In this document: positions 1-64,000 of the stretch, one piece after another | Numbering within the stretch: position 1 is the first letter of the stretch | Layout of the letters: each line of letters starts with the position of its first letter | NCBI GenBank assembly: GCA_002269645.1 | Contig: NIVC01001255.1 | Coordinates: 203,643-267,642, forward strand | Direction: 5' to 3' | DNA from: Macrostomum lignano | Taxonomy: Eukaryota | DNA length: 64,000 nucleotides | Position numbers and translations under genes: made by a program | Notes under the pieces: model-generated | The model's database searches: none | What the model was told of the DNA's origin: nothing | Seen by the model: only the letters and a program-made list of their open reading frames with translations

Positions 1-200
1 GGATTTGGTCATTGGTGAGATTAAATTGGATTTGGTCATTGGTGAGATTAAATGGGATTTGGTCATTAGTGAGATTAAATGGGATTTGGTCATTGGTGAG
101 ATTAAATGGGATTTGGTCATTGGTGAGATTAAATTGGATTTGGTCATTGGTGAGATAAAATGTGATTTGGTCATTGATGGGATAATTGGGATAAAATGGG
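1..200. repeat. 27-bp minisatellite (GGATTTGGTCATTGGTGAGATTAAATK), about 7 copies, truncated by the window start
   Basis: The unit recurs at 1, 28, 55, 82, 109 and 136, then decays. It explains the 9-aa periodic ORF 5..238. Confidence 0.9.
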
Positions 201-496
201 ATTTGCCATTTGTGCTAATGGGATGCAATGAGACTTAGGGATGAAATTGGATTATGTCATTGTTGGGATATTAGAGAAATTTCCAGCAAAGATACTTCCC
301 TTCATATTAAATGTGAAAGTCAAATAAAAATTTGATGCGATTACTGAGAATTGCATGTAAAATTCCCATAGTTGAAGCCTAACGAGTGCTAAGATTGACG
401 CAATTCCTCCCTTGTTTTTCTCCCGACAAAAAGCAGACGGATATTAAAAAGGAAGGCAACGAAGTTTCTAAGGCTTCAACTCTGTTTTATCACAAG

Positions 497-550
497 AGGT
501 TTTAGTCAGAGCGCCAGACTCACGACTGAAAGGTCGGGGTTCGATTCTTG
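497..550 (+). mobile_element. tRNA-derived SINE head (B-box region)
   Basis: CAGAGCGCCAGACTCACGACTGAAAGGTCGGGGTTCGATTC has a tRNA-like anticodon/T arm and a B box (GGTTCGATTC). It is similar to the SINE head at 2271-2335. Confidence 0.55.
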
Positions 551-1010
551 ACCTACTTGGAAAAAGAGATGCGTCGATTTTTTACCTACTTGGAAAAAGA
601 GGATGCGTCGATTCTTGACCTACTTGGAAAAAGAGGATGTGTCGGTTCTTGACCTACTTGGAAAAAGAGGATGTGTCGATTCTTGACCTACTTTGAAAAA
701 GAGGATGTGTCGGTTCTTGACCTACTTGGAAAAAGAGGATGTCGATTCTTGACCTACTTGGAAAAAGAGGATGTGTCGGTTCTTGACCTACTTGGAAAAA
801 GAGGATGCGTCGATTCTTGACCTACTTGGAAAAAGAGGATGTCGATTCTTGACCTACTTGGAAAAAGAGGATGTCGATTCTTGACCTACTTGGAAAAAGA
901 GGATGTGTCGGTTCTTGACCTACTTGTAAAAAGAGGATGTGTCGGTTCTTGACCTACTTGGAAAAAGAGAATGCGTCGGTTCTTGACCTACTTGGAAAAA
1001 GAGGATGTGA
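541..1010. repeat. 32-34-bp minisatellite (TTCTTGACCTACTTGGAAAAAGAGGATGTGTCGG), about 14 copies
   Basis: Direct tandem copies that begin inside the B box of the SINE head. Confidence 0.9.
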
Positions 1011-1385
1011 ACTTTAGAGTTCCAAATAGCTCCCGCTATGCCTAAAACCGACCACTTTAGCATTTGGGGATCTCTATGCGGAGAAATGGGATAACTGGAG
1101 ATTTAATGTGCACAGAAACCTTCCTGAGTTTAATATTTTTTATTGTTTTTTTCAGGAGCCTCTAGTATACAGCCATTTATGAAACATTGTACTAAAACTT
1201 AACGTAAGAGATAACATAATGGGGCCATAAAATAACATTACTATCGTTACTATTTTCATACAAACATAAAAAGAGCGTTGTTCATCATGGTCATCTCGTC
1301 ATTTAAGCATTTGAAGCTCCAAATGAAGACATTGGCGTAAAGAAATCGGGACCCAATGCTTCGGGCTCCATTTTGCCTCTTAAGT

Positions 1386-1475
1386 TCTTTGTGTCCTTCA
1401 GCAAGACACTTAACTCTGCATTGCTTCAGTTCACCCAGCTGTATAAAATGGGTGCCAGCATTAGCTGGGGTAGTT
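1386..1475 (+). mobile_element. CORE-type SINE internal fragment
   Basis: TGTGTCCTTCAGCAAGACACTTAACTC...TTGCTTCAGTTCACCCAGCTGTATAAAATGGGTGCCAGCATTAGCTGGGGTA is nearly identical to about 2350-2435. Confidence 0.65.
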
Positions 1476-2270
1476 AATGGTGACACAAGCAGTTGCTTAT
1501 TCATTTGATTATTAACCGCGCCAAACTCTGCTTAGCCCTATTCTACAAGAGACTCACAATCAGCATCAGAGTCCAACACGTGTTTCCTAGCCATTGACTG
1601 CAGCTCGTCTCGAGGCACCACAGCGTAGAATCGAGCCTCAAATGCCGTCTGGATTTCCGCCTGGGTGCTCAGCGGCAGCGGCTGCTGGCAGTCCTGCTGA
1701 TTTTGGTCTAACGGGGCTACAGCCTGCCTACAGCAGTGGATGATGGCGCTGACCCAGGCGCTTTTCACCTGGGCTAGCCGTTCAGAACAGACATTAGTGG
1801 CGCCATTCGACATGCTGGCGACAATGGGGCTGAGAAATAGAGCTGATACTGGAAGTCCACGGCGGACTGCAGCAAAAAAAGTGTTCTTGCAGTTTTTATG
1901 TTTTCTTTTGCAAATTGAAAATCTGCTTCAGCTGGACTTCATATGTGAAGCCCCAGTTCTTTCATTAGATTTAAAAAGGCAAAAATTGTCACGAATTCTC
2001 TCTTCTGCATACAGAATCTAAGTTGGATACTTGGTTAACAAAAAAACATTTCTTGGCCCTGACTTTCTCATTGTACACACTTTGTGCCTTGGGATTTGAT
2101 CATCTTAGAAGTGAGAAGGTACTGACAAATCTTTAGACCTTATTAACCCAGTATTTACTCACTTACGTACTTACTCTATGAGGTCCCTGAGCTAAGTATA
2201 CGCGCGGTCGTAGAGATGCTTGATAATTGGAGTTTTAAAAGCTAACACTATATGTTGATCCTGACATTAT

Positions 2271-2581
2271 CAACATAGCTTAGTGGTTAGACCGTCGAAC
2301 TCACGACTTGAAGGTCAGGGGTTTGATTCTCGATCCCGCTGGAACAATTTGTGTCCTAGAGCAATACACTTAACTCTATTGTACATTGCTTCAGTTCACC
2401 CAGCTGTAAAATGGGTGCCAGCATTAGCTGGGGTAATTGAGGGACTGAGGGTGTGGCAACCTCATACCCCAGTCCTTGGACTGAACAGCCGTACGCAGCC
2501 TTCAGATGCGCCGGGCAGTAGATGTCGGCTGCACAACTGGCCCAATTGGGGCAGGTGTAATCAATTATATCATTATTATTA
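2271..2581 (+). mobile_element. tRNA-derived SINE with CORE-like domain
   Basis: It has an A box (TAGCTTAGTGG, 2276), a degenerate B box (GGTTTGATTC) and an (ATT)-rich tail. The body GTGTCC..GCAA.ACACTTAAC..CTTCAGTTCACCCAGCTGTAAAATGGG resembles the CORE/MIR domain as I recall it. Confidence 0.7.
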
Positions 2582-4521
2582 AGCAGAATAAATCGCGGTT
2601 ACAAATACGGACCCTTTCAGTTCTGTTTCTGTCAACCTTGTGCTTTCAGTTTAGCAAGCGTTCGTCTCACCCCCTTTTCCAGTCCTCTCCGCTCTTCCTG
2701 CGTTTCCGCGAGCTTCTGATTAAGTTCCCGCTTGAACCTCTGACATATCAGAGTCTGCTCAGAAGCTAACACCACCCTCTAACCTCCCCGTTGGATCTGC
2801 TGACTCGGTCGTTTTTTTGTTGCTTCTGACTGAAGCCTGAAGGAACTACAACCTAAGATTTTAGATTGGAGCCACCTCACCTACCGGACGTTAAGTTAGC
2901 CGGCGTACGAGAAGTACAGTAATAAAAGTAATGTTGATGGCAAGACAGGTTCGCAAAACTTCGGATCATCTAAGCCAGTTAATCCCTTTACGCCCCCAGC
3001 ACACATACAACCCAAGCTACGGCTGTTACACAGCTTGCAGAGCATTAAAGAAACCATCAAATCGACATATCGGGAATCATAATTGAGCGCGTAAAACTGG
3101 AAGTTCGTCGATTCTTTTTTTCTAATTCTTTGGAATTCGAAGCACAGCAGATTAACGCTAAATTGTGCTGGCCCAGTCAACTAGGCACTTTGCGTAACAC
3201 TGTACTACGATAAGAAATTCGAGGCCCACAAACACTCCTGTGCGTAGGTTTATGCTCGGGATTCGGCAAAATGACCATTCTTAATTGCCTCCTCGATGGC
3301 TGCGCGCCGACAGTCGCCTTGATTTGCCGCAGTTCTCAAACCACCACTCCACAACTAATAAGGTCTATTATGCGATACGGTCGTAGAATATATTAAAGTA
3401 AAAGTCCAAATGGGATGAAATAACGGGTGAATGAAGCTGATTTACGATCTGATCTACAATAGTTTCTTTCGCGACATATAAGCTCTTAAGCAATCTCAGT
3501 CAAGCATCAATAGGTCAGATTCCTCAACTGCTAGTTAGCTTCATCATCTATCTAGCAACCGGAAATGACGCACTGTCTCCCTTCTATACGATAATGACAA
3601 GTAGAAAGTATGCAGAAAAATATTACGGTTCTCAGTCATGAAAATCTCCAATATTCACAAGAAAGCCCATTCCAGATTTTGCAATCAGGCACGCTCTTAG
3701 CTGTGCGCAAGAGCTCTCTGATAGAGTAATAATTCTACGCAAAGCCTTGTAAGTCCAGCAATTAACAGATTGACATCTCGTTCACTGCAGAGCCAGATCT
3801 GGCCGAACACAAGATAACTAGATGTGGTTGCACTCAACTACAAATAGAAAAAGCCTTCAAAGTGCGAGTCTGCACCAGACTCTACTACATCTTCTAGCTG
3901 TACCCACAGTCAACAGCTGATATAAATCACAATCGCAAAATTTATTAATTAGCAATAAAAGCTTAACTAAAAAGAGGGAGCTGAAAAAATGCTGAATAAC
4001 AAAATTCTAGATAGCCAAGTGCACGTGATCAACCCATTCTTTATTACTAAGCGGACCTAACTAAAAATAGCATTTGAATAGAAAGGACCTTCCTTTTTCA
4101 CGGTCAGCTTTCTGTATGAGTTCAGCAGGTGCAAGCACGAAGATGCTTGGACATAGAGAAAAGAGACAGTCTTATTCTAAAAATTCTTAGTCTAACTTCT
4201 ACTTTTTCAAGTCGACAGAATAGGAAAAAATGTCAAACATCAAAAGACAGACGACGCCGAACGACTGTACTTGCGAGATAAAGATGAAGGAGAAAGATTT
4301 CCTGCTATCAATGGGGCTTCTGATCTGAGGGCTCACCGACCGGACAGGCCTAGCTATATGCGGATGGTAAAATGGAAAATAGAATGACAGAAGAAGGATG
4401 TGAGAGAAAAGCCAGGGGGGAAGACCTATAAGCGACCAGACGCCAGATTCCAATAGGGATTACTGGGCGCCAAGCTAAGCTGGCAGGGGGTGCGGGCGAT
4501 ATGAGGAGATGGGAAAGGACT

Positions 4522-4583
4522 GGGGCGAAACCCGGTCAGCCAATAGACGTGTGTGGGAGACCAGTAAGCCCAAGAGTATAAAA
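4522..4583 (+). promoter_or_regulatory. Candidate Pol II core promoter of the GPCR: GC box, CCAAT, TATA
   Basis: GGGGCG at 4522, CCAAT at 4540-4544 and TATAAAA at 4577-4583 are in canonical order and spacing, about 115 bp upstream of ATG 4698. Confidence 0.45.
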
Positions 4584-4697
4584 TATGCAACATAAGCGGC
4601 TGCTATCGCGAAATCAAACACTAAAATGTGATTGGAAAAAGTCCAATATCAAGAACTAGGAATTCTAGACTTGACTACATATTTTTATTCAACAGAA

Positions 4698-6227
4698 ATG
4701 AACAACGATAGTAATAATAATAGCCAATGGACAAGGCCTCGGGACATGATAGTGGACACGGCCGCGTTAACGGGCATCGCACTAATCGGCGTATTCGGCA
4801 ACGCATTAATCATCATGTGCGTCATCGTTCACAAGAAGCTAAAGAATGTCACATCGCTATTCGTAGCCAATTTGGCCGGAGCGGACCTGTTATTAGCTGG
4901 CTTAGTAACGCCCGGCTCAATGCGCCTGCTGTGGCGTCAGCGCGGCCTGCCATTTAGCCCGCTGTGCCAGCTATTCGGCGCGGCGCTCTACTTCAGCTGC
5001 GCCGCTGTGGTAAATTTTAGCGCACTGATAGCGCTAACTCGCTATATAGTAATCTGCAAGCCGCACCTCGTTGTTGGCCTATTTAGGCACAAACGAGCCG
5101 CTTGCTGGTGCATCGCATTATGGAGCTACACTGTACTGCAGGTAGTAGCGCCTTCGGCTGGTCAGTTATTCCAGTACGCCTACAATCCGGCTATCGAGGT
5201 GTGCCATTTGAACTATACGAAACACCCGGTGGCAATAGCCATATACATCAACTGTTTCTGCTTTCTGCCCTGTTTGACTGCCTGCATTGTTTGCTACGCG
5301 CTAATATTCTACGCTTTGCGTCGGAACAGGCGAAAGCTGACTAGGCACATGTCGTCAACAATGAGCGCAAAATTTCTTGCCAAGAAGTTGACTAGAGAGC
5401 GTCGAGCAACTCTGCCACTTTTTGTATCGTTATTGTCATTCTTTGTACACTGGCTACCCGTGATGATCATGTTCGGCTTGGATCCAAACTTTGAAAAATA
5501 CAATCCGCAGATCTACCGCTATTTAGGCGTGTTTAGCATAGCCAGCGCCTGCGACAATTGGATAATCTACGGCCTGTTGAATAAGAACTTTGCCAACGGC
5601 TATAAATCTGTATTAAGCTACTGCTGCTGCTGTCAGTCTAGCAACGATGGCGGCCCAACAGCGCCGCAAGAGTCGATCAAAATGCGCCGAGCACCTGGTA
5701 GAGGCGGCGGACGTCGGCAGTCTAGTAGCGGACGGGTGCACTGTCAGCACCTGTCGGCTGGCAGTTTGCTGCGCAACAGTCAGCGATTGCAGCAGCATCG
5801 CTACAGGCAGAGCAACATTGCTACCGTAGCTGTGGCAAACGCTGCTCCGCTAGTAAGCGAATTAGAAGACTACAGCGACTTGGAGAGCTGGAACAGCGGC
5901 GGTAGGCGGTTTCCAGTTCAACTGCTAGAAGCCTGCCACGCCTGTAACCGAGAAGACAACTATGGAAATCAAGTGTCAATTAATGAGAACATGGCGAATC
6001 ACGATTACAAGGACGACGAGGACGACTACGAAAGCGAAACGGACGATATTGATCGAATCAATGAGAAGTGCTGCGGCGCAAGGCACCGAGCTGAGGCTCT
6101 GCAGCAGCAGCAGCAACAAAGACTATCATCTGGCGACCAGACGAATACACCAACGCGTCAATCGCTTGTTGTTGTCCTGGCGGTGCGAGACGGCTGCGAC
6201 AATGACGGGAAAATTGCCCAGCTGTGA
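4698..6227 (+). CDS. Intronless class A (rhodopsin-like) GPCR, about 509 aa, orphan (melatonin-receptor/GPR84/moody-like motifs)
   Basis: There are seven hydrophobic segments with GN (TM1), NLAGAD (TM2), TRY (TM3), W (TM4), FLP..CY (TM5), HWLP (TM6) and DNWIIY (TM7). The N-terminus has NxS sequons and the C-tail is long. The first ATG is 4698; the ORF-track start at 4632 is TTG. Confidence 0.9.
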   Translation: MNNDSNNNSQWTRPRDMIVDTAALTGIALIGVFGNALIIMCVIVHKKLKNVTSLFVANLAGADLLLAGLVTPGSMRLLWRQRGLPFSPLCQLFGAALYFSCAAVVNFSALIALTRYIVICKPHLVVGLFRHKRAACWCIALWSYTVLQVVAPSAGQLFQYAYNPAIEVCHLNYTKHPVAIAIYINCFCFLPCLTACIVCYALIFYALRRNRRKLTRHMSSTMSAKFLAKKLTRERRATLPLFVSLLSFFVHWLPVMIMFGLDPNFEKYNPQIYRYLGVFSIASACDNWIIYGLLNKNFANGYKSVLSYCCCCQSSNDGGPTAPQESIKMRRAPGRGGGRRQSSSGRVHCQHLSAGSLLRNSQRLQQHRYRQSNIATVAVANAAPLVSELEDYSDLESWNSGGRRFPVQLLEACHACNREDNYGNQVSINENMANHDYKDDEDDYESETDDIDRINEKCCGARHRAEALQQQQQQRLSSGDQTNTPTRQSLVVVLAVRDGCDNDGKIAQL

Positions 6228-7639
6228 CGCTTTTTACCATTCTATTCATATATAGCTTCTTAAGTCGATGATTAATCTTTCTCCTCGATTGAAAAGGCTT
6301 CTGTCCCCATCAAAATCAAAACATGGAAAGCAATAAGTAAACACGCGTTGCCGATTCCCTTTTTTATGCTTAAGCCAATAGGCTTAACAGGCGACTGACC
6401 CTCCAGTCTAGACCGATTCCACTCGTCTTCACCAGCTAAGAACTATGCTGCTGGTCCTGCAGAGCGGCACTTTGCACCGTTACCTCGGAATGCGTGCAGA
6501 CAGTGGCGGTCAGAACACTTTAAAAAGGACAGGACAGACCGGGAACGGCGGTTCTAGGCAAATAAGATCGGTTCAAGAAAGCCAGCCAGACTGAGATTAG
6601 AGCCTACACACTGAAAGGGACCGCGAGGAACAGGCGCTACGCTGCAGCGTTCAGCTTCATCAACCCCTCTTTCTTTCTCGCTGCCCCCTCACGCCTGTCT
6701 CCTACAGATACGGCGTCATTCGAACCCAAGCCTCAGAACACAGTTCCCCTCCTAGAAGCAGATACAGAACGCCCTAATCAATTCAGCGAAATGTGTTATC
6801 CTCCCACTCTACCGCGAGTGCCCAATTTTAGCTTAACTGAACTGGACCTACCTGTGAGTCAAGCAGTTATGCACCTTCGGCTACAATAAGATTGTAAAAC
6901 CTTTACCAAATTTTGTTTCTCTTCTGCACTCCGATTTGCAATATTGATTTCTTTATGTTGCTTTACAATCATTTGTCATAATGAAATATATGAAATTTAC
7001 CTCAGTGCACTCAGTCAATATTACAAAGCAATCATACCATACAGCTTTTTTTTTAATGTCAATTACCTGTAAATACTAGAAGAAAAAGATAAATGGGAAT
7101 AAAATAAAGCATGACAGTTCGCATACTACAATAAAAACATGCACACTTTCATACTTATTATTAGAATTTAAACATAGCATAAATAGCCAGGCCCAACATT
7201 CTAAAAACTTTTTATCTCAACAATGCTACTAAAAGTAGCAATAGAAGCTAGTAATACATACTTTTGCTTGAATATGAATGCAATTTAGACAGTAAGATAG
7301 CAGTAAGATGTAGTGTCATATTGAAAATAAGTATATTAAACTTGCCTTTTCAAATTACTAAGATCTTTTAATAATAAGATAATGCAAAATAGCAACAATG
7401 TTTCTGCTAGCTGCAGTATATAGACAAAATTCTAATAGACTCTCTAATATTAGAATTCTAATATTAAAATTCTAATAGACTCATAACTGTTAATTTGCCA
7501 TAGGCATTTTAGCTATCCTGTTCACTATATAAGTATAAATACAAGTTCAACTTGCAGCTTTGGCCCTTCACCTCTTTTTTGCCCTACTAATCAATTACAA
7601 TAAACTTGCTTCTATTAGTTAATTGTCAACTTCAACAAA

Positions 7640-8560
7640 TTGGTAACAGAGCATTAGCATTACCATGGTCATTATGCAATCAATAACTGACCTATCTAGT
7701 GACCAGATCTAGTAGTCCCAGAATGACCATAGCACATACTCTGCTAAAATAGCCATTGCCACAGAGTAGTCGCATATTGAAGCTAGTGACCCACCACTAG
7801 CTGCTTTAGCAACTACGATATCTTCTCTTTTTGCTGCTTATTCCATAACTACGATCCTTGCAGCAGCTCCCACTACCTCTGTTGACATCAATGCCTCCTG
7901 ACCACAATGACTGCCATGATACAACAAAACCAACTGCTCATACAATAGCTTGATGCTAATGCTCATCTTGCCCCAACATCAACATCATTGTCTATTACTA
8001 GCAACTGCAATCTAATTGCTCTCATCTGCTTTATTGTTCTTTCAAAGGTTTATCTTCCAACATTCAATGGTATAGACCTAGCTACATTCCCTAGATTCTA
8101 GGAGACATTCTTTCACCATGTCAACAGCATTGCAGTCAATAACATTGATAAGTTTGAGGCATTCCACAGTCTTCTCTCTGGCTTGGCACTAGAAGCTTGG
8201 CACCCTTGATGCTTGCTAGCCCAATGCCTATGCAGAAGCCTGCTGCATCCTCCTGGGCAAATATATTGATGCCCAAGAGCAGAAAAAATGCCATTCTAGT
8301 GCATTTTTGCTCTCCATTGCAGCTCCACCTCCAACCTAGATAAGCTCAATAATTTTACCAACACCCTTTGTCTCATTACCAGCTAGCTATTCTGCCTAAG
8401 TGAGCTTGTTTGCACCATGGACAGCCACATCTATGCACTTTGGAACTGCCTCCTGCTCAAGTACTAGACCAAAATCTGGAATATCCACATTGCCAATGGG
8501 CTGCCCCTTATGTTTACCATGGCCTAGCTCCAAGGCCACCTCGACTGCAAGCTGAAGATG
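7640..8560 (+). mobile_element. Degenerate BEL/Pao LTR retrotransposon gag (DUF1759-like) relic
   Basis: The frame from 8045 reads KVYLPTFNGIDLATFPRF*ETFFHHV..DKFEAFHSLLSGLALEA. A shifted frame continues NAYAEACCILLGKY. This matches the LPxFxG..W..F..KF..L..LxG.A..NY..A..L..Y pattern. Boundaries are approximate. Confidence 0.65.
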
Positions 8561-11301
8561 CTCAAAGCCACTTTCTTTTAAACTGATTTAAATGAACTAC
8601 ACAAGATAAATTGAACTATGAAATTGAAACTTTGAAGTTGCTTAATTCTATCACTCTTTTGAGCCTTAGTTTGACAATATATAGTTTTCTAAGTTCTAAG
8701 TTATTTTTTAATGTTAAAAAGGTCTAAAAAACCTACTTTAATCATTTTATAATATCATATCATATTGTAACTATTTTATTTCAAATGAAAATATAATTTA
8801 GCAAACAAAAGAGGAAAATTACTTGCCTATTTGACTATCAAAAGAATTAGATATAAGCTAGCTAATTACTAGAGCTAGAGTACAACTAAACCAATATTAG
8901 CCAAACAAACAAGCCTTTAGCTTTAGAATAGACTTAATTAGTATCATATAAATAGACCTTTTAATCAAATTTAACTAAAATTTGACAAACAATTAACCTA
9001 AAAAATAGGGTAATTTGTTAATCTTTAGAAATTTCAAGACATTTAAAATAGAATTTCGAATTACATTTTGTTCATATTTCTGTTGTTAGTAAGTAAGCTA
9101 CTAAGACCACTCAATGAGTAACTTTTCCAAACTTTTAAACTATAATAAAGAATTAAGACTAGACCTATACCATAGAAAACTCTAATATATACAAGGGATT
9201 CCTAATGCACTTAGCACATAATCAAAGTATAAGTAGATATTGAACAAAGGCCATAGTCTAGAAGAAGGCATATTTACCAAAAATTTCCAAGGTACACTCA
9301 AGAAATTAGGTATATATGTTGACATACAAAAATTGATTTTAGGCTTTTGGTATATACATTTAATATTTTGGTATGATATACACCAAAAATAAAAAATAAT
9401 TTTATTAATAACATTAATAGTCACAATAATCATCTATGCATTGTAATTGTAAAATTTGATAACTATATAACACAAAACTAAGAAATCATCTAGTTTTGTA
9501 TATTTAATTATATTTTGAAAAATAGTGACTTTGTTAGTTACCACAAGTAAATATTTGAACTTTTCCAGGTGTAAAATTTAGTAGTGATATGGCAGACATC
9601 AATGTCTATGTTTACTAGGCCTAGTTTGAGATGGCTAAATGCTATCTATGGTGAAAACCTGCAATTGCTCCCTGTTTTTTTAAATGGACTAAGATGGGAA
9701 GGACTGGGATTCTAATGAATATCTTGCTTGGCTTGCTTTCCTAAACAATCTTGATTGTCACTCTTGATTGTGATTGTTAAAATTTTTAGATTTTAACTTT
9801 ATCTATCTAAGTCTAACTGAAGTTTTTAAATTATAAAAATCACTGACATTAGTACTAGGCCTAAAATAGTAGTACCGTTATAAAACTGACAATTTGAAGC
9901 TTTGCATAATATAATATATTTGGCATACATTGGAATACAGAAAAAATGTCTTTTTGTGGGGTACATTTATAGACTAGGGCCAAAGGTCCCTAATACATAG
10001 GCCTAGGCCTATGATATACAACTGCAAATTGTTATAGGCCAAAAACAATTTATTCCAAATCAAAACTGCCTTTTTCTAATATTCAATTCCAATAGAATGT
10101 TTCAAAGAATGGGTCACACAAGGACCACAGTAGTAGGGTTGGTAGTATAAATCCTATTTTTTTGCCTTCTTAACATTATTCATGATAACTTATATGATGA
10201 CTATGAGTATGATGTAGTCATAAAAATACAATATATCTAATAGCTATCATGCACGAGAGAAAAAAATAGGGCTTATGTCTTATGAAAGACTAGGGCCCAA
10301 GGCTTGTAAGCCAATGCAAGTCTAGGATTAGGCCTGCACTGCACAACATTATAAAGCATAGGCGAATATGACTAGCCTACTACTCAGAGACTGATCTTGA
10401 AAAACAGAAAACTTATGCTTTGCCTTAGTACATAATATTAAAAATACTTCGATTTTATAATAGGCCTAATTTTGCCTTCTTTGAACCTTTAATACGCTAG
10501 TAGCTAGCAGTAAATAACAATAAGATCATGAACGTCACATCAATGACCGAGGAGTTCGAATGGTTTTTTAAAAGATCGAGGGTTCCTAGAATATTCTACG
10601 AAGTCCGGTTCTCGTTACACACGCTTTAAGCTCAGCCATTGATAACGAATAATCGATAAAATTAAAGATATGGGATGAAACGCCAGCTTACTTGATCTTT
10701 CTGGGCTGAGTTTAGTCTTTTGATGCTGTTTTTGTTGTTTTTGTTGCTGTTGTTATACATGTTGGTGCTGTTGTTGTAAATCGATGCTAACGTGTAGCTA
10801 TATACCAAGCCATGGCCAGGGTTCTTTAATTTTTTACCATAGACAAGACGAATAATAACTTCGACTAAAAAGTTGACAACAGAGAGGCTAAGAGGATACT
10901 CAACTCGATGTCGTCATTTATATTGCTGCCATTAACTACAGTTAGTCTGTACGTTAGCAATCTCAAATATGCTTTGCGCTCTAAATCTAACATCAGGTTT
11001 GTAATTTCGTTTCCTCTTTCGACTTTTTATAGCTGTTGAATAGATGAAGTTAAATTAATTGCTGCGCAGGTCAAATTGGAAAAGTTTTGATTTGAAGTTT
11101 TTGACAGAGTTTTGACAAAAAGCATGAATCTGAGCGCAAAATCAGCGTTGTCAATAGAAATGCACGGAGTCAGTATACAGCGATCGCACCATCCTTTCTT
11201 AGTTTCATCCACTCTTAGTTTCGCAATTGATGCAACTCGAAAGAAACCGCGAACAGTGGGCGTGTTGGGGACAATGTTAGTGTCTTCATTCGCTTCCTAG
11301 T

Positions 11302-11993
11302 CATGGATGAATGAATAGAATGGATTGCTATTCTGGCTCTGGCTATTTTCGTTTTTGACTCTTTTGCATCCGGTTCCCCCCCGTGCCTGTTCTCATCGTT
11401 ACTGGTATCGTATATGTGTGTTGTTTTCCTGTTCCAATTTCACTCAATTTTACCATTCTAACAGTCTGTGTTGTCATGTACGTTAATAGAATCGTGTACC
11501 ACAAGTTTTGATGCGTGATGCACACACAAAGGTACTCCCTCGATGATGATGATGGGCGAAATAGAAGTTACTTGTGTTGAAATAGAACTTTAAAACCAAT
11601 TTCATAACTCCAATAGTAAAATTCAGATAAAGCATCGCCAGTAATCCATTATTGTAGCATTGTCATCGCACCCTCATCATCACCCTCGACATGAAAATCT
11701 GAAATCATTACTGTTGTAATTTGCAGGGGATTTGTTATCATTCCTCTGCTTTAATTAACAACTTCAATTGACAAACAAGTAACCAGAGAATATCGAGCGC
11801 TCGATATTCTCTGCAAGTAACTGACATTCTCAGTTCTTTGCGCTTGTGCATCGAAAGAAAGGGGCGAAGGCCGAAAATTGTCTATGGCAATCATCAACCA
11901 ATGAAAAGGCACGGGGGGGAACCGGATGCAAAAGAGTCAAAAACGAAAATAGCCAGAGCCAGAATAGCAATCCATTCTATTCATTCATCCATG
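11302..11993. mobile_element. P-superfamily non-autonomous DNA transposon, copy 1 (692 bp)
   Basis: Termini are CATGGATGAA...TTCATCCATG with about 87 bp of inverted repeat. There is a perfect 8-bp TSD TTCCTAGT at 11294-11301 and 11994-12001. Confidence 0.9.
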
Positions 11994-12689
11994 TTCCTAG
12001 TCACTTTTTGATCTGCCATTTCGTCATTTTCAGGGGCTTCTATCGCCCCATTATAATTCTGCAGTAACTCTCTGGCCATCTCCCTACCAAAGGGTTCTAT
12101 GGTGAGAATTGAGTAATTTCACCGTCAACAATCATGCCAGTTGAAGTCGAATTCATTTCGGATTTGGTCACTTTGTCTAAATTTGCGTTAACATTTTTAC
12201 TCTATTTAATGCAGAAACACATGGTCATTCAGCACCAAAAAACTATATATTAATCTAGCTAGATTATTTTTGCCATGACTTGCCCCTTTCGGTTGTTCTG
12301 CGAACGCGTCCGCGCAAAGTCTAGCTAGACCAAAAAAACTGATTACTACATTTACGTGAGTTCAAAATCTATCAAACACCCGCATTTAAAGGTACATGTA
12401 AAAGTGGAATAGACCACATACGAGGAGCGTTTGATGACGAACTATTTAGTTTTTTTCAGTTGAATATTGGTCACTTTGTCATACAAGGCATATAAAGCTT
12501 CCATCTTCTTGGTCAGTTCGTATTTCAAAATGAAGAACTATAACAGATGACAATTTCTATCCAGCAACCAATTGTCTTTTGAAAAACGCTAAAAGCCATT
12601 TTAACGCAAAATTTGGCGTCTTTACTGCGAAGAATGAGTGAAATGATCTTTTTCGCCTCCGGATATCTACCCCATTTAGGCTAAAATTA

Positions 12690-12970
12690 GGCCATAGGTC
12701 GGCCATCTCCGGCCCGCAAAGCCTCTCTATTTGGCCCTTGGGTCATTTGAAACTGCAAAATAGCAATCCAGCCCCATCAAGGTTTGTGTCTCTGAGCTCG
12801 ACTCTTCTATCTTATCTTCTCTCTCTCTCCTCTTCCCTCTCTCTCTCTCTCTCTCGTCTCATCTCTCATCTCCTCGTTCCTTTTCCCTTCTATTCTCTCT
12901 CTTACCCCCCTCTCATCTGGCCCGAAGCTGGATCTGGCCATTTAGGGGTAAAAAAATTTGCCGACCCCTG
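12690..12970. mobile_element. hAT-like element end with an internal (TC)n tract
   Basis: It ends TTTGCCGACCCCTG (reverse complement CAGGGGTCGGCAAA, a hAT/Charlie-type TIR) and has GGCCCG subterminal motifs. The left TIR is not clearly found. Confidence 0.4.
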
Positions 12971-13452
12971 CCATAGACGGTAATAAATATAGCTTTCTGA
13001 TAAACGTGTATAAGTGCATCTAATTATGTCAATAGACTATGGAACATCACTTTTCATTGTAACACAAATACAGAATGATAAGACTTCGAATTTGACTATC
13101 TACGCTCGTAGAGCTTCAGGCGCGAAGATGTATGTTTGTGTCTGTGTGCTTAGTTAGAAAGAAGTATCTATCTTAAAAATCATCCGTGCTTTTTCAACGT
13201 CTCCATGCAGAAATTACCGTAAAACTGCCGCGTAGAAACAGCAGTACTGAAAGCCCCATAATTTGCCCGTCTCTGTCCATAACTTTGATTCATAATTAAC
13301 TAGCATAGTTTCATCTTGCCTGTAATTATCCGCCTAATTCATCTTTCTGCCCCCGGCTTCTTCTGTCCATTTTAGCCATTTTTCTTTCTTGTAAAATGCT
13401 ATATAATAGACATTTATCATATTGACTGGTTGTGTGCATAACTAAATATCAA

Positions 13453-15326
<1,874 letters not shown>

Positions 15327-15922
15327 TTGCTTTTAAGAAAATGTGCTTTCATTTCAAAGGATTCTCATAAATAATTTTCGGAGCGCCCCAAAGGGGGGCA
15401 CTATAGATTGCTAGTCCAATACTCAGAATATTAATCTGTCTATCAGTGACCTTTGCTTGCCTCTTTGCTGCTTCCCTCCTAAAAATTGAAATTTCATTAA
15501 AAACAGCACCCCAACAGATTCTAATCCAACAGGCGCATACTTTGAATCAGTCTGGCAGTTCATTAGCCGTCCAACTGTTATTAGCGACCTCACTTTGAGC
15601 TCCTCTTCGCCAAGATGACACTTGATCAACACTAATGGAAGTAATGATGATTCTGGATAATTCTCAGCTTTCATGGAAAGCTTTTTCTCAGCAAGATTAA
15701 AAATCTTAAGGCTGATATTTGCCCGAATAAAATTTTTCAACTGCAACTTGACTATAACTAAGGTCATCTCGTGCAAACTCAAAGATGACTTTTAGTCTAA
15801 GGTTTTTACTTGGGTGTCACTCTATCCATTCCTGCGTTACTTTATCCATCTTTTAGGACTCTTTCTCTAGACAAAATTCTAAGAATTCATGTTTTCACGC
15901 TTTTATAACCAACTGCTTCTAA

Positions 15923-16676
15923 ATCTGCCTCTCCCTCAGTGCCTGAGAATCTGCCTCTCCCTCAGTGCCTGAGAATCTGCCTCTCCCTCAGTGCCTGAGA
16001 ATCTGCCTCTCCGCTCTCCCTCAGTGCTTGAGAATCTGCCTCTCCGCTCTCCCTCAGTACTTGAGAATCTGCCTCTCCGCTCTCCCTCAGTACTTGAGAA
16101 TCTGCCTCTCCGCTCTCCCTCAGTACTTGAGAATCTGCCTCTCCGCTCTCCCTCAGTACTTGAGAATCTGCCTCTCCGCTCTCCCTCAGTACTTGAGAAT
16201 CTGCCTCTCCCTCAGTGCCTGAGAATCTGCCTCTCCGCTCTCCCTCAGTGCTTGAGAATCTGCCTCTCCCTCAGTGCCTGAGAATCTGCCTCTCCGTTCT
16301 CCCTCAGTGCCTGAGAATCTGCCTCTCCGCTCTCCCTCAGTACTTGAGAATCTGCCTCTCCCTCAGTGCCTGAGAATCTGCCTCTCCCTCAGTGCCTGAG
16401 AATCTGCCTCTCCTTCAGTGCCTGAGAATCTGCCTCTCCGCTCTCCCTCAGTGCCTGAGAATCTGCCTCTCCCTCAGTGCCTGAGAGTCTGCCTCTCCAC
16501 CCCCCCTCAGTGCTTGAGAATCTGCCTCTCCCTCAGTGCCCGAGAATCTGCCTCTCCACCCCCCTCAGTGCTTGAGAATCTGCCTCTCCCTCAGTGCCTG
16601 AGAATCTGCCGCTCCGCTCACCCTCAGTGCCTGAGAATCTGCCTCTCCGCTCTCCCTCAGTGCCTGAGAATCTGCC
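15923..16676. repeat. Minisatellite of mixed 26-bp and 33-bp units (CTGCCTCTCC[GCTCTCC]CTCAGTRCYTGAGAAT)
   Basis: Tandem copies are directly visible. The array lies about 270 bp upstream of the receptor ATG. Confidence 0.9.
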
Positions 16677-16949
16677 TTATCAGCTTATTTGATTGACTAT
16701 CTTAGATAGTTTCGCAGTTGTTAGTCAATGCACAGGATGCAGATAGTTATTCCCCAGCCCGAATATCCGATTAGATGCAATCTCTAAGGCCCACTGGCTA
16801 TCAAGCAAAACCCAGCCAATCCCAGACGGCCGATGTAGCTTTGCACCTGGAGGCTTTAAAGACTGTGTCTGTCTGAGCACCTTTCACACCGCCTCGCTTT
16901 GCTCCTTATCCCACACTGACCTGCATTCTCGTTTCCGCTCATCTCATCC

Positions 16950-17395
16950 ATGCCACCCAGCGGTTCCGCCCATCGAGTCCAGCTGCTGGAAAATCCGCCA
17001 CAGAACTTCAGCAGTTTCCAGCCCTGCTTCAGTGTCTGGTCTGAACTTCTCGATTCCTTTGATGCGGATTTTAACTTGAGCAGCTCCTACCGGTACCAGC
17101 CTGAGCACTTGGGCCGCTTCCTTAGTCTCAGCGTTGAGATCGAGCCGAGCCAGAGTAACAGCAGCGCCAATGCGACTTTCGTTGGAGGCTGTCGGATCTC
17201 CGCTCTGCCGTTTAAACCGTTTGCCTTTGTTTTTTTGCTGGCTGTGGCGGCAGTGTCTGCGGTGGCTAACAGCGCCGTACTTGTCAAACTGCTGGGCTGC
17301 TGCCCCAGTCAAAGGCGCCGCTTCTGCTGCCGCCGAAGAAGAGCTGCTGCTGCGGCTGGAAGTACCTCTGCTCGGGGAATCGGCTCAAAGGTATT

Positions 17396-17445
<50 letters not shown>

Positions 17446-20400
17446 CAGCAGCAGCAGTATTAGCAGCAGCAGCAGTATTAGCAGCAGTAGCAGCAGCAGC
17501 AGTATTAGTAGCAGTAGCAGCAGCAGCAGTATTAGTAGCAGCAGCAGCAGTAGCAGTATTAGTAGCAGTAGCAGCAGCAGCAGTATTAGTAGCAGTAGCA
17601 GTAGCAGTAGCAGTAGCAGCAGCAGTAGCAGTAGCAGTAGCAGCAGCAGTAGCAGTAGCAGCAGCAGTAGCAGTGGCAGTGGCAGTAGCAGTAGCAGTAG
17701 CAGCAGCAGTAGCAGTAGCAGTAGCAGCAGCAGTAGCAGTAGCAGTAGCAGCAGCAGTAGCAGTAGCAGTAGCAGTAGCAGTAGCAGTAGCAGTAGCAGC
17801 AGCAGCAGCAGTAGCAGTAGCAGTAGCAGTAGCAGTAGCAGTAGCAGTAGCAGTAGCAGTAGCAGTAGCAGTAGCAGTAGCAGTAGCAGTAGCAGTAGCA
17901 GTAGCAGTAGCAGTAGCAGCAGCAGCAGCAGTAGCAGTAGCAGTAGCAGTAGCAGCAGCAGTAGCAGTAGCAGTAGCAGTAGCAGTGGCAGTGGCAGTAG
18001 CAGTAGCAGTAGCAGTAGCAGTAGCAGTAGCAGCAGCAGTAGCAGTAGCAGCAGCAGCAGCAGTAGCAGTAGCAGTAGCAGTAGCAGTAGCAGTAGCAGC
18101 AGTATCAGCAGCAGTAGCAATAGCAGTGGCAGTAGCAGTAGCAGTAGCAGTGGCAGTAGCAGTAGCAGCAGCAGTAGCAGTAGCAGTAGCAGTAGCAGTA
18201 GCAGTAGCAGTAGCAGTAGCAGTAGCAGTAGCAGTAGCAGTAGCAGTAGCAGTAGCAGTAGCAGTAGCAGTAGCAGTAGCAGTAGCAGCAGCAGTAGCAG
18301 TAGCAGCAGCAGCAGCAGTAGCAGTAGCAGCAGCAGCAGCAGTAGCAGTAGCAGTAGCAGTAGCAGTAGCAGTAGCAGCAGTATCAGCAGCAGTAGCAAT
18401 AGCAGTGGCAGTAGCAGTAGCAGTAGCAGTGGCAGTGGCAGTAGCAGTAGCAGTAGCAGTAGCAGTAGCAGTAGCAGTAGCAGTAGCAGTGGCAGTAGCA
18501 GTAGCAGTAGCAGTAGCAGTAGCAGTAGCAGTGGCAGTGGCAGTAGCAGTAGCAGTGGCAGTAGCAGTAGCAGTAGCAGTGGCAGTACAAGAAAAACTGG
18601 GACAAGTGTGTTTGCATGTCGGAAAACTGACAGTTACATGTTCTTTTAATATGAGCCACGGGCATAAACTCGACGGACTTTAGACTTGCTGCTATTTTAA
18701 TTAGCACTCACTGTTGCCCATACACCGCATCCGACATCAGCTCAAGGACTGCTCAACCCGCCTCTCATGCAGATGAGTTTCTTCATCCTACACCTGGCAG
18801 CGGCTGACCTAGTGGTCTTGCTTACTCCTGTGGTTGAGCTCGTTAATATCTGGTCTGGCAGCTGGTACGGCGGCCGGTACCTGTGCAAAATCTACAGGAT
18901 TCTGTCAACATTCGGCCTGTACCTGTCCTCATTTATTGTGGTTGCCATTGCGGCTGACAGGTGCGCGGTGATCACGAGACCGTTCAGCATCGCCACGGCT
19001 GGACGGCGAGCGCGGCTTCTGCTGATCGGTTGCGTGCTGACGGCCGTGGCCTGCAGCCTGCCGCAGGTGCTGGGCAAGGAATTTGAGAGCTGGGAACTCC
19101 GGGTGCCAATTGGGTTGCTGGGGTCTACGGAGGCTGGACTAGGAAGCAAGTAGTCATGCCCATTCCGCTGACCCCACCTCACTCCCTGCCCCTACAGTAA
19201 CCACCACCTCACTCCCTGTCCCTTCAGTAGCCGCCACCTCACTCCCTGTCCCTTCAGTAGCCACCACCTCACTCCCTGCCTCTCCAGTAGCCGCCACCTC
19301 ACCTCTTTTCGAAACCATCTAGATACCTCAAAAATTAACAGGCAGCTGTCTTCGACATATTCGAGAGCAGCTTCTTCCAAAGCCACAATCTGGTGTGCAT
19401 GGAGACATTCGCCGCCGAGCTGGAGAACTCCTACAAACGCCGACTGTACAACATATTTGCATTCGCTATGATGTACGGTCTGCCACTAATTGTCATTACT
19501 GTCTGCTACAGTCGGATTTTGCGCGTTCTAACAGCCAAGTCGCGTAAGTGCAGCACGCTTTGAATATTTAACAATGCTGAACGATAACTTAACAAATATT
19601 TTACTGATAAATGTTGCACAAATTTTAGAGTCTTCCCAGCAACTACAGCAACAGCAGCAGCATCAGCAGCAGCCAGCAGCCGAGATCAATTACCTACGCG
19701 ATGACGACAACATATCGCTCCGGCGTAACGACGATGCCAGGGCAATGCGAAGGGCCCGCAGTTCTACACTGAAGATGTCGGCTATTATTGGTGAGAGAAA
19801 GGCCTTCCAGTCCATCCACCTCAATCCCTGCCCCGATAGGCACACCCACCTCACTCCCTGCCCTTATAGGCACACCCACCTCACTCCATTCCCGATAGAC
19901 GCACGCACCTCACTCCATTGCCCCGATAGACACACCCATCTCACTCCCTGCCCTGATAGGCACGGCATACCCATCTCACTCCTTGCCCCGATAGACATAC
20001 CTACCTCACTCCCTGCCCCGATAAGCACACCCACCTCACTCTATTCTCTTTCGAGCCCCATTTTTGCTCGTAACCCTCGCATTTCTATGCTTAAATTCTC
20101 TAATTCATCTATGTCTATGAGATATACCGGTATATCCAGGTATTAAAATCACTTTGCTCGGGTTGAACTTCGCAGTATTGGCTTTCCTACTCTGTTGGGC
20201 ACCTCACTGGTCGGCTACCCTGTGGATCACCTTTACTGGTGGGAGCCATCAGTGAGTTCAAGTTTATCATGCAGAAAACATAGTTTATTGGCTAAACGGT
20301 CCAATATTGATCTGTGTATCCTGAGTTCTTTTATATTTACATTGAGAGGCCCTCCGTGCCTTCTTTTAGAACAGCGCACAGCGACTCGGACATAATTTAT

Positions 20401-21010
20401 ATGTGCCTCACATTTGCTTTTTTCAACTCAGCACTTAATCCACTCATTTATGGTGAGTAAAACTTATGCTCCAGAGAGTGAGGTGGATGTGCCTAACGGG
20501 GCAGGGAGTGGAGTGGCTGTCTCAATCGGGACAGGGAGTGAGGTTGGTGTGTCAATCGGGGCAGGGAGTGAAGTTGTTGTGTCAATCGGGGCAGGGAGTG
20601 AGGTGGGTGTATCTATCGGGGCAATGGAGTGAAGTGGGTGTGCCTGGGAGTGAGGTGAGTGTGCTTATCGGGGCAGGGAGTGAGGTGAGTGTGCCTATCA
20701 GGGCAGGGAGTGAGGTGGGTGTGCCTATCGGTTCAGGGAGTGAGGTGGGGTATGTCTCAGGGCATGGAGTGAGGTGGTTGAATATCGGGGCATAGAAAGG
20801 CAGGAGTGCATCGTACTTTACAATGCTCGTAGGCGCGATTTTCCTATCTCAAATCAAGGTGAAAAGCGCTAACTGACCAATCAAAATTTAGGTGTGTTCA
20901 CAAACCAGTGTCGCGCCATCTGCGAGCGAGTCTGTCAACGCCGAGATCCGAGTCCTCCTCTGGGAGATCACATTCCGATGCAACGGGTGCAAATCAGAGA
21001 CAGAGAGTGA
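16950..21010 (+). CDS. GnRH/AKH/corazonin-superfamily neuropeptide GPCR, 7 exons, 452 aa
   Basis: I reconstructed exons 16950-17390, 18773-19066, 19342-19543, 19629-19790, 20176-20238, 20375-20452 and 20892-21010. All are GT-AG with consistent phases (0,0,1,1,1,1), totalling 1359 nt. Motifs are MSFFILHLAAADL, WYGGRYLCK, FGLYLSSF..DRC, SLPQ, MYGLP..CY, TLKMS, CWAP and NPLIY. Confidence 0.9.
17396..18586. repeat. (GCA)n/(GCAGTA)n tri/hexanucleotide array in receptor intron 1
   Basis: It starts 5 nt after the donor at 17391. It produces the poly-Ala/Val and poly-Leu ORF artefacts. Confidence 0.95.
19172..19305 (+). repeat. About 30-bp minisatellite (core CCACCTCACTCCCTG) in receptor intron 2
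   Basis: Four to five copies of CCACCTCACTCCCTGYCCCTTCAGTAGCCR. Confidence 0.8.
19815..20040 (+). repeat. 30-bp minisatellite CACCCACCTCACTCCCTGCCCCGATAGGCA in receptor intron 4
   Basis: About 7-8 diverged copies. Confidence 0.85.
20480..20790 (-). repeat. The same 30-bp minisatellite in inverted orientation in receptor intron 6
   Basis: TGCCTATCGGGGCAGGGAGTGAGGTGGGTG is the exact reverse complement of the intron-4 unit; about 10 copies. Confidence 0.85.
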
Positions 21011-21474
21011 GATGTGCAATCATCAAGTCTCATACATGGAGCTGTACGAGTAATTGACTGATAACAATGTGGATGAATTTCTTGGTGATTATTATTTGTT
21101 TAATGAAAATAATTTATTTAGATTGATTTTCAGCTTTACAGTCTTGGAATTCATTGTCTTATACATGTATTTTTTGGGGATTTGCACTAGTCTTACAATT
21201 GTTTTCTCATATCTATCACTGTGTTCGATAATTTTTCAAAATCGAAAATTTTTATTTCAATGTTGACCCCTGTCAATCGATCTGCACTTTTTGAGACAGC
21301 TTTACAGATTTCATAGCAGCATTTGTGTGTCGTCAGTGGACTGTTGCCCTTACCTTACGCGCCATCTACCGTATTGTAATTACATTCTTCTATCGACATG
21401 ACTGTCTAACGCACCACTTCACCGCAACACGCTTCTTTCGAGTACTTAGATTAAGATTAGTCTGACATTGCTGT

Positions 21475-21745
21475 GCACTGTAGCGCCTGAGACTACTGTC
21501 TCTCTTTGTCTGACACAATTCATTGTAGCGCCTGACACTGCTGTCTCCCATTCTTCTGACACTTCAATGTAGCGCCTGACACTGCTGTCTCCCATTCTTC
21601 TGACACTTCAATGTAGCGCCTGACACTGCTGTCTCCCATTCTTCTGACACTTCATTGTAGCGTATCACACTAGCACTGTCTCGACTATTCTTCTGACACT
21701 ATCGTCTCCATGCTTCTGACAATTCCCTGCACTGCCTGACACTAC
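21475..21745. repeat. About 44-bp minisatellite (TGTAGCGCCTGACACTGCTGTCTCCCATTCTTCTGACACTTCAA)
   Basis: About 5-6 copies; same family as 23505-23706. Confidence 0.8.
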
Positions 21746-22160
21746 TACAATGCAGCACTAATTTTGCTAAATTCCGACAGCCCGACATCAATTGCAATTA
21801 TATACGAGATTACATGTTTTTGAGCATTTAATCTTACGAGCGTAGAGTACACCTTCGAATCGCTCGATTCTTCATCAACAGCAAACTATACGAGTGTACT
21901 ATTGCATTTTGAAGGAACTGAGAATAATAAAGCTCCTGGCCTCATCAGATGAAAGAGGAAACTACGACAGACAAGCTCCCCTGACAAAAATATTTTCTTT
22001 TCCTGAAGCTTTACTTTTAGAAAAATTTTCTGCTTCCGAAAAAATGATTTTCGCTCGATGCAATGCAGAATGCTGGAAATTTCAAAATGCAAATCCGGTC
22101 AAATGTGGATGGGAAAAATTATTGTCGTACCAAGATACATCTACACCATAGATACTAAAA

Positions 22161-23247
22161 TAACTAGATGGGCCACTCAGGCATTTATCACAGAATTTAC
22201 ATATATTCTGTGGCATGGATGAACGAATAGAATGGATTGCTATTCTGGCTCTGGCTATTTTCGTTTTTGACTCTTTTGCATCCAGTTCCCCCCCCCGTGC
22301 CTTTTCATTGGTTGATGATTGCCATACACAATTTTCGGCCTTCGCCCCTTTCTTTCGATGCAGGGGGAAGACCTACAAGCACGATTCGAGAGTCGATTCG
22401 TCTACAATAAAATCAGTTCTTTGCGCTTGTTGTTGTTGTTTACTCACTGCTTATTTTACTTTTATCACTACCATGCCTAATGGCTCAAAGCGCTACTGTG
22501 CTGCACTAGGATGTCTATCCAAGTCAGGGATGCGGGACGACACTGGAGTGAATATCAGCTTCTTTTCTTTTCCTGTCAAATCTCCACTTCAACTGACCGA
22601 ATGGATGAGCAATGTGAAGATGGCACCGCAGTTTCTAACAGTCTGTTCTCATCGTTACTGGTATCGTATATTCTCAGTTCTTTGCGCTTGTGCATCGAAA
22701 GAAAGGGGCGAAGGCCGAAAATTGTCTATGGCAATCATCAACCAATGAAAAGGCACGGGGGGAACCGGATGCAAAAGAGTCAAAAACGAAAATAGCCAGA
22801 GCCAGAATAGCAATCCATTCTATTCATTCATCCATGTTCTGTGGGCGCATATACTTTGTAAAACAGCTTTCTACTTTCAGTTCAGTAGCAAAGAGGAATA
22901 CATAAGCTATTTTATAAGAATAAAGGCAGCTGAAATGACTTTGATAAGTTTAGAAGGCTAGAAGCCCAAGCTTGCAGGCGTAAACAACTTGCTAATAGGT
23001 TCAGCAATAATGTACATTAGCCAGTCCACTGAAATGTACATGGCCGATTTAGGCTGGAAGTCCGAGAAAGGCAATAAAAATTGCGTGGCGGGTGGGGGTA
23101 GTGTGGAAAGGCTCCGTTGGGGGTTTAAGCTGGGGGTAAGAGCCAAAAAATCATTGGCTTTAAAAATACTTTAAAAAGCTTCTGTTTAATCTACTACTGA
23201 ACTGTAAGTAGTTTACACGCAAATGTGCTGAGTGGCCCATCTAGTTA
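22161..23247. mobile_element. Unclassified MITE-like element with 20-bp TIRs, host of the nested P-type element
   Basis: TAACTAGATGGGCCACTCAG (22161-22180) and its reverse complement CTGAGTGGCCCATCTAGTTA (23228-23247). The outer TA may be a TSD. Confidence 0.6.
22214..22836 (+). mobile_element. P-superfamily non-autonomous DNA transposon, copy 2 (623 bp), with a THAP-domain fragment
   Basis: It has about 147-bp TIRs (22214-22362 and 22691-22836) and a perfect 8-bp TSD TTCTGTGG. From 22473 it reads MPNGSKRYCAALGCLSK...FFSFP..PLQLTEW, the N-terminal half of a THAP zinc finger. Confidence 0.9.
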
Positions 23248-23504
23248 GTTATTCTAGTATCTGTCTACACCGAAGTTGCTTAATAAGTTTTCTTCATTGG
23301 TTTACAACGAAAAATGTTAAGTTAATTGCACATTTAATTTGCAAATTTATTAGAACTGAGCACCGTGGAACACATACCGGTAGTTACATGATTATACATA
23401 TAAAACATACTCACAATTTGGCAAAAGGAACGCAACATACAGACAATGACCAGAAAATATGTTATTGACACATGATTTTAGCACCTGCACCTGCTACTCC
23501 ATTC

Positions 23505-23706
23505 TCAGCATTCTGACACTTCACTGTAGCGCCTGACACAACTGTCTCCCCTTCTTCTGACACTTAACTGTAGCACCTGACACTACTGTCTCCCCTTCCT
23601 CTGACACAAGTGTAGCGTCTGACACTCTACTGTCCCTTCTGACACTTCACTGTAGCGTCTGACACTCTACTGTCCCTTCTGACACTTCACTGTAGCGTCT
23701 GACACT
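23505..23706. repeat. Second array of the about 44-bp CTGACAC minisatellite family
   Basis: TGTAGCGYCTGACAC...CTTCTGACACTTCAC units, about 5 copies. Confidence 0.8.
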
Positions 23707-23806
23707 ATCAGCACGGCATACCCCGACAATCTGAAGTTCTGACAGCAGATATTTCCAATGATAAAAAAATTATACAAAAAGGTACGCGAATTAAGAACTC
23801 GTTTTT

Positions 23807-25194
23807 TCATTTTCCTTTCAACGAGTCCAGAGTCAGGATGGGGTTCTCTGCTGCCTTCAAGTCGAACTCGGCCCACGCCGGGTCTCCTGTGTCCCTCACC
23901 AGGTAGACTTTGACGAAACCATCTCCAACTTCATGGGTGCTCTTTGCCTGGTCAATTCTGGCGCACAGCTTCGGGATGCTGCACCCATGAGGGATGGCGC
24001 CAGGCCGCCTGGTGAACTGCACCATCAGCGACTCCGGCTCCAGCCGCATCGTCAGGTCGCCTTCGGCCACTTCAGCCGAAGTCCAACGACTTGGCCGGCG
24101 AAGATAGTTCGAATGAAGATCGAACTTCGGCTTGATGCCTTCGATGGTCAGGCAGATGCGGATGGTGTTGGCTCGCTTCCGGTGCACTTGAACTCGAGAC
24201 GGACAGGTGTACGGCTCGATGGCGACCGCCGCCGCTGCTGCTTCGGTTGCTGAAGCTGGCGGCTGCAGTGTGGCTGCTGAGAACGAATAATAGAAAGTCT
24301 TGGTGGAGGGGCGATTCTCTGGGAGATTCTCAGTGAGGTGAGGGGCGATTCTCTGGGAGATTCTCAGTGAGGTGAGGGGCGATTCTCTGGGAGATTCTCA
24401 GTGAGGTGAGGGGCGATTCTCTGGGAGATTCTCAGTGAGGTGAGGGGCGATTCTCTGGGAGATTCTCAGTGAAGGGAGTGGCGATTCTCTGACAGATTCT
24501 CAGTGAGGTGAGGGGCGATTCTCTGGGAGATTCTCAGTGAGGTGAGGGGCGATTCTCTGGGAGATTCTCAGTGAGGTGAGGGGCGATTCTCTGGGAGATT
24601 CTCAGTGAGGTGAGGGGCGATTCTCTGGGAGATTCTCAGTAAAGTGAGTGGCGATTCTCTGACAGATTCTCAGTGAGGTGAGTGGCGATTCTCTGGGAGA
24701 TTCTCAGTGAGGTGAGGGGCGATTCTCTGGGAGATTCTTAGTGAGGAGAGGGGTGATTCTTTGGGAGATTTTTAGTGAAGGGCCGTTATCTAGGCAATTC
24801 TTTTTGATAGGCGATTCTATGAATTTTTTAATTTAGTGGGATCACCAGAATGGACGGAGGTAATTTATGCATATCCTACTTAAAGTAGATGTTCGTAAGA
24901 AGGGCGCCACATCACATCACTCAGTCTGAAATAATCGAATTTCTCACCGCCGGCTGAAGCACCACCGGCCGTAGCTCCTCCAGCTGGTGCTTCCTCGCCT
25001 TCGTCTTCTTCAGCATCCGCTTCTGCTGCCGCCGGATTTTTCTGGGCTTCTTCATCTCCTCCTCCATTTTCACTATCGCTGCCCTCATCGTCGCTTTCCT
25101 TCTGTTCTTCTTTTGTTGCTGCGGCGTCTTCCGGCGGCTGTTCTGGCTCCGGTTCCTGCCGCGGCTCCATCTCCTCTAGCTGCGGCTGCTCCAT
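23807..25194 (-). CDS. Two-exon protein (about 238 aa): acidic low-complexity N-terminus plus CS/p23 (HSP20-like) domain
   Basis: Exons are 25194-24948 (donor G|GTGAG, phase 1) and 24276-23807 (acceptor TTCTCAG), and they join in frame. The C-terminal ANTIRICLTIEG..LTMRLEPESLMVQF..CSIPKLCARIDQAKSTHEVGDGFVKVYLVR..W fits the CS beta-sandwich pattern. The ORF is open upstream of the ATG, so extra 5' exons are possible. Confidence 0.65.
24309..24780. repeat. 34-bp minisatellite (GGGGCGATTCTCTGGGAGATTCTCAGTGAGGTGA), about 13 copies, filling the CS-gene intron
   Basis: Direct tandem copies. Confidence 0.92.
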
Positions 25195-26382
25195 ACTTCC
25201 GTCTTCCGTGTGTCGTTTGTTTAAGAAATCGGGCTTAAGAAGTTGGAGGACCGGGAGTCCGGGACCACTGGGGTGAGCGGAGGATCGGAGCTTTAGGCTA
25301 CAAAGACCTGTGGTGGAGGGGTGGCTGGGCCATCTTTCTTCTCTCTCTTCTTTCCCTTACCCCACCATCCCGATCTGAACCGCATTCCTTCAACCCGTCC
25401 CCCGCCTGAATGTATACATACGGGTGCGTAATCTATTTTTAGAACACGCAGTCACCACACCACCCCTCCCTGGAGGGGCTTTCATATCGGGCCCTCACAC
25501 TTAGTTCTACTTCTGAAATAAACCCCCCAGGCGCCATGACGTGTACACTGGAATTGGAACCCCAATTTGACTAATTACGAGAATTGTTGGGGCTTCTGCG
25601 TTTATCGATTTTTCTCTCCTCCCAGTTTACAGTAAAGGAAATGTCGGAATCCAAGGTCAACACACAGCACCCACCCAATAACCACAAATACGATAGTTAA
25701 TCAGTGATGTAATTCTATGAGTAAGCCAATTTCTTTTAATCCTCTTTAATTCTGTGACATTAATAGACCAAAGGAGGCAAGAATTTCATGACAATAAACT
25801 CCCACCAGACCAAAATATCGTTGTTTGGCCACCTTAAATGCTAATATGTGACTGGGGGGCTAAATGAGTCTTAAGGCCCAAAATTTTGCAAAAACGCTGT
25901 TTTGTCAGTGACGAAATCACTCGATTTATTTAACGATAGGTTGAGAAATTCCCGAAACACAGTACAAAGTTAATAAGTATATTAATACACATGCCTTAAG
26001 CATTTTTATCGTTTATTTAAATGCAAAGCCGTATCCGTATGGGTAAAATCGTAGAAACATAAAAGCTAGTGCACCAAAATGCATTGCAAATGCAGCACGT
26101 ACAAGCATTGGCAGTAAGTATACGGTACACATAGTCTCGCTTCTTGTAATGCAACAACTTAATTAAGTGGCAAATCTAAGCATAACGGAGGCGAAATACG
26201 AAACAAAGAATAAAATAATAGACTTATAAATTAAACTTTGAAGCCATTGTAACTTGGCACTTAAAAGCAATATTGATAAAGCTTTGAAACTTTAATTGCA
26301 ATTGCAGTACAGCACTGTCACTTTTCAGTCTTTTTCATAGGCTTTTTGCCTAAGTGCCTAGGTGCCTAGGCTAGGTGACCTG

Positions 26383-26877
26383 CTATGGCGGCTGCTGCTG
26401 TGCCGGCTGTGGCTGTGACGGCGCTACAATGTCGTTTACGTTGATACCAGCATCCTCGTGCTCGTCGACAAACTTGCGCCACTCAGCTTGGTCAGCTGGA
26501 TACAGGTGTACAACCACAAAGTTGGTGAATATCTCGTGATAGCTTCTAGCTGTGTCGATGTGAATACTCAGTCTCGGACTCGGAATGGTGAACTCGAATT
26601 CGGGGTTCTGCTGCTGCGCCTCTTTGAAGTATCTCAGGCTAAGGCTCTGGACTTCGTTTTTTACGACAAAAACAGCCGGAGTTCCCACTTCGGAGAAGCC
26701 CCGGATCAGGCCTCTGGTCCTCAGGGGAGACAAAATCGAGTGCCTCTTCGGTCTGATGCCAGGCATGCCCAGCGTCAACTTGAGTCCTACCGGTCTGAAT
26801 CGGCCAAAATATTTGAATTTCCATTGAATATCTCTCGAAGAAACCTCGTCTAAATGCACTTCTTCTTGCTGGGCCAT
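26383..26877 (-). CDS. Hypothetical protein, 164 aa, no recognisable domain
   Basis: It starts with ATG directly after CTCGTAG (acceptor-like), has globular-looking composition and ends in a Q/P tail. I recognise no homology. Confidence 0.5.
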   Translation of the reverse strand: MAQQEEVHLDEVSSRDIQWKFKYFGRFRPVGLKLTLGMPGIRPKRHSILSPLRTRGLIRGFSEVGTPAVFVVKNEVQSLSLRYFKEAQQQNPEFEFTIPSPRLSIHIDTARSYHEIFTNFVVVHLYPADQAEWRKFVDEHEDAGINVNDIVAPSQPQPAQQQPP

Positions 26878-26927
26878 CTACGAGCGTATCTACTAGTTTA
26901 AAGACGCACTGGCGTTATAGCTGTCCT

Positions 26928-27347
26928 TCAGAACAATGCGGTTTTGGGTTTAGGTCCGTTTCTTAACGCGCTGATTTGTTCATTTTTATATAGTCTGACT
27001 TCAACTAAGAACCCTTCATGTGCAATGTATGTACATTGTGCAGATGGGAGCTTACTTAGTACAAAAGCGCTTGAGGGGTTTTGGTTTTGGGGTGTGCCGA
27101 GAGTTTCATCGATTTTTCTAACCCCCACCATACCCTCTCTATTGTTAACCAAACCGAACGCCGCCGCCTGGGGATGGGTGGCCGAGGGGTCTGATCCCCC
27201 ACTGACTAATTCCCCACTATGCCGAAAGCAGTCCAGTAGCCAGTTCAGATGGGACCGAGAGGGATCATTGTGACTCAGTGACTCCCACATAAACCCGAAC
27301 ACTTCTGTTCTGAAATAATGGGCCAGAATGAGGTTGGGCCGCTTCAC
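26928..27347 (-). CDS. Possible hypothetical protein (first Met at MWESL, about 120 aa)
   Basis: An open non-repetitive frame ending 50 bp before the next ORF. There is no motif support. Confidence 0.3.
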   Translation of the reverse strand: MKRPNLILAHYFRTEVFGFMWESLSHNDPSRSHLNWLLDCFRHSGELVSGGSDPSATHPQAAAFGLVNNREGMVGVRKIDETLGTPQNQNPSSAFVLSKLPSAQCTYIAHEGFLVEVRLYKNEQISALRNGPKPKTALF

Positions 27348-27439
27348 AGGACAGGAAATTCACATCCTAAACAAAACATATCTGCAAAATATGCCAAAAT
27401 CTAATCTGAAGTTTTTTGGATTCAGCCTCAGTCTGACCA

Positions 27440-27660
27440 ACTTGATCTAATCTGGTGCTTATTAAATCCAATCTGGAGCTTATTAGATCAAATGCGGTGC
27501 TTATTAGATCCAATCTGGCGCTTATTAGATCAAATGCGGTGCTTATTAAATCCAATCTGGCGCTTATGAGATCCAATCTGGCGATTATTAGATCCAATCT
27601 GGCGCTTATTAGATCCAATTTGGCGCTTAGTAGATCCAATCTGGCGCTTATTAGATCCAA
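27440..27660. repeat. 21-bp minisatellite (CCAATCTGGCGCTTATTAGAT), about 10 copies
   Basis: Direct tandem copies that give heptad-periodic ORFs on both strands. Confidence 0.9.
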
Positions 27661-29562
27661 TCATGAGAGATAATTTAGAGAGGTTGATCAAGCTTGATCA
27701 CGAATGGCCAACTGTACTAGTTCGAATGACTATTTTATGAAAGCCACATAAATTGCATGAAAAAATTACGCATCCAATTTCGTTATCGGATTTTATAATT
27801 TAAAATCACTATTGTTACTTACAGTAGAGTAGCGTGATTGCACTACTGCGGCTTTTTGGTGAAACTGCGTGGCTCCAGATTACAAAGGTAGTTTAGTTCT
27901 GCAGGAAAGACTTTAATATCTGACTTTCAGTTAGTTGGATTGTAGTGGAAAGGGGGTGGCATGGGAGGCAGTTTTGGGTTGCATGTGGTTACTGTGGGAT
28001 CGCATAAGGTAAATTTCTGATAAAATTTATACATCGAGAGAAAGAATTAGGAGAATTTGGGATAGCATTAGGAGAATTTATAGGGGCATTTATTGATATA
28101 TTGATAGCTTTATTGATAAATCTTTGAAAGCTTTGACATCTCTGCCAAGTGTCCACCTTCTTTCTGTAAGTCGTATTGTTCTCAAACAATCAAAATCTTC
28201 TATTCCTTTCCTTCGATGCTCGACGTGCTCACAGCAGGATTTCGTGACTCGTCGGACAATATCCACATCATCATCATATGATGACCGAGACGTACCTGAG
28301 CGATAGGAGCTCGGCCATCGGAGCGTACGTGCTGCAGCATATACTGTATGGGACAGTCCATCTGTTCGTTTAATCCCACATCCTATGACTGGCTTCAATA
28401 TGTCACGGGGAACGCGGCCTATTTCGGGGAAAATGTTTACCCATTCTCCCACTCGCTCGTCCATCACGAAATCCAAGATGATTTTGCAATCGAACCGGGA
28501 ATTCATTCCCTGAGCTGAAGCTCTCCATGGCGATTCTATAGAAGAGACAGAAGTCCCTGCGAGAGAGCTGTTCAGGGCCGCACTCAAGGACGTAACTGAT
28601 CTCGTGTTTTGTGGAAAATTATTTGAAGGCTCACGAATACATTTTGATCTAAGATATTATAGACGAATTCCTGTGGAAAATTTGTCAATTGGCATTTGTT
28701 ATTTGTCACCTGGATACAAAAAATACTACTCAAAAGATTACTTTGAAATTTTATGTCGCATTTCATGTAACAATTTATGCCCAATGTTTTAATACAGCAT
28801 CATTTACACCAGTTAATTTTAGGCAACGGATCCGGAGTTTAATGAATTCGTTGTGGAAGACAATCAATCAGTGTACGAGCTCGTTTGTCAGGGTGCCCGC
28901 AGCCCTCCTGAAGTTATTAAATTATCACTGTACTAAACCCTCCACCTCCATCTGGCTTTTTATGCCTTACTCTTCCTCCACTTTTACCCTATACCGTTCT
29001 GTATACGTTTCCGCCATTCTCTGTGCCCCTAATTCAGGCATACAACTTTAATATTTGATGCACTAAATACCAGCTAAAATCCGCATAAAATTCGTGCACT
29101 TTTAACGACTGAACTGCCGAAAACCAGCATAATCGGCTCACAAAACCCTGCAACTTTCAGATGCGAGCATCCACAGCGCCCATCAATTTTTATAAAATAA
29201 TTAAACAATGTCAGAGTTAACTCTCTGCCTTGGGGATTAACTTGGGGATTAGGAGAGGCAGAATTTAGCCAGGATTTTTTATATTAGATGGCTCAGCTTC
29301 CTTGACGCTCGTGTACGAGTATGATTTTATTTACGACAAACTGCAGAGAAGATTACTTTTGGGCTGTAAAAAAACAAAAACCTTAATCCAGCGACTTGGC
29401 GAGCGTCTGGCATGGATTAATATGACTTACTGCTGCCTCCCTGCCCTCACTTCCTGATCAGGAAGAGAGCGGGATCTGCCCTCACTTCCTCACTTTGTTG
29501 CACCCCCTGACTTCTCACTTCCAGTCTAGATTTCCATCATACTATCACGAAAAATGAAAAAC

Positions 29563-29931
29563 CAGTGGCGTATACAAAGCGGGGCACAACAAAATACAAC
29601 AACATATGACAGGGGCGCCATACAAGAGACAGGGCCGCCCACCAAGAGGCAGGGGCCGCCCACCAAGAGGCAGGGGGCGCTCACCAAGATACAGGGGTGC
29701 CCACCAAGAGACCGGGGCGCTCACCAAGAGGCAGGGGCCCCCCACAAAAGACAGGGGCGCCCAACAAGAGACAGAGGGTGCCCATTAAGAGACAGGGGCT
29801 ACCATTTACAGGGGCGCCCACCAAGAGACCGGGGCGCTTACCAAGAGGCGGGGGCGCCCAACAAGAGACCAAATATTGGCGCCCCTTACGGCTTCGGCCC
29901 CCTCTTGTTAAAATTCCCATGTACGCCACTT
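29563..29931. mobile_element. MITE-like element with CAGTGGCGTA.../...TACGCCACT termini and internal 19-20-bp repeats (GGGGCGCCCACCAAGAGRC)
   Basis: There are short hAT-style inverted termini, but I found no TSD. Confidence 0.5.
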
Positions 29932-30179
29932 TAATACGTTTGTAAATGTATTTTTATCCGGTTTTAAGAAAAATTTTCCAACAGAAACAGAGCGGATTCT
30001 GAAGAATTTTTTGCCGGAACAATAATTATTTGAAGGCTGGCAAAGGAAATCGATTTCAGATAATGAGTAGTGCTCAAGCTACCTTGCTATATACTACAGT
30101 ACGTATACGTACATTCATGGACTTCAAGTGCGACCATTCCCTCCTCCAACTCTGGAGGTGTGACCATTATTCGTCGTTT

Positions 30180-30630
30180 GAAAATAAATAAATATCCATC
30201 CGCCCAACTAGTGACTATGGCCCTCTCGGGTCATGGCTGTTTTCCAGGCATCGTCACCTCCAAGGGAAATTCCGTAGGGAGGAATGCCCATTCTGCCTCT
30301 CCGATGTTGAGAGTGGGGAGCAATTTATCTTTACTCAGGACAGGCTCACACCTACCTCGGCCCAAACCCGGACCTCTCCGACGTTTTCAGGCCCCAGAAT
30401 ATCTGCCAGCTCGTCCGCTACCTAAGGACCACCGGGCGGGCGATCATCCACCTCCTGGCCTCTCCGGAGGGGGACCTCGCTGCGGACACCGGCACCACCG
30501 GATCTCCCAGCGCGACACCGCAGCACCAGCTGCCCGAGGTCGCCAGGCGTTAGCGGAATGGACGGCAACGCTTCCCGCGGAATCCGGATGCCTGGAACCC
30601 CTGCAGCTGAGTCAAAGTAAGTCAAACTTT
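30180..30630 (+). mobile_element. 5'-truncated, frameshifted non-LTR retrotransposon ORF2 C-terminus
   Basis: Three frames join as VTMALSGHGCF / [25 protein letters not shown] / [29 protein letters not shown]. This is the GHG..CPxC zinc-knuckle and terminal motif typical of R1/I-group ORF2. A short GTCAAAGTAAGTCAAA tail follows. Confidence 0.65.
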
Positions 30631-30708
30631 CGTCCCAGCACACTCCGCGGCTTCTTACTTTTAGTAACTACAGTATACAAAGTAACTTGATGCTATATGT
30701 ATAATTGA

Positions 30709-30903
30709 TGTGTCAGGAGAGGGTTGAGGTGTCAGGAGAGGGTTGAGGTGTCAGGAGAGGGCTGAGGTGTCAGGAGAGGGTTGAGGTGTCAGGAGAGGGT
30801 TGAGGTGTCAGAGAGGGTTGAGGTGTCAGGAGAGGGTTGAGGTGTCAGGAGAGGGTTGAGGCGTCAGGAGAGGGTTGAGGCGTCAGGAGAGGGTTGAGGT
30901 GTC
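30709..30903. repeat. 19-bp edge array (GTGTCAGGAGAGGGTTGAG), about 10 copies
   Basis: It shares the GTGTCAGGAGAG core with the 17-bp satellite and abuts it. Confidence 0.9.
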
Positions 30904-33900
30904 AGGAGAGTATGAGTGACAGGAGAATATGGGTATCAGGAGAGTATGATTGTCAGGAGAGTATGGTTGTCAGGAGAGTATGGTTGTCAGGAGAGTATGG
31001 GTGTCAGGAGAATATGGGTGTCAGGAGAGTACGGGTGTCAGGAGAGTATGGTTGTCATGAGAGTATGGGTGTCAAGAGAATATGGGTGTCAGGAGAGTAC
31101 GGGTGTCAGGAGAGTATGGGTGTCAGGAGAGTACGGGTGTCAGGAGAGTATGGTTGTCAGGAGAGTATGGGTGTCAAGAGAATATGGGTGTCAGGAGAGT
31201 ACGGGTGTCAGGAGAGTATGGTTGTCAGGAGAGTATGGGTGTCAGGAGAGTATGGTTGTCAGGAGAGTATGGGTGTCGGGAGAATATGGGTGTCAGGAGA
31301 GTACGGGTGTCAGGAGAGTATGGGTGTCAGGAGAGTATGGGTGTCAGGAGAGTACGGGTGTCAGGAGAGTATGGTTGTCAGGAGAGTATGGGTGTCAGGA
31401 GAATATGGGTGTCAGGAGAGTACGGGTGTCAGGAGAGTATGGGTGTCAGGAGAATATGGGTGTCAGGAGAGTACGGGTGTCAGGAGAGTATGGTTGTCAG
31501 GAGAGTACGGGTGTCAGGAGAGTATGGTAGTCAGGAGAGTACGGGTGTCAGGAGAATATGGGTGTCAGGAGAGTATGGGTGTCAGGAGAATATGGGTGTC
31601 AGGAGAGTACGGGTGTCAGGAGAGTATGGTTGTCAGGAGAGTATGGGTGTCAGGAGAATATGGGTGTCAGGAGAGTACGGGTGTCAGGAGAGTATGGTTG
31701 TCATGAGAGTATGGGTGTCAAGAGAATATGGGTGTCAGGAGAGTACGGGTGTCAGGAGAGTATGGTTGTCAGGAGAGTACGGGTGTCAGGAGAGTATGGT
31801 TGTCAGGAGAGTATGGGTGTCAGGAGAATATGGGTGTCAGGAGAGTACGGGTGTCAGGAGAGTATGGGTGTCAGGAGAGTATGGGTGTCAGGAGAGTATG
31901 GTTGTCAGGAGAGTATGGGTGTCAGGAGAATATGGGTGTCAGGAGAGTACGGGTGTCAGGAGAGTATGGTTGTCAGGAGAGTATGGGTGTCAAGAGAATA
32001 TGGGTGTCGGGTGTCAGGAGAGTATGGTTGTCAGGAGAGTATGGTTGTCAGGAGAGTATGGGTGTCAGGAGAGTATGGGTGTCAGGAGAGTACGGGTGTC
32101 AGGAGAGTATGGTTGTCAGGAGAGTATGGGTGTCAGGAGAATATGGGTGTCAGGAGAGTACGGGTGTCAGGAGAGTATGGGTGTCAGGAGAATATGGGTG
32201 TCAGGAGAGTACGGGTGTCAGGAGAGTATGGTTGTCAGGAGAGTACGGGTGTCAGGAGAGTATGGTAGTCAGGAGAGTACGGGTGTCAGGAGAATATGGG
32301 TGTCAGGAGAGTATGGGTGTCAGGAGAATATGGGTGTCAGGAGAGTACGGGTGTCAGGAGAGTATGGTTGTCAGGAGAGTATGGGTGTCAGGAGAATATG
32401 GGTGTCAGGAGAGTACGGGTGTCAGGAGAGTATGGTTGTCATGAGAGTATGGGTGTCAAGAGAATATGGGTGTCAGGAGAGTACGGGTGTCAGGAGAGTA
32501 TGGTTGTCAGGAGAGTACGGGTGTCAGGAGAGTATGGTTGTCAGGAGAGTATGGGTGTCAGGAGAATATGGGTGTCAGGAGAGTACGGGTGTCAGGAGAG
32601 TATGGGTGTCAGGAGAGTATGGGTGTCAGGAGAGTACGGGTGTCAGGAGAGTATGGTTGTCAGGAGAGTATGGGTGTCAGGAGAATATGGGTGTCAGGAG
32701 AGTACGGGTGTCAGGAGAGTATGGGTGTCAGGAGAATATGGGTGTCAGGAGAGTACGGGTGTCAGGAGAGTATGGTTGTCAGGAGAGTACGGGTGTCAGG
32801 AGAGTATGGTAGTCAGGAGAGTACGGGTGTCAGGAGAATATGGTGTCAGGAGAGTATGGGTGTCAGGAGAATATGGGTGTCAGGAGAGTACGGGTGTCAG
32901 GAGAGTATGGTTGTCAGGAGAGTATGGGTGTCAGGAGAATATGGGTGTCAGGAGAGTACGGGTGTCAGGAGAGTATGGTTGTCAGAGAGTATGGGTGTCA
33001 AGAGAATATGGGTGTCAGGAGAGTACGGGTGTCAGGAGAGTATGGTTGTCAGGAGAGTACGGGTGTCAGGAGAGTATGGTTGTCAGGAGAGTATGGGTGT
33101 CAGGAGAATATGGGTGTCAGGAGAGTACGGGTGTCAGGAGAGTATGGGTGTCAGGAGAGTATGGGTGTCAGGAGAGTATGGTTGTCAGGAGAGTATGGGT
33201 GTCAGGAGAATATGGGTGTCAGGAGAGTACGGGTGTCAGGAGAGTATGGTTGTCAGGAGAGTATGGGTGTCAGGAGAATATGGGTGTCAGGAGAGTACGG
33301 GTGTCAGGAGAGTATGGGTGTCAGGAGAATATGGGTGTCAGGAGAGTACGGGTGTCAGGAGAGTATGGTTGTCAGAGAGTATGGGTGTCAGGAGAATATG
33401 GGTGTCAGGAGAGTACGGGTGTCAGGAGAGTATGGGTGTCAGGAGAGTACGGGTGTCAGGAGAGTATGGTTGTCAGGAGAGTATGGGTGTCAAGAGAATA
33501 TGGGTGTCAGGAGAGTACGGGTGTCAGGAGAGTATGGGTGTCAGGAGAGTATGGGTGTCAGGAGAGTATGGTTGTCAGGAGAGTATGGGTGTCAGGAGAA
33601 TATGGGTGTCAGGAGAGTACGGGTGTCAGGAGAGTATGGTTGTCAGAGAGTATGGGTGTCAAGAGAATATGGGTGTCGGGTGTCAGGAGAGTATGGTTGT
33701 CAGGAGAGTATGGTTGTCAGGAGAGTATGGGTGTCAGGAGAGTATGGGTGTCAGGAGAGTACGGGTGTCAGGAGAGTATGGTTGTCAGGAGAGTATGGGT
33801 GTCAGGAGAATATGGGTGTCAGGAGAGTATGGGTGTCAGGAGAGTATGGGTGTCAGGAGAGTATGGGTGTCAGGAGAGTATGGGTGTCAGGAGAGTATGG

Positions 33901-36900
33901 GTGTCAGGAGAGTATGGGTGTCAGGAGAGTATGGGTGTCAGGAGAGTATGGGTGTCAGGAGAATATGGGTGTCAGGAGAGTACGGGTGTCAGGAGAGTAT
34001 GGTTGTCAGGAGAGTACGGGTGTCAGGAGAGTATGGTGTCAGGAGAGTATGGGTGTCAGGAGAGTATGGTGTCAGGAGAGTACGGGTGTCAGGAGAGTAT
34101 GGTTGTCAGGAGAGTATGGGTGTCAGGAGAGAATATGGTGTCAGGAGAGTATGGGTGTCAGGAGAGTATGGTGTCAGGAGAGTATGGGTGTCAGGAGAGT
34201 ATGGTTGTCAGGAGAGTATGGGTGTCAGAGAATATGGGTGTCAGGAGAGTATGGTGTCAGGAGAGTATGGTTGTCAGGAGAGTATGGGTGTCAGGAGAGT
34301 ATGGGTGTCAGGAGAGTACGGGTGTCAGGAGAGTATGGTTGTCAGGAGAGTATGGGTGTCAGGAGAGTATGGGTGTCAGGAGAGTACGGGTGTCAGGAGA
34401 GTATGGGTGTCAGGAGAGTATGGGTGTCAGGAGAGTACGGGTGTCAGGAGAGTATGGTTGTCAGGAGAGTACGGGTGTCAGGAGAATATGGGTGTCAGGA
34501 GAGTACGGGTGTCAGGAGAATATGGGTGTCAGGAGAGTATGGGTGTCAGGAGAATATGGGTGTCAGGAGAGTACGGGTGTCAGGAGAGTATGGTTGTCAG
34601 GAGAGTATGGGTGTCAGGAGAATATGGGTGTCAGGAGAGTACGGGTGTCAGGAGAGTATGGTTGTCAGGAGAGTATGGGTGTCAGGAGAATATGGGTGTC
34701 AGGAGAGTACGGGTGTCAGGAGAGTATGGTTGTCAGGAGAGTATGGGTGTCAGGAGAGAATATGGGTGTCAGGAGAGTATGGGTGTCAGGAGAATATGGG
34801 TGTCAGGAGAGTACGGGTGTCAGGAGAGTATGGTTGTCAGGAGAGTATGGGTGTCAGGAGAATATGGGTGTCAGGAGAGTATGGGTGTCAGGAGAGTATG
34901 GGTGTCAGGAGAATATGGGTGTCAGGAGAGTATGGGTGTCAGGAGAATATGGGTGTCAGGAGAGTATGGGTGTCAGGAGAATATGGGTGTCAGGAGAGTA
35001 TGGGTGTCAGGAGAGTATGGGTGTCAGGAGAGTATGGGTGTCAGGAGAATATGGGTGTCAGGAGAGTACGGGTGTCAGGAGAGATGGGTGTCAGGAGAGA
35101 TGAGGTGTCAGGAGATATGGGTGTCAGGAGAGAACTGGGTGTCAGGAGATGGGTGTCAGGAGAGAACTGAGGTGTCAGGAGTATGGGTGTCAGGAGAGTA
35201 TGGGTGTCAGGAGAGTATGGGTGTCAGGAGAGTACGTGTGTCAGAAGATAGTACGGGTGTCAGGAGAGTATGGGTGTCAGGAGAGAACTAAGTTGTCAGG
35301 AGAGTACGGCTGTCAGGAGAGTACGGTGTCAGGAGAGTTCGGGTGTCAGGAGAGTACGGGTGTCAGGAGAGTACGGGTGTCAGGAGAGTATGGGTGTCAG
35401 GAGAGTATGGTTGTCAGGAGAGTATGGGTGTCAGGAGAATATGGGTGTCAGGAGAGTATGGATGTCAGGAGAATATGGGTGTCAGGAGAGTACGGGTGTC
35501 AGGAGAGTATGGTTGTCAGGAGAGTATGGGTGTCAGGAGAATATGGGTGTCAGGAGAGTACGGGTGTCAGGAGAGTATGGTTGTCATGAGAGTATGGGTG
35601 TCAAGAGAATATGGGTGTCAGGAGAGTATGGTTGTCAGGAGAGTATGGTTGTCAGGAGAGTATGGGTGTCAGGAGAGTATGGTAGTCAGGAGAGTACGGG
35701 TGTCAGGAGAGTATGGTTGTCAGGAGAGTATGGGTGTCAGGAGAATATGGGTGTCAGGAGAGTACGGGTGTCAGGAGAGTATGGGTGTCAGGAGAATATG
35801 GGTGTCAGGAGAGTACGGGTGTCAGGAGAGTATGGTTGTCAGGAGAGTACGGGTGTCAGGAGAGTATGGTTGTCAGGAGAGTATGGGTGTCAGGAGAATA
35901 TGGGTGTCAGGAGAGTATGGGTGTCAGGAGAGTACGGGTGTCAGGAGAGTATGGTTGTCAGGAGAGTATGGGTGTCAGGAGAATATGGGTGTCAGGGGAG
36001 TATGGATGTCAGGAGAATATGGGTGTCAGGAGAATATGGGTGTCAGGAGAGTATGGTAGTCAGGAGAGTATGGGTGTCAGGAGAATATGGGTGTCAGGAG
36101 AGTATGGATGTCATGAGAGTATGGGTGTCAAGAGAATATGGGTGTCGGGTGTCAGGAGAGTATGGTGTCAGGAGAGTATGGTTGTCAGGAGAGTATGGGT
36201 GTCAGGAGAGTATGGGTGTCAGGAGAGTACGGGTGTCAGGAGAGTATGGTTGTCAGGAGAGTATGGGTGTCAGGAGAATATGGGTGTCAGGAGAGTACGG
36301 GTGTCAGGAGAGTATGGTTGTCAGGAGAGTATGGGTGTCAGAGAATATGGGTGTCAGGAGAGTACGGGTGTCAGGAGAGTATGGTTGTCAGGAGAGTATG
36401 GGTGTCAGGAGAGTATGGTTGTCAGGAGAGTATGGGTGTCAGGAGAGTATGGTTGTCAGGAGAGTATGGTGTCAGGAGAGTATGGGTGTCAGGAGAGTAT
36501 GGGTGTCAGGAGAGTACGGGTGTCAGGAGAGTATGGTTGTCAGGAGAGTATGGGTGTCAGGAGAATATGGGTGTCAGGAGAGTACGGGTGTCAGGAGAGT
36601 ATGGGTGTCAGGAGAATATGGGTGTCAGGAGAGTACGGGTGTCAGGAGAGTATGGTTGTCAGGAGAGTACGGGTGTCAGGAGAGTATGGTAGTCAGGAGA
36701 GTACGGGTGTCAGGAGAATATGGGTGTCAGGAGAGTATGGGTGTCAGGAGAATATGGGTGTCAGGAGAGTACGGGTGTCAGGAGAGTATGGTTGTCAGGA
36801 GAGTATGGGTGTCAGGAGAATATGGGTGTCAGGAGAGTACGGGTGTCAGGAGAGTATGGTTGTCATGGAGAGTATGGGTGTCAGAGAATATGGGTGTCAG

Positions 36901-39900
36901 GAGAGTACGGGTGTCAGGAGAGTATGGTTGTCAGGAGAGTACGGGTGTCAGGAGAGTATGGGTGTCAGGAGAGTATGGGTGTCAGGAGAATATGGGTGTC
37001 AGGAGAGTACGGGTGTCAGGAGAGTATGGTGTCAGGAGAGTATGGGTGTCAGGAGAATATGGGTGTCAGGAGAGTATGGGTGTCAGGAGAGTATGGGTGT
37101 CAGGAGAGTATGGGTGTCAGGAGAATATGGGTGTCAGGAGAGTATGGGTGTCAGGAGAGTATGGGTGTCAGGAGAATATGGGTGTCAGGAGAGTATGGGT
37201 GTCAGGAGAGTATGGGTGTCAGGAGAGTATGGGTGTCAGGAGAATATGGGTGTCAGGAGAGTACGGGTGTCAGGAGAGTATGGGTGTCAGGAGAGTATGG
37301 GTGTCAGGAGATATGGGTGTCAGGAGAGTACTGGGTGTCAGGAGATGGGTGTCAGGAGAGAACTGAGGTGTCAGGAGTATGGGTGTCAGGAGAGTATGGG
37401 TGTCAGGAGAGTATGGGTGTCAGGAGAGTATGGGTGTCAGGAAGTATGGGTGTCAGGAGAGTATGGGTGTCAGGAGAGATATGGGTGTCAGGAGAGTACG
37501 GTGTCAGGAGAGTACGGGTGTCAGGAGAGTATGGGTGTCAGGAGAGTACGGGTTGTCAGGAGAGTACGGGTGTCAGGAGAGTATGGGTGTCAGGAGAGTA
37601 TGGTGTCAGGAGAGTATGGGTGTCAGGAGAGTATGGGTGTCAGGAGAGTATGGGTGTCAGGAGAGTATGGTGTCAGGAGAGTATGGGTGTCAGGAGAGTA
37701 TGGGTGTCAGGAGAGTATGGGTGTCAGGAGAATATGGGTGTCAGGAGAGTACGGGTGTCAGGAGAGTATGGTTGTCAGGAGAGTATGGGTGTCAGGAGAA
37801 TATGGGTGTCAGGAGAGTACGGGTGTCAGGAGAGTATGGTTGTCAGGAGAGTATGGGTGTCAGGAGAATATGGGTGTCAGGAGAGTATGGTTGTCAGGAG
37901 AGTATGGGTGTCAGGAGAGTATGGGTGTCAGGAGAGTATGGTGTCAGGAGAGTATGGGTGTCAGGAGAATATGGGTGTCAGGAGAGTACGGGTGTCAGGA
38001 GAGTATGGGTGTCAGGAGAGTATGGGTGTCAGGAGAGTACGGGTGTCAGGAGAGTATGGGTGTCAGGAGAGTATGGGTGTCAGGAGAGTATGGGTGTCAG
38101 GAGAGTACGGGTGTCAGGAGAGTATGGGTGTCAGGAGAGTATGGGTGTCAGGAGAGTATGGGTGTCAGGAGAGTATGGTGTCAGGAGAGTATGGGTGTCA
38201 GGAGAGTATGGGTGTCAGGAGAGTATGGTGTCAGGAGAATATGGGTGTCAGGAGAGTATGGGTGTCAGGAGAGTATGGTGTCAGAGAGTATGGGTGTCAG
38301 GAGAGTATGGTGTCAGGAGAGTATGGTGTCAGGAGAGTATGGGTGTCAGGAGAGTATGGGTGTCAGGAGAGTATGGGTGTCAGGAGAGTATGGTTGTCAG
38401 GAGAGTATGGGTGTCAGGAGAATATGGGTGTCAGGAGAGTACGGGTGTCAGGAGAGTATGGTTGTCAGGAGAGTATGGGTGTCAGGAGAATATGGGTGTC
38501 AGGAGAGTACGGGTGTCAGGAGAGTATGGTTGTCAGGAGAGTATGGGTGTCAGGAGAGTATGGTTGTCAGGAGAGTATGGGTGTCGGGTGTCAGGAGAGT
38601 ATGGTTGTCAGGAGAGTATGGTTGTCAGGAGAGTATGGGTGTCAGGAGAGTATGGGTGTCAGGAGAGTACGGGTGTCAGGAGAGTATGGTTGTCAGGAGA
38701 GTATGGGTGTCAGGAGAATATGGGTGTCAGGAGAGTACGGGTGTCAGGAGAGTATGGGTGTCAGGAGAGTATGGGTGTCAGGAGAGTACGGGTGTCAGGA
38801 GAGTATGGTGTCAGGAGAGTATGGGTGTCAGGAGAGTATGGTGTCAGGAGAGTACGGGTGTCAGGAGAGTATGGGTGTCAGGAGAGTATGGGTGTCAGGA
38901 GAGTACGGGTGTCAGGAGAGTATGGTGTCAGGAGAGTATGGGTGTCAGGAGAATATGGGTGTCAGGAGAGTATGGGTGTCAGGAGAATATGGGTGTCAGG
39001 AGAGTACGGGTGTCAGGAGAGTATGGTTGTCAGGAGAGTATGGGTGTCAGGAGAATATGGGTGTCAGGAGAGTATGGTGTCAGGAGAGTATGGTGTCAGG
39101 AGAGTATGGGTGTCAGGAGAGTATGGGTGTCAGGAGAATATGGGTGTCAGGAGAGTACGGGTGTCAGGAGAGTATGGTTGTCAGGAGAGTATGGGTGTCA
39201 GGAGAGTATGGTGTCAGGAGAGTACGGGTGTCAGGAGAGTATGGTTGTCAGGAGAGTATGGGTGTCAGGAGAGTATGGGTGTCAGGAGAGTATGGTTCAG
39301 GAGAGTATGGGTGTCAGGAGAATATGGGTGTCAGGAGAGTATGGTGTCAGGAGAATATGGGTGTCAGGAGAGTACGGGTGTCAGGAGAGTATGGTTGTCA
39401 GGAGAGTATGGGTGTCAGGAAGAATATGGGTGTCAGGAGAGTATGGTGTCAGGAGAGTACGGGTGTCAGGAGAGTATGGGTGTCAGGAGAGTATGGGTGT
39501 CAGGAGAATATGGGTGTCAGGAGAGTACGGGTGTCAGGAGAGTATGGTGTCAGGAGAGTATGGGTGTCAGGAGAATATGGGTGTCAGGAGAGTATGGGTG
39601 TCAGGAGAGTATGGGTGTCAGGAGAATATGGGTGTCAGGAGAGTATGGGTGTCAGGAGAATATGGGTGTCAGGAGAGTATGGGTGTCAGGAGAATATGGG
39701 TGTCAGGAGAGTACGGGTGTCAGGAGAGTATGGTTGTCAGGAGAGTATGGGTGTCAGGAGAATATGGGTGTCAGGAGAGTACGGGTGTCAGGAGAGATGG
39801 GTGTCAGGAGATGGGTGTCAGGAGATATGGGTGTCAGGAGAGTAGGGTGTCAGGAGTATGGGTGTCAGGAGAGAACTGGGTGTCAGGAGAGTATGGGTGT

Positions 39901-42900
39901 CAGGAGAGTATGGGTGTCAGGAGAGTATGGGTGTCAGGAGAGTATGTGTCAGGAAGATATGGGTGTCAGGAGAGTATGGGTGTCAGGAGAGTATGGTGTC
40001 AGGAGAGTACGGGTGTCAGGAGAGTATGGTGTCAGGAGAGTATGGGTGTCAGGAGAGTACGGGTGTCAGGAGAGTACGGGTGTCAGGAGAGTATGGGTGT
40101 CAGGAGAGTATGGTTGTCAGGAGAGTATGGGTGTCAGGAGAATACGGGTGTCAGGAGAGTATGGTGTCAGGAGAGTATGGGTGTCAGGAGAATATGGGTG
40201 TCAGGAGAGTACGGGTGTCAGGAGAGTATGGTTGTCAGGAGAGTATGGGTGTCAGGAGAGTATGGGTGTCAGGAGAGTATGGGTGTCAGGAGAGTACGGG
40301 TGTCAGGAGAGTATGGTTGTCAGGAGAGTATGGGTGTCAGAGAATATGGGTGTCGGGTGTCAGGAGAGTATGGTTGTCAGGAGAGTATGGTGTCAGGAGA
40401 GTATGGGTGTCAGGAGAGTATGGGTGTCAGGAGAGTATGGGTGTCAGGAGAGTATGGTGTCAGGAGAGTATGGGTGTCAGGAGAATATGGGTGTCAGGAG
40501 AGTACGGGTGTCAGGAGAGTATGGGTGTCAGGAGAATATGGGTGTCAGGAGAGTACGGGTGTCAGGAGAGTATGGTGTCAGGAGAGTACGGGTGTCAGGA
40601 GAGTATGGTAGTCAGGAGAGTATGGTAGTCAGGAGAGTACGGGTGTCAGGAGAATATGGGTGTCAGGAGAGTATGGGTGTCAGGAGAGTACGGGTGTCAG
40701 GAGAGTATGGTTGTCAGGAGAGTATGGGTGTCAGGAGAATATGGGTGTCAGGAGAGTATGGTGTCAGGAGAATATGGGTGTCAGGAGAGTACGGGTGTCA
40801 GGAGAGTATGGTTGTCAGGAGAGTATGGGTGTCAGGAGAATATGGGTGTCAGGAGAGTATGGGTGTCAGGAGAATATGGGTGTCAGGAGAGTACGGGTGT
40901 CAGGAGAGTATGGTTGTCAGGAGAGTACGGGTGTCAGGAGAGTATGGTAGTCAGGAGAGTACGGGTGTCAGGAGAGTATGGTTGTCAGGAGAGTATGGGT
41001 GTCAAGAGAATATGGGTGTCAGGAGAGTATGGTTGTCAGGAGAGTATGGGTGTCAGGAGAATATGGGTGTCAGGAGAGTATGGTTGTCAGGAGAATATGG
41101 GTGTCAGGAGAGTACGGGTGTCAGGAGAGTATGGTTGTCAGGAGAATATGGGTGTCAGGAGAGTACGGGTGTCAGGAGAGTATGGTTGTCAGGAGAGTAC
41201 GGGTGTCAGGAGAGTATGGTTGTCAGGAGAGTATGGGTGTCAGAGAATATGGGTGTCAGGAGAGTACGGGTGTCAGGAGAGTATGGTGTCAGGAGAGTAC
41301 GGGTGTCAGGAGAGTATGGTTGTCAGGAGAGTATGGGTGTCAGGAGAATATGGGTGTCAGGAGAGTACGGGTGTCAGGAGAGTATGGGTGTCAGGAGAGT
41401 ATGGGTGTCAGGAGAGTATGGTGTCAGGAGAGTATGGGTGTCAGGAGAATATGGGTGTCAGGAGAGTATGGGTGTCAGGAGAGTATGGGTGTCAGGAGAG
41501 TATGGGTGTCAGGAGAATATGGGTGTCAGGAGAGTACGGGTGTCAGGAGAGTATGGGTGTCAGGAGAATATGGGTGTCAGGAGAGTACGGGTGTCAGGAG
41601 AGTATGGTTGTCAGGAGAGTATGGGTGTCAGAGAATATGGGTGTCAGGAGAGTACGGGTGTCAGGAGAGTATGGGTGTCAGGAGAGTACGGGTGTCAGGA
41701 GAGTATGGTTGTCAGGAGAGTATGGGTGTCAAGAGAATATGGGTGTCAGGAGAGTACGGGTGTCAGGAGAGTATGGTTGTCAGGAGAGTATGGGTGTCAG
41801 GAGAGTATGGTGTCAGGAGAGTATGGGTGTCAGGAGAATATGGGTGTCAGGAGAGTACGGGTGTCAGGAGAGTATGGTTGTCAGGAGAGTATGGGTGTCA
41901 AGAGAATATGGGTGTCGGGTGTCAGGAGAGTATGGTTGTCAGGAGAGTATGGTGTCAGGAGAGTATGGGTGTCAGGAGAGTATGGGTGTCAGGAGAGTAC
42001 GGGTGTCAGGAGAGTATGGTTGTCAGGAGAGTATGGGTGTCAGGAGAATATGGGTGTCAGGAGAGTACGGGTGTCAGGAGAGTATGGGTGTCAGGAGAGT
42101 ATGGGTGTCAGGAGAGTACGTGTCAGGAGAGTATGGTGTCAGGAGAGTATGGGTGTCAGGAGAGTATGGTGTCAGGAGAGTACGGGTGTCAGGAGAGTAT
42201 GGTGTCAGGAGAGTATGGGTGTCAGGAGAATATGGGTGTCAGGAGAGTACGGGTGTCAGGAGAGTATGGTTGTCAGGAGAGTATGGGTGTCAGGAGAATA
42301 TGGGTGTCAGGAGAGTACGGGTGTCAGGAGAGTATGGTTGTCAGGAGAGTATGGGTGTCAAGAGAATATGGGTGTCAGGAGAGTACGGGTGTCAGGAGAG
42401 TATGGTTGTCAGGAGAGTACGGGTGTCAGGAGAGTATGGTTGTCAGGAGAGTATGGGTGTCAGGAGAATATGGGTGTCAGGAGAGTACGGGTGTCAGGAG
42501 AGTATGGGTGTCAGGAGAGTATGGGTGTCAGGAGAGTATGGTTGTCAGGAGAGTATGGGTGTCAGGAGAATATGGTGTCAGGAGAGTATGGGTGTCAGGA
42601 GAATATGGGTGTCAGGAGAGTACGGGTGTCAGGAGAGTATGGTTGTCAGGAGAGTATGGGTGTCAGGAGAATATGGGTGTCAGGAGAGTACGGGTGTCAG
42701 GAGAGTATGGTTGTCAGGAGAGTATGGGTGTCAGAGAATATGGGTGTCGGAGAGTGTCAGGAGAGTATGGTTGTCAGGAGAGTATGGGTGTCAGGAGAGT
42801 ATGGGTGTCAGGAGAGTATGGGTGTCAGGAGAGTATGGGTGTCAGGAGAGTATGGTGTCAGGAGAGTATGGGTGTCAGGAGAATATGGTGTCAGGAGAGT

Positions 42901-44540
42901 ACGGGTGTCAGGAGAGTATGGGTGTCAGGAGAGTATGGGTGTCAGGAGAGTATGGGTGTCAGGAGAGTATGGTTGTCAGGAGAGTACGGGTGTCAGGAGA
43001 GTATGGTTGTCAGGAGAGTATGGGTGTCAGGAGAATATGGGTGTCAGGAGAGTATGGGTGTCAGGAGAGTACGGGTGTCAGGAGAGTATGGTTGTCAGGA
43101 GAGTATGGGTGTCAGGAGAATATGGGTGTCAGGAGAGTATGGTGTCAGGAGAGTATGGGTGTCAGGAGAGTATGGGTGTCAGGAGAGTATGGGTGTCAGG
43201 AGAATATGGGTGTCAGGAGAGTATGGGTGTCAGGAGAGTATGGTTGTCAGGAGAGTATGGGTGTCAGGAGAGTATGGGTGTCAGGAGAGTATGGGTGTCA
43301 GGAGAGTATGGGTTGTCAGGAGAGTATGGGTGTCAGGAGAGTATGGGTGTCAGGAGAGTATGGTGTCAGGAGAGTATGGGTGTCAGGAGAGTATGGGTGT
43401 CAGGAGAGTATGGTTGTCAGGAGAATATGGGTGTCAGGAGAGTATGGGTGTCAGGAGAGTATGGTTGTCAGGAGAGTATGGGTGTCAGGAGAATATGGGT
43501 GTCAGGAGAGTATGGTTGTCAGGAGAGTACGGGTGTCAGGAGAGTATGGGTGTCAGGAGAGTATGGGTGTCAGGAGAATATGGGTGTCAGGAGAGTATGG
43601 GTGTCAGGAGAGTATGGTTGTCAGGAGAGTATGGGTGTCAGGAGAGTATGGTTGTCAGGAGAGTATGGGTGTCAGGAGAATATGGGTGTCAGGAGAGTAT
43701 GGTTGTCAGGAGAGTATGGGTGTCAGGAGAATATGGGTGTCAGGAGAGTATGGGTGTCAGGAGAATATGGGTGTCAGGAGAGTATGGGTGTCAGGAGAAT
43801 ATGGGTGTCAGGAGAGTACGGGTGTCAGGAGAGTATGGTGTCAGGAGAGTATGGGTGTCAGGAGAATATGGGTGTCAGGAGAGTACGGGTGTCAGGAGAG
43901 TATGGTTGTCAGGAGAGTATGGGTGTCAGGAGAATATGGGTGTCAGGAGAGTATGGTGTCAGGAGAGTATGGGTGTCAGGAGAATATGGGTGTCAGGAGA
44001 GTATGGGTGTCAGGAGAATATGGGTGTCAGGAGAGTATGGGTGTCAGGAGAATATGGGTGTCAGGAGAGTACGGGTGTCAGGAGAGTATGGTTGTCAGGA
44101 GAGTATGGGTGTCAGGAGAATATGGGTGTCAGGAGAGTACGGGTGTCAGGAGAGAACTGAGGTGTCAGGAGAGACTGAGGTGTCAGGAGATATGGGTGTC
44201 AGGAGAGAACTGAGGTGTCAGGAGTATGGGTGTCAGGAGAGAACTGAGGTGTCAGGAAAGTATGGGTGTCAGGAGAGTATGGGTGTCAGGAGAGAGTATG
44301 GGTGTCAGGAGAGTACGTGTGTCAGAAGATAGTACGGGTGTCAGGAGAGTATGGGTGTCAGGAGAGAACTAAGTTGTCAGGAGAGTACGGCTGTCAGGAG
44401 AGTACCGGTGTCAGGAGAGTTCGGGTGTCAGGAGAGTACGGGTGTCAGGAGAGTACGGGTGTCAGGAGAGTACGAGTGTCAGGAGAGTACGGGTGTCAGG
44501 AGAGTATGGTTGTCAGGAGAGTACGGGTGTCAGGAGAGTA
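30899..44540. repeat. 17-bp satellite (GTCAGGAGARTAYGGKT), about 13.6 kb, about 800 units, with higher-order structure
   Basis: Four main variants (GTATGGG, GTATGGT, GTACGGG, ATATGGG) often occur as a 68-bp 4-mer. The 17-aa periodic ORFs in all three + frames are artefacts. Confidence 0.97.
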
Positions 44541-46003
44541 CTGGCTGGGCTTCAAGTCAGATGTATAAGATGCAGCGAAGTCAGCTATTTTTTCCATTTC
44601 AACTAGGAGGCCAATCTTTTATCTATTTCCGTTTTAAAAGGTTTGTTTATTTAAAGTTAAACAGTAGAAGGATTCAACGAGTTGGTCGGATTAGTCTTTA
44701 AAGGAAATATAGATAACAAAACTCGCTATAGGCTGCAGCGCTCAGAATGGAATAAAATTTTCCGGACTAAAAAACGATTAAAAGTTTTTGTTTTACTGTC
44801 TGCTGGGGTCGGGTTAAACAAAACATAACAGTGCACAATAACGCACAGAGTCTAAAATGTTAAAGGGGCTTTTAGAGAGAATGAGAGAGAAGTCTGCGAG
44901 TTAAACTAAATATTTCTCTACTCAAGCAATCCGTGCTCAGCTGCTAATTAAGATAATTAGCTCGATTATTTTGTCTCTCATTTTCTCTCCTGATTGCCAT
45001 ATATAGAAACATAATTCCGCGAATGAAACGATAGCAAAAATGTCGAAACATCGAAAGAACAAGAACAGCTTTTTGTCTTTTTTAAATAGCTATTGCTCCT
45101 TAGTCAAGGTGGGATTTTGATAACAGCTTCAAAGGAATATTGCTTAATAATAGGCCGCACTTATTACCGGTTTCCAGAGAGCAGTTATAACAAATTACTT
45201 ACTTTGGTCGGTCTTAGATAATTAATAATAAAATCTAAAGCCTAAAACGGCACACTTATTGGGCATGGCTTCGCAATGAAAGATAAAAGCGGGTTGCATG
45301 AAAGCGTGTTTCGAAACGCTGCACAAGTGGTACAAAAAATTGCATTGTGCCAATTTAAAAAGCGGCTTGGTCTACAGAACTTTGGACAAATAAAAAACAA
45401 CATCAGCTTGATTTTACTATCGAAAGAGTTTCGCTTACAACAGAATTAATAATTAATTAAGCTGAGCAGTGCGCATTAGAAAGCAAAAAAACTAAAGCTG
45501 TTTGACTTGACACTGCCATCAAGCTGAACGCGTGAACAGATTTTTTATCATAATTTTTTAAATAGATTCCTAATAATATAGTATTTTGAAAGCTACACAA
45601 CACAATTCTGGCGGAGACAATTAAAAAGCTGACAGAGATTAACATGCATACAGAGAAGTTCTATAAAGTACACGAGATAATTGGAGCAGCCGGACAGGAA
45701 GGAGCTTTTAGAGCCATATCTAAACTTTTTAAATATACATGTAGCTTTGCTTTTATGTACGAGCGTGAAATTCGACTAAGCTATTTTTAGACTGCTTTTA
45801 TCAGACTTATCACACGGGCTCTGTACATTCTGGCTGCGTACTCAGCCCCCTCTGTGGGGGGAGGCAAAGTGAATTAACTCCAACCAATCAGAGTCCAGCC
45901 CAGCCTAAACCAAGGGGACGAAATTAAAGCACCCCCACCCCAAGCACAGCGCAGCAAAAGGCGGTAATGAATATGTGCATTTAGCTTAGCTTGAAGGGAA
46001 CAT

Positions 46004-49000
46004 TCAGTCAAACCGTTGATCTGGCTTGTCGTGACTTTCCGCCATAAACTCTGCCGCCTGTTTGTCCATGTCCGCCTGGATGACTGCCGGAGGCTGGGCG
46101 CCCTCCTGCCACACGGACACGAGTCGCTGCTTGTCAATCACCAGACGTTGCTCCGGCCGTCTGGGATTAACATAGTACCGAGTTCGCTGTTCGAGACGCA
46201 TTACCAGACTGTCAAAACGGAGAATGGTAATTGCTGCTTGTCAGTCACTTCTGTTCGGTTTTGCGATTATTATTGATAGGCCAAAGATGCGCTCACTAGA
46301 AGAAAAGAAAGAGTGAACTAGAAACCTTTCTAGAGGATTTCAATGGCTCGGAAATTTCAAAGAAATTTTCCCTTCAAATCAGAGCAAAGATCAAAAGAGC
46401 TGGACAGGACATGATTTGAGACCCCGAACCCGAACTAACCCCCGTGGCACGTCAATATAGCATGCACTTGGGAAAGTTATGCGGGAATGTCATGCACACA
46501 GCAATTGAGCCCCAGTTTTGTAGCGAGGCACATACGAAGTACAAAATTTACTAATTTGTATTCTTGATATTTAAAGACTTCTATCAGTTGTCAAATTTAG
46601 TAAATTGACTGATGCCAGCTGGTATCTTGGTCTTCAGTTTAACATCCTGAATCTGAAGGTCCCAACCAATTCTGCCAATTCTTAAATCTATTATTGAGAA
46701 GCAATTCATACTCACTAGATTGTCCAGGACAGGACGATCCTCTCTCATCCTCATCTCCATGGTTGATGATGCAGGCATGTATAAATATAGTTATTTTTCG
46801 GAGAGAATTGCAGACAGAACAGGGAAACGAAAAAGCACAAACAAAGGCTTGCGAAATATGCGGAATACAAATAAGGAACACAGCAAAGCAGCAAAAATGT
46901 TATTGAGGACTGAAAAGCTTCAATCGATTTTCAATTTGGGATTGTCTTTTGAAAAAAATATGAAAAAAATATTTTCAAGAGCGATCCTAGAGTCAGTTAT
47001 TAATATTTTTGCACGGCACAGCAGACAAAAAGCAAAATCCTGTTGTTGCTATCAGCGTCTCTTTTGTGCCATCCTTTTTCTCTACCTCGCCGAACTGTTG
47101 TCGCCATGTTCATCTAAAATGATTGAGCAAGGAATTGCGAATAAGATTGATTGATTGATTAAAGTTAATTAATTAAACAGATACTGGGATCCTGCTGTCA
47201 CCCTGAGCCAGATTAAAACTAAAAGCAATATATAATCTGAGAAATTGCACTCAGCTATACGGAACCAACTAAATCTGGACTGTTTTATTGGAGGTTCGAA
47301 TACAACCATGCTCTATTTTGAGTTAGCTAGCATACCCGAAACTAAGTAATATTCTCATATGACGTCAGTTACTCCATTACCCTGATTAACTGAGCCCCTC
47401 CACTACAGTCGATAAGCCCCATTTCGATATTGAATATGGGATTAAAGGATTGGAAAAATTTAGACTCTTTATAGATAACTTAATGAACTGATAAGGTCAT
47501 GAGGTGCTTCTATCCTAGTCTGCTTTACTCATCTCTTGATCCCTCTATCCTAGTCTGCTTTACTCATCTCTTGATTCCTCTATCCTAGTCTGCTTTACTT
47601 ATCTCTTGATTCCTCTATCCTAGTCTGCTTTACTCATCTCTTGATTCCTCTATCCTAGTCTGCTTTACTCATCTCTTGATTCCTCTATCCTAGTCTGCTT
47701 TACTCATCTCTTGATTCCTCTATCCTAGTCTGCTTTACTTATCTCTTGATTCCTCTATCCTAGTCTGCTTTACTTATCTCTTGATTCCTCTATCCTAGTC
47801 TGCTTTACTCATCTCTTGATTCCTCTATCCTAGTCTGCTTTACTCATCTCTTGATTCCCCTATACTAGTCTGCTTTACTCATCTCTTGATTCCTCTATCC
47901 TAGTCTGCTTTACTCATCTCTTGATCCCTCTATCCTAGTCTGCTTTACTCATCTCTTGATTCCTCTATCCTAGTCTGCTTTACTCATCTCTTGATTCCTC
48001 TATCCTAGTCTGCTTTACTCATCTCTTGATTCCTCTATCCTAGTCTGCTTTAATCATCTCTTGATTCCTCTATCCTAGTCTGCTTTACTCATCTCTTGAT
48101 TCCCCTATCCTAGTCTGCTTTACTTATCTCTTGATCTCTCTATCCTAGTCTACTTTACTCATCTCTTGATTCCCCTATCCTAGTCTGCTTTTCTCATCTC
48201 TTGATTCCCCTATACTAGTCTGCTTTACTCATCTCTTGATTCCTCTATCCTAGTCTGCTTTTCTCATCTCTTGATTCCTCTATCCTAGTCTGCTTTACTC
48301 ATCTCTTGATTCCCCTATCCTAGTCTGCTTTACTTATCTCTTGATCTCTCTATCCTAGTCTGCTTTACTCATCTCTTGATTCCTCTATCCTAGTCTGCTT
48401 TACTCATCTCTTGATTCCTCTATCCTAGTCTGCTTTACTCATCTCTTGATTCCTCTATCCTAGTCTGCTTTACTCATCTCTTGATCTCTCTATCCTAGTC
48501 TGCTTTACTCATCTCTTGATTCCTCTATCCTAGTCTGCTTTACTCATCTCTTGATCTCTCTATCCTAGTCTGCTTTACTCATCTGTTGATTCCTCTATCC
48601 TAGTCTGCTTTACTCATCTCTTGATTCCCCTATACTAGTCTGCTTTACTCATCTCTTGATCTCTCTATCCTAGTCTGCTTTACTCATCTCTTGATTCCTC
48701 TATCCTAGTCTGCTTTACTCATCTCTTGATCTCTCTATCACAGTATAGTACCATCGGCGCCTCCGTGGCCTTCCCGGTCGGGCAACCGCAGGCCCTCCCG
48801 GTCGAAGATATGATCGTGCTCTCTGGGGTCCACTTCCACGGCGTAGTCGTCGTCCATGCTGATGGAGGAAGCCAAGTCAGCCTCGGCTGCAGATTTCCAG
48901 CCGAAGGCCGCGCCGCAGCGTTTTCCCTGGCTCTGCCGCTTCTGCTGCTCTCCAGTTGTCTGCGATGCGTCGGACTGTTCCGAGACTTCAGACGTTGCTG

Positions 49001-49103
49001 ACTCGGATCCATCCGATTGATGGCTTTCCTCCATGTGAAACAGCTGCTGACTCTCATCCGCTGATGCTGCTGCTGCCGCTTCGTCTTCCATTGTTTCGCT
49101 CAT
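46004..49103 (-). CDS. Candidate ankyrin C-terminal exons, or a short internal-start isoform or separate gene
   Basis: A phase-consistent GT-AG chain: 49103-48752 (phase 1), 28-nt microexon 47113-47086 (phase 2), 46208-46004 (stop). It reads MSETMEDEA...GADDEHGDNSSASLVMRLEQRTRYYV...QRFD*. The link to upstream ankyrin exons is not established. Confidence 0.5.
47508..48739. repeat. 35-bp minisatellite (CTCTATCCTAGTCTGCTTTACTCATCTCTTGATTC), about 35 copies, intronic
   Basis: Highly homogeneous tandem copies ending about 12 nt from the donor at 48751. Confidence 0.95.
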
Positions 49104-49238
49104 TTTTATTGTCTTATATGTGCATCTGCCACTCCAACTCAAAGACTTATTGCGGAGGCTAACTACGCTCGTAACTGATTCACGCTGTGTACCCTCTCTG
49201 AGCTAGCTTAAAGCCTACCTGCTCTTAAATTTCGCCAG

Positions 49239-49267
49239 CCAATGACGTAAATCTTTGTCACTATTGG
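49239..49267. promoter_or_regulatory. Inverted CCAAT pair flanking a CRE-like TGACGTAA; possible internal promoter
   Basis: CCAAT at 49239-49243, TGACGTAA at 49243-49250 and ATTGG at 49263-49267, about 135-165 bp upstream of ATG 49103. This is motif evidence only. Confidence 0.25.
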
Positions 49268-49565
49268 CTAGCTATACTATGGCTAATGCAAAGTTCGATG
49301 ACTACTAACAGTAGCTTTGAAGCAGTTAGGGTATTGAAATGATTAATTATCAAGAGAGTTCAAATCGACGCAGAAGAGAAAATAGGAGTCTTAAACCCGA
49401 ACTATTGGCTGTAAAATTAATCTTTTTAGAAAAATGATTGCATTGTTAGCGTATGCTAATGAGGATAAACTGGACTGCGACACGCGAGGATTAGCACACC
49501 ACAAGACTACATACATCATGCAAGCAAGCTCATACGGTACTAACTTCTACGAAATTAAATGAATG

Positions 49566-52500
49566 CTAATGGTTTGAAAACAAAATAGCATCCGAAAAAA
49601 CCGCACCAGCCTCCGCTGACTCTGCCGTGTGCGCCGTAGTGCCTGCAGTCGAATTCGCAACGTCTAAACTATCTGTGGACGCTTCCATAGCCGACTGTTC
49701 TCGAACAACACGGACGCCCTCGCTGGGCATGGAATAGGCCAGGGCCCAGCCACTGCCGGATGCTTCTTCGTTGCGCAATCCCTCGATGCTGTCAACACTA
49801 GCTACCATCATCTGGGCGGCGTCGGCTGAAGACAGGGAGTCGGCCTCGCTTGGTGCAAGCAGCGAGGATGTCATGCTGGCTCCCATAGCAGCCCCAGGCT
49901 GCTGCTGCTGTGGCGCTGCCAGCACAGACGGCTGACGCACGGAAGACAAGTCGTCATCGTCGTCCTCCTCCTCACTTTCATTTTCTTCCGTCTGCTGTTT
50001 CTCCCCGACCGGTTCTCTTTCGCGTTTCAATTCTTCCTCTGGAGCGGCTTCGTGACCGCTCAAACTGTCCGCATCGATGCGCTCCTCTTGGGACGAGCCA
50101 TGCACCAGAATCTCTTGTATGCGCTGGTAGCTATCGCCTGTCACATCTGCCGCAGCTGCTGATGCGGTCGCAGAATTTGCAGCCTCATCTTCCGGAGACA
50201 TCTCCCCGACTGTGGGCAGCTGACCAGCTTCCAGTGCCTCGGCAATCTTCGATGCTTCACTGAAGAGCTCCTCATCTACGGCCGACTTTTCAAGCTGCTC
50301 AAACTCATCTAACGAGGACGATTTTGAGTCCGCGGCAAGCCGCCCTTCGCTGTCCTTCTCACCTTCTTCCGCTTCCTCCAGAGGACTCTCGTCCAGAGGT
50401 GTCTGGCGCCAAAAATCACCTGGTGAGCCTGTGGTCGTCGCAGCTGCAGCCTCGCACTCGCGTTCGAGCCTTTCAAATTCCACCAGTGACGAGCTGACGG
50501 ATCGGCCCCCGCCGGAGGCAGCCGCTTCACCACTGGACGAAGATTTTTTCAGTGAACCCGTGCTGCTGACCTGCTGAGCGATCTCCTGTTCTAATCGCTC
50601 AAACTCAGAAAGTGACGATGGTATAGAAGATGACGCTGAACGGCTGTCAACTGAGTGCGCCTGCCCGCAGCTGGGGCTCCCACTGACGCCTGTCGCTGCG
50701 CGTGGAACCACCTGCTGCCGCTTGGCGAGCCGCACTGGGTCAGAGGATTGACCTGGCACAGTCGTCAATCCTGCAGTCGCTGGCGAACCTGCGGACGCAG
50801 CACTTGGCGAGGACACCAGCTCGTAGTCCTCCAACGAATCGCGAGATGCCGATAACTCCGACAGCAATTGATCCTGCGCTGTTGTTGCATCCGAGCTGCA
50901 TGACTCAGCCATGAGCTCAGGAAATCTGTCCTGCTGTTGCTGGTGATGCCGCAGCACCACTGTTGACTGGCTTGATAGGCTCGACGCTTCAGATATCTCA
51001 ACAGACATTTCCTCTTCGATCTCGAAACCGATGATTTTCGGAGCAGTTCCAGTCGGACGAGGAATCTGCGAAGTCCGAACTGACTGTTGGACTGTTGACT
51101 TTTGAGAAGCCGCGGTAACTGTCCCCGTTGATGCAGATGGATGATCTCGGTTCTGATCTTGTTGCTGCTCTGGTGAACTCTCTGGAGTCTCTTTCAGCTC
51201 AATGATCGGCGAAAGGACGCTCTCGTCAATAACCACCGGCTCCTGATCCGGCTTCTCTACTTCCGAATCTTCTTCTTCAACTTCTCCTCCTTCGAGCAGA
51301 TCACCTCCGAGCTCCATGAGATGATGTTCAGCGAGCATCTCAGCGGCCAGAGCTCTCTGCTCAAGCTCCGGTGTATCCAGTGGCATCGACTCTACTTCGG
51401 GTTGTACTGCTGATCCCGACAATTCGAGAGCATCGTATGCACTTGCCAGAGCTGACAGCACCAGCTGTGCTGCTACAGACTCTACTTCTGATTCGGCCAC
51501 CGCAGCGCCGTCCTCACCAGTGGGCTCCAGTGTTGTCGGCACAGTTATCTCTTCGAAGGATTCACTGGTGTCATTATCTGTTTTGTTTTCCTCTCGCGCG
51601 GGCAGTGACGGCAGCTGAACTGTCGTAGCTCTCAACGCTCCTATTGCCGGCCCTAGAGCATCTGGGGTATCAAGCGGCTCGGCTGTCTCGTCAACATCGT
51701 CTTCGCCATCACCACCTTCGCCTGGGAATTCAGCCTCGTCGCACTCGGAGTTTTGAACGGTGTCCGGCCCGGCTAGGGTGGAGGCAGCCTCACTTGCCAG
51801 CGACATCGAGATGTCTGTGGCGTCTTCGTCTCTTCCCGCTGGCTGCCGTGACTGCTCCGTATCGCTGTCACACGTATCGGCGCCCGCCTCCGCAGCGCTA
51901 ACCAGAATGAAGCCGCTATCGTCTTGGCAGGCAGCGCTACCGAAGTATTCCGTGGTAGCGGAGGTCCCCATTCCCGCGCCTTCACCGCTGCCGGCGGCAC
52001 CGCCTCCCCCGGTTACGCTGATTCCCGAGCTAGGCATTTCGCTAGACCTGGATGCATCCTGGCTGAACGAGGACGTATTGAGAGGTAATTCGCTCGCCGC
52101 CGCTGACTCCATCATTTCGGCTGCCTCAGCCTCCATTTCAAACTGATCCTCTTCCTCCTTGATTGGAGAGCGGTCGTCAGGACTAAGACTAGCCTTGTCA
52201 TTCCCCTTGTCCTCTTCTGCGATCTTTGATGTTTTTTCGTCCTCCTTGTCAGCTTCCAATGACTGCGAAGTAGTAGCAGAAGCGGTTGCCATCTGCACTT
52301 TCGCATCTGGTGGGAGGGAGCGGCGGATGACTGAGTCAAATGACTCTGGCGTTGGCGACGGAGGCGCAGAACCAGGAGATGCAGGCGATGCGGCGATGTT
52401 TGCTGCTGCAGCCGCAACAGCTGGGAGTTGCGGCGACGCTTGTGGCTGCATCGACTGCTGCGTCTCTGTCGGTGCAGCCTCCTCAGACTTAGCCAGTGGG

Positions 52501-55500
52501 AATGCCTCGATGCCATGGTAGACTCTAGTTTGCGGCTGAGAAACAAGCATAGACTCCTCCGATGCAGGCAGCTGGTCCTTGTTCCAAACAATCCAATCGT
52601 CTGTCTCTTCGTCTTTTCCAGCAATGTCGTCTCTCGTAGCATCGTCTGGTTTTGGAACAGTGCTGGGCGCTTTTAGCTCCTCTGGTCTAACTCCAGAGCT
52701 TACACTGCCAGCACCTACAGTTTCATTTTCCTTGCTAGGCAGGGTTTTCGGTAATGTATCTGCTTCCTTGTACACCAAGCTTTTCTCCTCTTCTAGAACT
52801 TCTTCAAGCGCAGCCTCGGGTAGCTCAGCAGACTCCCCAAAAAAGTCCATATCCTTCGCACTGGCGTCAGGGCCCAGTGATTTACCCGATTGCTCTTCAA
52901 ACGTTGGCATTTCAAACCTCTCAGGCTCCAAAGGCTGTTCGACTTCTTGAGGCTTGCAGGTCGGTTTCTCAGCTTCTTCAGGCTCCTTGTGAGTCGGTTT
53001 TTTCACCTCTTCAGGGTCCTTGTAGGCCGGCTTCTCTGCCTCTTCAGGCGCCATGTGAGTCGGTTTTTCCACCTCTTCAGGGTCCTTGTAGGCCGGCTTC
53101 TCTGCCTCTTCAGGCGCCATGTGAGTCGGTTTTTCCACCTCTTCAGGGTCCTTGTAGGCCGGCTTCTCTGCCTCTTTAGGCTCCATTTGAGTGGACTTCT
53201 TGACCTCCTCAGGTTCATTATAGGTCGGCTTCTCTGCCTCTTCAGGCTCCATTTGAGTGGACTTCTTGACCTCCTCAGGTTCATTATAGGTCGGCTTCTC
53301 TGCCTCTTCAGGCTCCTTTTGAGTTGGCTCCTCGACCACCTCGAGTTCTTCATAGGCTGGCTTTTCAATTTTTTCAAGTTCATTGTAAGTTAACTCATCG
53401 ACCTCTTCAGGCTCTTCGTAGGTCAGCTTTTCGATTGCTTCAGTCTCCTTCAGAGTTGGCTTTTCCTCCTCAGATTCATTTTTAGTCGGTTTCTCGACCT
53501 TCTCAGACTTTTCATGCTGATGTTCGACTACTGACTCAAAACTCTCTTTTTGAATAGAAACCGCTTCCTGATTGGTCAGCCAGTGCTTACTCTGAAGCGC
53601 GCGCATTTCCTGAGCTTCCTCCACTCGACTATTAGATTCGCTGCTATCCCACGAACGAAAAGATACGCTGTGAACTGAACCAGCTACTTGTCGAAAGCTA
53701 CTTTCCTGGTGAATTTCAGTTTTATTCAACGTGCTCGCACTCTGAACTGTGCTTTCCTCAAAATGAAGGGACTGTGAATGAGTCTCCGAAAAATATTGTT
53801 GCTGCTCTGAAACTCCAGCTGTTCTCGAAGTCACCTCGGTCAGCAATGAGGTCGAAGTGTCTCCGATAGCTGAGTCCTCAGGCACCCGGAGCTGCACAGC
53901 TAGGATTTCAAATTCATCCAAAACTTCTGACTTAGATTTCAAAGCAGTCTCGAAATTCGAATTGATTTCTGAATGAGCTTTCTCGGTTGAATAACCAGCC
54001 GTGTCATGAATTGGCTCATCAAGAGGATTCTCTTCAGTGTGAACAAGCTCATCCAGAAACTTAGAAACTTCTTCTTCGGCACGAATTGATTCTTCTTGAC
54101 TGTCAGGAACCTTCTCTTCAGTGTTGAGTGCCTTATCGTGAATTGTCTCTTCAGCATGAGCTGGCTCATCGTGCACTTCTGTAACCTTATCAGTGTGTGC
54201 CGGCTCTACATGCACTTTAGGAACCTTCTCTTCGGCATGAACAGGCTCTTCATGCACTTCAGGAATCTTCTCTTCGGCGTGAGCAGGCTCTTCATGCACT
54301 TCAGGAACCTTCTCTTCGGCATGAGCTGGCTCTTCCTGCACTTCAGGAACCTTCTCTTCGGCATGAGCTGGCTCTTCATGCGAAACTTCAGTAACCTTCT
54401 CTTCGGCGTGAGCTGGCTCTTCCTGCACTTCAGGAATCTTTTCTTCGGCATGAGCTGGCTCTTCATGCAACACTTCAGGAACCTTCTCTTCGGCGTGAGC
54501 TGGCTCTTCTTGCAACACTTCAGGAACCTTCTCTTTGGCGTGAGCTGGCTCTTCGTGCAACACTTCAGGAACCTTCTCTTCGGCGTGAGCTGGCTCTTCA
54601 TGCGAAACTTCAGTAACCTCTTCGGCGTGAGCTGGCTCTTCGTGCGAAACTTCAGTAACCTCTTCAGCGTGAGCTGGCTCTTCGTGCAACACTTCAGGAA
54701 CCTTCTCTTCGGCGTTAGCTGACTCTTCCTGCACTTCAGGAACCTTCTCTTCGGCGTTAGCTGGCTCTTCCTGCACTTCAGGAACCTTCTCTTCGGCATG
54801 AGCTGGCTCTTCATGCAAAACTTCAGTAACCTTCTCTTCGGCGTGAGCTGGCTCTTCGTGCGAAACTTCAGTAACCTTCTCTTCGGCGTTAGCTGGCTCT
54901 TCCTGCACTTCAGGGACCTTCTCTTCGGCATGAGCTGGCTCTTCCTGCACTTCAGGAACCTTTTCTTCGGCATGAGCTGGCTCTTCCTTCACTTCAGGAG
55001 TTTTCTCTTCGGCGTGAGCTGACTCTTCATGTGAAACTTCAGTAACCTTCTCTTCGGTGTGAGCTGGCTCTTTATGCAACACTTCAGTAACCTTCTCTTC
55101 GGCATGAGCTGGCTCTTCATGCACTTCAGGAACCGTCTCTTCGGCGTGAGCTGGCTCTTCATGCAACACTTCAGGAACCTTCTCTTCGGCGTAAGCTGGC
55201 TCTTCATGCACTTCAGGAGTTTTCTCTTCGGCGTGAGCTGCCTCTTCGTGCGAAACTTCAGTAACCTTCTCTTCGGCGTAAGCTGGCTCTTCATGCGAAA
55301 CTTCAGTAACCTTCTCTTCGGTGTGAGCTGGCTCTTTATGCAACACTTCAGTAACCTTCTCTTCGGCATGAGCTGGCTCTTCATGCACTTCAGGAACCGT
55401 CTCTTCGGTGTGAGCTGGCTCTTCATGCAACACTTCAGGAACCTTCTCTTCGGCGTAAGCTGCCTCTTCGTGCGAAACTTCAGGAACCTTCTCTTCGGCG

Positions 55501-58500
55501 TGAGCTGGCTCTTCGTGCAACACTTCAGGAAACTTCTCTTTGGCGTGAGCTGGCTCTTCATGCACTTCAGGAACATTCTCTTCGGTGTGAGCTGGCTCTT
55601 TATGCACTTCAGGAGTTTTCTCTTCGGCGTGAGCTGCCTCTTCGTGCGAAACTTCAGTAACCTTCTCTTCGGCGTAAGCTGGCTCTTCATGCGAAACTTC
55701 AGTAACCTTCTCTTCGGCATGAGCTGGCTCTTCATGCACTTCAGGAACCGTCTCTTCGGCGTGAGCTGGCTCTTCATGCAACACTTCAGGAACCTTCTCT
55801 TCGGCGTAAGCTGGCTCTTCATGCACTTCAGGAGTTTTCTCTTCGGTGTGAGCTGCCTCTTCGTGCAAAACTTCAGTAACCTTCTCTTCGGCGTGAGCTG
55901 GCTCTTCGTGCGAAACTTCAGTAACCTTCTCTTCGGCGTGAGCTGGCTCTTCATGCGAAACTTCAGGAACCTTCTCTTCGGCGTGAGCTGGCTCTTCGTG
56001 CAACACTTCAGGAAACTTCTCTTTGGCGTGAGCTGGCTCTTCGTGCAACACTTCAGGAAACTTCTTTTTGGCGTGAGCTGGCTCTTCATGCACTTCAGGA
56101 GTTTTCTCTTCGGCATGAGCTGGCTCTTCATGCAAAACTTCAGTAACCTTCTCTTCGGCGTGAGCTGGCTCTTCGTGCGAAACTTCAGTAACCTCTTCGG
56201 CGTGAGCTGGCTCTTCATGCACTTCAGGAACCTTCTCTTCGGTGTGAGCTGGCTCTTTATGCACTTCAGGAGTTTTCTCTTCGGCGTGAGCTGCCTCTTC
56301 GTGCGAAACTTCAGTAACCTTCTCTTCGGTGTGAGCTGGCTCTTTATGCAACACTTCAGTAACCTTCTCTTCGGCATGAGCTGGCTCTTCATGCACTTCA
56401 GGAACCGTCTCTTCGGCGTGAGCTGCCTCTTCATGCAACACTTCAGGAACCTTCTCTTCGGCGTGAGCTGACTCTTCGTGCGAAACTTCAGTAACCTTCT
56501 CTTCGGCGTGAGCTGGCTCTTCATGCACTTCAGGAGTTTTCTCTTCGGCATGAGCAGGCTCTTCATGCGAAACTTCAGGAACCTTCTCTTCGGCGTTAGC
56601 TGGCTCTTCCTGCACTTCAGGAACCGTCTCTTCGGCGTGAGCTGGCTCTTCATGCAACACTTCAGTAACCTTCTCTTCGGCGTGAGCTGGCTCTTCATGC
56701 ACTTCAGGAGTTTTCTCTTCGGCATGAGCTGGCTCTTCATGCAAAACTTCAGTAACCTTCTCTTCGGCATGAGCAGGCTCTTTATGCAAAACTTCAGTAA
56801 CCTTCTCTTCGGCATGAGCAAGTTCTTCATGCAAAACTTCAGTAACCTTCTCTTCGGCGTGAGCTGGCTCTTCATGCAACACTTCAGTAACCTTCTCTTC
56901 GGCGTTAGCTGGCTCTTCCTGCACTTCAGGAACCGTCTCTTCGGCGTGAGCTGGCTCTTCATGCAACACTTCAGGAACCTTCTCTTCGGCGTGAGCTGCC
57001 TCTTCGTGCGAAACTTCAGGAGTTTTCTCTTCGGCGTGAGCTGGCTCTTCATGCACTTCAGTAACCTTCTCTTCGGCGTAAGCTGGCTCTTCATGCGAAA
57101 CTTCAGTAACCTTCTCTTCGGTGTGAGCTGGCTCTTCATGCACTTCAGGAGTTTTCTCTTCGGCTTGAGCAGGCTCTTCATGCAAAACTTCAGTAACCTC
57201 TTCGGCATGAGCAGGCTCTTCATGCAAAACTTCAGGAACCTTCTCTTCGGCATGAGCTGGCTCTTTCTGCACTTCAGGAATCTTCTCTCCGACATGAGCT
57301 GCCTCTTCCTGTACTTCAGGAACCTTCTCTTCTGCATAAGCAGGCTTTTCGAGCACCTCAGAAACCTTCTCTTCGGCATGAGGTGGCTCTTTATGCACTT
57401 TAGGAGTTTTCTCTTCGGCGTGAGCTGGCTCTTCATGCGAAACTTCAGTAACCTTCTCTTCGGCGTGAGCTGGCTCTTCCTGCACTTCAGGAACCTTCTC
57501 TTCTGCATAAGCAGGCTTTTCGAGCACTTTTAAAACCTCTATAGCATGAGGTCGCTTTTTGTGCACTTCAGGAGTTTTCTCTTCGGCGTGAGCTGCCTCT
57601 TCTTGCGAAACTTCAGGAACCTTCTCTTCGGCGTGAGCTGGCTCTTCATGCACTTCAGGAGCTTTCTCTTCGGCGTGAGCTGGCTCTTCATGCACTTCAG
57701 GAACCTTCTTTTCGGCGTGAGCTGGCTCTTCGTGCAACACTTCAGGAACCTTCTCTTCGGTGTGAGCTGGCTCTTCATGCACTTCAAGAGTTTTCTCTTC
57801 GGCATGAGCAGGCTCTTCATGCACTTCAGGAACCTTCTCTTTGGCGTGAGCTGGCTCTTCATGCAACACTTCAGAAACCTTCTCTTCGGCGTGACCTGGC
57901 TCTTCGTGCACGCCAGGAACCATTTTAGGAAGATCTGGCTCTACGTGCATTTCTAGAGTCTTCTCTTTAGCTGACTCCTCGTGAAGTTCAGGAGCCTTGT
58001 CAGCTTGTAGTGCTTCGTCCTGAAGCTTCTTATTATTTTCTTCTGCATAATCTGGATGAGTTTGGCTAAGCTCTGTGCTTCTCTTTCTTAGCTGAACTGC
58101 AAGAACATTTATTTCCTCTTCCCTTTCGATGTGACGGTGCATTGGCTCAGATACAGAATCACTTTGGACCGTCGCTTTCTCGTGTTGAATCCTCTCATCA
58201 AGAACCGTCTTCTGATCCAGCCGATCTTGTTCAGTCGGAACAGTCGGTTCGGATGGTTTTTCCTTTTCATGAGTAGTCTGCTCATCTTGAGCAGGAGTCT
58301 GCACCTCCTTCGTCTTAGCCTTCAGCTCTATCGACTCCTCCTCGGTGATTTGCGTCATGCGCTCAGCCAGAGGCGATGCTGCCACTGCACCTGCAGCAGC
58401 GCTGTTGCCCCCAGCTCCCGGAAACTTCTTGTAGGCGTCAACGGGACTCTGCACCGGGCTGTCCAGCTTCTCCTCGATGCGAGAGTACGCGTACTCAGCG

Positions 58501-59149
58501 GAGACTAGTCGGGAAAATGCCGCGGCGCCAGCTTGTTGGGCACTCGTCAAATCCTCTTTAGCCGGGCTGACCAGCTCTTCTGGTCGAATTCCGCCCTCAT
58601 GGAACAGGCCGCGCCCGATCGGCAGCTCCTCGGGCCTGAAGAAGGCGGGCTTTCCAGCAGATGGCGTTTCCTCATCGTCTTCCTCCTCGCCCTCCGTGGC
58701 CGAAGCCGACGTGTAGGATGCCGATGAGGCGCTTTCCAAAAAGACGTCCTCCGAAGCGTCTGCTACCTCTGCATCGGCTGCCTGTTGGAAACTGATGACT
58801 GCGGACGGCGTCTCCTCTACTGGCGTCGGCGCCTCGGAGCCGGTATCAGCGCCAGACATGGAGCGCGTTAGCTCGGAGATCGATTTCTCCTCCACCTGGG
58901 GCGTCGCATCAGGCGCGTTTAGCGCGTCATCGATGCTGACATGCCGCATCTCGCTGCGAAGGCTCTCTTCGAACTCTATGCTGCGCAGCATAAGCGAGTT
59001 CAACGAATGCCGCCGCGTAGCATCGCCTGGTGATTCTGCAGGCGCCGGCGCGACGTCGGCTGCCCTGTCGGAAGCTTCCTCGATCGCGGACGCTACTGGA
59101 AGTTGCGTCGGTGGTTGAGCCTGTCGTCTCTGGGCGTCTCGTTGTGTCT
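49566..59149 (-). CDS. Giant exon of a giant ankyrin (9584 nt, about 3190 aa, acidic and disordered)
   Basis: An uninterrupted ORF with the acceptor TCTACAG|AG at 59149 in phase 1, matching the upstream exon donor. It lies downstream of the ZU5-ZU5-UPA exons on the same strand and is E/A/P/S-rich. Confidence 0.85.
52960..53420 (-). repeat. Coding repeat, 11/22-aa units (EEAEKPAYKDPEEVEKPTHMAP)
   Basis: 66-bp periodicity inside the giant exon. Confidence 0.85.
54180..57900 (-). repeat. Coding repeat, about 85 copies of 14/15-aa HEEPAHAEEKVPEV(L/S)
   Basis: 42/45-bp units whose length variants preserve the reading frame. Confidence 0.92.
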
Positions 59150-59385
59150 CTGTAGATTTCGACGGCGGAGAGTAGGGCAGGGTCGGGTTTAGTGGGAAGC
59201 GGAGGGATTCGTGTGTTAAGAGCGGCACAGCAAAAACTTGTTCGTATTAGCATGCAAGTTTCAACCCATAAAAACTATACTATAAGTAGCGCCCACCCCT
59301 CTCCATTCTGTGCATGCAGATCAGGCAAGAGGTTCGGCAACTGGAGAACACACGGCAAGACCAGAGCTGCAAGCTTTGCGGGTAC

Positions 59386-61324
59386 CGCTGTCAGTTGCCC
59401 TCGGCCTGGAGAGCTCATCTGGAGTAGAGGAAGACGTTACAGTCGCCGTGCCCGATGCCGACGCCGATGCCGCCTCCATGAGGGCCTCCCGCCAGGCCTC
59501 ATCGGATGAAGACGGATCGTCGGCACCCAACAGGGTGTCCTCGCTGGCCCCGGTTGTGATGTCGGTGAAGTCGGCTGAAACAGCCGACGAGGCCGTGGTG
59601 GATCGGTCAGCGGAGCTATCCGTCCGCTCGCGTCGTCGGCGGAGTCGCGGACGTTGCGAGTCCGGCGTGGCCCAGGTGCCGGAGTCCTCGCGGGCCTCCG
59701 AGGCAGCGGACCTCTGGGACCGACTGTCTGCTTGAGCAGCAGTGATTTGCTAGCAAGCTTCAGTCTCAGCCTAAGTGTGTAACTAGCGACTTACCGTACT
59801 GAACCATTAGAAAATTAATCTTGCCAAAATAGGACTTATCAGTTAATGCACAAATAAGATATCTGGAATGCATACTCAATTAGCTAAGATGCATGGAGCT
59901 TCTGAATGGTTCAAGATTATTTGGTAGGTAATAAATGTACTAAAAATGGATAGATAATTTTCCTGACCAAGACCTTCCAAAGTACGGACTGCTCAAGGAT
60001 CATCAAGGATGGAAGCGAACGCAGATTTTGCATGACGCCGCTGTCCCCAACCACGCTGATCAAGTTTGATTTTCTATACAAAAAAAGTTAGTAGGGTCTG
60101 CGAGTCCTTACTGTCTTCCGCATCTGCAGCATCATCTGGCTCTTCTGCGGCAGCTGGAATAAAATCGATAAAAATCAGTGAAAATATGTTTCTCACGGAT
60201 GTGTCAATGCACAATATCGAAGCAGAAAGTGGAAATTTCTCACCTTCATCAGCAACGCTGGAGGATCTGCGCTGTTCTGCGTGTGCAATCCCAACAATTT
60301 TCGGTACCTCGACAACTGGAATGGAACACAGCATTCGATTTACGAGGCATGCTTTCGATGTTCTCTATATTCTCTCTTTGTTTAACTGAACTAGGGACTA
60401 ATGAACCGATCGCGCGTTCTTTCACCTTCCTCCGGTGTTCCCGCCTCCGGGGCCATGGACTGGTCCTGATGAACGTCCAACTTGTGTAGAGTCTTTTCAA
60501 CTGAAATGTTTCAATATTCCATTGACAAGTAAATACGATTGTACTAATGGTAAAAAACCATGACTAACAGGGAATAAAGTACATTAGCGTTCAGTCAACC
60601 GTTTTAAGGGATATTAAATTTTCTTCAGAAACAGCCACCCGTAATTTATTTCTACTTATTCAAGCGTAAAATTCAATTTAATTTCATTTATCAAGTCCAT
60701 TTGAAGCGTGACTAATGATGCATTGCAAAAAATGATGAAGCTATACTGGCTTGTTGAAAATTACCATCAGCTGTGGCCTTTGGCAGTGCTTGCGCCTGCG
60801 TAACCGTCTTTGGCACCTCGACCACTGCAAATTTTTATTTGACAGTTTGCGCTTAGTTAGAAAAAATTGGTTGGATCGTAATCTTTCGACTATAAATACT
60901 AGTTTTGTTGTATTAATATCAATTACCTTCTTCCGGTGTTACAGCTTCCGGCGCCATGGACTGGTCCTGAATTGCATCCCGCTTCTCCAATTTCTCTTCA
61001 ATAGGAACTGAAAAATTATATCGTTATTAACAGTATAATACTACTAACCCAATATAAGTAGTCTAACATGTAAAATTGCTAAAAAAATTCACGAACCCCC
61101 AGCAGCTGTCTCTGGAGGCGTGTGCACCTGGGCTTGCACTTGGCTGATAGACTTTGGTACATCAACAACTTCTTCTGGCGTTCCAGCCTCCGGCGCCATC
61201 GACTGATCGGGACGAGCGTCCAGCCTGGCCAGCAGCTCCTCCACCGCGTTGAGTCCCTCCTTTGCTCGCTTCTCCGGCGAGCCGGGTGCTTTGCTCGGCT
61301 CCACTACAGCCTCATCTACAGACT
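59386..61324 (-). CDS. Six symmetric (phase 1-1) ankyrin exons between UPA and the giant exon
   Basis: Exons are 61324(or 61315)-61097, 61007-60927, 60500-60426, 60315-60244, 60153-60112 and 59727-59386. Lengths are 228, 81, 75, 72, 42 and 342 nt; all are AG/GT-bounded and stop-free in frame. Confidence 0.75.
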
Positions 61325-61580
61325 CTGGAGTTGAGGTGTTGGGGATGATGCGTCAAGTCCGCTAGTTATCACTGGGAACATTTTTGATTGTCATATACAG
61401 CCATCCTAGTTGACGTAATCTCTATAAAGCAAAACGGTACAGCAATCCGACGTCGATGACAGATATGTACTCTTACACTATCTGTCAATGCAATGTAGAA
61501 GCACATATTTTTCATCGTCCCCAGGTTACTGCACGAGAAACTAAAAACGATTCGCATCTACCATCCCCCAAAGCACTAAC

Positions 61581-64000
61581 CTTTGTCTTCAAACTCTGAG
61601 GTCGTAGCCAACGGCTTCGGCTCAGGTGTCTGTTCCTCCAACGTGCGAACCAACTCCAGATAGGCCTCTGTCTTGGCGCGCCGTGCGGCTGCCTCCTCGT
61701 CGGCGGTGTACGATCGAGCTACGCCGTGCGTCGGATCCACGGCCGCAACCAGTTCGGGCTCATCTGCGGACTCCGCTGGCGCAGCAACATCCGATGCTGC
61801 CCGCGGCGCCGGCCTTGCAGCCTTTGAAATCGGAGGTCCGCTGTAGTCCGGCAGGGCCAATTCCAGAGTGCAGATTGCCGCAGTCGTCGCGGAGGTCGTC
61901 TGCGGCTCGGCCAGGAAGGCGACGCGTCCAGCGGCCGGCTGGTCGGCGTCGCGGGGTCGAGCGCCGCAGGTGAGGCGGTTTTCTCGGAAAGCACGGACGG
62001 TGAAGAACGGCGGCTGCTGTAGCTGGTGCTGCTGCTGGTGATCGAACAGACCGCGAGGCTCGGCCGCCACATGGAAGGCGGTCAGATTGTCTAAACCTTC
62101 TATCCACAACGGCCGACCGTCGAGGATTTCAACTTCGCGCGATTCCGCCTTCCGCTCGAAGCCCTGCGCCGTCTCCAGAGTTTTGTCCGCCTGTTGATTG
62201 TTGCGAGTCGCGGCCGTGCATCGATTTTGGTTTGCACTTGAAAGCTAAGCACATTTGGCTAGGTTAGATACTAGATAGAAAGGATATCCTTCAACGATTA
62301 CATGTAGAATTATGTCAGGGCCGCTGTACACCCCTTGGCTCCGTAGCTAAATCTCCTTCACAAATTCTTTTTCAAGAAAACGAAACTACTAATTTTCACC
62401 TTAGTATCAATTGCTAAATCATGTTTGAATCCCTTAGGTTTTATCCCTTCTAATAATCTCTCCCTTACCCGGTCATCCGTGATGCAGAGGCAGCGAAGTC
62501 GAGCCTCATCCGGGTGAGTCCTCTTGGCGTAGACCACAAAGCGGCCCATGTAGGGCACGGCAGCGGCCTCCCTGTACAGCTTGCCGGCCATCTCGGCGGC
62601 TTCGGCCGGGTTCTGACAGTCGACTAGCCAAAATCTGGCGCTCACCGTTGTAGTGAAAGACACGCTGTCCTTGACGTGGGACAGCGCTGTAGAACCGGTG
62701 ATGTCTTCCCAGGTGGCCGGCTGAGCGCCACCAGTGATGCTGCATAGCAGGCGAAGCGTCTGCGACGCGCCCAACCCTGACGCCGACGCGGCCGACGGCA
62801 GCGGCAGGGTGAGAGTGATCGGCTTGTGAAATTTACGCCGACGCGGCTCGATGGTCACCACCGGGAGGCGGCGATTCGACGCTGGCCAGCGCCGCCGAAC
62901 AGGCGGGCAGCCGCCTCCGACGGGATCGGGAATACCTGTAAACGGTTTTGAATATCCGTTGTACTTTTAGGGACTCTTCTTTGTACTATTAAGGACTCTC
63001 TGTTGTACTTTTAAGGACTCTGTTGTACTTTAAGGGACTCTCTGTTGTACTTTTAAGGACTTTCTTTTGTACTTTAGAGACTCCCTGTTGTACTATTAGG
63101 GACTCTCTATTGTACTTTTAATGACCTCACTCTTGTACTTTTAGGGACTCTCTGTTGTACTTTTAGTGACTCTCTAAAGCACACACGACAAGCCAGAAGC
63201 ACTCATTTAAAGACTAAGTATAGGTCAAGTCAGTGCAAGCGCACTCTGGAAAAGGATTAAAAACGCAAGTTGACAGACTCCATGGTCCAAAAAAGCTTGA
63301 CAGAAAAGTGGCACCAATTCAGACGCCAGTTCAAACCTGAACTCCAACTCGAATCTTCTTGGTCAAGGCGCCGTCCGGGAACACAGACTGGACGCGTCCG
63401 TTGGCCAGGCTGGCGCCAATAACGCCGCCCTCCGGACCGATCAGGGCCGCCTCCTGTCGGAGCCGCGTCACCAAGGCGAAGTACTGCGGGGCTGGCAGTC
63501 AGGATGCGTACGATGCGCCTCTGGCGCAGCTCTTCGTTGCTCTCCAACGGGCTGCCAAAGAAGCCGCCAATGACGTCTAGCACAGCCTGCTCGGAGGCCT
63601 CAAGAGCGTGCTCTTTCCAGGTTTCACCTGTGTCCGATCTGACAGGTACGGGATGTGATGTCTGCACTGTTATGTCTATGGCCTAACTTTGACAGAGCGA
63701 GAGCGAGCACAGTACCGCAAAGCAGCCGACTATTTAAAATTCATCTTTCTTACTTGAATTTCGTTGGAGATTCGCTCTCACCTGTAGACCACAATCTCCC
63801 TCTCAGAGTTCCTCAGCGCGGCCATGTGCGGCACCTCGAGCAGCACGGGACTGGCGAAGCTCCGGCAGCTGCAGCCGAACTCCAGGATCCGGCAGCGCGA
63901 GGCCTCGCCGTCGTTTCAGCTGCGGCGGCCGGCTCACCCGGCCGGGGCGGAGCAGGCGGCACGTGACTCGGTTGGCCGGTGGCCGCGTTCGGCGGCACCA
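61581..64000 (-). CDS. ank: Ankyrin spectrin-binding region exons (ZU5-A, ZU5-B, UPA), with frameshifts in this sequence
   Basis: Exons are >64000-63782, 63638-63337, 62935-62469 and 62190-61581. Motifs include [125 protein letters not shown] and AFRENRL. Confidence 0.93.
62955..63175. repeat. About 23-bp diverged minisatellite (GGGACTCTCTGTTGTACTTTTA) in an ankyrin intron
   Basis: About 10 copies anchored on GTACT. Confidence 0.8.

Follow-up and report, generated by a model that had tools for sequence, protein, structure and literature searches.

A probable giant ankyrin exon with a species-specific tandem array in Macrostomum lignano

Long exons in ankyrin genes were found in every bilaterian phylum sampled by Jegla et al. 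in 2016, a survey from which flatworms were absent (PMC5135030). These exons have a reported mean length of 8103 +/- 4850 bp and encode sequence of biased composition, in which Ser and Glu make up about 25% of residues and S/E/T/D/K/P together more than 55%. Only a subset of them contain tandem arrays, which comprise 5 to >160 copies of units of 12-76 aa and are alike only between close species (PMC5135030). A 64,000-nt stretch of the Macrostomum lignano genome (contig NIVC01001255.1, positions 203,643 to 267,642; hereafter the window) contains a very long ORF that is largely repetitive and lies downstream of ankyrin-like exons, which raises the question of whether this ORF is such an exon and whether its repeats are part of a protein. 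Here, we present evidence that an M. lignano ankyrin gene has its long ('giant') exon in this region, spliced to linker exons that follow ZU5-ZU5-UPA, and that the array is a disordered coding insert, likely a flexible projection; we place the probability of this reading at about 0.85.

The ORF (49566..59228, minus strand) spans 3220 codons and is the sole very long ORF in that part of the window. Inspection of the sequence places the first base of the exon at 59149, just downstream of a pyrimidine-rich tract and CAG, and the upstream linker exon ends at 59386, immediately before a GT donor (Table 1). Joining these two positions reproduces the protein join of P0001, an automated M. lignano gene model in which ...ATDS is followed by ETQRD..., and a second model, P0011, joins another upstream exon to the same 59149 acceptor (tblastn). 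The first-pass annotation had proposed this very junction, which is matched exactly by the GT donor, the pyrimidine/AG acceptor and the P0001 join, and had described a single 9.6-kb exon, in agreement with the one open frame of 9,584 nt on the minus strand. Its further statement that the exon follows ZU5-ZU5-UPA is right as to order but not as to adjacency, for small linker exons totalling about 292 codons (P0001 residues 520-811) lie between the UPA and giant exons. From splice-site geometry and the two automated gene models we infer that the exon is spliced to the UPA-side exons. In the parts that they have in common the giant exon is 97-98% identical to P0001 and P0011, with about 2-3% substitutions and zero frameshifts relative to P0001, and across the start of the giant exon as a whole the match of P0011 to the window is about 85% (tblastn). 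No polyadenylation signal was found within 465 nt past the TAG stop.

Table 1. Positions of the ankyrin exons, repeats and motifs within the window.
Feature	Position	Strand	Details
Giant ankyrin exon	49566..59149	minus	9,584 nt; acceptor at 59149 to TAG stop at 49566-49568
Main tandem array	54129..57932 (TRF 54146-57921)	minus	aa 433-1700; degenerate units at both edges
Second repeat	52953..53461	minus	11-aa unit in 22-aa pairs (about 8 pairs); TRF period 33/66 nt
First E-x-x-[IV]-LAVQLR motif (EEINVLAVQLR)	58086..58115	minus	upstream of array; LAVQLR at aa 376 (58103-58086)
Second E-x-x-[IV]-LAVQLR motif (EFEILAVQLR)	53886..53915	minus	downstream of array; LAVQLR at aa 1776 (53903-53886)
SSL-x-EFE[RQ]LE x3	50289..50606	minus	aa 2875, 2917, 2975
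First ZU5 exons	63334..63998 (63781-63998 + 63334-63649)	minus	tblastn of P0001, P0011
Second ZU5 + UPA start exon	62409..62962	minus	tblastn; Pfam UPA_2 E=1.7e-12
UPA exon	61582..62223	minus	Pfam UPA_2 E=3.8e-19; tblastn 96% identity
Small linker exons	60412..61325 (61098-61325; two in 60766-61011; 60412-60501)	minus	tblastn of P0001, P0011
Alternative linker exon, P0011	60242..60316	minus	tblastn
Linker exon, P0001	59386..59728	minus	last base 59386, then GT
Downstream exon, P0001	48753..49112	minus	reached from internal giant-ORF donor (after SVSSSL, about 50484)
Last exon, P0001	46007..46210	minus	...KPDQRFD then stop; tblastn

The identity of the gene is established by the exons that precede the linkers. 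Pfam UPA_2 spans the segments 62361-62966 and 61579-62244, and the ZU5-ZU5-UPA region matches the ZZU structure of human ankyrin-2 (6m3q, E=2.7e-137, residues 1-459) as well as structures of human ankyrin-3 and ankyrin-1, the window copy being read with its frame corrected at seven or more small indels. In the database, the best relatives are ankyrin-2 proteins from Fasciola gigantica (54% identity) and other animals. Since the window ends inside the gene, in the first ZU5, the ANK-repeat exons would lie beyond 64000; ANK repeats are known here through P0011 (UniRef A0A1I8GVL9, 'ANK_REP_REGION domain-containing'), which has them N-terminal to ZU5-UPA, the linker and the start of the giant exon, and which is about 81-100% identical to the window in the common ZU5-UPA and linker exons. 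The UPA_2 and ankyrin structure matches, together with P0011, bear out the assignment to a giant-ankyrin long exon after ZU5-ZU5-UPA. The small linker exons encode three copies of a ...DQSMAPEAGTPEE / VV[DE]VPK... motif. Following its alternative linker exon, P0011 has a short second exon that ends ...GAAGACA before GT near 60100 and joins 59149. At the other end of the ORF, use of the internal donor of P0001 would replace the last ~310 codons.

The giant exon is dominated by its main tandem array, for which TRF gives a period of 45/87 nt, 87 copies and 84% matches. The unit consensus is LHEEPAHAEEKVPEV, and parsing sorts the units by length into 44 (15 aa), 37 (14 aa) and 2 (13 aa), in addition to the degenerate edge units; the total of about 87 is close to the ~85 copies first counted. 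Glu accounts for 32% of the array, Ala for 13%, Val for 12%, His for 11% and Pro for 10%; each unit carries two His and two Pro, with five Glu per 15 residues. The description of the repeat segment as acidic and His-rich is accurate, as the 1268 aa contain 145 His and have a net charge of -309 (about -0.24/residue). Multi-unit duplications within the array occur at lags of 615, 657, 876 and 528 nt, with identity up to 96.7%. Judged by charge and hydropathy, all segments of the giant exon fall on the disordered side of the boundary, and AlphaFold2 modelled 200 aa of the array at a mean pLDDT of 46.6 with no helices or strands, a low confidence that is weak evidence of disorder because the run used single-sequence input. 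A Pfam search with the whole 3220-aa ORF returned no family at E<=0.01, and a PEVK/PPAK identity for the ORF was rejected on this result.

The 22-aa repeat that had been reported, which lies downstream of the array, was recovered by TRF and translation as pairs in which EKP[TA]Y[NK][ED]PEE[VA] alternates with [EK]K[PS]T[HQ]M[AE]PEEA. The LAVQLR motif was likewise found on both sides of the array, with E-x-x-[IV] ahead of each copy, as had been noted. The non-repeat part of the ORF has 3 recurring 6-mers against 0.5 expected from shuffles, and the LAVQLR pair is therefore modestly beyond chance; 5/6 of its codons differ at synonymous sites, so that the pair is not a recent DNA duplication. SSL-x-EFE[RQ]LE occurs 3 times (0.025 expected from shuffles). 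SxIP (EB1-binding) motifs are not enriched in the ORF, with 4 observed and 2.4 expected.

For the distribution of the unit we relied on phmmer, run exhaustively over 1.84 billion representative proteins, in which nothing scored below 1e-30. The sole true relative, and the sole ankyrin among the hits, was P0011 of M. lignano itself, and none of the other 106 hits had ZU5/UPA similarity. A separate homology search returned P0001 alone, missing P0011, when queried with the whole ORF; nothing when queried with the non-repeat 1,521 aa, of which P0001 shares about 520 aligned residues; and short proteins alone, neither M. lignano model among them, when queried with ZU5-UPA. We give these negatives no weight because candidate selection was evidently swamped by low-complexity words. 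The unit is also unlike every repeat consensus in Table S4 of PMC5135030. The unit had been called unfamiliar from other ankyrins, and phmmer indeed places it in no protein outside M. lignano among those searched; it is less unusual than was supposed, as lineage-specific arrays in ankyrin long exons are already documented as recurrent (PMC5135030), which makes the failure to recognise it the expected outcome, and a near-identical UniProt model, P0011, already holds the start of the array.

A death domain was sought throughout the locus. Pfam Death had no match in the ORF, the exons or the stretches free of stops at 44.6-47.5 kb and 59.2-61.6 kb; tblastn of the window with flatworm and mollusc ankyrin death domains gave nothing significant; and an HMM built from those domains scored <=4.6 bits across the whole window. 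With no death domain detected in the window, the canonical ankyrin architecture is incomplete here, and in lacking one between UPA and the long exon the locus is unlike all other protostome ankyrins tabulated. We also considered the LAVQLR motifs as death-domain remnants split by the array, and rejected this, as the death-domain HMM scored ~0 bits on either array flank and on an array-deleted fusion. The tblastn alignment of INVLAVQLRKRS... with a mollusc ankyrin death domain, at its W-x-x-LA-x-x-LG helix, had E=15. The monogenean ankyrin P0224 has a death domain directly after UPA. Neither the missing death domain nor the indels in the ZU5 exons had been mentioned in the first-pass annotation.

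Several features bear on whether the array is translated. About 5.9 kb of non-repetitive sequence flanks the array and is open in the same frame on both sides. Within the array, every unit spans a whole number of codons (13, 14 or 15 aa), all higher-order duplication lags are multiples of 3, and 0 of the 7 possible one-step stop mutations are present in 81 units. The ORF frame is the only array frame without stop variants, and the synonymous share of variant occurrences is 37% in that frame versus 23% and 21% in the others. The other two frames of the array also run without a stop for as many as 846 codons, and chance ORFs of up to 2,321 codons arise in a non-coding 17-bp satellite of the window. 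In view of these long-open frames and satellite ORFs, openness inside the array alone proves little. The within-array test of selection shows a trend only (synonymous versus non-synonymous variant types among units, 12/28 vs 27/107, p=0.10, not significant), and the frame comparison lends weak support.

It follows from P0001, which removes both arrays, that the array may be skipped in some or all mRNAs. A rival explanation would have splicing remove the array, or else all of the 5.7-kb middle of the ORF, as a rule, in the manner of an in-frame intron or 'exitron', the repeat being a frame-neutral satellite rather than protein. P0001 does remove aa ~356-2270 as an in-frame GT..AG intron (about 58163 to 52418), joining ...KATVQ to TVAAAAAN... 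at a canonical GT (CAAA before GTGATT, about 58163) and AG (CCCAG before CT, about 52418), and the long-open state of all three array frames, the very long chance ORFs of the window satellites and the faint selection signal would all suit a frame-neutral satellite. However, the interval skipped by P0001 includes about 1.9 kb of non-repetitive sequence that is open and in frame, array indels and duplication lags are all multiples of 3 with stops in other frames only, and P0011 annotates the first array units as CDS. P0001 is, moreover, an automated prediction of a kind that commonly skips repeats; in a comparable case, Jegla et al. found a 13.4-kb ORF in the gap of a predicted Ciona gene, and PCR on cDNA verified a long exon of 13,344 bp. 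We consider routine removal of the array quite improbable.

Two further explanations concern the integrity of this copy. Relative to P0001 and P0011, the ZU5 exons of the window copy differ by seven or more indels of 1-2 nt, among which two neighbouring ones together restore the frame, at about 63980-63965 (two), 63922-63908, 63909-63891 (the compensating pair), 63496-63481 and 62869-62856, the last, in the second-ZU5 exon, being one C short in a C-run. Such lesions would be expected if the window copy were a decaying duplicate in a recently polyploid genome, its giant ORF just not yet broken, and M. lignano is indeed reported to have a hidden-tetraploid or neopolyploid genome in which gene copies are redundant (PMC5704211; PMC10733133). 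A look-up of contigs encoding P0001, P0011 or the ORF itself returned none. Nevertheless, seven indels in 1.8 kb of ZU5/UPA exons and none in the 9.6-kb giant exon, which differs from P0001 by substitutions without a frameshift, is contrary to neutral decay, and single-base changes in short C, G or A runs, almost without substitutions, are the signature of long-read consensus error; a pseudogene is therefore unlikely. The same consensus errors on this contig lend some credit to the idea that unit number and order partly reflect the collapse or expansion of a 3.8-kb array during assembly, and that '87 copies' is not a true allele. At the 615-nt lag, 300-nt blocks within the array reach 96.7% identity, and the contig of P0011 ends after four units, suggesting that an earlier assembly broke inside the array. 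Against this, 3.8 kb is well within single long reads and the array is perfectly in frame. We regard a miscounted array as less likely than not; it would alter the unit count, not the nature of the feature.

The exon fits the bilaterian giant-ankyrin long-exon class by length, position and composition: S+E amounts to 30.4% and S/E/T/D/K/P to 53.9% of the whole exon, and to 28% and 51.8% outside the array. Drosophila melanogaster Ank2-XL, with a 27.8-kb long exon and 93 repeats of 76 aa (PMC5135030), resembles it in having a very long exon with a large acidic array (the fly unit being Pro/Lys/Glu/Ser-rich) of similar copy number, 93 vs about 87. The two have no sequence similarity, the M. lignano unit is 14-15 aa rather than 76 aa, and the Ank2-XL exon lies downstream of a death domain, none of which was found in the M. 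lignano window. The Ank2-XL array is postulated to be a molecular spacer that helps to organise axonal microtubules and to set axon diameter (PMC5135030); function has been tested in the fly. The long isoform of C. elegans UNC-44, from a 15-kb exon with 44 repeats of 27 aa and 7 of 60 aa (Table S4, PMC5135030), likewise combines a single very long ORF with two repeat families, here the 14/15-aa and 11/22-aa units. Its units are unrelated (Thr-rich VIETTTTTT...) and its exon is downstream of the death domain; the giant isoform is reported to be neuronal and to anchor microtubules to the cortex (PMC5135030 Table S4; PMC7159925).

Closer in exon position are the vertebrate 440-kDa ankyrin-B and 480-kDa ankyrin-G, in which the exon also comes after ZU5-ZU5-UPA with no death domain between and has the same composition bias, and ankyrin-B has a short-unit array of 15-16 x 12 aa, PPVSPSGKTEKH (PMC5135030). 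Branchiostoma floridae, with >160 units of 16 aa at a locus where a death domain was not found and the position is listed as 'undetermined' (PMC5135030 Table S4), shares a short unit, about 15 aa long, in very many copies and the lack of an identified death domain; it differs in its unit, GRPLSSDEXATILQAA, in having two long exons and in being a deuterostome. Unlike the M. lignano window, the vertebrate giant exons are followed by a death domain and have far fewer repeats, with none in ankyrin-G, and phmmer detected no sequence similarity between them and the array. Outside the ankyrins, the PEVK/PPAK repeats of titin and the side-arms of neurofilaments serve as entropic springs and spacers. 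The M. lignano unit, which contains EEKVPEV, may be compared to titin PEVK as a short Pro-Glu-Val-Lys-rich repeat of high charge and predicted disorder; unlike PEVK, the array is strongly net-negative and His-rich, lies in another protein context and has no PPAK match.

Under the giant-ankyrin reading, the exon is predicted to encode about 3,190 residues that are highly acidic, Pro/Ser/Ala-rich and intrinsically disordered. The 14/15-aa unit would have been amplified to its present copy number by repeated multi-unit duplications, giving a polyanionic segment of ~1,270 residues which, with two His and two Pro per unit, would be unable to form long helices. To judge by the analogy of other giant ankyrins, the insert would most likely serve as a long flexible projection from the membrane-bound spectrin-ankyrin skeleton of neurons, in which the non-repeat parts may carry short binding motifs and the length of the array may set reach or spacing. 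Expression, neuronal specificity, inclusion of the array in mature mRNA and any spacer function belong to the inferred part of this reading.

More speculatively, the locus might combine an independently evolved, length-tunable and environment-sensitive spacer with a chordate-type exon position in a protostome gene, a joint proposal that we consider very unlikely. Were it so, the His/Glu-rich array could compact or extend with pH or Zn2+, and subgenome copies, strains and sister species would vary in their number of units under selection on axon geometry; the long exon would come directly after UPA, with no death domain between. If true, the chordate-type position would have consequences for the single-origin, single-switch scenario of giant ankyrin evolution.

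On the giant-ankyrin reading, the locus is a new example of a described pattern, a giant ankyrin with a species-specific array, and not a new kind of thing. Because the two public gene models truncate in the array (P0011) or splice it out (P0001), current protein sets lack the giant isoform. Transgenesis and genome resources for M. lignano have been published (PMC5730564, PMC10733133 and PMC10468722), and the spacer idea is therefore testable in this animal. The locus would extend the documented range of giant-ankyrin long exons, with their fast-evolving private arrays, to the Platyhelminthes.

The giant exon belongs to a gene that, judged by its encoded domains, is an ankyrin. The exon begins at 59149, directly after a pyrimidine-rich tract ending in CAG, and the last base of the upstream exon, 59386, is followed by GT, exactly matching the junction proposed by the first-pass annotation. 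This acceptor is common to two upstream exons, one per public model, with the donor at 59386 or near 60100. In a protein homology search, the whole ORF matched one database protein at 98% identity: P0001 (UniRef A0A1I8I218), a Macrostomum lignano 'ZU5 domain-containing protein'. Exons at 61.6-64.0 kb correspond to the N-terminal 462 residues of P0001, and these residues align with human ZU5-ZU5-UPA structures (ankyrin-2, -3 and -1; E=1e-137 to 1e-114); UPA_2 was detected by Pfam in two of the exons. Fasciola gigantica ankyrin-2 (54% identity) and other animals' ankyrins are the closest protein-database relatives. An exhaustive protein search recovered another M. lignano model, P0011 (A0A1I8GVL9), comprising ANK repeats, the same ZU5-ZU5-UPA cassette and linker, and about 350 residues from the start of the giant exon; P0011 then takes four units of the HEEPAHAEEKV array as coding and breaks off, evidently at a contig end. 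The ZU5-ZU5-UPA matches and the ANK repeats of P0011 thus support the giant-ankyrin identity claimed at first reading. Between UPA and the giant exon, three small sets of linker exons encode near-repeats of ...DQSMAPEAGTPEE / VV[DE]VPK..., indicating exon duplication.

Positions of features in and around the ankyrin locus
Feature	Position	Strand	Description
Open frame with giant exon	59228 to TAG at 49566-49568	minus	ORF scan; 3220 codons
ZU5 indels	~63980-63965, 63922-63891, 63496-63481, 62869-62856 (span 62856-63980)	minus	vs gene models
Linker exons	60412-61325	minus	UPA to giant exon
Main array	54146-57921	minus	Tandem Repeats Finder; period 45/87 nt, 87 copies, 84% matches
Second, smaller array	52953-53461	minus	Tandem Repeats Finder; period 33/66 nt, 11-aa unit in 22-aa pairs
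LAVQLR with E-x-x-[IV] before	aa 376 and aa 1776	minus	flank main array on either side
SSL-x-EFE[RQ]LE, three copies	aa 2875, 2917, 2975 (50289-50606)	minus	near giant-exon C-terminus
LDEFEIL	aa 1772 (53915)	minus	kin to SSL-x-EFE[RQ]LE
In-frame P0001 introns (GT..AG)	58163/52418; 50817/50604	minus	both arrays skipped; ~75 codons skipped
P0001 exit from giant ORF, after SVSSSL	50484	minus	to exons 48753-49112, 46007-46210
35-bp tandem repeat	47509-48739		35 copies, 95% matches
17-bp satellite, unit GTGTCAGGAGAGTATGG	30710-44540		13.8 kb, ~814 copies, 90% matches, GC skew ~+0.7
ORFs of 140-200 codons, several	23810-28656 (e.g. 26386-26877, 26931-27359, 28093-28656)	minus	no Pfam match
Rhodopsin-family GPCR frame	18701-19150	plus	Pfam 7tm_1, E=9e-18
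(TAGCAG) x 200	17395-18587		very long microsatellite
(ATCT) x 468	13453-15324		very long microsatellite
Rhodopsin-family GPCR frame	4632-6224	plus	Pfam 7tm_1, E=1e-32

P0001 and P0011 are identical at 328 of 330 compared positions and the window differs from them by ~2-3%, so it is another copy or allele; M. lignano is a recent polyploid (PMC5704211, PMC10733133). When the window copy is compared with the two models, its ZU5 exons show at least seven 1-2-nt indels. These break the frame, one adjacent pair restoring it, and it is possible that the window holds a recently disabled duplicate. The indels lie in short C, G or A runs, nearly without substitutions, and the 9.6-kb giant exon has none of this kind; to us they look like long-read consensus errors.

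Within the main array, openness alone is weak evidence of coding, because both alternative frames run for as many as 846 codons without a stop and a non-coding 17-bp satellite, 10 kb away and just past the downstream end of the ankyrin gene, holds chance plus-strand ORFs reaching 2,321 codons. The satellite cautions against taking long ORFs in repeats for genes. Other observations support a coding repeat. The ~5.9 kb of non-repetitive sequence flanking the array on both sides is open in the same frame, unit lengths differ by whole codons in every case, and the duplication lags are likewise all divisible by three. None of seven possible kinds of one-step stop mutation occurs among 81 units, and stop variants are lacking only in the ORF frame of the three. 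The synonymous share of variant occurrences is also highest in that frame (37% vs 23% and 21%). A direct contrast of synonymous with non-synonymous changes, in which 12/28 possible synonymous types were seen vs 27/107 others, gives a trend only (p=0.10). P0011, an independent annotation, takes the start of the array as coding. P0001 instead treats aa ~356-2270 as intronic, with in-frame GT..AG boundaries, which counts against inclusion of the array and may reflect real alternative splicing. We consider this less likely than a predictor's bypass of a repeat; in Ciona, a gap in a predicted ankyrin gene hid a 13.4-kb ORF, and cDNA PCR verified a 13,344-bp exon (PMC5135030). The P0001 introns and its exit from the giant ORF may each reflect alternative splicing or prediction artefacts; the 35-bp tandem repeat directly follows the first exon after that exit and lies within the next P0001 intron. 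The lineage-specific coding repeat that the first-pass annotation had described is supported.

Parsed as protein, the main array resolves into 44 units of 15 aa, 37 of 14 aa and 2 of 13 aa; units at its two edges are degenerate, and the consensus is LHEEPAHAEEKVPEV. The 1268 residues are 32% Glu, 13% Ala, 12% Val, 11% His and 10% Pro, with a net charge of -309. Duplicated blocks, up to 96.7% identical, recur at lags of 615, 657, 876 and 528 nt, each divisible by three; the array has expanded through multi-unit duplications. The flanking LAVQLR copies differ in codons at 5/6 positions, so they represent a protein-level repeat, old or convergent, rather than recently duplicated DNA. Outside the arrays, three repeated hexamers were observed vs 0.5 in shuffles. 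The array, 22-aa repeat and bracketing LAVQLR motifs are thus all as first described, and the observation is borne out in full. The SSL-x-EFE[RQ]LE motif (0.025 copies expected) has the core acidic-F-x-x-L, then Glu and a hydrophobic residue. [quoted passage not shown]

Long exons occur in 23 of 36 bilaterian ankyrins examined by Jegla et al. 2016 (PMC5135030), covering tunicates, cephalochordates, echinoderms, molluscs, annelids, arthropods and nematodes, with a mean length of 8103 +/- 4850 bp and arrays 'in only a subset' (5 to >160 copies, units of 36-228 bp). The M. lignano exon (9,584 nt; S+E 30%, S/E/T/D/K/P together 54%) fits this class on all counts. The arrays of Drosophila Ank2-XL (93 x 76 aa), C. 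elegans UNC-44 (44 x 27 aa, 7 x 60 aa), Branchiostoma (>160 x 16 aa), human AnkB (15 x 12 aa) and Limulus (20 x 27 aa; all PMC5135030 Table S4) are all unlike HEEPAHAEEKVPEV, and an exhaustive search of 1.84 billion proteins returned no relatives of the unit beyond M. lignano. A private unit is therefore what one would expect in a giant ankyrin rather than an anomaly, and its unusualness was overestimated at first reading, such arrays being already described (PMC5135030). Flatworms are absent from the text and Table S4 of PMC5135030, so the M. lignano exon is new among described giant ankyrins.

Searches of the whole window by tblastn and HMM, using flatworm and mollusc ankyrin death domains, found no death domain. 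Pfam found none in the ORF, in selected exon segments or in the stop-free stretches at 44.6-47.5 kb and 59.2-61.6 kb; the searches took in the interval that separates UPA from the giant exon. In a monogenean ankyrin the death domain comes directly after UPA, and in all protostomes tabulated in PMC5135030 it precedes the long exon. In M. lignano the domain is either lost, beyond the window or too diverged for detection, and the long-exon position is 'undetermined', as for Branchiostoma (PMC5135030). The GPCR frames are the next genes downstream of the locus, on the opposite strand.

All parts of the giant exon fall on the disordered side of the charge-hydropathy boundary, and no Pfam family matched within it. 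Single-sequence AlphaFold2, weak evidence, gave 200 array residues a mean pLDDT of 46.6 without secondary structure. Given its Pro at every 7-8 residues and its net charge of ~-4 per unit, the array is predicted to be an extended polyanionic chain. By analogy with other giant ankyrins, we infer that the insert would form a long flexible projection off the neuronal spectrin-ankyrin membrane skeleton, with binding motifs carried by its non-repeat parts and its reach set by the main array. The microtubule or axon-calibre ruler and the tunable allele, suggested by the first-pass annotation, would be reasonable analogies.
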